Of a stretch of DNA of 64,000 nucleotides, positions 1 through 64,000 are shown piece by piece; positions within the stretch are counted from its first letter, which is position 1, and each line of letters starts with the position of its first letter. The position numbers and the translations under genes were made by a program. This stretch comes from Tubiluchus corallicola (lineage: Eukaryota; Animalia; Priapulida): contig JAQGDQ010000555.1 in the NCBI GenBank assembly GCA_030141605.1, forward strand, positions 62,001 through 126,000, given 5' to 3'. The notes under the pieces were generated by a model. The model ran no database searches. It was not told the DNA's origin and saw only the letters and a program-made list of their open reading frames with translations.

Positions 1-1062
1 AACACAGAAACACAAGAAACACAGAAACACAGAAACACTAGAAACACTAGAAACACAAACACAAGAAACACTAGAAACACTAGAAAAACACAGAAACCAG
101 AAACACAGAAACACAGAAACACAGAAACACTAGAAACACTAGAAACACAAGAAACACTAGAAACACTAGAAACACTAGAAACACAAGAAACACTAGAAAC
201 ACTAGAAACACTAGAAACACTAGAAACACTAGAAACACAAGAAACACAAGAAACACAAGAAACACAAGAAACACTAGAAACACTAGAAACACTAGAAACA
301 CTAGAAACACAAGAAACACCAGAAACACAAGAAACACTAGACTAGAAACAAACACTAGAAGCACTAGAAACACAAGAAACACTAGAAACACTAGAAACAC
401 TAGAAACACAAGAAACACAAGAAACACCAGAAACACAAGAAACACTAGAAACACTAGAAACACTAGAAACACAAGAAACACTAGAAACACTAGAAACACT
501 AGAAACACTAGAAACACAAGAAACACTAGAAACACCAGAAACACTAGAAACACAAGAAACACAAGAAACACCAGAAAGACTAGAAACACAAGAAACACTA
601 GAAACACTAGAAACACTAGAAACACTAGAAACACTAGAAACACAAGAAACACTAGAAACACTAGAAACACTAGAAACACTAGAAACACAAGAAACACTAG
701 AAACACTAGAAACACAAGAAACACTAGAAACACAAGAAACACAAGAAACACCAGAAACACAAGAAACACTAGAAACACAAGAAACACTAGAAACACTAGA
801 AACACTAGAAACACAAGAAACACTAGAAACACTAGAAACACAAGAAACACAAGAAACGCCAGAAACACAAGAAACACTAGAAACACTAGAAACACAAGAA
901 ACACCAGAAACACAAGAAACACTAGAAACACTAGAAACACTAGAAACACAAGAAACACTAGAAACACTAGAAACACTAGAAACACAAGAAACACTAGAAA
1001 CACTAGAAACACTAGAAACACAAGAAACACTAGAAACACAAGAAACACTAGAAACACTAGAA
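1..1062. repeat. 9-bp minisatellite (GAAACACTA/GAAACACAA/GAAACACCA)n, runs off the window start
   Basis: Directly visible 9-bp period; it produces the spurious FLV/VSS ORFs. Confidence 0.97.
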
Positions 1063-1515
1063 ATTACACGCCGACAAATGATACTAAACATCTTTCATGA
1101 CATAGTACATCACAGGATAGGTTTAAATTTACCAACTTACATCACCCCATCTCTCAAAGATAACAACAAATTTCTTCAGCCATCAGCAAGAGGCAATATT
1201 TATTTTTACTCCTTCTACCCCAGAGCAATACGTTTGTGGAACAAACTTCCACCGGATATCAGTGAAATCACTTCTAGAGATCACTTGCGAGCACCAGCTG
1301 TTTCTACCATTAGGGTGCCATCCCACCCACCTGTCTGTAAATCTAACTGTGTTTTTAGCCCGCACCCACCATGTTTGTTTTGCTTGTTTCACCTCTTCTC
1401 ATAACCTCTGATACCATCACCAGTTAGCGAGTTGCAGCGTGTATACTAACAATATGCACCCCAAAATTTCTGGTCAAAGACTTTTTAGAAGTATATTATT
1501 CAAGACTTCAAGATC
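1063..1515 (+). mobile_element. 3' fragment of a non-LTR retrotransposon (end of ORF2 plus 3' UTR)
   Basis: Translation contains YSFYPRAIRLWNKLP, typical of the LINE ORF2 C-terminus; short CAAGACTTCAAGA tail-like repeat near 1501. Confidence 0.7.
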
Positions 1516-1640
1516 GTAATCTTAACCGTTTTAAATTCTACAGATGACATTATGGCATTATAGTAGAAAGTGAAAATAGAGGTCTGTTTATTTTCTATTT
1601 TGACTATTCTCTACTAGCTCTTGTGAAAATTAAAAAAAGC

Positions 1641-1865
1641 TTGTCTAAGCGTCACTAACGTCATCGTCCCTTCCACGTCATCATTACCTCTTTTCTTCGA
1701 CTCATAATGGGGAAGAAAGTGCATCTCGTACACACTACATGAGTAAAAAAGGTTGTCTAATCGTCACTAACATCATCGTTCCTTCCTGGTCATCATTGCC
1801 TCTTTTCTTCGACTCATAATGGGGAAGAAAGTATATCTCGTACACACTACATGAGTGAAAAGGTG
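1641..1865. repeat. Tandem duplication, about 112 bp x2
   Basis: TTGTCTAA..CGTCACTAAC...GACTCATAATGGGGAAGAAAGT...CACACTACATGAGT occurs at about 1641 and 1753. Confidence 0.8.
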
Positions 1866-4800
1866 TTGATTCTAGCAAAGCTATTAAGGACAAGCATTTC
1901 GGTAATAATAATCTAAAAGTTTTTAGGTATTCCCTGGTCATCGACTACCCTGGACCTGGCAGACATCACAGGGCTCAAATCATGCAGAAAAAACAAAACC
2001 ATAATTAAATTATAACAGCGCATTTTGACTTACCTCGATTATCAAAATACGTAGCGCCTTGGGCCACTTCGCAAAAGACATGGATCATCAATAAACGAAG
2101 AACGACTTTCGTGAACATTGTGAACTAGATGAATTTCACCTAAACATTAGCAATATACTTTAACACTGATAAAAACGTGTGAAGCCTACTTATTGAAAAA
2201 ATACTGTTAAAGCTCGGAAATATCTATAATAAATCTAGTCGTTTGCATATCCTTTTAATTATATTTTATAAAAAATTTATACAGATTTTGTGTTCAAGAG
2301 TTACATTGTACTTACATTGAAGTATTTAGTTACATGAAAAACAAAAGAACAACAAAACCCTCAGAAAAGCCACATACTCCTTTACCCCTAATTGAGTAAT
2401 TGAAATGATTATTTTTAAAAGGTTTATAAATAGTTTACTAACTCCTAGTTCCCGTAATGACAAAATATGATTGCTAAAAGCACGTGTTGATACTAAGTAG
2501 AGCTTAGACATATACACAATTAAATTTTACGGGTGGAACTTATTTTGCTTTGCTTAAGCAAGTCAAAATACAGAGGAGTAACTTGCAAACTTTCGTTATT
2601 AAAGTTATGTTGAAAAGTCCAAGAACAAAGAAAAGCAACTAAAATTCTATAGTGACACTAATTCGTAAACAGATTTGCAATAATACACGTGCATACTCAT
2701 CCAATTTGTTATGTATTAATTTTCCGTGCTTTATATTATGCCTGCATCATTATCTATAAGGTGAGCAATAATTAATGCAAGAAACCACAAATATGAAGAC
2801 AGAAGCCGCTTTGTTCGTCGACCTTCAAGATACACACAATGACAAGAGATTCTACCTGTCATTGAAATTCTGAATTAGTACCGCCGTATGTTGCGATGCT
2901 GACATCATTGCCTGCATTATGATACCTACTAAAGTAGCTGAAACGTCGCGTTTAACAAAAAATAAAAAAATCCAATATGAGCACAGCTGTTCGGGTATTG
3001 GATTTGAAACGGCTGTGTTTAAGTCAGTTCGTTTTGGGTTAATAACAACCAAACTCCAACGACAACATGTGCAGAAGACAGTGGCCTGATACTGACCGAC
3101 GGCTGCGGGCGTTGTATGTTGGAAAACAATGTAAAATAAATTTGTTGTTTATAAACTTTTTGTATAACATTTAATAGTAAAGGTCCTGTGACACTCTAGT
3201 AGATTCTTGCTATCAAAATATACTACAGATTAGCGTGATAAAAAACGGGCTTGTTTCTTTATAAAATTGCACATTTTGTTCTGATTTGCATTGAAACACT
3301 TCAAATTTGGCCCCGTACAGATGTCTTGCAAAAAAGAAAAATTGGCGAAGAAAGCGGAAGTAACGCCCTGTTAGGAACGACACTGCGCATGTGCGACTAT
3401 TGCTGTATTTAGTTCTATTTACACTTGCGTACAATATTCCATTCATTTTTGCTTTAATGTTTCTTTTTTATAATTACCGTGCATTTACATTCAGTCTTCG
3501 CTTGGAGTTAGTGTCCGGTGCAAAAAAGTTTTAAAGATTGGATCCATTCAAACATTAACGGACAAACCTAGTCAAGATGGGACCTTTATGTGTCCGTATG
3601 CACATTGATTCGTTCCACCTTAGCACTCACCTTATTGCTGCAAACTGTCACTTCAACACGATCTCTCCTCATCTTCCACACATGGGGTGTGGTCAATGAC
3701 ATCGTAACTATAGGAGCTAGAATCATGAAATTTACAGGGTAGGCAACTGAGGTGGGGGGAGATTAACATTGGTATAATGCACTTGACCTCGGATCAAATG
3801 GGTAAGGACATTGGCCACTGGTCAGTTTTTTTTGCTGTCCACCTCCTACTGGGGCTTCGGGTTAAATTCAGTTTTTTTCACAGGTATTTAAGCCCTCTTG
3901 GGTAGATGTGCATCAAATATATTCTAGAAATTGGAGTATAGGAAAGTTCCGTGTTAGTAGCAAAACGTGAAAATTAGAGCACTTGCCACTCAACTCCTCT
4001 TACAGTATTAGACTAGGAGTCAATGTATATGCATGTTTGTGCGAGTGGCTGTAAATGTACATTAAGTGTTTTCGAAAAGTGGGCGTGACTTGGTCACGTG
4101 ACATGGCAAAAGTGTGAGAATAGGGTCTGGTCAATAACTCTGTAACTATAAAAGCTAGAATCACAAAACTTGCACAATGGGCACTTAACAAGGTATCCAG
4201 AGAACTACCTATGAATGGTCACCTCTGGGTCAAAGGTCATAGCAGCTGGCCGCAAAATGTGAACTTAGTTGGAATGACTTTGTTACTCAGCACCACTTAC
4301 AGTATTGGACTAAAAGCCTATGTTATTGTAAATATGGGTTGTATTGTAAATAAAGATCGAGTGTAGATGTGTACTAAAAATTGGGCGTCGCCAGGTCACG
4401 TGACAGACGAGTGTTAAAATTGCTTGCAATAAAATGGATTTCCTAGGTAATCAAACACAGAGAATTCAGCAATAGCAGAATTATGATCTTGAGACAAAGA
4501 TTAAGTCAGTAAGGTTTTTCACTGTCAACGGTTGTAATTTTGGTCATAATACGAAATCCTAAGTGTATGACTTTGACATAAACACGGTCTAGTTCTTTAT
4601 TCTTTATAATTTCTCTGCTACAGCTCCAAAAGTTACCTAGAGTCACCAAATCTGGTGGAAACGCAAATTAAGTACTTGGGTAGTGATGTTTTGACAAGTG
4701 ATTTTTTTATTGATGTTTCAAGATCAAAAAGGAAGCTTATTGGTTCCATAATCTGGTGAATAATATTCTATCAAACATGGGCCATAATCGTAATGACATA

Positions 4801-7800
4801 ATAGCTAAGACTTTGATCAATACATATTGTCTACCAATTTTGTTAGATGAATGCGAAATTGGCGATATATCAAACGACGAACTTAATGCTATTCGACTAA
4901 AATGGAACACTGCTTACAGAAAAATATTAGGTTTTAACCAAAATGGGAGCGTCAAACTGTTAATGCTTTTCTTGGCACAGTCAGGGGCATTTTAACCAAT
5001 AGGCTAACTAGACTACAGCTTAAAGTACCAAAGTTTAAGGGTTATCACATTTTAACAAAATTCATATTCTCCTCGGAAAATGTGTGTACTTTTATATTCA
5101 TGCAAAGGACACTCCTTGTAACACACCACAGGCAGTTACTGAGGGCAGATTTATATAAGTACGACATAACGAGAAGTGCAACGTATTACACAACAAGCAG
5201 CTGCGCATCCTGTTTGAAAATAATTAATGTAATTAATAATAACCATGGAGAAACTATGTTAATAGAGTTTCTAATACACCACAAGTAATTGTCTAGTCTG
5301 TCATTACATAAAAAACCGTAAATTTACAACAGAGATTGGCGGCCCAGAACTATCAGACTAGGCCCTAGGGCGTCGTAAAGTCTTGGTACGCTCCTGGTTA
5401 TAGCAGTCTAATTAGTCTCCTATTTAATATGCTTAAGCAACTGCAGTATCTTGATTCTCTGACACGCAAGGGTACCTGATGCTCTGACGTACATCTTTCT
5501 AACTGTATTTGGAGTTCTTTTTCAGCTTACAGTTTGAAGGAAACAAATGTTTTTGTCAACAGGGTCAGCAACACTGTCACTGTAGACCTGCAGCAATTGA
5601 CATCAAACATATTGGTCTATCGCTCCGCCCCCGCACAACGTAAGCACGCTCAGCAGCATTCAGGACAACAATTGTCTAAGCTAAACTAAACAACATGACA
5701 GTCACAGCAAATGTCTAAGCAGCAGATAAAGTGATTTCACTTTTTCATAAATACAAATATGCAGAGCAGCAGCTATTTTTACACTTCAAGTAGTCAAAGA
5801 TGACTTTGAAATTTAGACAGAATATAGAGACGAAGTTTCAAACCACTAAAAAATACAGAGACATAAGTATAATAAAGAAACTAAGCCAGTTAGCTTTCCT
5901 TTACAATAAATGAGCAAAAAAATATTTAGTCTCTCTTGCCTTTAAGCAAACGAACATCAAGCCTGCCATGTATTTTTCTATATTAACTGATCACGTGCTC
6001 GTCTGCAAGATTTATTAAGGTTTTATATTTTCCGTTTGTCAGGTTACGAAAATGGAATAAATTTGACTGTTCCATTCCATAGACGACCCTTTTATTGAAT
6101 ACCCGAATCACATAAGTCCTAATGGTATCTTTTAACATTGATTAAAACTGAAAAAATAGCGTAAAATGAGCTAATATTGCATTGATGTATAATATAAGTT
6201 TTGACCACATTTGAATTCATTTTGACTGTGAAGATCTCATTGAATTTTATAAAAACTGGCCAGAAAACAAATCATTTTGTTTTTATTCCTTATTTAAAGT
6301 TAATCAAATAGTTGTTTTTATCTAACTTGCAAAGCCATAAACTAAGCTGCGTATTTTCTTGACTGCAAAATGGTTTAATCGGCATATCGGCATCTAATAT
6401 TTCTCCCGCTAACCAATGAAAAGTTGAGCATTTTTCATAACAGTGTTAGACGGAGCTGTAGCTAAATGTCTCGAACGCACCTGCTGCAGGGGTGTGTGAA
6501 ATAACTTGCACGCTGATTGGGCAGTCAACGAAAATGAATGACATTATGTTAGACGTCAATTGCCCTCTTACTTATCAGCAGTTTTGTTTTAGCTCTAAGG
6601 TTTCGTTTCCACGTTATGCATCCCTTTTGCCTGCTCGTTGGTTTCTTTGCCGCAATGGAAGGTGCTTCTGTTTTATCCTTGCTACACAATTGGAGATATA
6701 ACAATGTCAATTTTTCATTTTCGTAATAATAGCAGGTAGAACCACGAAACAGATGCTTCTGAGTGCATAAGCCCTCAGGATGGCCTGCTGCAGATAGGCG
6801 ACCTATTTCAGAACAGCTGGTCATAGGATGCACCCAAACTCACGATCGCCGAGCTTTGGCGCAGTATGAATATTGTTGCGAAACCCGCCTGAGTCAAGAC
6901 TCACGGAGACGGCCGGGCAGTTGGCCTTCGTATGAACGCGCTGCATCCTACTAGATAGGAGGCAAGCAAGAAGTAAAGACAAAAGATTATTAATTACGTT
7001 CAAACTATGCCATACCTACCGAAATGATAATCACTGCTAGGCACGAGAAAGAGCAACACACGTGGTGGTCGTGACAACCACGATAGAGACGTAGAAACCT
7101 ACGTGCTCACCTTTTTTATAGCAAATGGTACGCATGCGCAAAGCCAACCATTACTAAGCGTGCCCGCGACCACAATGATTATTATTCTTACATAGCAATA
7201 GACATTGAAATAATTAAACAGTATTACATAATGAACAATCATAGCAATGAGCCAGCAAATAAATACGTGGGTGTTTCACATTATTACTAATCTGCACATC
7301 AAAATTTTAGAGCAATCTGTTATTATAATACTTCATCTACAATAGGTGGCATTGTTGCACATCAGGCAGATCAACAGCACGTTTTCTTACACAGCTGTGC
7401 AATGCAGTTTAATAATTAATCTCTTAGTAATAGTTACAGTCTTGTCATTTAGTATATGAAAGCAATAAAACTGCTTTTTAAATTTTTGCATGGCTACAGA
7501 ATGTGAAGTTATCCTTAGTTACAATATTTTTTGTTTTAATTAACTCAGTGCATAAAGGTGAAACAGCATAGTAATCGAAATAATTACGAATTAATGATTA
7601 ATATTGACCTGTAAATTTCAAACTAACGAATGGAAACGTGGATAAATTTGTAGTACCAATAAGCTTATTTTTGCTACACTAAGTACACTTAATCTTCGAT
7701 ATTTAACACTTTGACAAATCATTGTAATTACGTATTATTATTATGTCGAATGATTTGTATCACATAGTACGTATGTTTTGAGCAGCGAAACGTGTACGGG

Positions 7801-8244
7801 TGTCATGGGGGTAAGGAGAGAGCTGAGGCACCAGGAGCTGGGCGCTGGGGAGCACCAACACACCTTGATTCCTGGTTACAGTTTGTTATGAGGTCCACCA
7901 AGGACCTAAAGTCGCATTTATGAAAGTGTCTCCAACACTGTGATAAACCACGTTTAAATCAGCACAGAAGGCAAAATATAACTCAGTGTCCAATTGTAAA
8001 TTAAACATTGCTACTAACCATAGTCATGTCTGAAAACTGACGAAGTGCTTTGTGCAGGCAAAAACGAGTTTTATTAGTTTCGATGTGACATCACTGGTAT
8101 CTCTAGCACACGTATGTGGTAAAATACAAATAAAATGCACCAGAATATTTCTCGGTGACTTTACACAAATTACACATCAAAATAAGTTTAGAACATTCGA
8201 GTAACGAGGCAATCAATTTGCTTATTAAACTATAGGTGTATGGA

Positions 8245-9076
8245 AACTATGAAACCTGTGTGACGTTCATTTAATTAGGCAACATTGAAACCTGTGTGAC
8301 GTTCATTTAATTAGGCAACTTGAAACCTGTGTGACGCTCATTTAATTAGGCAACATCAAAACCTGTGTGACGTTCATTTAATTAGGCAATATTGAAAACT
8401 GTGAGACGTTCATTTAATTAGGCGACATTGAAACCTGTGTGACGTTCATTTAATTAGGCAACATTAAAACCTGTGAGACGTTCATTTAATTAGGCAACAT
8501 TAAAACCTGTGAGACGTTCATTTAATTAGGCAACATTAAAACCTGTGTGACGTTCATTTAATTAGGCAACATCGAAACCTGTGAGACGTTCATCTAATTA
8601 GGCAACATCAAAACCTGTGTGACGTTCATTTAATTAGGCAACATTGAAAACTGTGTGACGTTCATTTAATTAGGCAACATTAAAACCTGTGAGACGTTCA
8701 TTTAATTAGGCAGCATTGAAACCTGTGTGACGTTCATTTAATTAGGCAACATTAAAACCTGTGTGACGTTCATTTAATTAGGCAACATTAAAACCTGTGT
8801 GACGTTCATTTAATTAGGCAACATTGAAACCTGTGTGACGTTCATTTAATTAGGCAACATTAAAACCTGTGAGACGTTCATTTAATTAGGCAACATCGAA
8901 ACCTGTGTGACGTTCATTTAATTAGGCAACATCGAAACCTGTGTGACGTTCATTTAATTAGGCAACATTAAAACCTGTGTGACGTTCATTTAATTAGGCA
9001 ACATTGAAACCTGTGTGACGTTCATTTAATTAGGCAACATTGAAACCTGTGAGACGTTCATTTAATTAGGCAACAC
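8245..9076. repeat. 36-bp minisatellite, about 23 copies
   Basis: Unit AAACCTGTGTGACGTTCATTTAATTAGGCAACATTG. Confidence 0.95.
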
Positions 9077-9592
9077 GAATCAAATCATGCCGCAAATAAG
9101 CTGCTATCCACAACGTTCTGAGTTAATACGTACACGGCAATTGTTATCCTTTCTGGTTAAATTTTATGAAAGCTATATTAATATGCCTACTCCGCTTTTT
9201 CTGCTCACCAGGAAGAACCAATAATGCTGTGTTCTCTATTCAACTTTGCGATAATTTTTCTAACCTGCTGATATGTCACAGTATTTGTAATATGTGATAT
9301 AATTTTTCACATTTTGGTTCTTAAATTTAGTACTTATGCGCTTGCTCAACTTTTTATTAAAATGTCATTTCAGAAATATCTAGTTCTTTCTAGACCAGCT
9401 ATCACAAACCACAGATTAGACAGCCAGATTTATTGTAAGCAATAAACAATGAAACTGAAACCATTGTTATCCAATCATTGTTGGAACAATGGGAAAGTTT
9501 CATGCTACAAATTGTCCAACGTTACTGTACAGGAACATCAGATATTGGGGTTGAAACTTGAAAATACACAACCACCTAAAATTTTAGTTGTA

Positions 9593-10087
9593 CAGTCAAC
9601 CTTGGGTATAAGGTACTCGCTTACAAGGACATTCGATTATAAAGGACCACTAATACCGGTCCCAATTTGCAGTAACGTTTTCCTTATAAGTCTTCATACG
9701 TATGGTGCTTGGATATAAGGGACTTTCGGTTATAAGGGACGATACCTTCAGGTCCCGCATAACAGAAACACAGGTAAATTACCTCGCATATAAGAGACCC
9801 TATGATCAAAGCAAAATTGATCAACTTTTAACCTCAATTTTTTGCAAACTCGGCGTTCAAACAGCTCGGTTTCTGCGGTCACATACATCTGGCATCCCCA
9901 AAGGAGCTTCCTACGTACCGTTTGCACTGAATGTGTAGCAATAATCCATAAAAATATGGGCAAAAGTACAGAAAATTAGTGGTCTAGATACACCGTCGGT
10001 CTGACTCAACTTCGGCCATAAAGGACTTCAGATATAAGAGACGATTTTTTCTGGTCCCGGGGTGTCTCTTATATCCGAGGTTGACTG
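9593..10087. mobile_element. MITE of Tc1/mariner-pogo type with TA target-site duplication
   Basis: TA|CAGTCAACCTTGGGTATAAG ... CTTATATCCGAGGTTGACTG|TA terminal inverted repeats; internal ATAAG sub-terminal repeats; no credible ORF. Confidence 0.8.
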
Positions 10088-10944
10088 TATATGAAAAATG
10101 GATGTGACAATGGGTAATAGATAATGGTTTGGCTGCAATGGGTAAATAGACGTGTCACCAAGTGTTACAAATAAACATACCTCAAAAGTTTTTAACATTC
10201 AGTGGGCTTTTGTAATTTAACACCTGGTATAAAGAGTGACACCTGGTGACTAAACTAAAAATGAACCCCAAAGTTTCAAATTTGCTGTCTAACCAAGTAC
10301 TAGTATTATTACTAAGAAGAAAGACAAATTTAATCTTTACGCCAGGAGCAAATTACTTTCCTTTACAGGAGCTTTGGGAAGACTGGCTGCTTTCCGCAAC
10401 TGCATTGAAATCAATATTGCTATCGAAACAAAATTATAATATGATAAAAATTCAATGCTAAATTTTATTAATTAATAAATAAGTCAATGATTGTTAAAAA
10501 CAATAACGTTGAAAAAAGGAACTACACGGAGCACATAAAAACACTGACATTACATTGATCAAAAACTCACGATAATGATGCTATACTATAAAATAATGTA
10601 TTAGATTATAAATTATGTATCATCTATAGTAGATTATATAGTCGTATAGTAGTCAAACAGATTATATACATATATAATTGTTTATATTGTATATATTGCC
10701 ATAGCACAATCTTAGCAACAAAGTTCAAGCAACACTGATTCTGCTCATTAAATGAGTGAATGACCACTGCTCTGTTTGCGGGTGGTTTCCTCTGACACAC
10801 AGCCATCAGTTACGGCAATAACTGAAGCAAAGTTGTACAAGTTATGCTGGTTCAGATTCTCAACTCGGAGATTGTACTTGATTACTTTTATACAGGTTTC
10901 AGGACATCCAGTTACATTTAGCATGTTCGACAGAGTTTTCGACT

Positions 10945-11400
10945 GAATACACAAGATATTCAGTTGAAAACTATGTACTCCCTCTTCCAAAAACAAATAT
11001 AATGAAACAGCCATCAAAATATAATGCTATTAAAATATGGTCATCAATTCCGCGTGAAATGAAAACTCTTAATCTTTATCAATTTAAAAAAGCATCAAAG
11101 AATTACCTACTACAACGGTATAATTAACTCACAATTCTACTCATCCTGATCTTAAGTTACTAACAAAACTTATTTTGTTGTAATGCACGTTATAACTGAT
11201 GAAAATGTAATGTTAATTGTCAATTGTTTCACTTATCTGGAGGAGGACTCGAAAGCTCAATGCTCCTTCCCCATCCTCACAATAACTCGCATAGTTTATT
11301 ATTTTTTTCAATGTAATATCAATTTTGTATGTATGTTTGAGTTGCTGTGGAATAAATTCATAATTCAAATTGCATTGATCGTTGTACTCCATTATGCTAA
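10945..11400 (+). mobile_element. Degenerate 3' end of a CR1/L2-group LINE
   Basis: Manual translation with a frameshift gives TRYSVENYVLPLPKTN...YNAIKIWSSIPREMKTLNLYQFKKASKNYLLQRY*, followed by an AT-rich UTR. Confidence 0.6.
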
Positions 11401-12266
11401 GCGGCAAACTAAAAATGAAGAATTAATTATAACTACTCAACAGCAAAGTTTTTGCCCTCCAGACTCTTAATTAAAGACCTGTAGTCATCAGTGTAAGTAG
11501 AAAAGTTTCTATGAAATGCCTGCAGATGTTTTCCTGCACAGTGATACTGAGCAACTTTCAAAAATGACAGTGACCAGTGGTGATCAGTTTCGCTCAAAAT
11601 AAGCTAGCGGTATGGTTCACAGTAAGTTTGGAAGCACTGAATCATTGTAAGTTCTTGCTCTAGCGGTTTATCTAAAACGTCTAGCTCATTTGCACCATTG
11701 GAAGACGATACTTTTATCGTTGATTGCTAGTCAGACAAGCATGACAATAATGCCATTATCAACAATGCTAAATTAGAGGATCACATGCAAACGTTTTTTC
11801 TCTTTACAGCTAAGAAATTCACAAGAAAGTAGCAACACACAAGATTCACTGTGCTTTCACCAACTTAAATCATTGTTATAGTTGACTATAATCAACTTCG
11901 ATGCATTCAAAAGGCTGCATCACACTCACATTTAAATGGTTTCTTTCTGGTACAATATTATTTTGCTAAATTGAAGCATCACTGCCTATATGATGCATCG
12001 ACCTAGTCAAAAGCGAACTAAATGTTGCTTAGTAACACAGGTCTCCATTCTTTCTTAAAAAAATTTTTGACTCTCCATTAACACTGATGTCTGTGCAAAT
12101 GTGCTTTCACATTCGCTACATTTACATGACATTTTATACGTAAATTGCAGCTAGGAAGCTTCAGACTTGGATAAACACAAAACCACACTCAACAAAAATG
12201 GCAGTTTTTGCCAGAGTGAAATATTGTCTTCACATCGAATATTAATTGACAATTGTCACATCTGTC

Positions 12267-12776
12267 TCACTTTTCATCTGGATCAACGGGAGGTAGTGAG
12301 TCATTATCAGACATGCCAGCATTCTCTCCCAAGTTAATTTGCTCTTCTACGTAAACAGCAGACTTTGAAGACAAATCTAATGGTAACTGTTCATGGTCTA
12401 GATGATTGTCCATTTTATCTTCTGAAGACAATTGGTAGTTATCAGGTATCTCAGAATTCTCCCTTGAATTTACTTCTTCGCCTTCGTACCTGTCAGACTT
12501 TGAAGATTGACTCAAGTCTAGCGGCAACTGTTCACTGTTTGAAGACTCACTCAGATCCAATCGTCCACCGCTCGAGGACAGACTCAGATCTAATTGACCA
12601 CTGCTTGAAGACCGACTCAGATCTAGTGGCAGTGGTTTGCCACCTGAAGAGTGATTCAGATCTAATAGCAGTTGTTCGTTGCTTAGCGGTTCATCTTGTG
12701 TTCCTGTAGATGGTTCAATCTTGATAACGGTTGTTTCAGTATGACCTGCCTCTGAAGTAGGTGCCGTAAAACCCAT
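12267..12776 (-). CDS. PLDLS-repeat (CtBP-binding-like) acidic exon; probable truncated paralog of the neighbouring zinc-finger gene
   Basis: Splice acceptor TTTTTCAG just upstream (exon starts 12781); VIKIEP SUMO-type motif; three LPLDLS plus three LDL-type motifs; decayed CxxC (KCSECESTF) downstream of the stop at about 12.1 kb. Confidence 0.55.
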   Translation of the reverse strand: MGFTAPTSEAGHTETTVIKIEPSTGTQDEPLSNEQLLLDLNHSSGGKPLPLDLSRSSSSGQLDLSLSSSGGRLDLSESSNSEQLPLDLSQSSKSDRYEGEEVNSRENSEIPDNYQLSSEDKMDNHLDHEQLPLDLSSKSAVYVEEQINLGENAGMSDNDSLPPVDPDEK

Positions 12777-13007
12777 TATAACTGAAAAATGAAAATAACA
12801 TGTTTAAACTGATTTACATTACCCGCCTCACTGTGGTGTAATTTGTATTGCAGCCGGTGTAGGGAAAAAGTTTAAGAAACAGACTACTGCAGTTACTACT
12901 ATGGACTACATATGTGTGTTGCATAGCAAAATCATCCATAAATCGGCATTAAACTTTTCTAGTTATTCACTTATTCTGTATCTTCATTTCATAGGGATAA
13001 TTTTGAT

Positions 13008-13500
13008 ATCAAGTTCATTACTCTATATTATTTCTAAGCTGAGACAATCCACGTTGAAGTTGAGGTGCAGGCTGCGCACTGATAAACCTAATCTTGAGAA
13101 AAATACTGCTAAAGTTAGCCATTGTTTTTTGACATATTACAAACACTTGGCAACTGTACGAAAGTGTGGCTGCTACAGATTTTAAAAGAGCAAATTGTAG
13201 TTACATTTAAATCCAATAGATGGCTCTTCCTGATGAAGATCTAGTCTTGTCAACAGAAAAAACCCGAAGCAAAATCGCTGCTTCTACGAACCGGAGTTTG
13301 AATTAGATTTTTAGTATTTTTTACACATTTTCCTGATAATTTGATACTAGAATATAAAAGTCCAATACATTTTGCATTTGTTTTCACAAAAAAGAAATAA
13401 TCAACATTTGACCAAATTCTTGGTACTTTCTACTTTGAAGCATCATAACATAGTTTTAACTATGCCGATTTACTGACGGCTTTGCTTTGCAAGCACACAT
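13008..13500. repeat. Dispersed repeat copy (second copy at about 25800-26860)
   Basis: Shared blocks CTGAGA(C/T)AATCCAC, GAAGATCTAG and CTACTTTGAAGCATCATAAC in the same orientation. Confidence 0.75.
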
Positions 13501-14373
13501 TGGTACAGCTTTTACTACAACACATCAGTTTTACTGTCAAAACTATATTTACCAATGCCACAGCAATACATTGAAACAAGGTTAATCGATAAATTTCCCC
13601 CTAATTTCCACTGCTGCTGTCTACCACTGCCATCACAAGTGCCACAATTTTCGTCACAAACAGCTTTATTACGTCAGTTCAAAATATATATGTGGTATAA
13701 TTCAAAGCACCTTGCAAAATATAGTGTGTGTTTTGAAGTAATCACAAAAAGTTTTATTTTTAAATTCAATATTACAGAAAAAGTAAAAGACGTGGCGATT
13801 TTTTCGCTTCCAATGAGTAGACTAAAAAGCGTGCTCAATTCTGATTGGCTAACCTACTAAATGCATGTAATGAAGCCAAGTTTTACAGGCAATTCTAAAT
13901 AAGTACAACTTTAGATTAAGGGGCAAGCAGAGAGAAATCTTCCGAACAGCGTGAAAAACAACAAAAGTTATTGGCACAGCAAACTGCAACGCACATTCAG
14001 TAATAATAGTGATCTTTTCTCCAAACTTGTTTTGCTCACGTTTTTTGGCTTACATATTAACCTTTTGGCCAAGGGAGGGCAGCAACCTCGGAATACTTCC
14101 AGTAGCTTCATTGGCATGATTGACGCTTGACATGCGCAGGTGTCACTGCTATGTGTCAGTTAATTCACATATTAAACAAGGCGGTATAGTCTCGTTATAC
14201 TGGCCAGCTAGAACAAAGTTTTGATGATGGGAGATTCTCGTCATATAGGCAATGACGTGGTCAAACAATTCAGGACTTCTACATAAAGACGACACTAAGA
14301 ATTTGATAAATACACAAAACAATACTATAACTGCATAATAGATTTGCCAGTCCTGATTAAATCACCTTAATGG

Positions 14374-15447
14374 CTATTTATTTTTATAGTATTTCTGATA
14401 CTTACATTTGTGACAAGTCTTCTGATGTAATTTTAACCTCTGTGCTCTTGTATAAGCTGCAGCACATCCGGTACACTTGAAAGGTTTTTCACCTGTGTGA
14501 GACCTTATGTGCTGCTTCAAATGCGTTGAACGATGAAAGCCGGCATCACAAAGGTTACACTTAAACGCTTTTTCTTCTGAATGTATCTTTTGGTGTTCCT
14601 TCAAGTTGTCCGGTCGAACAAAGGTGAGTTCGCAAATCGTACATTGGAAAGGCCTTTCACCTGTATGCATTCTTGCATGCTTTCTCAAGTTACTGGAGCA
14701 AGCAAAAGCAGCACCACAGTACTGACACATAAAAGGCTTTTCCCCTGCATGAGTGTTTAAATGTTCTTTCAGATGAGCTGCGCGACCAAAAGCAGCATCA
14801 CACTCGGTACATTTGTATGGTTTTTCTCCTGTGTGAGTTCTTATGTGTTTTGTCAAGTTGCTTGAACAAGTAAAACCAAAAGAGCAGTACTGACACACAT
14901 AAGGTTTTTCACCTGCGTGGATTCTTTTATGTACTGTCAAACTTACTGCTTGAGTGAAACAAGCGTTACACTCGTCGCATTTGAAAGGCTTTTCTCCAGT
15001 ATGAATTTTGAAGTGTCTCTTTAAAGAAGAAGGTCTGGGGAAGACAGCATCACATATATAACACTGATAAACTTTTTCAACTAACTGAGTTAGTATTCCA
15101 GGATTATATCTCACATCATTCGAATAACCAAAAATTTCATTCATATTTGTGCGTAAAGCACCTTGTCCGGTATTTGCTGGCAGTTCATTCGGTATTTTCA
15201 GGTTTGCTCCTTGCTCACTGTTCCAATCACTTCCGTGATCTTCCGAAACATCTTGTTTTACTACATCATCATGTTCTGTATCTGTAAGTGGTCTGTTAGA
15301 TATGTCTGGACTTGTTGGTTGATCATTGTTCCAATGATTCTTGTAATCTTCTAAAGTATCATCAAGTACACTATCAACATGTGACGTTTCATCACTTTCT
15401 GTTGGTTCAGTTTTTATTACAAAATCAGGCTGTTCATCGCTGTCCAT
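14374..15447 (-). CDS. C2H2 zinc-finger protein, 8 tandem fingers, about 357 aa
   Basis: Eight CxxC-x12-H fingers with TGEKP/AGEKP linkers. Acceptor TTTTCAG at 15469-15475 makes ATG 15447 (MDSDEQ) the likely start rather than the ORF-track start at 15540. Acidic N-terminus with VIKTEP. Confidence 0.9.
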   Translation of the reverse strand: MDSDEQPDFVIKTEPTESDETSHVDSVLDDTLEDYKNHWNNDQPTSPDISNRPLTDTEHDDVVKQDVSEDHGSDWNSEQGANLKIPNELPANTGQGALRTNMNEIFGYSNDVRYNPGILTQLVEKVYQCYICDAVFPRPSSLKRHFKIHTGEKPFKCDECNACFTQAVSLTVHKRIHAGEKPYVCQYCSFGFTCSSNLTKHIRTHTGEKPYKCTECDAAFGRAAHLKEHLNTHAGEKPFMCQYCGAAFACSSNLRKHARMHTGERPFQCTICELTFVRPDNLKEHQKIHSEEKAFKCNLCDAGFHRSTHLKQHIRSHTGEKPFKCTGCAAAYTRAQRLKLHQKTCHKCKYQKYYKNK

Positions 15448-18400
15448 TTTAGAAGTCAGAAGGTTTTCCTGAAAACAAACAAAACAATCTAGTTTAAACT
15501 GCCAAAGATGAAATAAATGGATATACGTATCTAAAGTCAAAGTTATAATATGTCTACCATTGATGTTAGCAGCTAGAAAGGAACTGTTTACGTGTTTTGT
15601 AACAAATTCTTATTTTGCATTAAACATGCGATTCATTCGGAATAAATGTAGTTCTGAGAAATAAATTGATCTTTATCGACATTTTATATAAGCTACAGAA
15701 CAATGTAAACAGCTGAATTTTCACGTAAATTTCACTCATTGGTCAAATAGACTGTCACTCATTTTACAGTGCTTACTCAGCTGCAAGTTAAGCAACACTA
15801 TACTTGAATTGTAAATGGACAAGTAACTAACAAAAATGTTTCTGCGCATTTTCGCCTGCCTTTGCTCGTTCCCTCTCTGACGACAGGCACACAACCAACT
15901 GTAGTAGCTAAGACTCTGTCATTTCATTATCTCAACTCACAAGATTCTGGCAAAACAATCCCATGTCAGACAGGCTTTCCATTAAAATATAAACAACTAT
16001 ATAAAAAGCTATGATTAATGTCAGTAAAAATATTCGAGTGGAAATAAAGTGCAAATTCTGATATATTCTGATCAGGTAAATGCAGCAGATGTTGTCCCAT
16101 AGTGACCTACTTAGTCATCTTAAAGGCGCAATCAGACTAGAGCGTTCTTTCCAAACTTATTGCGCAACTTCTCTCTGAGAGTGTTAAAGGACAAGAAAAG
16201 GGATACCTGAAGTGGTTTCAGAAAAATCGCCTTAAAAAGTTATATTACTTTATAGCAATTTTATGCGTATATTTTACTCGCACTGAAAGGAATTTTAGTT
16301 TATTTTCATTTTAAATCTCCCGCAATTCCAAAGTCGCCATTACATGATGTCATGTACCAAACGTAAATCAACGGAAGAAAAAGCAATGTTAAATTATGTC
16401 TCAAAAGAGTTTCCGTGCAAATCTATATTACTTAGATTTTCGCTTACCTGCTAGAGAGATTTATGTAACTAGAAAAAAAATTATTAATTATTTAAAATGT
16501 TTTCACAAATTAGTAAAATGTCGCTGACTCACCCTACAGGGTGCACCACTCACTAACCAAAAACGTATTTTTAATCTTATTGACAAGATGCAGTAACTTT
16601 AAATTTTATTTAGTTAGTGACGTGCGCGCTATGAATACTCTGATTAGTTTTTCAAACTTTACACAATGTTATCTAAACTTGTTTCAAATGACCTGTCGTG
16701 AAAATGGCTGCGTCTAACGGTCATTGCGGGAGTTTAAATTTATACGTTTTATGCAGCGTGACTGCAGATTAGAGTCCTGCATGCAAAACGGCAGTTTGTA
16801 GTGAAATAAAATTTCAAAACAAATTTTTCAATTTTATGTTTATGAAGGGTTTTCTTGTGCTTTAACTTATGCAAGAACTAATGGCAATAAGTTTGCAATA
16901 AGTTCCCAGAGACATTGCCAAGCTATTCACACTTGCAGGTTTACTCTCACAGAAACGAAAGAGAATTCTCTAGTGTGAAAGCGTCATTAGTCACCAAATG
17001 TTGTCAAATATAGGAAACTTGAACATTTAGGTGGGCAGATTAGAAGCAATGACTAGCACATGGATTCATGCCGACCTTCCCAGAGTTTCTAAACGCAAAC
17101 CCAAATTCACAACTATTTCCGGAACTAAATCTAAAGAGGCTGTCTGCGGTGCATAGCATAGGCCTATACTTTTATTTTTCAAAAAATTACACTAATAGCA
17201 TGCAGTTATTACAAAATTAATAGAACATACATAAAAAACACAAAAATAAATTAACAAAAATAATAAATCTGAATAATGTAAATAATTGCTATGGAATCAT
17301 ACTGACAAAAATGAAGCATAGATATTTGTTTCATTTGTACTACAATTTAACATGCTTATTACATAAAAATGTGGCCCAACTTTGAATGACAAACTTATCT
17401 TTAAATTCAAGAAGAGCTCAGCATTATTAGGTACAAATATAAGAAAGCATTGCAGTAATTAAGAGACTAATTATTAAAATACGATAAAAATTGTCTTTTA
17501 CAGATAAAAAAAATTCAAGTTTTCTTAAAGAATTTCCCAAGCACTACATAAGACAGCCATGTCTAGAACCGACAAAAACGTCCGTGTTAAAATGAAAGTT
17601 ATTTAAGCTCCCAAATACTGTGAAAAGGGCGGATAAACTAGCCAGTAGCCAAACTTTGATTCAGACAACAAATTGGAGGATTGTGAATAGCTAGTTCAAA
17701 GACTCTTATTAGATAGTTGTGAAAATGATTAGTATATGAATAAGTATAGGTAACCTAGTTGTTAAAATAGTTTGAAAGAAGTAATATAGAAATTTTTTGC
17801 TAATGCTGCAAATGGAATTGCATTAGTTAATAATGGGATCTAATAAGTTTCATACCTTTTCGCCTTGAAATTTGAGTATGTTAATATCATATGTTCAGTC
17901 ATACCTTTGGGGTAAGGTAATTTGGTTCTTGCTTGCCCACCTAGTGGAATATTGGTGAATTTCAGCAAGTGGACTAAAGTACATGTAAACATATTAAAAT
18001 GTTTCAAAGTTTCAAATTTTTTTAAATATCTCGGGTAAAGTATTTTTTCACATTGATACATTGATTTTCCAGGATAGTGTACTGGCAATGTGTAGCCCAA
18101 GGTATTTGAAGTTGTCTGTTGCAGGGATACGATCAGTTCCCATGCAAATGAAAAGTTGTCAGGAATAGTGCACAAACGGACTGAGATTTACGTATATCTT
18201 GCTTTATTATAATTAATTGCGAGCTTATTTGCTTGTATGTAGGAAATGATTTGAGTAGTGTGAGGTGGGTGTACGACCATATTTAAGTAAGGTGAGTGTG
18301 TTAATGACCGTATGGTCATACACCCACCTCACTTAAATGAAAAAATTATTAAAGTTATGCGTGCTTTTGTAGACGACTTAATGAAATTGATGTGATAAAG

Positions 18401-18603
18401 TAAATGATGTAATAATAGCAAGGAAACACAAGGAAAACATAATATGTAATTACGATTTTGATATAGGCTGCGATGAATGAATAATTTCATTTAAATTGAT
18501 TTATACCTTTTACTAATAAAGTAACAAAGGTCGTAATGGTAAAAGAAAAACATTAGTGCAAAAAGACACACGTCCACAAAAAAGAGAAAAAACCTCTGGT
18601 TTT

Positions 18604-19175
18604 CTACGCCAATGAATATTTACTAAGTAAAAATATCTTATATTGTTTGGTAGCTATTTTTAAAGGAGAGGAAATGATTGTATTGGGTACACTATTCCAC
18701 AAAATAACTCCACTGTGCTGTAAGGTATTTAAGCTATATGCTGTGTTAAATTGTGTTTGAAAATAGTGTCCCATACTGGAAGACCTAGTATAATGAGAGT
18801 GAACATCTTTGATTAAGGTAAAGTAGTTAGTATATATTTCAGGCAACTGCCGGTTATTATACTTATACATGGATTTAAACAATTTCAAGATTATAAATAT
18901 CTTTTATTTTCAATAAACTAAGGTGTATGTACGATAGTGTTGTATGGTCTCTGTAATTGGCGAAAGTCATGTATTTAACTATTTTATTCTGAACTGTTAA
19001 TAGTGGTTGTAATAAGTATCTTTTTGTTTGCCACCATGACAACACACAGTATTGGAGGTACGGATAGACTAAGGCATGGTAGATCATTTTCAAAACAGGC
19101 AAATTAATAAAATGTCTTAACTTTGCAAAAATACCAGCTGTTTTGTTTAATTTTGTTGCTGTAGAGGATAATTTT
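18604..19175 (-). mobile_element. Frameshifted 3' fragment of a CR1/L2-group LINE ORF2
   Basis: GIFAKLRH...IYHALVYPYLQYC...HSHYTR...GVILWNSVP motifs spread over two frames. Confidence 0.8.
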
Positions 19176-19179
19176 GACT

Positions 19180-20873
19180 TTCAAGATTCAAGATTCAAGA
19201 GTTTTATTCATTTTCCACATTGCATCATTACAATTAGCATTAAAATACAGATAATTTTCCATTTGAGTAAATATAAATATAAATATGAATAAATGCAATA
19301 TTATTAAGAAATTTCATAATGCGGGATATACATGTGCAAATTTCATTACAGAATAATTTTTTGATGCATACAGTTTGAGCCTAAAAGCATAGCTTGACAG
19401 GCCAAACTGTATGTGGAAATCTTAAAAAAAATGGGGGGGGAGTAGTGAATGAAAGATGAAATGGAGCGAGAAACTAAGAAAAACTGTGATCATGGTTACA
19501 AAGTGTTCAGTATCCTGTTAAACATAGTCACGTTATATTAAGATTACTGTAGCAAAAAATGCAGGTTATTACCATTATCAAATTGTGTTACTCTTCAATA
19601 CTTTTGAAATATTTCTTTTCTGACGGTTTTTTTAAAAGTTAAAAGGGAGTGACTACATTTCGAATTGCGGCTTAGTCTGTTCCATAGGACTGGCCCCATA
19701 TAGCTGATGAAGTGTTTCGCCATATTTGTTCTACAACGTCTTGGTATATATTCATTATGTCTGGTATTGTATTTTTTTACATTTATCTTGACTGGATTTT
19801 CAAAAAAAGTTGGAAATAAGTTGTTGTTGGTTCTATACATGTATATACATCCATTAAAATTAATAACATCATCCAGAAGTAATATTTGACATTGCTTAAA
19901 ATGTGTAGTAGTAATTGTGCTCCTTTTGTCTAGTTTGAAGATGACACGTAAAAATTTTCGTTGTAAAACTCTTAAGCATTCTAAATTTGTAGTATAAGTA
20001 AAGCCCCATAATGTTGTGCAGTAATTTAAATATGATAATATTAAACTGTTGTATAATGTTAGAAGATGTTCGGTGTTCAGAAAGTTTTTAATATATGAGA
20101 TGATACCTATATTTTTTGATATTTTTAATCTGATCATGAATATATGTGGTCGCCAGTCTAAATGCTCATTCAGTATTAATCCCAGAAATTTCAGTTCTTT
20201 TACACGTGTAATTCTTTTATGGTCTATTATTAAATCGTGGTTCGCCTGAATTGGTTTATTTCGGGATCTAAACAGAATGTATTTTGTTTTTGATGAATTT
20301 AGTGAAAGTTTATTTGTTTTGAACCATATTGCTAGATCATGTAGAACTGTATTTATGTAGTCAATATTGGTTTCTATTTTATGAAAGCTAAAAAAAATGC
20401 TTGTATCATCAGCAAACTGAAATAAATTGTGATTTTTAACACAACATTTGATGTCATTAATATAAATTAGAAAAAGTAGTGGCCCGAGGACTGAGCCTTG
20501 GGGCATGCCACATTTGATTGTTGTTACATCTGAAAAAGCGTTATTATATTTTACTGTCTGAGTGCGCCCTGTTAAATAATTCTTTAGCCACATATGAGGC
20601 AAACCTCTGATACCGTAATAGTACAACTTATTTAGCAGAATGTCATGATTTACTGCATCAAATGCTTTTGATAGGTCGCAAAATACTCCGTAGGATGTGC
20701 CATTTTTTTCAACAGTATTAATGATATTTTCTATAATTTTTCTTAAGGCCATTTCAGTGGAGCTACCTTTTCTGAAACCAAATTGTTTATTACTCAGAAT
20801 TCTTTTTTTTATTAAATAATGAGATAACTGATTGTAAAAAACTTTTTCTAATATTTTTGATATAAAAGTACTT
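19180..20873 (-). mobile_element. 5'-truncated CR1/L2-group LINE with RT ORF (19595-20752 and further upstream) and (TCTTGAA)3 tail
   Basis: RT motifs QFGFRKG, DLSKAFD, GMPQGSVLGPLLFLIYIND and FADDT; 3' UTR ends in three TTCAAGA copies at 19180-19200. Confidence 0.92.
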
Positions 20874-21945
20874 CTATATGTAACCTGGGTGTGAGTCTCT
20901 TCTAGAAGGACATATCTCCTATTTGCTAGTGCTTTCCTTCTAGATAATTTTCAGAAGGCGTCGGTGCGACATGGTATGGTAAACGGACATTTTATTATTA
21001 TTATTATTTACTAATTTCTAACGAGTGGCTTCGCTTGTAAGTGCAACAGTTTGAAATTATTTTACAACGCACATATAACTTACATAACTTTCCCTTAATG
21101 TAAACAATCTAGATATAACGCTTACCCACGAAGCTGGAAATGAAAAGAATATATGATGTTAGATATCAAATCCATTTCCTGGTGGCAACAATGCGAGAAT
21201 TAATCCGCAATCTTATCAGTTATGGTTGCTTGCTTTCAGAAATACAGATCCGTACAATTCCTACTTTTTAATGTAAAGGCGGATACTTACTTCTATGCGA
21301 TGCTTTCACACAATATCAGAGCAGTGTTACGCACTTTAGTTAGTTCCATACTAGTTGGTGATTAAATCCATTTTTGGTACTTCAGGTAATAGCAAGACGG
21401 GAAATCATAAAAAGTATTACGAACGGAAAAATACAGAAAGCAATATGGCTTTCAAGACTGTTTCACGACTTCGAAGAGTGAAACTATGCGAACCTTATCG
21501 TATGTTGATGAAAATTATTATTATCATAACTTAAAGGAAACAGGCAATCATACAACATCGTACCAATTACCGCTGTATCACCTGTCAGCCAATTGTAAAT
21601 CATGTTTGAGAAGGAACCACAACCCAGTTTAACAGGTTGCAGAGTATTCATCTAGATTGACGGGAATTTGTGTCACACACTCTCTCTCTCCCTTTGTTTT
21701 TAATAAATGCAATATTATGCATGCTGTTTTTACAAAGATATTATTAATTTTTACTATGCAAATAAATCTAGTCTAATGTTAATGACTTTTGCCTGTGTTT
21801 TGGCTAACTGTAATAATTACAAAGGTTTTGTTTCAGTTATGTGTTATTTCAAACATTCTGCTTTGTTTGCTAAAATATTGAAGAATATAGCACATGCGTA
21901 TTATCATAATGATTTGTGAGCCTCCTATAATATTGTAACGGATCC

Positions 21946-22650
21946 AATTACAATTACAATTGTACAATTACAATTACAATTACAATTACAATTACAATTA
22001 CAATTGTACAATTACAATTACAATTACAATTACAATTACAATTACAATTGTACAATTACAATTACAATTACAATTACAATTACAATTACAAATTACAATT
22101 ACAATTACAATTACAATTACAATTACAATTACAATTACAATTGTACAATTACAATTACAATTACAATTACAATTGTACAATTACAATTACAATTACAATT
22201 ACAATTACAATTACAATTACAATTACAATTACAATTACAATTACAATTACAATTACAATTACAATTACAATTACAATTACAATTACAATTACAATTACAA
22301 TTACAATTACAATTACAATTACAATTACAATTACAATTACAATTACAATTACAATTACAATTACAATTACAATTACAATTACAATTACAATTACAATTAC
22401 AATTACAATTACAATTACAATTACAATTACAATTACAATTACAATTACAATTATAATTGTACAATTACAATTACAATTATAATTATACAATTATAATTAT
22501 ACAATTACAATTACAATTGTACAAGTACAATTACATTTACAATTACAATTATAATTATACAATTACAATTACAATTGTACAAGTACAATTACATTTACAA
22601 TTACAATTATACAATTGCTACAATTCTACAATTACAATTACAATTACAAT
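21946..22650. repeat. (ACAATT)n hexamer microsatellite with a degenerate right end
   Basis: Directly visible; source of the YN/TI/QL ORFs. Confidence 0.97.
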
Positions 22651-23909
22651 CTGTTTTATACAGGTACATTTGCAACATTTGCATTACTGGGCTTCTCAAC
22701 CATACCCATTACTAACATTAGGGGTTGGTCATAATCTGCCTTCGTAACAATATGTTAGTGTTAACATTTGCCTGTAATACTGTGAGGTCACAGTAATTAC
22801 ATCCATATTAAAATTATTCTGTACTATGTTAAATTTTTGTACACTATTTTAATTTCAGCATAATGAAAAGTTCACTTTTGTTCTGGGATGGGGTTGCATC
22901 CTTGTCCATCTCTCATCTTCTTACCTCTGTTCTTCCCACTTTTGGTAGAGATCTTCTGCTACGCTTTACTTCAAGGGTTATGCGTAAGTGAATTTCCGCA
23001 CCCCTTGCAATCACTGTGCCGTAATTTCGTTGTTATTGACATCATATGTTATGCTATTATAAAGAAAAGACGTTTTTGCGGCAGATTTGGGGTCCTATAA
23101 TGCACGGGCTGTGAATCAGTTTGATATTTTACTGCCACTTCAAGCAAAGTGACTTTTGGTTTATCATTATCTATTCTTTTGAAAGGAGACCAGATGGTAC
23201 CTTTGCTGTGTTTCAGGAGTAGTTGTGAAACATCATCACGTACGTCAATTCGTTCCAAAGTTCAACCGATTTGTTCAGTTTTGTCACTAGTTGTTAGTGG
23301 AGCTCCTGAAGTATGGGCGTTCAGGTTCTGAGAATTTACCTAATTTAATATTGTTGCTGCCAAATGTAAAAACAAGAATCTTTCCCCTACTTCCTCGGTT
23401 TTTTAGCTGCTAGTGAAGTATCATAATTATGGTGACATATTTGGAGTTTCTGGAATTCTGATAGCCAACCTGCTAGACTGGTCAAGCTTATGATGCATGA
23501 ACACTACAGATGGCTATAGATAACACACTGCAGTTATTTGTTTCGATGCATGTTCCTGAGTGGCGCCTAGGTATGACAATGTCCGCGGCTATACAACTGC
23601 ATTGTCAGTGGTATTTTCGACTGGTATTTCTTTCCTCTCCTTCAATTAAACCTGAGTTGGGGTTAATTGGAATTTTTGATATTTACAGCACTTATTTTCA
23701 AACACACATGTACATGTAATTAAGTTTCGTAAGCGGTTAATTTAAAGAGAATTAGTAGACTAGTGGCAAAAGTAAATCACAAACATTAAACATTACATGA
23801 AATAATGCCAGAGGCAAAAGTTTGTGAAATCACCCTGTATCGTAAAGAGCTATTGCCTAGAATTTACCATATATTTTAAAAATTTCTCATGTTCTTTTTT
23901 GTAGAAAAA

Positions 23910-25100
23910 GATACAGATACAGAATAATTTATTTGTCTCAATAACGTAATAAACATAGCATTAACAAATGATGTGACTACTAATAGAGACAGGGTGGCGA
24001 AAAGACAGAAAAGTCATCAAGTCTACCACCCTTCTACTAATTTAATAACAAAAATCTTAGTACTGTGAGCTATGTAAGTTAAACTATAACATAAATGTAA
24101 ATTAAATTATTATATCTTATCTAGAGCATTATTCTTGTATAGCAGCAGTTGTTAGTTAGTAGCACATGCATATGGTATACTTGCATAGCTGGATTAGTCA
24201 ATAATATGTGAAAACAATTTTAATTTACAATTAAAATTGATCAATACTTTGTCATATAGCATAACTGTTAACTGATACTGACCACATGCAGCCGTAAGCA
24301 TAGCGATGGCATGCACCACTTTCCATGTGTTGGACTATAGGTATTTCACTAAATTCACATCTGCAAACTGAATAATCCAGCCAAAAACAACGTAATTCCA
24401 TAAGGTCATTTTCATTTTATTTCAAACCTTAAGCATCTGGAAATATTAACAAACACAATTATCAGGACGTAGAATAATTAATGAGCATAGAATTATAAAT
24501 CAAATTATAGCTCAAGATGATTATTAATAAATATAACAAAAATCAATTTAAAAAAGAATTAATGTTCACTAATATTTGGAGATTATTTTAGTACGACATT
24601 TTTTACTGCTGTTTTAAAGATGGAGAAGATTTAATAGAAGATTCAAGGCCATTCCAGAACTTTACACTCAAAAATTGCAAGAAATTTAAACCATAAGATG
24701 TTAGAAATCATTACTGGAAATAGTGTCCCCTAGTAGCTGCTCTAGTAGTATACGAGTGTGAATCTCTAATTAGTTTAAAGTAGCTAGGATACAAGGACGG
24801 CAACATCTTGTTTTCATACTTGTACATAAACTTAAACAGCTTTACAGAGTAAATATCTTTTAATTTAAGGACACCAAGGGAAATATATGAGAGTGTGGCA
24901 TGATCACGCATTTTTGCAAACTTCATTAGTTTAACAATTTTATTATGTACAGTATTTAGCGGATACAGATAAGTAATTTTGGCTTTTCCCCAGGATAGAA
25001 TGCAATATTTCAGGTAGGAATAGACAAGTGCATGGTATATGAGTTTTAATGTGTCTCTGTCAATATGGTGTCTGAGTTTAGCAATAATAAAAGAAAACAT
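23910..25100 (-). mobile_element. 3' fragment of a CR1/L2-group LINE, related to the 18.6-19.2 kb copy
   Basis: AKLRHHID...IYHALVYSYLKYCILSWG...HSYTTR motifs; long 3' UTR ending near GATACAGATACAGA at about 23910. Confidence 0.78.
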
Positions 25101-26315
25101 TTATTTCTCATACCAGACAAATAAATTTATCCTGTAATATTACACATAACCAAAACCATCACAAATGGGCTCTGAAGTTGTCACAATTGGTTTATTACTG
25201 ACAAATCAGTTTATTGACTGATATACATTGACAGAATATCAAAAATACTATGAAGCATCTTAATGTTCGTTTATTGTACAAATTTCCAGTGGAAAGAGAA
25301 ACAAGAATCGAAATTTACTGAGGGAAGCAGTGTTAGCAGCGTTTATTAATTTCGTCTCAATAATTGACGCGCTTACGGCGGTGCGTTTTTCTGCGCGCGT
25401 GTGCTCGTTGAATGCAAGAAAGCTAACGCGAAAAGAAGTTTAGCGTGTGCATGCTCAGGACGCTCGTTTTTGCCACTTTTGCGGCCGTCGATGTATGTGG
25501 GTTTGGAATGAAATTTTCGATTTTAATCTGATTTACGAGTAAGCGTTTTCGTCTACTGTTTGATTTGTAAACATTATACGCCAGCCTAAATTTTCAGTAA
25601 GTCTGAACTATGACTTTTCGTCAGTCAAATCTTAAGTTTCTTAAGCTGAAGGTCATGTGGCCGTCCGGTAACTTCCTCATCATGTGATTAATGTTTGTAA
25701 AATGCGTACTTACATAGCATAATCGTCCATGAGTCGGCGATTAAGCTTTTCTAGGTGTTCACATATCCTGAATCTCCATTTCATGAGAATTATTTTGATA
25801 CTAAGCTCGTCACTCTATGTTATTTCCAAACTGAGATAATCCACATTGCAGTTGAGGTGCATGTTATGCACCTGGAAAACGTAGTCATGAGAAAATCGCT
25901 GTTAAAGTTAGCTGTTGTTTTTGGTCGCGTTTCCACAAAATACAAAACAATCGTGCAAATGTTATTTGCTATGGACTTTGCAAAAACATATTGATGTTAT
26001 GTTTAAATCCAGTAGATGGTTCTTTCTGACGAAGATCTAGGCTTGGCTACAGAAAAAAACCTGAAGGCTGAAGCAAAATGACTGCTTTCGTGAGCTATTA
26101 CCGGAGCTTGAAAGTACAAGTTTTTCTCAATTGCATTACTACTTTCTAGACAGAAAAGCGGGTACGGGGTTATAAATATGCATTTTTTGATAATTTGATG
26201 CTAGAATATGAGAGTCCAATATACTTAGTGTTTGTTTTTACAAAATACGAAAAATTGGCATTAGAACAGATTTTGGTGCATTCTACTTTGAAGCATCATA
26301 ACGTAGTGTTTGACT

Positions 26316-26812
26316 CGGGGATGAGAATTTTCTGCGGATACGTGGAAATCCGAGTTTTTGGAAGACCAGTAGTGCCATTTCTGTAAATCGCGTAAATTCG
26401 TTGAGAAAATTTTACGGATCCAATATATTATTTCACAAGCAGACCGCTAGTTGGCAGGCTGTCACTTTGCTTACATCACGTACATCAGTGTAACCATGTG
26501 TATATCTGTATGTATAAAAATATAGAATCAATTGTGCGGAGTTATTTGAGTCAATTCCAGACAGTTTTTATATACTTTTGCATAGGAGCAGCCAGTACTT
26601 AGGCATTTTTGAGACAATTAGGTATTTTAAATTATGCATGAATCAAGGTAATTGATGTTTTAAGTGCACTTAGAGGCTCTCTGTGGTCACAAAATTGCAA
26701 TTTGTTGCTGACTCCAAGGGGGCTTTGTCCCTCAACCCCATTGGAGGCCTTGGCGGCCCCAAAACCCCCGGCCTCTTTCAGAGTTTTTTGCAATTTGTCA
26801 TTCTCATCCCTG
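26316..26812. mobile_element. hAT-like MITE with 8-bp target-site duplication, nested in a dispersed repeat
   Basis: TIRs CGGGGATGAGAAT / ATTCTCATCCCTG; flanks GTTTGACT (26308-26315) and ATTTGACT (26813-26820); the repeat copy at about 13455 shows the empty site. Confidence 0.8.
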
Positions 26813-27387
26813 ATTTGACTATGCCGACATGTGGATGGTTTTGGTTTGCAAGCACCAAATTATCTGATAGAAATTTCAATTAATTTCTAGCTGTGCTTCT
26901 GTATGTTGATCTTATAGTTTGGCAGTTGTGATTGTGTAAGAGTTTTGACCCGTCTCTAATTTGTTAATATAATTTACTGACTGTAATTTCATATTTTTGT
27001 AACCTATTGAGAGGCAAATAAAATTTTTAAATTGAATTGAATAATCACAGGCCCATTCATCATTGGCTGGTTGAGAAGCAGACAATGGACGTTGAATGCT
27101 AGCCACTCCGTTTTTCAACATCCTTCCCGAAATATTTGGATTCGTGTAGTCAGTGACAAGCTGTTTTTCGTTTCTAGACTTTGGACACTTTGGTGTATCA
27201 AAGGCATTAGATTTTAAAACAAGAACCATTCCATAGATCAAAATATAGAATATTTTGTCTAACCTTGTCTGTGCTGCATTTGTTTCTGTGCTAAAATGTA
27301 AACACGGCTCTTGCGGCCCTATCTCAGAGTTTTATTTCGTAACTGTGTTTTCATAACATTTTCAGCTGTCTAACCTGATCTGGCATA

Positions 27388-27452
27388 ATGGGTCTTCTCA
27401 CAATATTGAAGAAAATGAAAGAAAAGGAGAAAGAAGTGAGAATTTTGATGTT
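27388..27452 (+). CDS. ARL2: ADP-ribosylation factor-like protein 2, coding exon 1 (65 bp)
   Basis: MGLLTILKKMKEKEKEVRILM(L); donor GTATCCTTT. Confidence 0.93.
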
Positions 27453-29534
27453 GTATCCTTTTTTGAAGTTGTTTTTTCCTTGAAAATTGTAAATGGGTCG
27501 TTCTCCACAGAATGTATAATTTTTGTCCCAGGATAATTTTTTTTAAATAACAAAGTTTCTGGTGCAATACTGTCTCATGACTGGTAGACACCAAAGAAAG
27601 AGACTTATTCCAGTTGTATTTGTAGACAGAAAAGTGATTTGGACATTTCTACTGAAGCTGAAATCAATTCCTCTGAAAGTTTTTCCCATTTTCAACTTTT
27701 CCATTACATTAGATTTGGCAGAAAGTTTCCGTTTAAAAATTAATTTGCAGTATTTTATTCTACGCAGCACACATTGAAGTAAAAATCCTCTTCCCAAATA
27801 CTTTCAGAACTAGCAAATATTCGTGTTGCTTAATTTCATGTGTCTCCGTGTTCATGTGTCATTCCTGTTACTTTGGCAGAAAAGCTGAGGCATGTACCAC
27901 TGATTGACTCAATTGGTTTAAATATTTGTTAGCAGAGAGCACCACCTATTGTGATTTGGCAAACTTTTTAACGGTGGCTTCTCCGATGTTTTTTTAAGTT
28001 TCCTGACAAAAGTTTTGGTTCATTGTTATTGGTAGATCCATCTATAGGTAATTGAAAAATGCTTCCATAATTTGGTAATGATATAAAATAAGTTTAGTTA
28101 AAAAAGAAGTGTTGTTTTTTCAGATGTGAAATTGACGAAAAATTTGCATGATTTTTGCTTGATTGGCTTTAGTAGGTATAATAATGGCAGCTGTCACAAC
28201 GTAAGCTGAACAGTCCAATGTATTTCTAATAAATTTGAGTTAATATGGAGTTCTCACTGAAATACTAAAGTTGGAAAGGTATCTCAGAAAATCTGCTTGA
28301 TGACTCGAAATTTTACTTGCAGCTTGGCAACAGTTAGTAAAGAAGGAGTGACAAAGTTTTTATATCTATTCATAATTTTACATCAATTTTATCAGTTTTA
28401 AATAGTTTACTTTTATAGTATTTTTGAGCTTTAGTCTTAAAACAAGTTAAGCACTAAAAATTTTATTCGCTATGATTCACATTATAATAAGAGCACGGTT
28501 AGTACAAACTCAAATTTACATTAAAATTGAAATGGATTAGTTTATTTGTGTCATTCCATATGGATACGTACCGTTTAATGACACACAATCCATTACTGTG
28601 CAAATATTTGTATTACCTAATTATAATAGATTGTGATATTCTGGGCCATGTCAGTGTGATGATTTATCGGTAGAGAGTAAACTTGGGACATTTGGAAGTT
28701 GTTAACCTTCCATTTAGTGGTTATCAGTTGCTGTCGGCTAACCGGTAAAGCGTTACCGATGACGTCATACATATAAGAAAATGTACACATGACTTGCACG
28801 ATTTAGCATGCTTCAGCGAAGGTGTCCAACATGCCGGCATCCTTGTAGCATACGCGTGTGAAAACTTTTTGCAATTTGCTGTTTGGATGCGTCTTGGGCT
28901 ACCAGATTCATTGAAACAATGTTTTATATTATAGTACAATTTTATGTAGTACGCTAAGTGCGTACGCCAACTCAGAAAAGATATAAGGTTTCATTAATAC
29001 GGATACACAGAAAACTTAGCTAAGTAACGGTTAAATGATTAGTGATTTTCTAAAGGGTTTCACCGGTTAGCGGTCGGTTAAGCAGTTAAGCGTATCAGCC
29101 CTAGTAGAGAATATACTGTCAGGTGTTACGTGTACATGTAGGACAATAGAGGGGGAGTAGACGTATTAGCTTGGTCCACCAGCCATTTCGTTTGCAACAG
29201 ACATTTGTGTATGGCCTCGTGTATAACATTGAATAAGCCTTTTCACAGTTTTACAATTGATGATGATCGTTAAAAGTTCAAAGGTTAAGTGTACCAGACA
29301 ATTCATTTGTGTGTGCTTGACAACGCCTCACAGCCCATTCTGTTGTCATAGTAACAAAAGTTGGCAAGAACTTTACCTACTTTTCATTTTTTCTTACGCA
29401 CAAAGAAACTGTGAAAACGCTTATAGCATCACATACAAGCTTCCTATGTAGCATTAGACGTTTTAGCTTTACATGTTCAAATTCAATGATATTGTCACGT
29501 GTCGACATTGCTTCACTTAACCGATTGACATCAG
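27453..29534 (+). other. Probable U12-type (minor spliceosome) GT-AG intron of ARL2
   Basis: 5' splice site GTATCCTTT matches the U12 consensus; branch-like TTCACTTAAC lies about 13 nt before the 3' end; there is no polypyrimidine tract. Confidence 0.85.
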
Positions 29535-29645
29535 AGGTTTAGATAATGCCGGCAAGACGACGATAGTGAAGAAGTTCAATGGTGAAGACGTTTCTACTAT
29601 ATCACCAACTCTTGGTTTTAATATCAAAACTTTAGAACATAAAGG
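29535..29645 (+). CDS. ARL2: ARL2 coding exon 2 (111 bp)
   Basis: [37 protein letters not shown] (P-loop, switch I); AG/GT boundaries in phase. Confidence 0.95.
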
Positions 29646-30477
29646 GTAATGTTTTTATGCAAATTATTTTCAAAGTAAAACTTTGGAGAACCAAAAATCT
29701 AGCAAACATAAAGCTAGAGATTTAGTCATTCTTGCGTAAATGCAGTTGTTAAAATTTCCTGTGTCTTACTTCATGAACTCAAAAGATTTCAGTAGGGAGG
29801 GGAAAAATGTCATATTTCAAAATGCTTTGTGAAAGTTTGAAGCTGAATAACGGAATATTTAAAACCAGTCGAAACAAAGTTTGTGTATTTTTCTCTGGTT
29901 AGCAGTAATGTTTTAAATTTTTTCAATGCACATTTTTTAGCCTTGCTTTTTAATTTTTTATTTAGCTTACAAAATTGTCTTAAAATTATGGGTTATCGTT
30001 TCTCTTCTACGCTTGAACTTATCTTTTGATAATTGTGGTATAAGCGGCAACACTGCCTAGCCGTTGGTTCACCTGATTTGGTGGAAAGTGCGACATTTTT
30101 AGCCTTCAGTACGATAATCAGCATCATATAAAGTGACAACCACGGCCGAGAGTTAGCCGTAAAAAACATGGCTGCATTTTTGCCGAATAACCTTGTTATA
30201 ATAATTATTGCATTTGTGTTTTCAGTTAAAAAGACTGTACTTTTATATGACTGCATTAGGCAAGTATATTGCATTGGTGGTCGCCATGAAAAATATTAGC
30301 TGCCTGTTTTGCAATTGGATGGTAATAGAAGTATTTTTATTGTCAGCCTAAATTTGTGGAATCATAATGCCCTGTTCGTAATGGTTTAAATGTAGTTGAA
30401 AAAGTGGGGTAAAAATTCAGAGACCTCAAAGGTTAGACTTGTAACTGTCCAAATCAAATTGCTGTTGAGGCTGAAAA

Positions 30478-30765
30478 GTGTAGAGAGAGTTAGGTGAGGT
30501 GTCCCATGTTACAGAGTTTGAGCTGTAGAGAGAGTTAGGTGAGAAGGTTTGCCATCTTGCAGAGTTTGAGCTGTAGAGGGAGTTAGGTGAGAAGGTTTGC
30601 CATGTTGCAGAGTTTGAGCTGTAAAGAGAGGTAGGTGAGAAGGTTTGCCATCTTGCAGAGTTTGAGCTGTAGAGAGAGTTAGGTGAGAAGGTTTGCCATG
30701 TTGCAGAGTTTGAGCTGTAGAGAGAGTTAGGTGAGAAGGTCTGCCATGTTGCAGAGTTTGAGCAA
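30478..30765. repeat. 48-bp minisatellite, about 6 copies, in an ARL2 intron
   Basis: Unit AGAGTTTGAGCTGTAGAGAGAGTTAGGTGAGAAGGTTTGCCATGTTGC. Confidence 0.92.
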
Positions 30766-30968
30766 GCCACACGTCAATTATCACTGCATAAAAAATTGTT
30801 GCCACCCCAGCAAAAATGTAACAACAGCTTAGTGACTTTTCAGCTTGCTATGGTCACTTTAAAAGTATACATTTTAATGCATTTAATACTGTAAAAGCAT
30901 TTATGATAATTAAATAATTGATGGCAACTATTGTGTAATAATTCTCAACAGCAAAAATATTTGGAATA

Positions 30969-31815
30969 TTGGAAATTGGAATACAAAGAATCATGTTCTT
31001 TGCACTTGACACAAAAACTGTGTGTTTGGAAATTGGAATACAAAGAATTATGTTCGTTGCACTTGACACAAAAACTGTGTGTTTGGAAATTGAAATACAA
31101 AACTGTGTGTTTGGAAATTGAAATACAAAGAATCATGTTCGTTGCACTTGACACAGAAACTGTGTGTTTGGAAATTGGAATACAAAGAATTATATTTGTT
31201 GCACTAGACACAAAAACTGTGTGTTTGGAAATTGGAATACAAAGAATTATGTTCATTGCACTAGACACAAAAACTGTGTGTTTGGAAATTGGAATGCAAA
31301 GAGTTATGTTCGTTGCACTTGACACAAAAACTGTGTGTTTGGAAATTGGAATGCAAAGAGTTATGTTCGTTGCACTTGACACAAAAACTGTGTGTTTGGA
31401 AATTGGAATACAAAGAATTATGTTCGCTGCACTTGACACAAAAACTGTGTGTTTGGAAATTGGAATACAAAGAATCATGTTCGTTGCACTTGACACAGAA
31501 ACTGTGTGTTTGGAAATTGGAATACAAAGAATTATGTTCGTTGCACTTGACCCAGAAACTGTGTGTTTGGAAATTGGAATGCAAAGAGTTATGTTCGTTG
31601 CACTTGACCCAGAAACTGTGTGTTTGGAAATTGGAATACAAAGAATCATGTTCGCTGCACTTGACACAGAAACTGTGTGTTTGGAAATTGGAATACAAAG
31701 AATTATATTCGTTGCACTAGACACAAAAACTGTGTGTTTGGAAATTGGAATACAAAGAATTATGTTCATTGCACTAGACACAAAAACTGTGTGTTTGGAA
31801 ATTGGAATACAAAGA
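30969..31815. repeat. 57-bp minisatellite, about 14-15 copies, in an ARL2 intron
   Basis: Unit TTGGAAATTGGAATACAAAGAATTATGTTCGTTGCACTTGACACAAAAACTGTGTGT. Confidence 0.93.
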
Positions 31816-32012
31816 GATATGTGCTGATGTTTTTTTTAATTTTGTAAACTGACATTACTACCTGTGTAGAACTTTTCAAGTAGAATGTGCGGGGGGTGTC
31901 GACTGACTAAAGTCACAAAGTCACCAAATTCATACTGGTGCAATTAATTTGAGAGAACCAATGAGTTGGTATTGGCTGTTGATGCACTGATCTCTTGTTT
32001 AATCAATTTCAG

Positions 32013-32175
32013 GTTTAAGTTGAATGTCTGGGACGTCGGTGGACAAAAGTCTCTGAGGTCTTACTGGCGTAATTATTTTGAGAGCACCGACGGGTTGATA
32101 TGGGTTGTTGACAGTGCCGATCGACGTCGACTTGGCGATTGTAAGAAAGAACTGCATTCATTACTTGTAGAAGAG
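32013..32175 (+). CDS. ARL2: ARL2 coding exon 3 (163 bp)
   Basis: [36 protein letters not shown]...LLVEE; TTTCAG acceptor and GTGAG donor. Confidence 0.96.
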
Positions 32176-32514
32176 GTGAGTTATCCTAGCAATGGCCTAT
32201 TTGCTTGGAAAGGGTCTTTAGAAGCTCGTGTTCAATACTGTAATTGTCTGTGCTCACTTATTTAGGATTTCTGTTAGTTTGTACTATTCATGTATCTTTA
32301 AATGTTTGGTTGTTTTACGTTCAAAATGGATTATCAAATAATCCCTTAGTAGAACAGTGAAAATGCAGGGTGCTCCAAGCCAGTGGCAGCTTGTGTATAG
32401 GTACTGTGGAACTACAGCTTTCCCTATTCTCTCTTGACATTATCAGTAATATTCAATATGATAAGATCTACTCTTCTTTAATTCCTTCTTTCTGCTTCTA
32501 TGGAACCAGAGCAC

Positions 32515-33190
32515 GTAATGGAACTGTGTTGTTCACTGGTCCAGCACTGTGCATTTCATAGGTCCAGCAACATCATAATGGAACTGTGCTGTTCACAGGT
32601 CCAGCACTGTGCATTTCATAGGTCCAGCAACATCGTAATGGAACTGTGTTGTTCACAGGTCCAGCACTGTGCATGTCATAGGTCCAGCAACATCATAATG
32701 GAACTGTGCTGTTCACAGGTCCAGCACTGTGCATTTCATAGGTCCAGCAACATCATAATGGAACTGTGTTGTTCACAGGTCCAGCACTGTGCATTTCATA
32801 GGTCCAGCAACATCGTAATGGAACTGTGTTGTTCACAGGTCCAGCACCGTGCACTTCATAGGTCCAGCAACATCGTAATGGAACTGTGTTGTTCACAGGT
32901 CCAGCATTGTGCACTTCATAGGTCCAGCAACATCGTAATGGAACTGTGTTGTTCACAGGTCCAGCACTGTGCATTTCATAGGTCCAGCAACATCATAATG
33001 GAACTGTGTTGTTCACAGGTCCAGCACTGTGCATTTCATAGGTCCAGCAACGTCATAATGGAACTGTGTTGTTCGTAGGTCCAGCACTGTGCACTTTATA
33101 GTTTCAGCAACATCATAATGGAACTGTGTTGTTCACAGGTCCAGCACTGTGCATTTCATAGGTCCAGCACTGTGCCCTTCGTAGGTCCAA
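32515..33190. repeat. 60-bp minisatellite, about 11 copies
   Basis: Unit GAACTGTGTTGTTCACAGGTCCAGCACTGTGCATTTCATAGGTCCAGCAACATCATAATG. Confidence 0.93.
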
Positions 33191-33249
33191 AATGTACCCT
33201 TCATGGGTTCAGCAATGTTGTGTTTGGCTGCTAGTAGCATCTGCTACTA

Positions 33250-33525
33250 GGTAGAGAAAGTACTTTCCCTCACGCAGTGAGGTCAGTTGTCATGTGCTCA
33301 AACCCCGTGTACTGGAAATATTCTTGAACTACATCAGTTTAGGCTATTCGTAAGCAAAATGTATTTTTATTTAGGATTTTATCAAATTATATACAAATTT
33401 TTTGTTTGCTTGAAATTCCAATTACAAATTACAACAATAAAATTACATGTTTGTCTCATTTTACACTGTATTAAAACAGTGGTTAAACATTGTCTGAAGC
33501 AACAACCCCACTAATTTTAGCTACT
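33250..33525. repeat. Dispersed repeat with an inverted copy at about 39285-39640
   Basis: CCCCACTAATTTTAGCTAC vs GTAGCTAAAATTAGTGGGG, and TAGGTAGAGAAAGTAC vs GTACTCTTTTCTACCTA. Confidence 0.65.
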
Positions 33526-33839
33526 AAATGCCACCATTACAAACTGCAGGTTATTATTAGGCAACAAAAGGGAAAAACGCTTGATACTAATACTGATGCT
33601 CTGTTTTGGAGCACAGGAATAATAATCCCAGATCTCTGGTTCAAATCCCGACTAGTCTACAATTTTTCAGCATTTTTTTTCTTTCTCCAATTTTTAACCC
33701 TCAATGGGAAATAATTGTTAAAAACGATCATCAGTGGTTTGTAATCACTCCGCTAATCACAGTCATAATCTTGCTAATTAATTATGTTGTCAGCTGCCAG
33801 CTCATTTGAGAAAAGTGTTGACACCTGATACTAAAATTA

Positions 33840-34162
33840 TTTCAGTTTCGGTAATATCCCTGTGCACAATACGTACTAGTAAACGTATACAATGTGCACA
33901 TAGAAAACAACATATGTTTGCTAGACAGAAGTGGGGAGACTTTGAATTTCAGTCTCGGTAATATCCCTGTGCACAATACGTACTAGTAAACGTATACAAT
34001 GTGCACATATAAAACAACATATGTTTGCCAGACAGAAGTGGGGAGACTTTGAATTTCAGTCTCGATAATATCCCTGTGCACAATACGTACTAGTAAACGT
34101 ATACAATGTGCACATAGAAAACAACATATGTTTGCCAGACAGAAGCGGGGAGACTCTGAATT
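33840..34162. repeat. 107-bp tandem repeat x3
   Basis: TAATATCCCTGTGCACAATACGTACTAGTAAACG recurs with a 107-bp period. Confidence 0.9.
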
Positions 34163-34493
34163 TGCCGATTCTCCATATTTTCCGATGCTAAACTAATACA
34201 GTAGACGCCATGTGTTAGAATCACGGTAATGTAGAATCAATCACCTAATTGCCTCAAAAACGTCTAGTATGGGCCGCCCTATGCAAAATTGTAGAAAAGC
34301 TGTTGGCAATTAACTCTGCATAATTGATTCTATATTTTTACACATAGAGATATGCATGTGGTCACACTGATGTACGTAATGTAAACCCGATCGGCTCGCG
34401 AAATAACAGACTGTGTCCGTATTACATGAGAATTTTAACTGACCAAATTTTGTCCGAATTTTCCGATATCCGCAAAAGTCTGGCAAACCACAA

Positions 34494-35063
34494 CAATAAG
34501 CTTACAAGCATGTAATGAGAACATCCTAAGCACTGATGGATCACAGTAATAAGCTTACAAGCATGTAATGAGAACATCCTAAGTACTGATGGGCCACAAT
34601 AATAAGCTTACAAGCATGTAATGAGAACATCCTAAGTACTGATGGGTCACAGTAATAAGCTTACAAGCATGTAATGAGAACATCCTAAGCACTGATGGAT
34701 CACAGTGATAAGCTTACAAGCATGTAATGAGAACATCCTAAGTACTGATGGGTCACAGTAATAAGCTTACAAGCATGTAATGAGAACATCCTAAGTACTG
34801 ATGGGCCACAGTAATAAGCTTACAAGCATGTAATGAGAACATCCTAAGTACTGATGGGCCACAGTAATAAGCTTACAAGCATGTAATGAGAACATCCTAA
34901 GTACTGATGGGCCACAGTAATAAGCTTACAAGCATGTAATGAGAACATCCTAAGTACTGATGGGCCACAGTAATAAGCTTGCAAGCATGTAATGAGAACA
35001 TCCTAAGTACTGATGGACCACAATAATAAGCTTACAAGCATGTAATGAGAACATCCTAAGTAC
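34494..35063. repeat. 53-bp minisatellite, about 11 copies
   Basis: Unit AATAAGCTTACAAGCATGTAATGAGAACATCCTAAGTACTGATGGGCCACAGT. Confidence 0.93.
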
Positions 35064-35181
35064 CATCCGACACTTAGGACACTAAGTTCAACTTTTTCTT
35101 TAGTTTTCTTTTTATTTATTTTTTTTCCTTTGAAACAGATTTTAATATTTTATTTTAATGTGTTTGTTTGTTTGTTTCTAG

Positions 35182-35262
35182 AGACTAGCTGGAGCTACTC
35201 TCTTAGTATTTGCAAATAAACAGGATTTACCTGGTGCATTGACTGGTGATAATCTCAGACAG
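35182..35262 (+). CDS. ARL2: ARL2 coding exon 4 (81 bp)
   Basis: RLAGATLLVFANKQDLPGALTGDNLRQ (NKQD G4 motif); TAG acceptor and GTGAG donor. Confidence 0.95.
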
Positions 35263-36149
35263 GTGAGTAAAGTTTTTCTCCGTGTTTGCATACCTGTTGA
35301 ATAACTTTTGTAATTAAGTTGTTCTTTCTTAACTTACAATATTTTCTCATTAGATTGCTGTAGCACAAAATTTTAAATTTGCTTCGCTAGACCCGTTGTA
35401 ATTTCATGCAAATCTTTATAATGTGTTTTATGGCAAAATGGTTTCTAGGGTGAGGACAAATGATTTCAAATTTTTTTCGATGTTCGATTTTAGCTGACAG
35501 TGTTCGATTTGATACAATTCAACTTCGATTTTTGGTGAAGAAGAGTTTTTCAACCTATGCAAGTGTATTTCTTGATTTGATTGTCAGTACGTTTATCCCT
35601 AACTCCAGTGCACTGCTAAATTACTTGCATTACAAGTATTAGCACACTCAGTGAAAATTTTCAGCACAAAACTTCTTGAACTTGCGCCATCTTGTGCCGT
35701 CAGGTTTAATAAACGCTTAGTGCACATGGCTGTAGATGTTCTTGCATTAAGGAAACCGAAGATTTTTTTGCCATTAAGCAGCGGTCCAACGTTGAGGATG
35801 GAAAAATTGAATTTTTAATCGTAGCAGCAAGCTGTTTTTCGATGTTGAAGAATTAAATGTTGATTTGATAGTTGCGCAATATTTGTTAGTACTCCAATTT
35901 CCTGTCCCTTTATCTAGACAAAACTTTGTTTATTATGAGATTATTTACCCTGACTATGCTTGAAGGCAGTCAGAGTCAAGAAGTAGTCCAGTCACATTGT
36001 TTCTAATGCTAATTATTTGGTACCATGATTAAGTTCTTTGGAAAGTGTGTATGAAGAGTAGTAAAAACAATGGCAAAATATTTGATTTCTTAGCATTTGG
36101 CAGTCAGTAACTGCATTTTTTCTATGATTATGACATGAAACTTGATAAC

Positions 36150-36704
36150 TTTTTTCTCTAGTTCTTGGATTTGGATAGCATAGTAACACATCATTGGAAC
36201 ATTGTTACATGGAGTGTTGTTACTAATGATTCAATCACTTCGTGTTTTATTCTCTAGTTGCTGGATTTGGATAGCATAGTAACACATCACTGGAACATTG
36301 TTACATGCAGTGCTGTTACTAATGATTCAATCACTTCGTGTTTTATTCTCTAGTTGCTGGATTTGGATAGCATAGTAACACATCACTGGAACATTGTTAC
36401 ATGTAGTGTTGTTACCAATGATTCAATCACTTCGTGTTTTATTCTCTAGTTGTTGGATTTGGATAGCATAGTAACTCATCACTGGAACATTGTTACATGC
36501 AGTGCTGTTACTAATGATTCAATCACTTCGTGTTTTATTCTCTAGTTGTTGGATTTGGATAGCATAGTAACTCATCACTGGAACATTGTTACATGCAGTG
36601 CTGTTACTAATGATTCAATCACTTCGTGTTTTATTCTCTAGTTGTTGGATTTGGATAGCATAGTAACACATCACTGGAACATTGTTACATGCAGTGCTGT
36701 TACT
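36150..36704 (+). repeat. 96-bp tandem repeat made of the ARL2 last-exon acceptor plus the first 21 codons, 6 copies
   Basis: Exon-like starts after TCTCTAG at 36162, 36258, 36354, 36450, 36546 and 36642. Confidence 0.92.
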
Positions 36705-36776
36705 GGAGATAATCTACTTCATGGTGTTAACTGGATTATTGATGACATTTCTTCAAGGATATTTACCATGGACTGA
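36642..36776 (+). CDS. ARL2: ARL2 coding exon 5 (135 bp including stop)
   Basis: [44 protein letters not shown]; the five exons total 555 bp = 184 aa plus stop. Confidence 0.93.
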
Positions 36777-39700
36777 ATGAGGTGAGTGTTGAATCTTCAT
36801 TTTCATGTTCTTATGTATTATTGCTTTTACATTATTCCATGATTTATGTCATTTGGCAGGCACTTATGAAGATGTGAACTGATTTATGATCTGCCACCAT
36901 ATGACACATGTGCTGCCATCTATAGTATATTTATTTATAAAACAGGAAATAAGATGTTGATATTTTGATGGTATATTACTCTTGTGACTGTTAGTCTGTG
37001 ACTACTGTTTGTTAGTGAATTATAGGAAAACAACAACTACATCCTTTGTGTTTATTTAGTTGGTTATTAAGCAGAAGGAAAGGCATTTCCAATTAATATT
37101 TGAGTTTTCCTCGAAACAGCTACTGTAACAGCGAAATCCTTGTTCTTTGATCAATTCCGCCCTTGTAAACTAAGGTATTTTGTTAAGTTTTTACGCATAA
37201 ATCTTAAGCTGGTGAATTAACACCAGCTGGAATGCAATGCTTTGTGCTTTCAGTGCATGTTCATTTTCATCATAACTCTCTGTGCACTGGTCTCTTCTCT
37301 TGTCTACTGCAGTAGTGAGCAAATCAACAGATCTCTGTTTTTCCGTTTTCCGACTTTCTATACGATTAATTCCCGATTCAGTGCTAGCTTGTAGATTCAA
37401 TCAGTTTTTGTTAGATGAGTCTTGACAGTCTGCACCACTGGTTACATTTGCAGACCAGGGAGCAGTCAGGTCATCTGACTCAGATGTGTACTGGCTTGAA
37501 TAAGTACACAGCTATGTCGTTTAGTTTCTACTGAAACCTGATCTGTTGTTTCTACTGTAACAAGATCTGTTGTTTCTATTGTAACATGATCTGTTGTTTC
37601 TACTGTAACCTGATCTGTTGGGGGAGTTTCAGAAGCTGGTAACAAAGTTAGTGTTTCGGTCTTCAGTTGACGCAGGTCCTAGGAGAGAAGCTAACAAAAA
37701 CAAGGGCATTACACACATAATGTAAATATAACAAAAATGAGAGCAATATATGCAAGTATACGCCCATAGTAGAGAAAATCTTACAATAAATGAGGACATT
37801 ACAAGATTAAAACAAGAATATTTCGAATAAAAGCAGTTATTAATTTAAAAAATTAAAAATGCTTCATGAAAACGAAAGACAATTGTAGAAACAAGTTTGC
37901 ATCATCATGTGTACTTGCAAATAATTCTTCAGGGTTCTTGTAAGTAAAATTTTACTACTATGTAAAAAAGTAATAACTGTATGGATAACATCTCTTTTTA
38001 GTGATCATGATTCTACTGGAGGTTTTATTATCTTCATCTCTTAAACACTATGCTTTTATATAAAAAAATTACATAACGTCAAGATAAAAGACAAAGTGAA
38101 AACTGTTGTTTAATTCTTTTTTTATTTACATACCATGTTTAGATTCGAAATACAAATTAGCATTGTCAGTCATTGTTGATATCAAAGTTTAATACTGTAG
38201 ACTTGTACAGTAATGTTTGCACTTTGACAAAGATGACCAAAACAAGACTCATAATGCAGGCTAGCATCACAAAAATTGATATGTTCAAGCTATTTAATCA
38301 AACAAATTATAAAAAACATTTACTGTAAATGATTAACGTTCTTGAGCGTTTTTAAGAATAAAACACCCATAAGTTATTATTTCCCAAATTTGTTATTTAA
38401 TGCTAACAATGCCGATAATAATTATCCGTTTCAATAAAGAACAAAAGTTCCAATCAGATCTTATTCAAACTCATCTATCTTATTAGTCTGTTCGCCAATT
38501 TCGACTAGATAATAATACACGTTTTGGTTTCAGATTATAATGAAATCATATGTCGCATTTTATCAACTTCAAACTTGCTTAGTTTTAAGAAACATTTAGC
38601 AATTATTAGAAACAGTTTAGCAGTTATATTAAACAGATAATTAAATCAACAATTAACGAAAATAGCAGTTTTAAACTGAAATAATAGTAACAGTACTTTA
38701 CATTGAATTAAAAAATCATTACAATATATACAATATATACAAAAATGTTTACCAAGCTTTACCTTAAAAAGAAAGTAATACAAATTTCAATTTAAGTGCT
38801 GTATGACAGTAATGAATACATACCTATTTAGCGACATACAACTCATGTGAAAAACTGCAACCTGCGCATGCGTAGATTCAGTCAAAATGTCAAACTAAAC
38901 GTGTAAATCTAGAACAATCAAATTCATTACAAAACCGAATAAACAGCAAATGAAATAAACGAGACATTGAACTATTATGTTGTATAATTAACACTTGCAA
39001 AGGTTGTCAAATTTCAATCTCACAGACTGCTTTGCATATTTAACTTAGGATCTCATCAAAAGAAAAACAACACAAAAATGTTCCACCCTAAGATATGTAA
39101 AAACAGCTGGCACTTTTGCTAATTTAGAAAAGCGCCCCATGCAAAATTAAACATAAATGTTTAAGTTTATCGGTTCATATACTACAATTTTAAATTTGTA
39201 ACTAGGTATTGTTAATGATCTAGTTATCAATGGAATCAATGTTCAAACGTCAGTTACATACATCGATAACGATCAGTAGCGGCTCGTAGCTAAAATTAGT
39301 GGGGGTGCTGCAAAATTAAAATTTTTAGCCATTGTGTTAATACACTGTAAAACAAAACAAACATGTGTAATTATAATGTTGTAATTGTAATTTTAAACAA
39401 ACGGACTAATTTGAAGATAACTTTGATAAACTCTTAAACAAAAAAATGTTTTCTTACTAATAGGCTAAATTGCCTCAGCTTATTTAATGTTGTAATTGTA
39501 TTTTTAAACAAACGAACTAATTTAAACATAATCTTAATTAAACTCTTAAACAAGAAATACTATTTTCTGACTACACGGTTCTAAAGCAGGTGACAATTGA
39601 CAACACGTACTGCAATGAGCGACAGTACTCTTTCTACCTAAAGTACAGCGTCTTATCTCAGACATTCGCATGACCGCATGCGCACAGGAGCCATACAGCA

Positions 39701-42700
39701 CATTGCTTTAGCTGTGAAGCAATAATCAAAAGTAATGAGTGAAAATGAGGTACAGCAGTACCTATATACGAGCCGTACTAATATGGACATGAAAAACAGA
39801 TCAAATAATAATTACAATATGATACATTCCAATTTTCCAATTCTTTTCCCCGTTTCCTTCATCGTTTTTTCTTTAGACGATTCTACTTTATCGCTACAAT
39901 GAACAGAGGACAATCAAACCAAGATACTTCAAGCATCGAACAATATTTACATAGCATATTTTTATAGTCAAAAGCACACAATTTGAAAATAAAAGTCCTA
40001 AAACCCTTTCTTACCATTACAACATTTACAATTCAAAGTGCTTTACAAATACAAGATCAAAAACCAAGTTTATAAAAAGGCAGCTTAATCACAACTTAGT
40101 GACTTGTATTGACCAACAAGAGGACAAATACAGAGTGAGCCACGTAAAATGGCAACAAAAAATCCCCTAGCCATATTGCATTTGACTTACACTTGCTAGT
40201 GTTTCTCGCGCAATACGTTATTACATAATGCAACGTATTTCTCACATTGTTTGTTAAACTAAGGTAAACATAGAAATAAACTAACTAGCAAAAACTAACA
40301 TTGTAACACACCACGTAAAGTATTAATTACTCTAACGTGTACATTAATGGTGCAAATAGGTATAGCAATTTTCAAAAATTAATGACATTTTTTACAAAAC
40401 TACACGATAGTGTTGCCACACATTCATTCGTGTCATAGATTCTGACACTTCATAGATCATAAGAATCTCTGCATTAAAGGCAAGCGGTAACCAGTTATTA
40501 CCATACGTCATTGGGTTTCGGAACTTAACTGGACCATTCATATAGCACCCCCATAGCCTAGTTGTTAGTTGGCTATTTCGTTATTTTGCTAGTCATAATC
40601 CAACAGTTTTGTTACATTTCTGTTAAGCTGCAAACAGAAAGAAGCATATTCCAATAGACAATATTTACATAGCGTATTTACGTTCGTGTGACTAATAAGC
40701 TTTTATGACATTTATATCATCTTAGTTCGCTTTTGTCACATAATATACATAGAAACAATAATGTTAAGTACCGTTTTGCATGTAAGCAGGAACGTTTGTC
40801 ATACGCTAATACGCTAGCCTAATGGTTTGCTTTAGTAGAAGTTCTGGCTCACTTTTCCAGGAAGTTTAATCAGTTGCTTGCTTGCTGTTATGCCAGGGAT
40901 GCAGGTACAGTACAGCAAGTACGTCACGATAGCAAGCGAGAGTTTGCAGACGAAACCACATGCCGGGAGTACGGTCACCACTAACAGTTCAAGCACATTG
41001 TATGAACAACACTGTATGCCCACACTGTATCTCTACACTAGGCAGAAGAGCTACACAAGCAGCCAACAGCTAGAGGGCAGAGGTCAAGTGACCCAACGGC
41101 CATGTGTAGAGGAGTAAATCTTCCAAATCAGGAGTGGAGCCCCGAAGGCGAACCAGTGCAGCATGCTCAATGACTCCAGCAGCTCCTGCAGCCAACCTGG
41201 TGCCAAACGTATCGCTCGGCTTTCCTTTGGACTACACCAGGGAGTAAGAGAGGGGGTTCCTGTTGTCTGGGCAACTCAGGATCTCCATACACCTTGCCCA
41301 GGCGTGCGCCCCGGAGACGTACTGCTCAGCCACAGTCGATGCTGCAACTCCATCAATGTGATCAGTAACTGACTCTCTTGGTGCGAGAGAGAGAGAGAGG
41401 GGGGGGGGGGGAGGGGAGAGATCACTTTAGTATAAGCTCCTTACCTATATTGTCCCTTTGCGTTATAAGGAAAAGCAAATCCTATTTGCTTTGTTCAGCG
41501 ATTTCTGCAAGTCCAATTTGGAACCACTTCAAAAAATGAGCCATTCTTCATCTTTCTCCAGGTAACTTAAAGCATGTCACAAGCTAGACTTGTGCAGAAA
41601 ATCTGTGAATCCTCAAGCAAGCTCTCGGATCTTTCCACAACAATTTTATTTGTCCGTTGTTGACTATTATTTCACTACCTCGTGCATCCAGCGATTTAAT
41701 GTAATTAAAATAAATAGTGAAGAGTAAGAATCACCAACTGTCTAAATGGCTAGTCTACTTAAGCCCAGGAAAGTAATTAGTTTCTGTTAGATCATTAAAT
41801 TTTGCAGCACCTTAAGCTGGTCCGTCTAATAAGTAATTACTAAACAGGTCAGCAACTGAAGAATGAAAAGGTCAGCAAGTCGAAAATTAGATGATTGTAG
41901 CAGCAAAAAACAGCAGAGGAAACAATTAGAAAATTAAAGGTTTGACAGTTTAAGATACTTCCTTGATTTTCTAGGCATACATTGAAATTCTTGATTAGCG
42001 ATCTTTAAGGTATAGTAGATGCAAACTATGACGAAGTGTTTCACAAGGTAGCGCACACCGTCAAGCAGAATCTTATATTTTGACATGTGGCATTTGATAT
42101 TTTATTTTCCTTAATAATGTGAGCGACAGTACTCTGTGCAGCACAGTATTGGTCAAATGTAGCTCTAACGTGATTTTCCGCCTGACTAGACCACGTTATG
42201 GAGTGGTTGTTGGCACACACAATCGCGTGTCATCATTGTGAAAAGATTTCAATGAGATGTATAAATTTTCATTTTCATGAATCTTGGACTCAATTGCAGC
42301 AGTAAATAGTTTATCAAATTTAATATTTACAAGATGGATATTTTACAGTTTAATGTATAATCGTCAGAAAAACACTTACTTATTTCTTGCCTTCTTCATA
42401 AAGACTGCTGTCCTCTCTGGCGTTATTGCAAAAGATGTTGCCTTATTGGAGGAAAATGCTGTTGCCATATACGATGTGGCTCATGATGCTCTTGTTGTCT
42501 GGGTCACTTATGTTGTTGTTTATGTTTATGTCTTTGTCGTTGCTGTTGTACATTTATTATTCCTCCTATTTGTATTTTTACACGTAAACAAGCCGCATTT
42601 AATGAACATTTATTTTGACCTAAGCCTAACTGCATCATAAAAAATTGGGCTAAATGCAAGTGACGTCTGCACATGATATATAAGACTAATGTATGATTAT

Positions 42701-42730
42701 ATGGCGATATAATTGATATAATTATAATAT

Positions 42731-43795
42731 TTGTATGTCAGAATAGCTACCTCCTATATTTTTGTTCTTCTAAACCATGAGGTTGTATGTCAGAATGGCT
42801 GTCTTCTACATTTTAGTTCTTCTAAACCACGAGGTTGTATGTCAGAATGGCTACCTTCTACATTTTAGTTCTTCTAAACCATGAGGTTGTATGTCAGAAT
42901 GGCTGTCTTCTACATTTAGTTCTTCTAAACCACGAGGTTGTATGTCAGAATGGCTACCTTCTACATTTTAGTTCTTCTAAACCATGAGGTTGTATGTCAG
43001 AATGGCTACCTCCTATATTTTTGTTCTTCTAAACCACGAGGTTGTATGTCAGAATGGCTGTCTTCTACATTTTAGTTCTTCTAAACCACGAGGTTGTATG
43101 TCAGAATGGCTACCTTCTACATTTTAGTTCTTCTGAACCATGAGGTTGTATGTCAGAATGGCTGTCTTCTACATTTTAGTTCTTCTAAACCACGAGGCTG
43201 TATGTCAGAATGGCTACCTTCTACATTTTAGTTCTTCTAAACCACGAGGTTGTATGTCAGAATGGCTGTCTTCTACATTTTAGTTCTTCTAAACCATGAG
43301 GTTGTATGTCAGAATGGCTGTCTTCTACATTTTAGTTCTTCTAAACCACGAGGTTGTATGTCAGAATGGCTACCTTCTACATTTTAGTTCTTCAAAACCA
43401 CGAGGTTGTATGTCAGAATGGCTATCTTCTACATTTTAGTTCTTCTAAACCACGAGGTTGTGTGTCAGAATGGCTGTCTTCTACATTTTAGTTCTGCTAA
43501 ACCACGAGGTTGTGTGTCAGAATGGCTACCTTCTACACTTTAGTTCTTCAAAACCACGAGGTTGTATGTCAGAATGGCTGTCTTCTACATTTTAGTTCTT
43601 CTAAACCACGAGGTTGTATGTCAGAATGGCTACCTTCTACATTTTAGTTCTTCAAAACCACGAGGTTGTATGTCAGAATGGCTATCTTCTACATTTTAGT
43701 TCTTCTAAACCACGAGGTTGTGTGTCAGAATGGCTGTCTTCTACATTTTAGTTCTGCTAAACCACGAGGTTGTGTGTCAGAATGGCTACCTTCTA
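42731..43795. repeat. 52-bp satellite array, left arm, about 20 copies
   Basis: Unit GTTGTATGTCAGAATGGCTACCTTCTACATTTTAGTTCTTCTAAACCACGAG; the array ends at CCTTCTA. Confidence 0.96.
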
Positions 43796-43934
43796 TTTTA
43801 TTATTATTTATTTATTGACCATGGTCAAAGATATATACAAAAAGTCATAAGAATCGTTTCGAGATAGTTGCAACATTTAAGAAATTTGGGCTGATCATAG
43901 TCCATAGATCACTCAATGTATGGTGTAGTAACAA

Positions 43935-45434
43935 TTAGAGACCAAAAATGGCTAGAGCATCGTGTACAAAATTACAAATATCAGCGGGATTTCCGCTGAA
44001 GAAAGTCACTAAATCATCAAATATTAAATCGGAATTGTTTCTTAAGATACGTGTTTCAGGGCATTCACATATTACGTGCAGTTCTGTTTGGATTTGTCCA
44101 CATGAACAGAGTCTTCGCTCTCTTTCAATACGGGACCAACGACCAGTTTCTATGGCAAGGTTGTGTGAGGAAAGTCTGAGCCTTGACGTTTTTATCCGTT
44201 TCAGTTCATTAACATTGTCACAGTAAATTCGATGGATAGAGAGTTCAGGGTTTAGTTGTAAGTATGTGACAAATTTCGTACGGTCAGAAGCGCGGGTCCT
44301 ATCTTTGATTCTATTCAGGTCATCATCGATAAAATCACCACGGTATCCAGTTATATTACGCAAATATCGAGCACATGGGGTGTTTGACTCGCGACACAAA
44401 TTGTAAACAATCATAAACGGATCATCAGGAATATTCACTCTTGAGCGAACACTCTTATTGAAAAAGCGAGATTGGGTGTCCTTCACAAAACCATTCAGGG
44501 AGGGAAGGCCCAACTCTATGAGACACAAATCATTAGCAGTTGTACGTCGCACACCGAGTAAACATTTGATAACACTAATATACATCCCTTGAATAGGATT
44601 AAGGTCATTGAATAGCCAAGACTCACATCCGTAAGTAATTGCAGCAAGTAGCGCGGCATTTAAAACTAACTTCTTAACTGCGAAAGGATAAGCTGAATTC
44701 TTAGAAATAAATGACACGAACTTCAGTACGTGACAATATTTGTCTTCGCAGTGTTTTTCCAGAGCGGGTTTAAATTTTCCTGTTGAGCTAAAGACAGCAC
44801 CGAGGTAAACGTAATAGTCACAGTGATTAACAGTAAGGGGGTTCACTACGAGGTCCAGACGATCAACAGCATCGCCATTAATAACCATAAATTTAGTCTT
44901 TTTTAAGTTCACCTTCATACCGGATTGATCACAGAACTCAATAAGGATACTGAGTTTTTGAATAATACCTTCTCTAGATGTTGACAATAAGATTGTATCA
45001 TCCATCAACATCAAACAGTGTAAATTTCCTAGGAAACCATCGAGACCACATCGAGACTTTAATTCACGAATAAGAGGGTTAATATACAGTGTGAAGAGGA
45101 AACAGGATGACGGAGAACCCTGCTTCACACCTAATGTAACACCAATAACGGCAGCACCAAGGACCAGCTGCGTATTCACATACATGGCAGCAAGAGCAGA
45201 AAGCATCACAAGACGACAGCCAAGAGCTCTCAAGGCCCTAATCAAACCAGAACGTGGAACTCTATCGTAAGCTTTCGAGAAGTCTACGAAAACGATATAT
45301 AATTTCCTCTTTTTAAACAGTGCATAGTCCATTAATAGTCTTAGAGTCACAATCCACTCAATGCAGGATCTACCCTTTTGGGCGCCAGCCTGCTCCCTAT
45401 CGGGTTTGAACCACATCTCTAAACGAAAAAACAA
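43935..45434 (-). CDS. Non-LTR retrotransposon RT and C-terminal domain, 5'-truncated with no endonuclease, copy 1
   Basis: EQAG, FVDFSKAYDRV, GVKQG, LMDDT, YLG and C-terminal HNLAIETGRW..C.C..E.H...C motifs; the frame opens without an ATG. Confidence 0.93.
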   Translation of the reverse strand: MFFRLEMWFKPDREQAGAQKGRSCIEWIVTLRLLMDYALFKKRKLYIVFVDFSKAYDRVPRSGLIRALRALGCRLVMLSALAAMYVNTQLVLGAAVIGVTLGVKQGSPSSCFLFTLYINPLIRELKSRCGLDGFLGNLHCLMLMDDTILLSTSREGIIQKLSILIEFCDQSGMKVNLKKTKFMVINGDAVDRLDLVVNPLTVNHCDYYVYLGAVFSSTGKFKPALEKHCEDKYCHVLKFVSFISKNSAYPFAVKKLVLNAALLAAITYGCESWLFNDLNPIQGMYISVIKCLLGVRRTTANDLCLIELGLPSLNGFVKDTQSRFFNKSVRSRVNIPDDPFMIVYNLCRESNTPCARYLRNITGYRGDFIDDDLNRIKDRTRASDRTKFVTYLQLNPELSIHRIYCDNVNELKRIKTSRLRLSSHNLAIETGRWSRIERERRLCSCGQIQTELHVICECPETRILRNNSDLIFDDLVTFFSGNPADICNFVHDALAIFGL

Positions 45435-45454
45435 GTTATAGTGTTTTGATATAA

Positions 45455-46966
45455 TTATAGTTCATCTTCTGATCTTTTGGCACATTCTTTCATTTCTATA
45501 CTTTCTCCTTGAACTGCGTTTTTGTTTTTAATCTTGAATCTGATCAACTTGTACCCAATCCAAATGAGCAAAGAATTCACCTCAATACACGTGATTACCG
45601 TCATTAGCCATAGCCAATCTTTCGCAGAAGAGTAATCTTCATACCAGGCTAATGGTTCCATTTCGTGGTGAGAAATAAGTAGTGCATGAGTTTTGTTAAT
45701 TAAAGCATTTATCTCGTCGGTATAAGTAGTTAGATTATGGCTCTCCAATTTAGGTATCCAACTTTTCACCCGGTGGAGAGAATCACTACATTTGAGAAAA
45801 TATCCAGGGAGATGATACTCATTAGCTTTCTTGCATGTTAGCACAAGACTAGTGTTCTTGGGAATAATCTTTTCTGATGCTCCTGTATATCTTGATACTG
45901 TTCTTAATGAATAACTAGCCTGTCTTTGAACTAGCCACCCACCCATTAATGTAACTACTCCCCAACTTTCTGGCGACCTTTCATATTTGATAGATTGGTC
46001 AAACGGTTGGGTTTCCAAATAAGTTGGGCATACAATTACATTAAGATCTTGGCAAGATCCAGGAGGAATAATTTTAATTTCATTTATTCCCAAAATCATG
46101 TTGAATGCGTTTCCGTGGACAACCCAAGTTCCTCCTTTGACGATTGGCACATTCTGTGTCTTTACATGTACTTTGCCAGGCACTTGGATGATTTCTCTGA
46201 CATTGATTAACATCCACAGTCTTCGTGGCTCAGATTTAATGACTATAGCCCGGCTAGCTCCATAGGATAGCGGGATGCTGTTCTTTTGGTCAGACATGAG
46301 AGAATGAAACTGGGTGGGACTGATCAGTAGGGGGTCTATTTTTGAAGAGGTGATAGATTGTAGGCCATGTCCATATCGGATAGAATTTAAATAGTCGTGA
46401 AGTTTCTTCATGTCGTTAGCGTGTGCCATCATCAGGTTATGTACATTAGCATCTAACTTGCCAACAATTCTCTCTAACTCTTCTAGATCGTGGCCTAGGA
46501 TACCTATTTCTTTATTAGCTATTTCCAGTTCATGTGCTATTATCCCTTGATTGTTTCTTAATTCCCCCATTTTCTTATTTAATGAATTTATTTCTGCCCT
46601 GTTTGTAGCGCCTAAGGCTAAAGCAGCAGTCGCCTCTGCCATAGCTGCGCTGGACATAATTAATCCGAGAAATCGTTTTTTCCTGTTATTATGGGTTGAA
46701 GAATTATCTTTTTCTCGAAACTGAAAGAGATCGTAATGAATATTCCAGGCCCGGGACATATCGACTCTAACAACTTTGAAAGATTGTGCCACTTGATACC
46801 CAATGGGTTTTGGTTCTGTAATTATAATGCCATAAGACGCCAAGGCATCTTGATGTTTGTAGATTATATCTTGCGATAATTGTGGAATAATACTATTTAC
46901 ACTTATTATGGTTCCATAAGTAACAGCTGAAAGAACAAGAAGGATTGAAAGAGTATAATGACCCAT
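45455..46966 (-). CDS. Class I viral fusion glycoprotein (paramyxo/pneumo F-like), 503 aa, endogenous viral element copy 1
   Basis: Signal peptide, furin site RKKR followed by hydrophobic FLGLIMSSAAMAEATAALALG, long heptad repeat, Cys-containing head, N-glycosylation sequons, C-terminal TM and short tail; intronless. Confidence 0.85.
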   Translation of the reverse strand: MGHYTLSILLVLSAVTYGTIISVNSIIPQLSQDIIYKHQDALASYGIIITEPKPIGYQVAQSFKVVRVDMSRAWNIHYDLFQFREKDNSSTHNNRKKRFLGLIMSSAAMAEATAALALGATNRAEINSLNKKMGELRNNQGIIAHELEIANKEIGILGHDLEELERIVGKLDANVHNLMMAHANDMKKLHDYLNSIRYGHGLQSITSSKIDPLLISPTQFHSLMSDQKNSIPLSYGASRAIVIKSEPRRLWMLINVREIIQVPGKVHVKTQNVPIVKGGTWVVHGNAFNMILGINEIKIIPPGSCQDLNVIVCPTYLETQPFDQSIKYERSPESWGVVTLMGGWLVQRQASYSLRTVSRYTGASEKIIPKNTSLVLTCKKANEYHLPGYFLKCSDSLHRVKSWIPKLESHNLTTYTDEINALINKTHALLISHHEMEPLAWYEDYSSAKDWLWLMTVITCIEVNSLLIWIGYKLIRFKIKNKNAVQGESIEMKECAKRSEDEL

Positions 46967-46971
46967 TTTGA

Positions 46972-47495
46972 CTTCTACATTTTAGTTCTTCAAAACCACG
47001 AGGTTGTATGTCAGAATGGCTATCTTCTACATTTTAGTTCTTCTAAACCACGAGGTTGTATGTCAGAATGGCTACCTCCTATATTTTTGTTCTTCAAAAC
47101 CATGAGGTTGTATGTCAGAATGGCTACCTTCTACATTTTAGTTCTTCTAAACCACGAGGTTGTATGTCAGAATGGCTATCTTCTACATTTTAGTTCTTCT
47201 AAACCACGAGGTTGTATGTCAGAATGGCTATCTTCTACATTTTAGTTCTTCTAAACCACGAGGTTGTATGTCAGAATGGCTCTTCTACATTTTAGTTCTG
47301 CTAAACCACGAGGTTGTATGTCAGAATGGCTATCTTCTACATTTTAGTTCTTCAAAACCACGAGGTTGTATGTCAGAATGGCTATCTTCTACATTTTAGT
47401 TCTTCTAAACCACGAGGTTGTGTGTCAGAATGGCTGTCTTCTACATTTTAGTTCTGCTAAACCACGAGGTTGTGTGTCAGAATGGCTACCTTCTA
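46972..47495. repeat. 52-bp satellite spacer 1 (10 units)
   Basis: Same unit; 524 bp = 10x52 + 6-bp TSD - a 2-bp deletion. Confidence 0.95.
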
Positions 47496-47634
47496 TTTTA
47501 TTATTATTTATTTATTGACCATGGTCAAAGATATATACAAAAAGTCATAAGAATCGTTTCGAGATAGTTGCAACATTTAAGAAATTTGGGCTGATCATAG
47601 TCCATAGATCACTCAATGTATGGTGTAGTAACAA

Positions 47635-49134
47635 TTAGAGACCAAAAATGGCTAGAGCATCGTGTACAAAATTACAAATATCAGCGGGATTTCCGCTGAA
47701 GAAAGTCACTAAATCATCAAATATTAAATCGGAATTGTTTCTTAAGATACGTGTTTCAGGGCATTCACATATTACGTGCAGTTCTGTTTGGATTTGTCCA
47801 CATGAACAGAGTCTTCGCTCTCTTTCAATACGGGACCAACGACCGGTTTCTATGGCAAGGTTGTGTGAGGAAAGTCTGAGCCTTGACGTTTTTATCCGTT
47901 TCAGTTCATTAACATTGTCACAGTAAATTCGATGGATAGAGAGTTCAGGGTTTAGTTGTAAGTATGTGACAAATTTCGTACGGTCAGAAGCGCGGGTCCT
48001 ATCTTTGATTCTATTCAGGTCATCATCGATAAAATCACCACGGTATCCAGTTATATTACGCAAATATCGAGCACATGGGGTGTTTGACTCGCGACACAAA
48101 TTGTAAACAATCATAAACGGATCATCAGGAATATTCACTCTTGAGCGAACAATCTTATTGAAAAAGCGAGATTGGGTGTCCTTCACAAAACCATTCAGGG
48201 AGGAAAGGCCCAACTCTATGAGACACAAATCATTAGCAGTTGTACGTCGCACACCGAGTAAACATTTGATAACACTAATATACATCCCTTGAATAGGATT
48301 AAGGTCATTGAATAGCCAAGACTCACATCCGTAAGTAATTGCAGCAAGTAGCGCGGCATTTAAAACTAACTTCTTAACTGCGAAAGGATAAGCTGAATTC
48401 TTAGAAATAAATGACACGAACTTCAGTACGTGACAATATTTGTCTTCGCAGTGTTTTTCCAGAGCGGGTTTAAATTTTCCTGTTGAGCTAAAGACAGCAC
48501 CGAGGTAAACGTAATAGTCACAGTGATTAACAGTAAGGGGGTTCACTACGAGGTCCAGACGATCAACAGCATCGCCATTAATAACCATAAATTTAGTCTT
48601 TTTTAAGTTCACCTTCATACCGGATTGATCACAGAACTCAATAAGGATACTGAGTTTTTGAATAATACCTTCTCTAGATGTTGACAATAAGATTGTATCA
48701 TCCATCAACATCAAACAGTGTAAATTTCCTAGGAAACCATCGAGACCACATCTAGACTTTAATTCACGAATAAGAGGGTTAATATACAGTGTGAAGAGGA
48801 AACAGGATGACGGAGAACCCTGCTTCACACCTAATGTAACACCAATAACGGCAGCACCAAGGACCAGCTGCGTATTCACATACATGGCAGCAAGAGCAGA
48901 AAGCATCACAAGACGACAGCCAAGAGCTCTCAAGGCCCTAATCAAACCAGAACGTGGAACTCTATCGTAAGCTTTCGAGAAGTCTACGAAAACGATATAT
49001 AATTTCCTCTTTTTAAACAGTGCATAGTCCATTAATAGTCTTAGAGTCACAATCCACTCAATGCAGGATCTACCCTTTTGGGCGCCAGCCTGCTCCCTAT
49101 CGGGTTTGAACCACATCTCTAAACGAAAAAACAA
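47635..49134 (-). CDS. 5'-truncated LINE RT, copy 2 (insert 47496-50671)
   Basis: Differs from copy 1 by two amino acids; offset exactly 3700 bp. Confidence 0.93.
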   Translation of the reverse strand: MFFRLEMWFKPDREQAGAQKGRSCIEWIVTLRLLMDYALFKKRKLYIVFVDFSKAYDRVPRSGLIRALRALGCRLVMLSALAAMYVNTQLVLGAAVIGVTLGVKQGSPSSCFLFTLYINPLIRELKSRCGLDGFLGNLHCLMLMDDTILLSTSREGIIQKLSILIEFCDQSGMKVNLKKTKFMVINGDAVDRLDLVVNPLTVNHCDYYVYLGAVFSSTGKFKPALEKHCEDKYCHVLKFVSFISKNSAYPFAVKKLVLNAALLAAITYGCESWLFNDLNPIQGMYISVIKCLLGVRRTTANDLCLIELGLSSLNGFVKDTQSRFFNKIVRSRVNIPDDPFMIVYNLCRESNTPCARYLRNITGYRGDFIDDDLNRIKDRTRASDRTKFVTYLQLNPELSIHRIYCDNVNELKRIKTSRLRLSSHNLAIETGRWSRIERERRLCSCGQIQTELHVICECPETRILRNNSDLIFDDLVTFFSGNPADICNFVHDALAIFGL

Positions 49135-49154
49135 GTTATAGTGTTTTGATATAA

Positions 49155-50666
49155 TTATAGTTCATCTTCTGATCTTTTGGCACATTCTTTCATTTCTATA
49201 CTTTCTCCTTGAACTGCGTTTTTGTTTTTAATCTTGAATCTGATCAACTTGTACCCAATCCAAATGAGCAAAGAATTCACCTCAATACACGTGATTACCG
49301 TCATTAGCCATAGCCAATCTTTCGCAGAAGAGTAATCTTCATACCAGGCTAATGGTTCCATTTCGTGGTGAGAAATAAGTAGTGCATGAGTTTTGTTAAT
49401 TAAAGCATTTATCTCGTCGGTATAAGTAGTTAGATTATGGCTCTCCAATTTAGGTATCCAACTTTTCACCCGGTGGAGAGAATCACTACATTTGAGAAAA
49501 TATCCAGGGAGATGATACTCATTAGCTTTCTTGCATGTTAGCACAAGACTAGTGTTCTTGGGAATAATCTTTTCTGATGCTCCTGTATATCTTGATACTG
49601 TTCTTAATGAATAACTAGCCTGTCTTTGAACTAGCCACCCACCCATTAATGTAACTACTCCCCAACTTTCTGGCGACCTTTCATATTTGATAGATTGGTC
49701 AAACGGTTGGGTTTCCAAATAAGTTGGGCATACAATTACATTAAGATCTTGGCAAGATCCAGGAGGAATAATTTTAATTTCATTTATTCCCAAAATCATG
49801 TTGAATGCGTTTCCGTGGACAACCCAAGTTCCTCCTTTGACGATTGGCACATTCTGTGTCTTTACATGTACTTTGCCAGGCACTTGGATGATTTCTCTGA
49901 CATTGATTAACATCCACAGTCTTCGTGGCTCAGATTTAATGACTATAGCCCGGCTAGCTCCATAGGATAGCGGGATGCTGTTCTTTTGGTCAGACATGAG
50001 AGAATGAAACTGGGTGGGACTGATCAGTAGGGGGTCTATTTTTGAAGAGGTGATAGATTGTAGGCCATGTCCATATCGGATAGAATTTAAATAGTCGTGA
50101 AGTTTCTTCATGTCGTTAGCGTGTGCCATCATCAGGTTATGTACATTAGCATCTAACTTGCCAACAATTCTCTCTAACTCTTCTAGATCGTGGCCTAGGA
50201 TACCTATTTCTTTATTAGCTATTTCCAGTTCATGTGCTATTATCCCTTGATTGTTTCTTAATTCCCCCATTTTCTTATTTAATGAATTTATTTCTGCCCT
50301 GTTTGTAGCGCCTAAGGCTAAAGCAGCAGTCGCCTCTGCCATAGCTGCGCTGGACATAATTAATCCGAGAAATCGTTTTTTCCTGTTATTATGGGTTGAA
50401 GAATTATCTTTTTCTCGAAACTGAAAGAGATCGTAATGAATATTCCAGGCCCGGGACATATCGACTCTAACAACTTTGAAAGATTGTGCCACTTGATACC
50501 CAATGGGTTTTGGTTCTGTAATTATAATGCCATAAGACGCCAAGGCATCTTGATGTTTGTAGATTATATCTTGCGATAATTGTGGAATAATACTATTTAC
50601 ACTTATTATGGTTCCATAAGTAACAGCTGAAAGAACAAGAAGGATTGAAAGAGTATAATGACCCAT
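49155..50666 (-). CDS. Viral F-like fusion glycoprotein, copy 2
   Basis: Protein identical to copy 1. Confidence 0.85.
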   Translation of the reverse strand: MGHYTLSILLVLSAVTYGTIISVNSIIPQLSQDIIYKHQDALASYGIIITEPKPIGYQVAQSFKVVRVDMSRAWNIHYDLFQFREKDNSSTHNNRKKRFLGLIMSSAAMAEATAALALGATNRAEINSLNKKMGELRNNQGIIAHELEIANKEIGILGHDLEELERIVGKLDANVHNLMMAHANDMKKLHDYLNSIRYGHGLQSITSSKIDPLLISPTQFHSLMSDQKNSIPLSYGASRAIVIKSEPRRLWMLINVREIIQVPGKVHVKTQNVPIVKGGTWVVHGNAFNMILGINEIKIIPPGSCQDLNVIVCPTYLETQPFDQSIKYERSPESWGVVTLMGGWLVQRQASYSLRTVSRYTGASEKIIPKNTSLVLTCKKANEYHLPGYFLKCSDSLHRVKSWIPKLESHNLTTYTDEINALINKTHALLISHHEMEPLAWYEDYSSAKDWLWLMTVITCIEVNSLLIWIGYKLIRFKIKNKNAVQGESIEMKECAKRSEDEL

Positions 50667-50671
50667 TTTGA

Positions 50672-51195
50672 CTTCTACATTTTAGTTCTTCAAAACCACG
50701 AGGTTGTATGTCAGAATGGCTATCTTCTACATTTTAGTTCTTCTAAACCACGAGGTTGTATGTCAGAATGGCTACCTCCTATATTTTTGTTCTTCAAAAC
50801 CATGAGGTTGTATGTCAGAATGGCTACCTTCTACATTTTAGTTCTTCTAAACCACGAGGTTGTATGTCAGAATGGCTATCTTCTACATTTTAGTTCTTCT
50901 AAACCACGAGGTTGTATGTCAGAATGGCTATCTTCTACATTTTAGTTCTTCTAAACCACGAGGTTGTATGTCAGAATGGCTCTTCTACATTTTAGTTCTG
51001 CTAAACCACGAGGTTGTATGTCAGAATGGCTATCTTCTACATTTTAGTTCTTCAAAACCACGAGGTTGTATGTCAGAATGGCTATCTTCTACATTTTAGT
51101 TCTTCTAAACCACGAGGTTGTGTGTCAGAATGGCTGTCTTCTACATTTTAGTTCTGCTAAACCACGAGGTTGTGTGTCAGAATGGCTACCTTCTA
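50672..51195. repeat. 52-bp satellite spacer 2 (10 units)
   Basis: Same variant order as spacer 1. Confidence 0.95.
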
Positions 51196-51334
51196 TTTTA
51201 TTATTATTTATTTATTGACCATGGTCAAAGATATATACAAAAAGTCATAAGAATCGTTTCGAGATAGCTGCAACATTTAAGAAATTTGGGCTGATCATAG
51301 TCCATAGATCACTCAATGTATGGTGTAGTAACAA

Positions 51335-52834
51335 TTAGAGACCAAAAATGGCTAGAGCATCGTGTACAAAATTACAAATATCAGCGGGATTTCCGCTGAA
51401 GAAAGTCACTAAATCATCAAATATTAAATCGGAATTGTTTCTTAAGATACGTGTTTCAGGGCATTCACATATTACGTGCAGTTCTGTTTGGATTTGTCCA
51501 CATGAACAGAGTCTTCGCTCTCTTTCAATACGGGACCAACGACCGGTTTCTATGGCAAGGTTGTGTGAGGAAAGTCTGAGCCTTGACGTTTTTATCCGTT
51601 TCAGTTCATTAACATTGTCACAGTAAATTCGATGGATAGAGAGTTCAGGGTTTAGTTGTAAGTATGTGACAAATTTCGTACGGTCAGAAGCGCGGGTCCT
51701 ATCTTTGATTCTATTCAGGTCATCATCGATAAAATCACCACGGTATCCAGTTATATTACGCAAATATCGAGCACATGGGGTGTTTGACTCGCGACACAAA
51801 TTGTAAACAATCATAAACGGATCATCAGGAATATTCACTCTTGAGCGAACAATCTTATTGAAAAAGCGAGATTGGGTGTCCTTCACAAAACCATTCAGGG
51901 AGGGAAGGCCCAACTCTATGAGACACAAATCATTAGCAGTTGTACGTCGCACACCGAGTAAACATTTGATAACACTAATATACATCCCTTGAATAGGATT
52001 AAGGTCATTGAATAGCCAAGACTCACATCCGTAAGTAATTGCAGCAAGTAGCGCGGCATTTAAAACTAACTTCTTAACTGCGAAAGGATAAGCTGAATTC
52101 TTAGAAATAAATGACACGAACTTCAGTACGTGACAATATTTGTCTTCGCAGTGTTTTTCCAGAGCGGGTTTAAATTTTCCTGTTGAGCTAAAGACAGCAC
52201 CGAGGTAAACGTAATAGTCACAGTGATTAACAGTAAGGGGGTTCACTACGAGGTCCAGACGATCAACAGCATCGCCATTAATAACCATAAATTTAGTCTT
52301 TTTTAAGTTCACCTTCATACCGGATTGATCACAGAACTCAATAAGGATACTGAGTTTTTGAATAATACCTTCTCTAGATGTTGACAATAAGATTGTATCA
52401 TCCATCAACATCAAACAGTGTAAATTTCCTAGGAAACCATCGAGACCACATCTAGACTTTAATTCACGAATAAGAGGGTTAATATACAGTGTGAAGAGGA
52501 AACAGGATGACGGAGAACCCTGCTTCACACCTAATGTAACACCAATAACGGCAGCACCAAGGACCAGCTGCGTATTCACATACATGGCAGCAAGAGCAGA
52601 AAGCATCACAAGACGACAGCCAAGAGCTCTCAAGGCCCTAATCAAACCAGAACGTGGAACTCTATCGTAAGCTTTCGAGAAGTCTACGAAAACGATATAT
52701 AATTTCCTCTTTTTAAACAGTGCATAGTCCATTAATAGTCTTAGAGTCACAATCCACTCAATGCAGGATCTACCCTTTTGGGCGCCAGCCTGCTCCCTAT
52801 CGGGTTTGAACCACATCTCTAAACGAAAAAACAA
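51335..52834 (-). CDS. 5'-truncated LINE RT, copy 3 (insert 51196-54371)
   Basis: Near-identical to copies 1 and 2. Confidence 0.93.
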   Translation of the reverse strand: MFFRLEMWFKPDREQAGAQKGRSCIEWIVTLRLLMDYALFKKRKLYIVFVDFSKAYDRVPRSGLIRALRALGCRLVMLSALAAMYVNTQLVLGAAVIGVTLGVKQGSPSSCFLFTLYINPLIRELKSRCGLDGFLGNLHCLMLMDDTILLSTSREGIIQKLSILIEFCDQSGMKVNLKKTKFMVINGDAVDRLDLVVNPLTVNHCDYYVYLGAVFSSTGKFKPALEKHCEDKYCHVLKFVSFISKNSAYPFAVKKLVLNAALLAAITYGCESWLFNDLNPIQGMYISVIKCLLGVRRTTANDLCLIELGLPSLNGFVKDTQSRFFNKIVRSRVNIPDDPFMIVYNLCRESNTPCARYLRNITGYRGDFIDDDLNRIKDRTRASDRTKFVTYLQLNPELSIHRIYCDNVNELKRIKTSRLRLSSHNLAIETGRWSRIERERRLCSCGQIQTELHVICECPETRILRNNSDLIFDDLVTFFSGNPADICNFVHDALAIFGL

Positions 52835-52854
52835 GTTATAGTGTTTTGATATAA

Positions 52855-54366
52855 TTATAGTTCATCTTCTGATCTTTTGGCACATTCTTTCATTTCTATA
52901 CTTTCTCCTTGAACTGCGTTTTTGTTTTTAATCTTGAATCTGATCAACTTGTACCCAATCCAAATGAGCAAAGAATTCACCTCAATACACGTGATTACCG
53001 TCATTAGCCATAGCCAATCTTTCGCAGAAGAGTAATCTTCATACCAGGCTAATGGTTCCATTTCGTGGTGAGAAATAAGTAGTGCATGAGTTTTGTTAAT
53101 TAAAGCATTTATCTCGTCGGTATAAGTAGTTAGATTATGGCTCTCCAATTTAGGTATCCAACTTTTCACCCGGTGGAGAGAATCACTACATTTGAGAAAA
53201 TATCCAGGGAGATGATACTCATTAGCTTTCTTGCATGTTAGCACAAGACTAGTGTTCTTGGGAATAATCTTTTCTGATGCTCCTGTATATCTTGATACTG
53301 TTCTTAATGAATAACTAGCCTGTCTTTGAACTAGCCACCCACCCATTAATGTAACTACTCCCCAACTTTCTGGCGACCTTTCATATTTGATAGATTGGTC
53401 AAACGGTTGGGTTTCCAAATAAGTTGGGCATACAATTACATTAAGATCTTGGCAAGATCCAGGAGGAATAATTTTAATTTCATTTATTCCCAAAATCATG
53501 TTGAATGCGTTTCCGTGGACAACCCAAGTTCCTCCTTTGACGATTGGCACATTCTGTGTCTTTACATGTACTTTGCCAGGCACTTGGATGATTTCTCTGA
53601 CATTGATTAACATCCACAGTCTTCGTGGCTCAGATTTAATGACTATAGCCCGGCTAGCTCCATAGGATAGCGGGATGCTGTTCTTTTGGTCAGACATGAG
53701 AGAATGAAACTGGGTGGGACTGATCAGTAGGGGGTCTATTTTTGAAGAGGTGATAGATTGTAGGCCATGTCCATATCGGATAGAATTTAAATAGTCGTGA
53801 AGTTTCTTCATGTCGTTAGCGTGTGCCATCATCAGGTTATGTACATTAGCATCTAACTTGCCAACAATTCTCTCTAACTCTTCTAGATCGTGGCCTAGGA
53901 TACCTATTTCTTTATTAGCTATTTCCAGTTCATGTGCTATTATCCCTTGATTGTTTCTTAAGTCCCCCATTTTCTTATTTAATGAATTTATTTCTGCCCT
54001 GTTTGTAGCGCCTAAGGCTAAAGCAGCAGTCGCCTCTGCCATAGCTGCGCTGGACATAATTAATCCGAGAAATCGTTTTTTCCTGTTATTATGGGTTGAA
54101 GAATTATCTTTTTCTCGAAACTGAATGAGATCGTAATGAATATTCCAGGCCCGGGACATATCGACTCTAACAACTTTGAAAGATTGTGCCACTTGATACC
54201 CAATGGGTTTTGGTTCTGTAATTATAATGCCATAAGACGCCAAGGCATCTTGATGTTTGTAGATTATATCTTGCGATAATTGTGGAATAATACTATTTAC
54301 ACTTATTATGGTTCCATAAGTAACAGCTGAAAGAACAAGAAGGATTGAAAGAGTATAATGACCCAT
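52855..54366 (-). CDS. Viral F-like fusion glycoprotein, copy 3
   Basis: Two substitutions relative to copies 1 and 2 (YDLF>YDLI, MGEL>MGDL). Confidence 0.85.
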   Translation of the reverse strand: MGHYTLSILLVLSAVTYGTIISVNSIIPQLSQDIIYKHQDALASYGIIITEPKPIGYQVAQSFKVVRVDMSRAWNIHYDLIQFREKDNSSTHNNRKKRFLGLIMSSAAMAEATAALALGATNRAEINSLNKKMGDLRNNQGIIAHELEIANKEIGILGHDLEELERIVGKLDANVHNLMMAHANDMKKLHDYLNSIRYGHGLQSITSSKIDPLLISPTQFHSLMSDQKNSIPLSYGASRAIVIKSEPRRLWMLINVREIIQVPGKVHVKTQNVPIVKGGTWVVHGNAFNMILGINEIKIIPPGSCQDLNVIVCPTYLETQPFDQSIKYERSPESWGVVTLMGGWLVQRQASYSLRTVSRYTGASEKIIPKNTSLVLTCKKANEYHLPGYFLKCSDSLHRVKSWIPKLESHNLTTYTDEINALINKTHALLISHHEMEPLAWYEDYSSAKDWLWLMTVITCIEVNSLLIWIGYKLIRFKIKNKNAVQGESIEMKECAKRSEDEL

Positions 54367-54371
54367 TTTGA

Positions 54372-54739
54372 CTTCTACATTTTAGTTCTTCAAAACCACG
54401 AGGTTGTATGTCAGAATGGCTATCTTCTACATTTTAGTTCTTCTAAACCACGAGGTTGTATGTCAGAATGGCTACCTCCTATATTTTTGTTCTTCAAAAC
54501 CATGAGGTTGTATGTCAGAATGGCTACCTTCTACATTTTAGTTCTTCTAAACCACGAGGTTGTATGTCAGAATGGCTATCTTCTACATTTTAGTTCTTCT
54601 AAACCACGAGGTTGTATGTCAGAATGGCTATCTTCTACATTTTAGTTCTTCTAAACCACGAGGTTGTATGTCAGAATGGCTCTTCTACATTTTAGTTCTG
54701 CTAAACCACGAGGTTGTATGTCAGAATGGCTACCTTCTA
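54372..54739. repeat. 52-bp satellite spacer 3 (7 units), ending at CCTTCTA
   Basis: 368 bp = 7x52 + 6 - 2. Confidence 0.95.
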
Positions 54740-54745
54740 TGCAAT

Positions 54746-55813
54746 TTATGCAATTTTGAAATTGGTCGTGGTTGTTTGGAATTCATCATCACTGTCTTCG
54801 ATATACTTGTTTCCTACTGTGTGTCTGGTTACTTGATCCCTTTGAAAGTTTGCTCTTTCTATGGAGAGGTTTTCCATTGCCTGTCTTACATCTTCAGAGC
54901 CCTCATTTCTCGCCGCTGTAGCGGCTTCTCTTCTGATGATTTTTCCTAGCTGTTTCGCGAATTCGTCGATTGTTGGGGAAACATCAGGCTTTTTATATTG
55001 CCAAACACTGTATCGAGGGTCGTTTGTGTTATCCTTATCGGAAATGATGTGCAATAATACTGTTGTGAGTACTCTGTTATTGTTAGTACTTATGTTGGTG
55101 AATGCATTTTGGTTAAAGTTTTTGGCGTACAAATAGGATTTGTCGGGTCTCCCAACACAAGTTTGCCAGAACCTTTGGAGCCGGAGCAACTCTTTTATAG
55201 TCCATGAGCACCCTATTTTCTTTAACAACTCATTTCTGTCCAGTTTTGTAGACTCTGTGGCTTGTGCTAACAATTGGGGAAGTGTAAGTGAGGCCCACGT
55301 TAGGTGTCTCATTACAGCAAAGTTTACATACCGATAGAGTTCTTCTCCCCGACCAGTTATCCTTCCGCTCCTTACACAAAGCCCAAACGTCATAAGCGCT
55401 GTTGCGCAGACCTCCGGACGTGAAAACACTGTATAGTAAGCATTCCATAGTGACTCGTTGACTTTGAGTCCTAGTGGCCTATAATTCCACATCATTGAAT
55501 TCTCAGTTTCTTCACTCAGTACTTTGTTTCTTACTTGTTTCGATTTGCCTGCCGCTCGAGTGAGAACCATTACAAGAAAACATATTGAGTCTAATTCCCA
55601 TTCGTAGATGTCGGTAGCTGCCGTTTCAAAATAACTGTCGACTTTTTCCCACACCTCAATGATGTCGTTGGTCATGACATCTGGTGATCGTTGAGGAAGT
55701 TTAGATAGTTCATGGAGTAATTTGCCTGTGTCACCATCTGATCCGGAGGTTCCAGGCTCTAGATCTTCTCCCTTTGATCCAGCATTCAATTTGGCATAGC
55801 TGCCCAAAGTCAT
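54746..55813 (-). CDS. Putative mononegavirus (rhabdo-like) nucleoprotein, about 355 aa, endogenous viral element
   Basis: Intronless, helical-looking protein from ATG 55813 (MTLGSY). SYLYAKNFNQNAFTNISTNNNRVLTTVL resembles the YAR..D..F..L....N motif of plant/invertebrate rhabdovirus-type N proteins; acidic tail EDSDDEF. Confidence 0.65.
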   Translation of the reverse strand: MTLGSYAKLNAGSKGEDLEPGTSGSDGDTGKLLHELSKLPQRSPDVMTNDIIEVWEKVDSYFETAATDIYEWELDSICFLVMVLTRAAGKSKQVRNKVLSEETENSMMWNYRPLGLKVNESLWNAYYTVFSRPEVCATALMTFGLCVRSGRITGRGEELYRYVNFAVMRHLTWASLTLPQLLAQATESTKLDRNELLKKIGCSWTIKELLRLQRFWQTCVGRPDKSYLYAKNFNQNAFTNISTNNNRVLTTVLLHIISDKDNTNDPRYSVWQYKKPDVSPTIDEFAKQLGKIIRREAATAARNEGSEDVRQAMENLSIERANFQRDQVTRHTVGNKYIEDSDDEFQTTTTNFKIA

Positions 55814-56070
55814 AGTTTTGTGTTGGAGCGGAAAGTCTTGCGAGAACTCATCACACAAATTATTACCAGGTGTTACACATTTTGGATCACGTACAGTATT
55901 ACCAGATGTTACACATTTTTTGCAAAAGACAAATTTACAATTATATGTAATAGTAAAACATATGTAACGAGCTACAAATTGGATTAGTACTATACAAGGA
56001 GAATGCATTACAGGATAAGATACATATTCACAATTATACGATAATAAAAATATATAAGGTAAGATTAGGT

Positions 56071-57257
56071 AGACATCAAACATTCGAGTTCGCCATTCTA
56101 CTGGTGTTTGCTAAAAGAAATTATTGAGTTTACTAAGAGGTTACTTTTTTATCTCACTAGTACACATTAGGGGTAAACATCAAACATTCCAGTTCGCCAT
56201 TCTACTGGTCTTTGCTAAAAGAAATTATTGAGTTTACTAAGGGGTTACTTTTTTATCTCATTAGTACACACTAGGGGTAAACATCAAACATTCGAGTTCG
56301 CCATTCTACTGGTGTTTGCTAAAAGAAATTATTGAATTATTAATGATTAGTTTTTATCAGCCGTGCTTTTGCTTAAGTCTCAACCTGGTGGAGTGACTCA
56401 AATCAAGCACAGTGTTCATGTTTACTGTCTAAAATATCGAAAATGAATTGAAAAACATGATTATTTTTCATATACACTTTTATACATAATTGTCAGATAT
56501 ATTTAAAATAAAATGGGGAAATGATGTTCAAAAACTTGCGCAACAGCTTGTTTTAAAATGCTGAAATTAATAAATAAAAACAATTTTTAATGACTGTTAG
56601 CTATGAGCTTATAGACTTTTGCGTCTAATTGTTTTAATCGCTCAATTAGCTTATCTATTAGATAAGCAGTTAACTCATTGTTGTGTATCAAATAAGAAAT
56701 CAAATCTTCGATAAACTGCACTTGTTCTTCCGTTAGTTAAATTTTCCGTGTAACTGCACACACATTAAAGATATTAAAATTTAGCTTACTTCGTTCGTAG
56801 AACGTTTTTCTCCTCCATTTTGTGGTTTAACATTGTACTTGAATTTTGGAGGAGAATATGCAGGTGGCGGTACTATATTAATTCGCCGTGGTATCATTAT
56901 ACGTTTCTTTCCTCTCTCTAAATAAAAAAATCGCACTTTTCTTTACTTGTGTCGCATGAAAACTAATTGAATGTCGCGTAGGGTGACGTCATAGAACCCT
57001 CGGCTGTTGCTCAGGACCAATCAGAGTTCGTAGCGTCACTCCCAACTTTTGCGTTATTATGCTTCCGGTTGCTATAGTAACCATTGTAGGTAAATTTGCC
57101 CTCCTGGTAAATCCTGTGAAATAAGACGAACAAAAAATCAAGTTTATTTTTGGTTACTTTGATTGAGTTTTAACGAACTTAATGCTGTGGAAATATAGTT
57201 CAAAAGCTGAATCTGACAGTGATAGTTTTTATTAAAATTCGATAAGCTTTCACACTA
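56071..57257. repeat. Locally duplicated block, copy A (contains an internal ~104-bp triplet at 56071-56335)
   Basis: Aligns by eye to 59040-60098, including TGACGTCA and CCAATCA motifs. Confidence 0.85.
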
Positions 57258-57929
57258 TTAATATATAACCTTTGCACATTAATTCAACCGCTAACAGATT
57301 TTTTCCCACCTCTCATGGTATTTTTCAGCCATTAAATGGGACGTATACGTCACCAAATCCCACAAACAGTATTTCTAACATGAACTAGCCTAATTTATAC
57401 ATTGTAAATATTGTTACTGATATGATGTGATCGGAGCAGTAGATCTGACGGAAACAGTGAGAGATGCGAAAGACGTTCCCCGATGCACCATGTCAAAAGT
57501 TGTCAAGAATTTATCGAAAAAACTGTCGTGGACAGACCTTAGGATTCTTAGGATTTAATCCCAATTGAAAACTCATTAAATTCAAGCTACAAGCTGGATG
57601 AGTTCCATATTCAAATTATATGAATTTCCTTAACAAAATCAGGGAGGAGCGAGTTTATCATCTTAATCTGATTCATCTGATAAACTCAATTAATATCTAC
57701 TGAAATTCATATTCCGAAATTTATTCATAACATAATGCACATGGGGAACAAACAAGTATTTAGGCCAGCACATTGCAAACTGGTATATTTGCTAAGCTTC
57801 AGCAATATGAGTCTAACATGCTTAACACTAAAATACAAATTGTACTTTAATTCTAATGCAAAACAGATTATTAACTGTGAACACTTGCAAAACGATAGTT
57901 AGTTAATTATGGCTAGTAAGCATACTTAC

Positions 57930-58055
57930 TCGTTCAACAACCTGGTTACAGCTGTAAAACGTTCTCCCACCATACACAGGGGGTAGGAGGGCCTCCCTCG
58001 GTCTTTTCCTCATTGGGAAGTTTGGCAAAAGCCCAGTAGACCTGCGATTGTCATA
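57930..58055 (-). CDS. Putative phase-0 exon (42 codons) of an unknown gene, duplicate A
   Basis: TTTTGCAG acceptor and GTAAGT donor; YDNRRSTGLLPNFPMRKRPREALLPPVYGGRTFYSCNQVVER. Confidence 0.55.
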
Positions 58056-58239
58056 CTGCAAAATAGGGTGAACATTGAGTTTGAATGCTATCCGGTGTCC
58101 GGAAGCAAGTACATATATGAGTCTAACATGCTTAACACTAAAATACAAATTGTACTTTAATTCTAATGCAAAACGGATTATTAACTGCGAACATTTGCAA
58201 AACGATAGTTAGTTAATTATGGCTAGTAAGCATACTTAC

Positions 58240-58368
58240 TTTGTCGAATGCCTTTTTCGATGGATAAAACGGTCTGCCACCGTATAGTGGTGGCAGAACC
58301 GCTTCTTTAGGTCTTGGTAATGGCGGAAAGTTGGGTACTGGGCCCGTACGCCCGCGGCAATTGTCACA
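58240..58368 (-). CDS. Putative phase-0 exon (43 codons) of an unknown gene, duplicate B
   Basis: Same splice contexts; CDNCRGRTGPVPNFPPLPRPKEAVLPPLYGGRPFYPSKKAFDK. Confidence 0.55.
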
Positions 58369-59039
58369 CTGCAAAATAGGGTGAACATTGAGTTAGAATC
58401 CTATCAGGTGTGAAATATAATAAATATGTTTGGCAGAAATAAAGGCATCTGTAATTTCCTTCAGTGAGAAATGCGGATTGGTTTTAAGATCCGTATTTGT
58501 AGAGGGTTGTATATACACTGCAGGTGTCTCTATGCGTAATTCTCAACATCATTTTCAAGATTTGTAGAGAAAACACTTTATCAGCTGCTTCGCTTTTAAC
58601 CTAAATAATGACGTAGTTATGCGACCTTACGTCATAGAAACCTGCCAGGCACAGAGGACCAATAAGAACCCTGACAGCTCGCATTAGCAAAAATTATTTA
58701 TATATTTAATTATGTATTTACTTATATTTTTTTATTTATTCAGTCAACAAGGAGTATTTAAATTTTACAAGGTGCGATACAAAAGTATAGTGTCGTGACA
58801 TTAAATAGGGGAGACCCGGGTAAAGTGGACATTTACGGGTTTTCGCTCATAAAGTTCAAGACGTTTGATCTGTAACAATCAATTACATGCCCTATTCTTC
58901 CGTAGGAAACTCTGCTATATTCATGTGGTAAAAACTTATAATTACTATTACTCGTTTAACCGATAATTCCGAAATACGAAACCAAAATTTCTAGCGCAAA
59001 GTGGATCTTTTACGACCATTATGGATCATACGTATGGGC

Positions 59040-60098
59040 ATTAGTACACGTTAGGAGTAAACATCAGACATTCGAGTTCGCCATTCTACTGGTGTTTGCT
59101 AAAAGAAATTATTGAATTATTAATGATTAGTATTTATCAGCCGTGCTTTTGCTTAAGTCTGTACCTGGTGAAGTGACTCAAATCAAGCACAGTGTTCATG
59201 TTTACGGTCTAAAACATCGAAAATGAATTGAAAAACATAATTATTTTTCATATACACTTTTATACATAATTGTCAGATATATTTAAAATAAAATGGGGAA
59301 ATGATGTTCAAAAAGTTGCGCAACAGTTTGTTTTAAAATGCTGAAATTAATAAGTAAAAACAATTTTTAATGACTGTTATAGACTTTTGCGTCTAACTGT
59401 TTTAATTGCTCCATTAGCTTATCTATTAGATAAGCAGTTAACTCATTGTTTTTTATCTAGATTTCTGCTGGATTTCTACTGTGTTTACCTATCTTGAGGG
59501 CAGGCTGCTTTCTATAGTATGTCTACAATAGACGTAATAGCCATATGATGGCGATAATTTTTCTCATTACTAACCTAACACTGCATGAGCTGAAATTTTC
59601 CATGTAACTGCACACACGTTAAAGATATTAAAATTTAGCTTAGTTCGTTCGTAGAATGTTTTGCTCCTGCATTTTGTGGTTTAACGTTGTACTTGAATTT
59701 TGGAGAAGAATATGCAGGTGGCGGTACTATATTAATTCGCCATGGTATCTTTTTATATCTCTCTAAAAAACGTAGTTTTCGTTTTGCTTGTATCGCATGA
59801 AAAGTAATTGAATGTCGTGTAGGGTGACGTCATAGAGCCCTCGGCTCTTGCTCAGGACCAATCAGAATTCGTAGCGTCACTCCCAACTTTTGCGTTATTA
59901 TGCTTCCGGTTGCTATAGTAACCATTGTAGGTAAAATTGCCCTCCTGGTAAATCCTGTGAAATAAGACGAACAGAAAATCAAGTTTATTTTTGGTTACTT
60001 TGATTGAGTTTTAACGAACTTAATCCTGTGGAAATATAGTTTGAAAGCTGAATCTGACAGAGATAGTTTTTATTAGAATTCGATAAATTTTCACACTA
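59040..60098. repeat. Locally duplicated block, copy B
   Basis: Direct repeat of about 56260-57257 with an internal substituted segment near 59455-59590. Confidence 0.85.
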
Positions 60099-60283
60099 GG
60101 CTATGCTAAATGACTAACAAAATTCCTTTAAGATATAGGTGTTTAAAACATGAATCTAACATACCATTTGGCTTTGTCCTTTTCTCCTTTGCTCCACTTT
60201 TAAATAGTTTTAAATAGTTCTTTTTGATTTGTTGTATTTTGTCAATTTTTTGTGTTTTTTTCTTTTTTTTCTTCCTCCGTCCA

Positions 60284-60901
60284 CTAGTCGCTCTCCACAT
60301 CAATTAAATGTGGCAGTACCTCGAAAGAAGTAAGCCACATTTCTTCCGCCCCGTCATACCAGCTCCGCTTGGCTTCCCGTAATATGGAGGCCAGTTCGAA
60401 AATATTAAAAATTTCACAGGGGTCCATAGCCACACAATATTGTTCTCTATTTATTAAACGCACCCTCCCTGGAGCGAAATGGTTTAATAACCTTGCCATG
60501 ACTGGCATCCCATAGATCCTACTCACTTGGAAGAGTACTATTTCCTCCTGTAAAATGAATATAAATCCTTATTAATATTTCTTTAGGCAAACCTCTTTTT
60601 TTTCTGTAAATTTATTAACGTGATTTTAGCTCCAAAGCTCCAAAATCATCAATACAGTGATTTTATTGATACTGGTATTATAATTGTGATTATTACTAAA
60701 ATTATTACTTACGCCATTAACAACCGATTTCCCATACAAATGCCGGAAGGTCCCCGGAAAATTTATGCCTAGTTGCCTAATCCGGCGTGATATCTGTTGT
60801 AGAAGGTACTCTGCTTCACATAACACGTCATAAATGCTGTCGTCGTTAGGACTGGGCAACACACCCAATAGATATGCATTCGTAGAAATCTGTGCTGCCA
60901 T
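60284..60901 (-). CDS. Two-exon hypothetical protein, 150 aa (exons 60901-60713 and 60547-60284)
   Basis: ATG at 60901, donor GGC|GTAAGT, acceptor TTTTACAG|GAG; the phase-0 join keeps the frame open to TAG; TATA-like CATAAAAG about 115 bp upstream. Confidence 0.6.
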
Positions 60902-61202
60902 TGTATGCTAGGTTTTAAGAAACAAATTGATGGATAAACCGCTAACAACAATCTACAAACTTCACCAAGCACGGGCTAAATCCAAAAGAGGCTACTTAAA
61001 AGCCTAGGAGTCTCTTTTATGCTTAAGAGGCCTGGGAACTTTCGTATACTGTGTATAGAATTTGACTCCGTTTCGGTCCCAATGCTCATTACTACGCAAT
61101 AAAAGTCCTAATAGTCAAAACCCTTTTTCCCACCTCTCATGGTATTTTTCAGCCATTAAATGGGATGTATACATCACAAAATCCCATAAACAGTATTTCT
61201 AG

Positions 61203-62200
61203 ACATAAGGTCCAGACATCAATTTAACTCCATTAGTCTTCTTTGTTTTCTTTGATGTTTCACTCTGAAAGTCTGTTGTCTACATTCACTTCGCTTGACT
61301 GGAATTCAGGCAGATTGAGTTTCAGTTCCATAAACCAAATCGTGGGCTAGGTCATCTTGTGTATTGCACACAACGGGTTCAGAATCTATTACTCTCACAA
61401 GCTTCTTACAATGTTCAGCTGTGTTGCCGACTCCCACTTAAATATCACTAAGCTCACCAAAAAAATCAAGTTTAGGGCCCTGACCTTCGATCCACTGGGC
61501 CACCTGATCTACATTCTGTCCATATACTACTATACGCTTTGCAGGTTTAAATGACAACTTTCCATAAATCCGAGCTTCAATTGCCTCATCACTCTTGTAC
61601 CTTTCGTCAACATCTAAAAGACCATATCTGTTTGTACCCAGATCAATCTTACAATCAGTTTTCTCATGGTTAGCCAGATTTGGTTTTCCTAAACCGACCT
61701 TATACCAAGTCTGCTCCTCAAGTTGTTTGCTTAACACTCTAACTACACCTCTAAGCCTGTTTATTAAAGCATTAATCTTGTTTCGTTGCACCTTTTCAAT
61801 CTTTTCAATTAACCTCTTCGCTGATCCAAGTAACTTGTTCATAATTAGCTCTTTGGCACTTTTCCTCTTCTAATTTTTCTACAAAGCGACATCTTCGGGC
61901 ACAGGCTTTCTTGATTTTCTTGACTCTCGCTTCGTACATTTGCATTTGTTCTTCTGCATGCATAGCTTGCCTGGATCTCACTTTCTTTTGAGCAATGATC
62001 CGGTTGAGCATTTTACTGCTCTTATTTACTAATTTTACGCTAAAGTTTTGCTCATCTTTAGCGTGAAAATTGGTCAAGGTTTGCAGTCTTCCGTGTTCCT
62101 CATCTAACCAATTTTAATATCCTATCCCAACAATCTCCTGTCTGACCGGGATAGAATCGAACGTGCGCTGAAATTCTTCTAGTTCATCTTTTTTCAAAGG
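61203..62200 (-). pseudogene. Disrupted intronless ORF, basic and coiled-coil-rich, origin unknown
   Basis: Overlapping ORFs 61805-62077 and 61438-61842 can be joined by one frameshift; coding-like sequence continues past in-frame stops on both sides. Confidence 0.45.
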
Positions 62201-63704
62201 AATTTATCCCTGACTCTATCAAAGGAATTTGAAAAAGCGAAAACTCGACTTTTAACCGTTTCTACATCACAAGTCACGCAACATTGTGAATCTCAAGTAT
62301 TGATACTCTGCAAAACGGGCACTTACACTCCAAGTTTGCAAGCTTGTTTTTAGTGCAAGTTTGCAAGCATTGTTCAAAAAGTGCGTTGATTACAAAAAAC
62401 AACGAGGCTAAAATTTGTATGGACAAATCAAGGAAGAATCTTTATGAGAGCTAATGAAAAAATGGAATCCTTCGAAATAAAATGTGAAGAGGACTTAACC
62501 TAATTTGAACTGTTTCAGATTCTGATTATACTTATGCTCGTCTTTAACGCTAATCAAGTAAACAGGTATCTTTCTTATTTTAAGTTTCTTTGCCGTTTGT
62601 CAGATTGCCCGTTCGCCTAATACAGTTCACGTGTGTACTAATTGTGTGTGCATGCCTGCGGGTGTATGTATTATTCATAATTGTATGTATTATTCAAGTT
62701 TATATTGTATAAGTGAGCAAAAAATAGCTCACATTTTTTTGTATGATAACTAGAAACAGTTATCGGTACAGTCGTAATGCCTATGCAGGTTGGTACTGTA
62801 AGTGATTACAAAACTAAGGATACCACCGAGTAATAATTACAAACAGCTTAGTGTGGTTGAATGAAACCAGTTTTTTTTTGTCCGTATGTTAATTGATAAC
62901 CTTGACTACATGGGTAAATGGTCCAATGAATAAGCGATTCGTAAATGGTTGCGGACGAGATTTTGTCACGTATCAAGTATTTAATATATTAACCTGTTTA
63001 CAGAAACCGATTAACAGATTACCTTGAAGTGAAAACTTTAACGTACCTGGGCATAACCTATGACATTCACAGGTACGCTGCCTTGATTGCGAAATTGTAT
63101 TTTTTTACCAATGAATACACGAAGGGATTTTTTTGAACAAGCACTGTTAGACACTAAATGAAACGTGAGCGTGTAATATTTTTAATACAGAAGTGACTCC
63201 ATTTTTTATATGGCGAGACAGCTTAACGTAAATTTATGCTTAAATTCATGCTTAACTCCATATTAAATTTACCCCTTTTTAGAAAGATATGCATAAAAAA
63301 TAGTAACTTTGTTTCAATTTTCACTTATTAGCAACATGGATATATAATTAAACTGTATTAATCCTACGTACCGTGATTAGTTAATATCTGGCAAGTTATT
63401 TTCTGTCTATATATCATTAACAGTCAAATTTAAGTGGAACCATATTTCTAAATATGAGACTATTTTTGTGTACTTTAATGTATAATCAAAGAATTCATAC
63501 TACATCAGTAATCCAAAATACATGTGCAAATTATATGCTCCAGGATATATTAATTTGATAATTTGAAGCAATTATTTTATTTATCTTTTTTTAAATCAAA
63601 GTGGAAGATAGAGGCAAATAAGTCGGCCCTAATTACTACCTCAGTTTTTTTGTATTTTCTTTCTTTTTTAACAATTACTCACCCTCTTTAACTACATCAT
63701 TCAT

Positions 63705-64000
63705 ATGTTAACATTCTCATGTCCCGCTTGCGAGAAACCTGTTAAACATAACCAAAAGGCTCTAGGATGTGACAACTGTTATAGGTGGATTCACCTAAGA
63801 TGCTCACCGTTATCAGTTGACGATTATAATGACCTGGCTACAGATGATAATGAATGGTTTTGCCATCTTTGTCTACAGTCTATTTTTCCATTCAATAATA
63901 TACCAGATGATGAAGAATTTAAACATATTGCACGTTTTTCAAATATTGGTTCTATCTTGTGCGATTATAACTTAAATCTCTTTTGCGCTGAATCAGATGA
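63705..64000 (+). mobile_element. PHD-finger N-terminus of a CR1/L2-group LINE ORF, running off the window end
   Basis: MLTFSCPACEKPVKHNQKALGCDNCYRWIHLRC...WFCHLCLQSIFPFNNI: a C4HC3 PHD followed by the FPF motif seen in such LINEs. Confidence 0.75.

Follow-up and report, generated by a model that had tools for sequence, protein, structure and literature searches.

The closest described counterparts of the locus reported here are the U6/L1 chimeric retrogenes, in which the copy of a foreign RNA lies 5′ of a 5′-truncated LINE in the same orientation, with one target site duplication (TSD), the LINE tail and a run of T at the join (PMC6789731, PMC11838501). Both a template switch by the reverse transcriptase (RT) and RNA ligation yield such DNA (PMC11838501, whose main text contains neither the word virus nor the word viral). 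LINE-1 is able to copy VSV mRNA (PMC4038843), and the EBLN and filovirus-like endogenous viral elements (EVEs) made by LINE-1 in trans are monocistronic, TSD-bounded copies that end in the poly(A) of the mRNA (PMC3205384, PMC2987831). Most insect EVEs showed no hallmarks of LINEs (PMC2987831), and their origin is attributed to LTR elements (10.1101/127498). Viral RNA has also been joined to LTR retrotransposons during reverse transcription, as in the recombinants LCMV-IAP, FHV-LTR, and SINV/CFAV-Ty3 (PMC3205384, PMC5857290, PMC6797480, 10.1101/127498).

The stretch of DNA that we analysed (64,000 nucleotides; the window) carries an insert on the minus strand (46971–43796) that consists of 5 nt, an F-like ORF, 29 nt, a truncated LINE and an A-rich tail. 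The 5′ copy of the TSD, TAGAAG (46972–46977; CTTCTA on the plus strand), is followed by TCAAA (46967–46971) directly ahead of the ATG at 46966. The F-like ORF is intact and encodes 503 aa (45455–46966; stop codon at 45457–45455), and its 3′ UTR (45426–45454) ends in six T (T6) at the LINE junction; the cargo is thus almost exactly one ORF. The 5′-truncated LINE ORF2 has an open frame from the middle of the RT domain to a C-terminal Cys/His motif (43935–45425), and the LINE 3′ UTR (43817–43934, from the sequence and contigs) and tail (43796–43816) are retained. The 3′ copy of TAGAAG (43790–43795) is at the same time the start of a satellite unit. The F-like ORF and the LINE have the same orientation and a single TSD encloses both, while inspection of the insert sequence revealed no flanking duplication of the LINE part’s own. 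An earlier sequence-only reading had placed all of these parts correctly, although the tail that it gave as (TAA)n is 21 nt of mixed TAAA/TAA, the distance from the F stop to the LINE is 29 nt instead of about 20 nt, and the LINE part, given as about 1.64 kb, measures 1630 nt.

The architecture resembles that of U6/L1 retrogenes, from which it differs in that the cargo is a 1.5-kb virus-like ORF, the element is not L1, the genome does not look mammalian, and tandem amplification followed. As in the EBLN and filovirus-like EVEs, the cargo is a TSD-bounded monocistronic copy, likely of a mononegavirus mRNA; unlike those elements, neither F nor the neighbouring nucleoprotein-like gene (N) ends in poly(A), and 1.63 kb of the LINE itself is attached to F. 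The LTR recombinants likewise join viral RNA to a retroelement; here, however, that retroelement is of the non-LTR type and retains its tail and TSD.

In each of two runs (X1 and X4), public contigs depart from the window into full-length LINE at 45425, which places the LINE breakpoint there and not near 45430–45450, as previously proposed. Homology to full-length ORF2 proteins likewise starts at the codon of 45425 in all 40 relatives that were aligned out of the 120 matches listed. A-runs reach no more than 4 after the F stop and 1 after the N stop, and the scan for A-runs after the F stop found no poly(A) at the join. Since poly(A) is absent and six T occupy the junction, the template switch was not to an mRNA with its 3′ end intact, and the earlier suggestion that the RT jumped to a viral mRNA 3′ end was not borne out. 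The T6 could stem from an RNA that had been cut or deadenylated, from bases added without a template, or, as for U6/L1 (PMC6789731), from the ligation of RNAs. The LINE side of the join, the side that was read, offers no microhomology.

Two unbranched X1 contigs match the window without a single difference, one running from F into the LINE (45396–45833, 879x) and the other from F into the satellite (46194–47001, 865x). In both, the short side is 30 letters where the rule asks for 31, and the window may have been built from the X1 sample itself. Window-type LINE alleles occur at about 800–990x at four of the ten listed LINE places in X1, a depth similar to that of the F junction contigs, so F and this LINE copy occur together. 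None of the 8 (of 17) X4 pieces inspected spans the F-LINE junction, and runs X5 and X6, which bear the same species label as X1, gave two short LINE-like pieces of <90% identity or nothing. An X1 loose end at 43796, considered as a variant of N, proved to be a mix of two contigs.

The LINE ORF2 matches the RVT_1 profile (E = 1.3e-26). Its full-length relatives are about 1000 aa long and carry Exo_endo_phos, and the ORF2 of the insert starts at about residue 490–540 in most of those aligned. The endonuclease domain is absent from it, and the F-LINE unit is predicted from its sequence to be immobile on its own. The LINE is present in roughly 15–33 copies. Specificity of the LINE for the satellite was rejected, as other copies exit at the tail into non-satellite flanks (loose ends at 43794 and 43798). 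At least 7 differences in 1630, common to all three copies described below, separate the F-linked LINE from the X1 majority, on which basis we consider it young.

The insert lies in a 52-bp minisatellite, and a clean unit of this repeat reproduces the empty site. All its arrays read on the minus strand: 20.5 units lie downstream of the insert (42731–43795) and 7 units upstream, between N and F (54372–54739). The whole TSD-F-LINE-TSD unit is triplicated with a period of 3700 bp and 4–6 mismatches over 3188 bp, copy 2 (47490–50677) differing from copy 1 by 4 mismatches and copy 3 (51190–54377) by 6. The two intervening spacers, of 10 units (46972–47495 and 50672–51195), are identical to each other and are hybrids of the first 3 downstream-array units and upstream-array units. 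Because the copies share spacer variants base for base, the triplication is explained by tandem duplication. The assembly has 3 copies of F, whereas depth gives 4.2–4.8 when scaled to N and 5.8–6.6 when scaled to single flank alleles. The upstream satellite was rejected as a copy of the downstream one, from which variants A–E are absent, and the 52-mer, considered as viral sequence, has no match outside the array within the window. The units on either side of the insert, compared as former neighbours, differ by 2 mismatches, no better than several other pairs, in what is a weak test. The CTTCTA duplication reported around the insert is present at both ends; two random breakpoints in a 52-mer array, however, mimic a TSD of 2–20 bp with p about 0.37, which makes the TSD weaker evidence than it appears. 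The sequence-only reading mentioned neither the triplication, nor the neighbouring N-like ORF, nor the T6 junction lacking poly(A).

The F-like protein has, by hydropathy and motif scan, a signal-like stretch (residues 4–27), RKKR (95–98) and a hydrophobic peptide from residue 99, followed by a heptad repeat (123–199; 17 of 22 a/d positions hydrophobic) and a TM-like stretch (452–471); signal peptide, furin site, fusion peptide, heptad repeat and C-terminal TM, the features of class I F-type proteins, are thus all present. The Pfam Fusion_gly match falls below its cut-off (E = 0.005; 15.5 bits vs. 29.8), the best PDB match has E = 1.4, and the single-sequence structure model reaches a pLDDT of 33. 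Neither sequence relatives nor a source virus were found in the databases searched, and NCBIfam gave no relative. In Atlas, the top matches are Fusion_gly at 0.97, with a recognition of 1757, under the 2300 mark. We consider an RNA-virus origin of F likely on the strength of protein architecture, Atlas match and neighbouring N, as distinct from sequence homology.

An alternative that we hold to be doubtful is that F is an env of F type from an LTR element (a Ty3/gypsy errantivirus or another) and N an unrelated neighbour. Metazoan LTR elements widely carry such env genes, with furin site and fusion peptide, in multiple copies (PMC13524379), and F shares with errantivirus env the signal peptide, furin site, fusion peptide, TM and multiple copies. 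Atlas also matches F to Baculo_F clusters (0.95–0.96) and Gypsy env clusters (0.92), and diverged copies of F (~87–90%) exist at 6.7–10 equivalents by depth, with 28 of the 30 listed differences at third codon positions. Against this, Fusion_gly clusters of Negarnaviricota make up 13 of the 30 Atlas matches, the three best included, and no purine tract or LTR follows the F stop. Nowhere in the 64-kb window does F stand after gag-pol between LTRs as errantivirus env does, and the 49 other frames of at least 75 aa contain no gag, protease or integrase family. An N-like ORF on the same strand, 379 nt upstream of the third F copy, also speaks against env.

This nucleoprotein-like ORF (54746–55813, minus strand) is intact, encodes 355 aa and lies in one unbranched X1 contig. 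Residues 158–256 match Rhabdo_ncap_2 (E = 2.6e-6; 27.6 bits vs. a cut-off of 25), a Pfam family built on novirhabdovirus N. The match recalls invertebrate novirhabdo-like viruses, for which the available text describes no paramyxovirus-like F (10.1101/2024.12.15.628590). No relatives of N were found in the sequence databases searched or in NCBIfam; its single-sequence model has a pLDDT of 35, and its best Atlas and PDB matches stand at 0.75 and E = 0.13. N ends 6 nt before TAGAAG, meeting the satellite at the phase where the LINE tail does, with no LINE piece attached. The 192 nt upstream (55814–56005), between N and a host repeat cut at 56006, are probably the 5′ edge of the N insert, judging from an X4 loose end at 56006 and depth that rises from 55975; this side has no satellite and no TSD. 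N and F both have about 35% A. Codon usage does not link them (r 0.64, vs. 0.66 between F and a host zinc-finger frame), and no convincing gene-start or gene-end motif is common to both. Their adjacency hints that N and F may have been paired in one virus.

For the insert itself, we give roughly an even chance to a single retrotransposition in which the LINE RT, after copying 1.63 kb of LINE RNA, jumped onto a U-ended, non-polyadenylated, likely viral F RNA. A nick by the LINE endonuclease in the 52-bp satellite would have supplied the free end that primed on the A-rich tail. Copying would have halted about half-way through ORF2, at the breakpoint, and the cDNA would have continued on an F-sense RNA, with T6 representing either untemplated A on the cDNA or the oligo-U end of the RNA. 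Uridylation of viral RNA and untemplated additions by non-LTR RTs are both known. The copy ends 5 nt before the ATG, where TAGAAG bounds it, and unequal crossing-over of the flanking satellite arrays could then have produced the at least three tandem copies. An N RNA from this virus may have been copied by the same machinery into the satellite 370 bp upstream, at an identical phase. A single-event LINE-virus chimera had been proposed previously; orientation, one TSD, one-ORF cargo and one junction type fit that proposal, while its jump to an mRNA 3′ end is unsupported and its copying nearly to the cap, with no source virus found in the databases searched, is conjectural. With U6/L1 and other RNA/L1 chimeras as precedent (PMC11838501, PMC6789731), a single-event chimera followed by tandem duplication would by analogy be their viral counterpart.

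The same DNA would be expected if the two RNAs had been joined before reverse transcription, with a U-ended F RNA ligated, RtcB-style, to a 5′-cut LINE RNA and the product retrotransposed. The T6 followed by a 5′-truncated LINE has the form of U6/L1 junctions, which carry about 4–8 T (PMC6789731), and the ORFs of F and N contain no further T6 run. RtcB, however, requires a 2′,3′-cyclic phosphate (PMC6789731), and the route to such an end is hypothetical for F RNA; we regard ligation as unlikely. We judge equally improbable a succession of two insertions, in which F, lacking poly(A) as N does, integrated into the satellite and a 5′-truncated LINE later inserted at the T6-TAGAAG junction with a 0–1 bp duplication. 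N counts against the chimera here, as a virus-like RNA integrated at this satellite phase without a LINE, since F could have arrived likewise; the satellite target weakens the TSD argument, and an F-only allele would read as pyrimidines then an A-run on the plus strand, resembling the general L1 nick site consensus. A LINE of roughly 15–33 copies would nevertheless have had to strike exactly that base, and the X1 contig has no F-only branch into the satellite at 45426.

A mobile non-LTR element that carries a fusion gene is far less probable still. The depth of F, above the three assembled copies, and the diverged F copies would suit it, but the spacer variants shared base for base, the missing endonuclease half of ORF2, and a 5′ contig that runs unbranched into one satellite phase would not, and ordinary LINE copies continue 5′ as LINE, not as F, in the contigs. 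Near-identical F copies have one 5′ and one 3′ junction only (15 of 41 X1 loose ends), and hence no mobile F-LINE was seen; dispersed F-RT junctions with other TSDs, named beforehand as the sign of such an element, were absent among the contigs seen.

A search of titles and abstract openings, with most subscription journals outside its scope, found no earlier report of a cis LINE-viral RNA chimera, which is weak evidence of novelty, and RNA/LINE chimeras as such are already known. A young insertion with LINE, tail, join and TSD preserved names the responsible element directly, and the choice between template jump and RNA ligation becomes testable for viral RNA. The intact N-like and F-like genes, without relatives in the databases searched, point to an unsampled virus lineage. 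More speculatively, an undescribed negative-strand virus with a novirhabdovirus-like N and a class I F may have been captured twice in one germ-line episode, by one LINE family at the same minisatellite phase, the F copy being a virus/LINE chimeric retrogene with an oligo-U join that the satellite then amplified with all frames intact; the 7–10 diverged F copies would then reflect repeated captures. If this tentative scenario is true, LINEs would offer a recurrent route in cis by which decaying viral mRNA becomes endogenous viral elements of invertebrates.

The F-LINE unit occupies 46971-43796 on the minus strand, within an array of a 52-bp minisatellite. Read along that strand, satellite and TAGAAG (CTTCTA on the plus strand) are followed by 5 nt, the ATG of a 503-aa fusion-protein-like frame (F) at 46966, its stop at 45455 and a further 29 nt; the LINE part then comprises a reverse transcriptase (RT) frame to 43935, the 3′ UTR, a 21-nt A-rich tail, the second TAGAAG and satellite. 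The sequence-only reading had placed all of this inside one TAGAAG duplication, and every part can be read in the window; the gap it noted after the F stop also exists, at 29 nt rather than about 20. The insert is real, young and well preserved. TAGAAG occurs once per clean satellite unit, at the phase of the insert, so the repeat around the insert is a 6-bp duplication relative to the empty site. This duplication supports LINE insertion only modestly, since any two breakpoints in a 52-bp array mimic a duplication, its length lying anywhere from 0 to 51 bp, with 19 of the 52 phases yielding 2-20 bp.

Four public sequencing runs from two studies contain the stretch, among them X1, possibly the source sample, and X4, from another sample and study. 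The LINE part matches the Pfam profile RVT_1, and the proteins related to it are ORF2 sequences about 1000 aa long (224 matches at E<=1e-40, of which 120 were listed); all three that were scanned contain an endonuclease domain. Among the best 40 matches aligned, homology begins at codon 45425, about half-way along ORF2, and contigs of both X1 and X4 depart from the window at exactly that position, which sets the breakpoint at 45425/45426 and the length of LINE copied at 1630 nt. The sequence-only reading had placed the breakpoint near 45430-45450, which the contigs and ORF2 alignment correct. Past 45425, loose contig letters read by eye carry on a motif present in P0001 there. Depth suggests roughly 15-33 LINE copies; the 3′ flanks of other copies in run contigs differ from the 52-bp satellite, which rules out specificity for it. 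At 19595-20950 on the minus strand lies another LINE RT frame, different from the first (451 aa, RVT_1 E=2e-31), and host coding is represented by a C2H2 zinc-finger frame (14374-15609, minus), an Arf-family piece (31948-32262, plus) and a PHD-finger piece (63672-63998, plus).

The unit occurs three times in tandem, with a period of 3700 bp and 4-6 mismatches. The two satellite spacers are identical to each other, each consisting of the first three downstream-array units plus upstream-array units, with one unit differing by one base; this is the pattern that unequal crossing-over between the flanking arrays would predict. In X1, near-identical F runs unbranched into LINE (879x) and into satellite (865x), the shorter side of each junction contig being 30 letters, one under the bridging rule. 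Single flank alleles stand at 145-153x. The tandem copies are real, since F depth in X1 is 4.2-4.8 times that of the nucleoprotein-like frame N, or about 6 haploid equivalents, contig-derived depth being a rough guide only; F copies may exceed three, or the array may be present on both haplotypes. F pieces in X4 show 0-1 differences in 366-533 bp, and none of the 8 listed of 17 bridges the F-LINE join. The first copy has private bases at 44145, 44452 and 45053, where the X1 contigs listed carry only the letter of the other two; these may be assembly errors or variants lost from the contigs. Further locus-scale tandem arrays, with periods of 6-112 bp, are numerous in 1-38600 and 56068-56335, and minisatellites being this common speaks for the 52-mer having come from the host.

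Sequence database searches found no relative of F, and its match to Pfam Fusion_gly (E=0.005) is under the cut-off. It is organised like a class I F protein: the N-terminus is hydrophobic, RKKR (95-98) precedes a hydrophobic peptide, a heptad repeat has hydrophobic residues at 17 of its 22 a/d positions, and residues 452-471 resemble a TM segment. In the Atlas protein-cluster search, where its recognition value is under the tool's mark, the best three matches are Fusion_gly clusters (0.97), with Baculo_F and Gypsy env clusters coming next (0.92-0.96); structure prediction gave no usable fold. An RNA-virus origin is no more than likely, because the F-type env of LTR elements has the same layout, as PMC13524379 describes; that F is such an env is a minority reading, independent of how the insertion arose.

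The N frame (355 aa, intact, 55813-54746, minus) scores above the Rhabdo_ncap_2 cut-off. Sequence database searches found no relative, and Atlas, PDB and folding added no support. Located 379 nt upstream of the third F on the same strand, it stops 6 nt short of a TAGAAG in the satellite phase that the LINE tail also has, a coincidence with a chance of 1/52, or 1/4-1/5 counting TA sites alone. Neither poly(A) nor any LINE piece accompanies it, and its 5′ side lacks satellite, a host repeat there being cut at 56006. N forms one unbranched contig in X1 (205x), and its satellite junction is bridged in X4 with 2 differences in 470 bp. A 9-nt direct repeat across the stop codon (54738-54755, minus), reaching 2 nt into satellite, possibly reflects slippage at priming. 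Upstream of its ATG the frame continues without a stop for 99 codons (55814-56110, minus), and a sequence of about 23 nt is repeated once near 55860-55920. The satellite unit-to-unit joint at 54705-54739 has depth 4 against 10 for N in X4, and 4270 against 205 in X1; the X4 array may be short, or its library different.

The most economical reading is a single retrotransposition, with RT passing from LINE to F RNA, to which we give an even chance. After a nick in the satellite and priming on the LINE tail, RT would have copied 1630 nt of LINE and carried on along F-sense RNA; resolution would have left the 6-bp duplication, and tandem amplification would have come after insertion. The sequence-only reading had RT jumping to the 3′ end of an intact viral mRNA, which should have left poly(A), yet a sequence scan found none at the F-LINE join; a cut or deadenylated F template is more likely. 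The join is instead T6, the sole such run in the scanned F and N regions. It could reflect untemplated A added to the cDNA or, alternatively, a U-tail of the RNA; each kind of addition is a known activity. Ligation of F RNA to LINE RNA before reverse transcription would be a distinctly weaker candidate than the jump: U6/L1 chimeras of the same form can arise by RtcB joining of RNAs (PMC6789731), and chimera DNA does not separate the two routes (PMC11838501). Separate insertions of F and then LINE are just as improbable as ligation, and are conceivable because N, which may share the origin of the insert, was captured at the same phase without LINE. That F-LINE is itself a mobile element is very doubtful; near-identical F in X1 has one junction type (among 15 of 41 loose ends and 18 of 231 pieces listed). 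Some other mechanism has a similarly slim chance.

The insert works like a U6/L1-type chimeric retrogene, all three structural features tested being present. F and LINE may have arrived together, the X1 contig having no branch from F into satellite at 45426. EBLN-type copies end in poly(A) (PMC3205384, PMC2987831); the insert does not, and so is not of that type. Virus-retroelement recombinants have an LTR partner in the parts seen of PMC3205384, PMC5857290, PMC6797480 and 10.1101/127498, whereas here it is a LINE. Literature titles and abstract openings (partial coverage) yielded no cis LINE-virus chimera, and PMC8554740 contributed nothing further about them. VSV mRNA can be copied by LINE-1 (PMC4038843), and novirhabdo-like viruses are known from invertebrates (10.1101/2024.12.15.628590).

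One F-like contig in X1 omits 406 bp (46099-46506, 88x), and another departs into other sequence at 46663, near the cleavage site; broken F copies exist elsewhere in the T. corallicola genome. Diverged F, at about 87%, covers 45884-46189 and 46561-46637 in X1 and X4 and is deeper than the window's own F; the longest X1 piece, at 1374x, carries 40 differences over 306 bp. Of the 30 F differences listed, 28 fall at third codon positions. The diverged copies represent either more captures from related virus strains or an env-bearing element family.

Follow-up and report, generated by a model that had tools for sequence, protein, structure and literature searches.

Three intact F-like genes joined to a truncated LINE in the priapulid Tubiluchus corallicola: a probable young endogenous fossil of a negative-strand RNA virus

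Introduction

Glycoproteins of Chuviridae reportedly occur in BEL/Pao elements, that is, as virus-type fusogens linked to the reverse transcriptase (RT) of a retroelement. For viral integrations in Aedes mosquitoes (NIRVS), template switching by a retrotransposon RT has been proposed (PMC5497376). Among chu-like viruses, that of the Tasmanian devil (TDCV) is described with the gene order L-N-X-GP, the glycoprotein (GP) being last and followed by a 50-nt 3' UTR (10.1101/2024.11.25.625296; PMC10630069), and that of Ciona with a glycoprotein termed metapneumo-like and a bornavirus-like N (10.1101/2024.12.15.628590). Open-access titles and abstract openings, searched for chimeras of LINE and virus and for F proteins of class I in Jingchuvirales, returned no matching arrangement, which is not proof of absence.

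We analysed a stretch of 64,000 nucleotides (hereafter, the window) of the T. corallicola contig JAQGDQ010000555.1, which contains three copies of an ORF for an F-like protein (F), one ORF for a nucleoprotein-like protein (N), arrays of a 52-bp unit and the 3' half of a LINE. The locus, made up of N, a 52-bp array and three units of F, truncated LINE and array, is probably the young endogenous remnant of a negative-strand RNA virus not yet described, likely written into the germ line by the RT of a host LINE and likely multiplied by unequal crossing-over.

Results

Organization of the locus

Read along the minus strand, the features were ordered as N, array (7 units), F, LINE half, array (10 units), F, LINE half, array (10 units), F, LINE half and array (20.5 units) (Table 1). 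The F-like ORF recurred at a spacing of 3700 bp (n = 3). Copies 1 and 2 showed 0 differences over 1512 nt, and copy 3 differed from them at 2 nt, both amino-acid changing; at these two sites all the depth of the contigs listed carried the letter of copies 1 and 2. N was on the same strand as F, upstream of it across the one array of copy 3 (A3), which began 6 nt from the N stop and ended 5 nt from the F ATG. A sequence-only reading had described three copies of F without stop or frameshift and a satellite directly upstream; the frames were open at all three coordinates, and the satellite there was the 52-bp array. Its triplication held as to the number of copies, but F is not repeated as a stand-alone gene, the repeated unit being array, F and truncated LINE together.

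Elsewhere in the window we found an uninterrupted ORF with a C2H2 zinc-finger array (14374-15447, minus strand, 357 aa, about 8 fingers), two long simple repeats (1-1063, a 9-bp unit x119, and 21945-22650, CAATTA x113) and eleven minisatellites whose periods range from 24 to 112 bp (in 1633-37620 and 56068-56335). The zinc-finger gene, the LINEs and the minisatellites are in keeping with animal DNA.

Table 1. Coordinates of the features of the locus in the window.
Feature	Position	Strand	Remarks
14-bp exact match to F stop-codon region	42713..42726		just outside distal array end
52-bp array A0	42731..43795		20.5 units; distal end; CTTCTA at LINE tail
5'-truncated LINE copy 1	43796..45425	-	RVT_1 E 1e-26; open frame 43935-45416
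29-nt stretch, F stop to LINE breakpoint	45426..45454	-	probable remnant of a viral 3' UTR; lacks poly-A
F-like ORF copy 1	45455..46966	-	503 aa; Pfam Fusion_gly below cut-off; Atlas F0 0.97
52-bp array A1	46972..47495		10 units; left part matches A3, right end matches A0
5'-truncated LINE copy 2	47496..49125	-	repeat of copy 1
F-like ORF copy 2	49155..50666	-	identical to copy 1
52-bp array A2	50672..51195		10 units; unit order as A1
5'-truncated LINE copy 3	51196..52825	-	family contigs diverge at 52825
F-like ORF copy 3	52855..54366	-	2 nt different
52-bp array A3	54372..54739		7 units; between N stop and F start
N-like ORF	54746..55813	-	355 aa from ATG 55813; one copy in window; Pfam Rhabdo_ncap_2

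Sequence features of the F protein

In 2000 shuffles, stop-free runs reached 144 codons at most, compared with the 503 codons of the F ORF, so that the ORF is not due to chance. Hydrophobic 19-mers were found at aa 3-28 (signal-like), aa 99-120 (Ala-rich) and aa 450-475 (TM). The second of these directly follows a furin-type site, RKKR, at aa 95-98 (window 46673-46684), exactly where the sequence-only reading had placed it. In the region of HR1 (aa 120-200), LIVMF occupied 70% of the a/d positions in the best register. The membrane-proximal heptad (HR2, aa 400-447) was weak, with 36% hydrophobic a/d positions, and so was the TM stretch, with E and N inside. As a sequence pattern, F thus combines a signal peptide, a multibasic site with an immediate hydrophobic fusion peptide, HR1 and a C-terminal TM, as in class I proteins, and at this level of sequence pattern the earlier statement that all functional modules are present stands. 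Cysteines were present only at positions 305, 313, 378, 393, 460 and 495, four of them in the ectodomain and none N-terminal of RKKR. In the F proteins of paramyxoviruses and pneumoviruses, a cysteine of F2 makes the F2-F1 disulfide; having no Cys before RKKR, F would form no disulfide of that kind.

The Pfam model Fusion_gly (PF00523) matched F at the cleavage site (E 0.0053) with 15.5 bits, and did not reach the gathering cut-off of 29.8. In the ESM Atlas, the top clusters were Negarnaviricota F0 at 0.97 (13 out of the 30 hits belonged to that set), followed by mixed F0/Baculo_F clusters at 0.95-0.96 and then Gypsy env at 0.92, with a recognition value of 1757, which is below the level where high scores are strong. 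No relative of F was recovered by word search (0 out of 7995 candidates), among protein representatives (0 of 1.84 billion) or in viral and metagenome contigs, and the PDB search returned no F chain at E<=10. Two PDB rows for alphavirus E1 (E 1.4-2.1) were taken as chance. An AlphaFold2 single-sequence model of the ectodomain, made with no alignment, had a pLDDT of 33 and gave 0 Foldseek matches at E<=0.001, being too poor to inform.

Sequence pattern, weak Pfam match and Atlas clusters agree with the earlier proposal of a viral protein with the class I layout of paramyxovirus and pneumovirus F. The F gene likely encodes a viral membrane-fusion protein of class I, F-like type; its sequence follows the plan of class I F proteins, yet stays outside PF00523 membership. 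In the virus, the protein would act as a furin-activated class I fusogen.

A nucleoprotein-like ORF upstream of F

We scanned 5 of the 22 window ORFs of >=100 aa with Pfam, and the N-like ORF (scanned as 54749-56110) passed the cut-off of Rhabdo_ncap_2 (PF03216; E 4e-6, 27 bits, cut-off 25), as a mononega-type nucleoprotein would. Beyond its ATG the N frame stayed open in the upstream direction, and another ATG, at 56083, fell within a 104-bp repeat. This minisatellite just beyond N has a period of 104 bp, twice that of the 52-bp unit, and only an 8-bp word in common with it. Relatives of N were found neither by word search (0 out of 7757 candidates) nor in viral or metagenome contigs, and the PDB gave nothing meaningful; the AlphaFold2 single-sequence model (pLDDT 35; 0 Foldseek matches at E<=0.001) was unusable. 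On a single Pfam match 2 bits above the cut-off, the ORF likely represents a viral nucleoprotein. There was no ORF of the size of an L polymerase in the 64-kb window, where the longest ORF had 503 aa. Order and family of such viruses are defined by the phylogeny of L. Since neither a polymerase gene nor, in the collections searched, any sequence relative of the two viral proteins was found, we assign no family.

Upstream of N, about 190 bp (55814-56005) had low depth and contained a short internal duplication. Since multi-copy sequence begins near 56005, the viral 5' boundary is probably located in this interval.

The presence of N also bears on another possible origin of F, as the env gene of an errantivirus or BEL/Pao-type LTR retrotransposon that came to lie by chance beside an unrelated N fossil. 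F-type env proteins with furin site and fusion peptide are widespread in animals, according to PMC13524379, Gypsy/Baculo_F clusters appeared in the Atlas at 0.92-0.96, and the F lineages described below are multi-copy and apparently under constraint. We consider this origin very unlikely, given that no gag, LTR-type pol or LTR pair adjoins F, that N is its neighbour in the same orientation, with 6 nt between the N stop and the array, and that the top Atlas clusters were viral F0. In errantiviruses and BEL/Pao elements the env is set within gag-pol and LTRs, and the neighbours of F were a LINE RT and N; an F-type env, which the sequence-only reading had offered as an alternative, is accordingly disfavoured by the adjoining nucleoprotein-like ORF and non-LTR RT.

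Presence and depth in sequencing runs

Four of the six runs listed, from two studies, contained the stretch; X1 may be from the source sample. In run X1, contigs of N had a depth of 205, those of F 865-977 and those of the LINE more than 4000; the corresponding values in run X3 were 10, 13-26 and 90-106. F depth in X1 was 4.2-4.8 times that of N, which is not a true copy number; depth is a rough sign that the tandem F copies are real. Contigs of X3 bridged the joint between N and array, showed the joint between LINE tail and array, and covered F. The locus is surrounded by host repeats and was present in more than one sample, as an endogenous sequence should be (X3 belongs to the second study, and its library kind is unrecorded). 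Run X5, of the same species label and another study, had next to none of the words of the stretch and no cover of F or N, which is no sign of absence.

The truncated LINE and its joint with F

The LINE half comprised the C-terminal half of an endonuclease-RT ORF, the 3' UTR and an (AATA/AAT)n tail with two AATAAA signals. Its relatives included 283 proteins at E<=1e-30 among those of 864-2465 aa, many with an endonuclease domain. In 30 out of 30 checked, the match corresponded to the C-terminal half of LINE ORFs of about 1000 aa, starting at residue 375-542. LINE contigs of X1 and X3 matched the window up to 52825 and then continued, translating like the LINE relatives, which sets the breakpoint 29 nt past the F stop and indicates that the family exists without F and is multi-copy. 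The 29-nt stretch was partly common to a divergent F lineage. The T-run at this joint was considered as a virus genome terminus and rejected, since the related F lineage has the same UTR start and then differs. One X1 contig covered the F-LINE joint, its 30 letters of LINE missing the bridging rule by one, and no X3 contig among the matches listed spanned it. Neither N nor F had a poly-A tail. Together, the 5' truncation, simple-repeat 3' tail and likely target-site duplication seen here are hallmarks of LINE insertion, although the 6-bp target-site duplication is less sure than usual because it is inside a repeat array.

The F-LINE unit might instead be a mobile envelope-carrying non-LTR element. 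F and RT share one orientation and end in the LINE tail with a likely 6-bp target-site duplication, and env capture is known for LTR elements (PMC13524379). We regard such mobility as extremely unlikely: endonuclease and promoter parts are both missing from the LINE half, the family contigs go on as ordinary LINE and not as F, and the depth of the LINE tail-array joint in X1 (920) was close to that of F (865-977) and far under that of the LINE family (over 4000), so that, with depth as a rough guide, no dispersed F-LINE copies are indicated.

A second, unrelated LINE-type RT ORF was found at 19595-20752 (minus strand, 385 aa, RVT_1 E 1.8e-24), which was 21.5% identical to the RT linked to F.

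The 52-bp arrays and the origin of the triplication

According to their variant units, arrays A1 and A2 consisted of the left part of A3 and the right end of A0 (one base apart in the crossover unit). The tandem copies therefore likely arose by unequal crossing-over, the internal arrays being recombinant between the two outer ones, and the triplication reads as a tandem duplication of the whole unit of array, F and LINE. The LINE part differed at 1-4 sites between copies. Joined across the F-LINE insert, the tail of A0 and the head of A3 restored a single normal unit, CTTCTA being present on both sides of the insert.

An assembly artefact would also yield three near-identical copies, and it is compatible with the identity of F copies 1 and 2 and with the copy-3 variants being unseen among the contigs listed. 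It is nonetheless very improbable in view of the differences in the LINE part, the recombinant order of the arrays and the F depth of 4.2-4.8 times that of N in X1 (not a true copy number).

The arrays allow a second history, in which the 52-bp unit was the viral N-F intergenic region, expanded after integration, the LINE insertion duplicated array and F, and the distal F was then deleted. N ending at the same array register and the array ending 5 nt before the F ATG also fit such an expanded intergenic region; reduced to one unit, the array would leave a spacer of 69 nt from N stop to F ATG, and the N-side ends of A0 and A3 were alike. A 14-bp match to the end of F was found post hoc at the distal border (42713-42726), where 0 out of 3000 random 61-bp windows reached 12. 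This history remains a tentative one, on the whole unlikely, as it needs an extra deletion, the window holds 11 other minisatellites (4.8 kb) of such a size class, and A0 and A3 rebuild one clean unit around the insert. With it, the order of events would change, and the reading as a young viral fossil would stand.

Further F lineages

Other contigs of X1 and X3 were 82-87% identical to F and gapless, and X1 also had one at 91% (window 52856-54078). The sequence past the stop of these further F versions was not LINE. The depth of the second F lineage in X1 was 788-1403, compared with 205 for N. Of the 37 differences in 53314-53596, 34 were at the third codon position, 3 at the first and 0 at the second (P about 1e-13 against one third), as counted from 40 of the 104 difference rows (the other 3 being third, first, third), with positions and not synonymy scored. 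This bias shows what appears to be protein-level constraint between the F lineages. Most simply, it would go back to repeated capture of a replicating virus in different strains; conserved host or retroelement F genes would also produce it. The occurrence of two or three divergent F versions per run suggests repeated recent capture, and live virus may thus turn up in host RNA.

Age of the insertion and host use

The LINE half differed from the X3 family contigs at 8 sites in about 1625 nt (about 0.5%), and, without its endonuclease, it was unbroken over 493 codons. Because it is equally intact and this close to its family, youth can explain the intact F; the LINE fragment serves as an internal neutral control. 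A neutral F copy would stay stop-free at 0.5% divergence with a probability of 0.68, and stay open with one of 0.41 once an indel rate is assumed as well. Youth, and not use by the host, is probably what has kept F intact, and an intact triplicated fusogen need not mean domestication. Of the two options left by the sequence-only reading, a very recent insertion is thereby favoured. Retention for function or expression found no backing, given the equally unbroken LINE half, the upstream ATGs and the amino-acid changes between copies detailed here: 7-10 upstream ATGs preceded each F start, array-derived, nearly all of the form Met-stop and all closed before F, three AATAAA were present inside F, and both differences among the F copies were non-synonymous (n = 2, weak).

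That the host keeps and amplifies F as a working protein, be it a receptor blocker, a dominant-negative subunit or a cell-cell fusogen, is decidedly unlikely in our judgement. Every module is intact, the gene is present in a run of the second study, both F lineages exceed the N depth several times in X1, the third-position bias between lineages is strong and the LINE tail supplies AATAAA downstream. Intactness can, however, be explained by youth, as for the LINE half; both copy differences change amino acids, there are many upstream ATGs, and the public proteins searched contained no relative. In the host, F is probably poorly translated, and if it is used at all, a small-RNA template is the likeliest use. 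A stronger proposal, that the animal repeatedly captures whole F genes of an undescribed lineage with rhabdo-type N and paramyxo-type F by LINE template switching, amplifies them and uses them as working proteins or antiviral loci, is unlikely; if true, a class I fusogen of non-retroviral origin would be seen at the start of its domestication, in the manner of a syncytin or as a restriction factor.

Discussion

The young viral fossil that we favour could have formed in a few steps. The LINE RT would have been primed at a nick in the array and reverse-transcribed the 3' half of the LINE RNA, then switched to plus-sense viral RNA just past the F stop and copied it up to 5 nt before the ATG. The doubled CTTCTA would be the target-site duplication of this F-LINE insertion. 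Crossing-over between the flanking arrays, whose pattern is seen in the variant units, may then have produced the tandem copies, and the frames would still be open for want of elapsed time.

If so, the locus records a virus lineage without detectable F relative in 1.84 billion protein representatives, and its pairing of a rhabdovirus-type nucleoprotein with a paramyxovirus-type fusogen bears on the origin of class I F in negative-strand viruses. The junction of LINE and F, sharp to the base, illustrates cleanly and in a natural setting how RNA-virus genes are likely endogenised by a non-LTR element.

Compared with paramyxovirus and pneumovirus F0, F is similar in length and in the order of signal, furin site, fusion peptide, HR1 and TM, but differs in its PF00523 score (15.5 vs 29.8 bits), in the lack of a PDB F match at E<=10 and in having no Cys before RKKR. 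The TDCV has the nearest virus layout found, set beside this locus by its description; N upstream of a terminal glycoprotein and a short 3' UTR are common to both (10.1101/2024.11.25.625296), and no ORF of L size is present in the window. As described, its GP has about 741 codons and an extra ORF lies between N and GP (10.1101/2024.11.25.625296), whereas F has 503 aa. The N of the Ciona virus is described as bornavirus-like (10.1101/2024.12.15.628590), and the N of this locus matches a novirhabdovirus-type model.

Errantiviruses, Roo and lokiretroviruses likewise link a fusogen, their F-type env, to a retroelement RT (PMC13524379). They are described there as LTR elements or retroviruses, in contrast to the truncated LINE downstream of F, which gave no sign of joint mobility. 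The likeness to the Aedes NIRVS, as outlined in PMC5497376, is that of viral structural genes located beside a retroelement in a host genome, with duplications. The flanks are mainly Ty3/gypsy in that account (PMC5497376), and the partner here, a LINE, is of the non-LTR kind and its joint is sharp to the base; compared with the same account (PMC5497376), both viral ORFs are whole here and amplification likely proceeded via a minisatellite. The locus belongs to a kind already known, the non-retroviral EVEs, and its F-LINE composite is real, well preserved and probably recent.

Follow-up and report, generated by a model that had tools for sequence, protein, structure and literature searches.

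How does a probable viral gene come to be joined directly to a host satellite, with neither a poly(A) tail nor a piece of LINE between them? In most non-retroviral viral fossils, age has erased the traces of how they were made, and the textbook route, by LINE-1 with a poly(A) tail and a target-site duplication (TSD), comes from mammals. The question is raised by a 64,000-nt stretch of the priapulid Tubiluchus corallicola (GCA_030141605.1, contig JAQGDQ010000555.1, positions 62,001 to 126,000, forward strand; hereafter the window). The window is animal-type DNA of ~35% GC with many minisatellites, LINEs and a C2H2 zinc-finger exon. From 42731 on the + strand, a 52-bp minisatellite is followed by three near-identical 3.7-kb units, each made of a LINE 3' part, a fusion-protein-like (F-like) ORF and satellite, and then by a nucleoprotein-like (N-like) ORF; the LINE, F-like and N-like ORFs of this array all lie on the - strand. 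An exon-like stretch bounded by AG and GTAAG is found at 42381-42621 (-); if it is a real exon, the whole array would be intronic and would read in the same sense as its host gene, to which the zinc-finger exon at 14374-15447 may belong. Other, unrelated LINE-family fragments lie at 19595-20752 (RT, PF00078), 24711-25100 and 1078-1404.

The N-like ORF (54746-55813, -; 355 codons, Met at 55813) is intact and, like the F-like ORF, intronless and A-rich (35% A). The first-pass annotation had called it nucleoprotein-like and suggested a profile search, which bore this out: PF03216, the rhabdovirus nucleoprotein, scored 27.6 bits against a curated cut-off of 25 (E 2.6e-6) and was the sole match among the 24,736 families of Pfam, with residues 158-256 aligned to profile positions 189-293. 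This is a single HMM match over 99 residues, just above threshold, which makes the assignment weaker. A cellular or transposon homolog, which that annotation had named as evidence to the contrary, was looked for and none was found: 0 of 2056 candidates was a relative, NCBIfam and PHROGs returned 0 matches each, and among 1.84e9 representatives the 2 matches at E<=0.001 were bacterial PKD-repeat proteins aligned over short repeated stretches only, which were judged chance and rejected as relatives. The best PDB sequence match (E 0.13) was unrelated, pattern matches were confirmed in 0 of 2 cases in viral contigs and in 0 of 74 in metagenome contigs, and the ESM Atlas gave a best score of 0.75 and no lead. 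The AlphaFold single-sequence model is all-helical, but its pLDDT of 34.8 is too low for fold comparison, and its Foldseek list (0 matches at E<=0.001) carries no meaning at such a pLDDT. A viral nucleoprotein origin is highly probable in our judgement, and by its sequence the ORF is likely the nucleoprotein gene of a previously undescribed mononegavirus.

On the + strand, the satellite ends in CCTTCTA at 54739 and the insert begins directly after it. The sequence TATGCAATT is an exact 9-nt tandem duplication with copies at 54738-54746 and 54747-54755. Satellite and tandem have the first TA in common, and the stop codon of the N-like ORF (54746-54748) straddles both copies. The earlier description of a 9-nt duplication overlapping the stop codon, with TA microhomology to the target, is thus exact. 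The chance rate of such a tandem is 4.8e-6 per position (3000 shuffles of the N-like ORF); none of the three ORFs (N, F and LINE) holds a perfect 9-nt tandem, 19 kb of host DNA (2000-8200 and 9100-21900) likewise has none, and 57300-64000 has 4. As had also been claimed, neither poly(A/T) nor a LINE tail was found at the junction, and the LINE and 54740-55923 have a single 11-mer in common. The satellite does not return to the right of the insert (0 satellite 10-mers in 55814-64000) and no TSD beyond the 2-nt TA was found, again in agreement with the first reading.

The target end at this junction, CTTCTA, is the very monomer base at which the LINE tails join the satellite (43795/47495/51195), a coincidence of repeat phase expected by chance in 1 case in 52, or in 1 in 5 if any TA would serve. 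The monomer at the N junction is another variant than the LINE junction monomer, so the N junction is a separate, second target and not a copy of the first LINE junction; the earlier proposal of priming on the satellite without a LINE segment is supported by this. An apparent second N junction at 51196 was rejected, because a variant of the satellite ties there with the N contig (2 records with a median length of 131).

Words of the N-like ORF are present in 4 of the 6 sequencing runs listed, from 2 studies, and none of the runs that contain them is an RNA run; runs X5 and X6 gave no match even to the satellite and the host repeat, and so are uninformative on the N insert. A single contig of run X1 (possibly the source) spans 54710-56032, through satellite, ORF and host repeat, with 0 differences. 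In run X3, from another sample and study, a contig covering 54703-55174 crosses the satellite/N junction, and the 9-nt tandem is present in contigs of both X1 and X3. Over 774 nt, three X3 contigs on the N-like ORF differ at 2 positions, of which one is synonymous and the other is not, and three long X3 contigs on the F-like gene show 3 differences in ~1300 nt. The same junction in a second sample indicates that the N insert is inherited and not an assembly artefact, and the presence of both this junction and the F-like gene in X3 indicates that both inserts are germline and young. Joined to host DNA and inherited, the N-like ORF has what defines a germline non-retroviral endogenous viral element. 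A small rise in X1 contig depth at 55012-55103, inside the N ORF, is possibly a short piece of another N-like copy.

On its 5' side, the N-like ORF is preceded by a leader, as previously noted, but one of 47 nt (55814-55860, -) and not ~40 nt. The novirhabdovirus gene-start signal is GCAC-N4-GTG(C/T) (PMC2820013), and the first 8 nt of the leader (55860-55853) equal positions 5-12 of its VHSV/HIRRV M/G form (Table 4 of that paper). This 8-mer sits exactly at the edge of unique sequence, beside a flanking direct repeat, and occurs 13 times in 128,000 window positions; the match was noticed post hoc and does not include the signal's first four letters (GCAC). It hints at a novirhabdovirus-like gene-start remnant at the N 5' end. 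The novirhabdovirus gene-end signal, AGA(T/C)AG-A7, has 0 matches in the window, where the N 3' UTR is not retained, so that truncation could explain its absence.

Beyond the leader lie a 23-nt direct repeat pair (55861-55883 / 55897-55919; 1 mismatch, 36-nt spacing), which may be host DNA or junction filler, and a dispersed host repeat (55924-56065) whose other copies join different left neighbours at 55924 and 56006-56008. Upstream of Met 55813 the N frame has no stop for 99 codons, as far as 56110 (naive chance ~0.001). It crosses the direct repeat, enters host repeat DNA and includes an in-frame ATG at 56083, so the window does not fix where the N insert ends on the right. The 445-aa ORF that begins at this ATG was rejected as a viral start, its first 53 codons falling in host repeat DNA. 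The X1 contig is unbranched through 55861-55923 and no satellite joint to that flank appears; a contig from a paralogous copy meets it at 55924 and carries different sequence to the left of this point. No empty allele of the insert was found in the run contigs, where those of X3 skip 55764-56005. At the right end, a satellite arm may have been lost or replaced, or the insertion may have occurred at the natural end of the array with a 2-nt TA duplication. Further right, local duplications of 91-93% identity pair 56739-57257 with 59593-60098 and 56259-56689 with 59039-59457. They hold, ~1.1 kb upstream of the N start, CCAAT, CRE-like and ETS-like motifs that we take to be promoter-like. A possible short exon with a GT donor lies at 56795-56897 (-), the donor being lost in the second duplicate copy. 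A bacterial promoter scan stayed at chance level, with a bacterial model applied to an animal host.

The neighbouring F-like ORF (52855-54366, -; copies at 45455-46966 and 49155-50666) is an intact, 503-codon, class I fusion-protein-like frame with a signal peptide, an RKKR furin site, a hydrophobic peptide, a heptad region and a C-terminal TM. It matches PF00523 at E 0.004 and 15.9 bits, under the cut-off of 29.8. Relatives were found among 0 of 7995 candidates, the best PDB match had E 1.4, 0 of 20 matches in viral contigs were confirmed, and the model (pLDDT 32.3; Foldseek 0 at E<=0.001) is too low in confidence for use. From this architecture and the sub-threshold PF00523 match, it is likely a viral class I fusion-protein gene. 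Diverged F-like sequences of ~89-91% identity (52856-52896, 53213-53311 and 53863-54078), one with a 406-nt skip, occur in X1-X4 contigs of both samples; they represent several F-derived copies at other genomic sites, of independent or older origin. The X1 contig depth, ~865-977 for F and 205 for N, fits several F copies, but depths are not copy numbers. One diverged X3 contig ceases to match at the TA of the F stop codon, a weak hint that viral copies end at the stop-codon TA as a rule.

Between the F stop and the LINE (52823-52854, -), the + strand opens with ACG and six A, a run found only at the 3 LINE/F joints within the window; the ACG is common to the LINE, whose last three letters double as the end of the run. 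The run resembles the RSV trailer terminus as printed in PMC7737744. Through this 3-nt microhomology, the RT may have switched templates to a viral plus-strand RNA at its 3' end, and F would then be the last gene before the terminus. Bipartite rhabdoviruses are segmented mononegaviruses with such a last-gene placement. In a chu-like fragment from a tunicate, N and a metapneumo-like glycoprotein are encoded separately from the RdRp (10.1101/2024.12.15.628590). Novirhabdovirus termini are given as GUAUA-type, not ACG-type (PMC2820013), and because the termini differ, N and F may come from two viruses.

With both genes described, the N-like ORF can be weighed as a non-viral one, that is, as an orphan host or mobile-element gene matched to the HMM by chance, up to which the satellite expanded. 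The thin HMM margin, the lack of a sequence relative among the 1.84e9 representatives and the frame running open into upstream host DNA speak for this, as does the description of F-type env genes in Ty3/gypsy elements too (PMC13524379), on account of which the F-like neighbour need not be viral. It is nevertheless very unlikely in our view, since the E-value was obtained over the whole of Pfam with a score above the curated cut-off, no gag/pol/LTR context is present, the leader carries a gene-start-like remnant, and the neighbours of the F-like ORF are a LINE and a virus-like terminus, not pol.

If the N-like gene is viral, as is likely, the LINE beside it is the probable source of the enzyme. 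Its 3' part in the third unit (51196-52825, -; identical-junction copies at 43796-45425 and 47496-49125) comprises RT (PF00078), the C-terminus and a TAA/TAAA tail, with 489 related sequences among 7999 scored candidates (best 70%). Contigs reveal a multi-copy family; each piece departs from the copy in the window at 0-6 letters, which marks the family as young and active-looking. In these contigs, the true LINE upstream sequence departs from the window at 52825; the F-like gene is thus joined, in the same orientation, to a 5'-truncated LINE. Site-specific targeting of the satellite by this LINE was rejected, as 4 of 4 distinct 3' flanks among the matches listed are non-satellite DNA; TA precedes the LINE tail in 3 of these 4, and in 2 of the 3 the TA may be tail.

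The satellite itself records how the array grew. The left arm (42731-43795, +) holds 20.5 monomers of the 52-bp repeat, and the right arm of the third LINE-F insertion (54372-54739, +), the target of the N insertion, holds 7.1, among them monomer variants not present in the left arm. Both internal arms (46972-47495 and 50672-51195) are recombinant, made of the right arm's first 361 nt (one letter differs) and the left arm's last 162 nt, and this composite structure indicates that unequal exchange produced the three units out of a single insertion. Where the F 5' end meets the satellite again, CTTCTA is duplicated, a 6-bp TSD (modulo 52). The LINE-F unit is probably an event separate from the N insertion, a template switch from LINE RNA to viral RNA that was later triplicated within the satellite. 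At 54690-54735, the 52-bp repeat has a summed contig depth of ~34,000 against 205 for N, the window holding ~48 monomers; further arrays elsewhere or collapsed assembly may account for the excess. The satellite 24-mer had 0 matches in metagenome contigs. Third-unit-specific letters at 51268, 53962 and 54126 do not appear in contigs of X1, X2 or X4, where the form found in units 1 and 2 stands instead; these letters may be dropped variants or assembly errors.

The two insertions could instead be one coupled event, in which the RT copied the LINE, switched to F RNA, then to satellite (7 monomers) and then to N RNA with no new nick. This would account for two viral genes 370 bp apart in the same orientation and for only one unresolved right end, and LINE chimeras made by template switch are known (10.1101/2025.02.02.635956). 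Three switches are needed, however, the right-arm variants absent from the left arm were not copied from the adjacent left-arm DNA, and at the F 5' end the satellite resumes in register and shows the 6-bp duplication, as after a completed insertion. A single event is accordingly decidedly unlikely.

For a separate N insertion, the reading we lean towards, with moderate confidence, is that the RT of the neighbouring LINE family acted in trans, priming on the satellite TA at the viral stop codon and slipping back once. At the monomer base shared with the LINE tails, the LINE endonuclease would have nicked the satellite, and the TA at the target 3' end would have annealed to UA within the viral stop codon to prime internally. 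After 7 nt of extension, the nascent strand would have re-annealed 9 nt back, which would leave the 9-nt duplication and no tail. Copying would then have continued to near the viral gene start, and the 5' end would have been joined without the satellite arm being restored. To the observed junction anatomy, this reading adds an enzyme, a slippage step and a template as inferred elements. Slippage is a plausible origin of the 9-mer; alternatively, the duplication was already in the viral RNA, and no second N copy or viral sequence that could show its origin was found. The youth of the LINE family and its capture of the F-like gene support the same RT as the machinery that inserted N.

There are precedents for the steps in other systems. 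Tailless retropseudogenes are described as arising by internal priming through 2-18 nt of complementarity (PMC5322556), and slippage is described on the TAA/TGTAA tails of tandem-tailed LINEs (PMC3747384). Several points count against trans-priming all the same. No TSD is present at the N insert, unlike at tailless retropseudogenes and the LINE-F unit; a 2-nt TA microhomology is weak by itself; non-L1 LINEs reportedly recognise their own 3' end stringently, and in PMC5322556 tailless copies arose with L1 systems only; and trans-priming does not explain the 99 open codons upstream of N. Since the LINE is not satellite-specific, two insertions 370 bp apart also need a local cause, and none was found.

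A different history would have N first inserted with a tail or as a LINE chimera, with a later deletion or satellite recombination removing the 3' UTR and tail and leaving the 9-mer as a repair scar. The region is a patchwork of local duplications, the satellite does recombine, the internal-arm exchange point falling, provided that N was in place by then, at most ~37 nt from its junction, and the missing right arm means that some loss or replacement may have occurred. Such a deletion must, however, have hit both the LINE-junction monomer base (1 in 52) and the stop codon; nothing of a tail or LINE remains, and the second sample shows the same junction. We regard tail loss as unlikely.

LINE-made viral fossils are already known as a type, and the tailless, minisatellite-joined form is an unusual variant of it. 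As described in PMC2912400 and PMC10288550, the LINE-1-made endogenous bornavirus-like and filovirus-like nucleoprotein elements (EBLN, EELN) resemble the N insert in being a single mononegaviral gene in mRNA sense in a LINE-type insertion, and perhaps in starting near a gene-start. These canonical copies keep gene-end, poly(A) and TSD, whereas the N insert has none of the three, its junction lies at the stop codon, its LINE is likely a non-L1, tandem-tailed one, and its target is a minisatellite. Tailless retropseudogenes (PMC5322556) share with the N insert the missing tail and a target end complementary to an internal RNA position, the 2-nt TA being the minimum of their range. They are described for host RNAs, L1 and TSDs, whereas here the RNA is likely viral, the junction has no TSD and an extra 9-nt duplication, and the neighbouring LINE is TAA/TAAA-tailed. 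The LINE-F unit is built like the U6/LINE-1-type chimeras of 10.1101/2025.02.02.635956, with 5' foreign RNA and 3' LINE in the same orientation and one TSD, and differs in that the foreign RNA is a likely viral F-like gene; the words 'viral' and 'virus' have 0 occurrences in that preprint. With novirhabdovirus N, the N-like ORF shares PF03216, its size (355 against 391 aa in IHNV) and perhaps the gene-start-like remnant, and novirhabdo-like viruses are known from tunicates (10.1101/2024.12.15.628590), so invertebrate relatives exist. It differs in having no gene-end, an F-like class I neighbour in place of G, and an F-joint terminus that is ACG-type and not GUAUA-type. Of the genus's gene order, N-P-M-G-NV-L, neither L nor any gene besides the N-like one is present in the window; membership of the source in the genus Novirhabdovirus is not claimed. 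In the literature covered, with subscription journals largely outside it, no tailless viral fossil made by a non-L1 LINE, no minisatellite LINE/viral-F chimera and no endogenous novirhabdo-like N was found.

A bolder reading joins all of this, and we offer it as possible though doubtful. One undescribed invertebrate mononegavirus, with a novirhabdovirus-like N, a paramyxo/pneumo-like class I F as last gene and a segmented or rearranged genome, would have been captured twice in a germline minisatellite by a non-L1 LINE that routinely primes at stop-codon UA, then multiplied and preserved without damage, possibly for an antiviral role. Short of that, the locus offers two intact viral-type genes next to a young LINE, their probable maker, with junctions at base level, and it suggests a tail-independent route by which a non-L1 LINE makes viral fossils. 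N and F, without detectable relatives in the collections searched, point to an undescribed mononegavirus lineage. A novirhabdo-like N and a class I F may occur together in this lineage, a point that touches on the origin of the paramyxo/pneumovirus fusion proteins.
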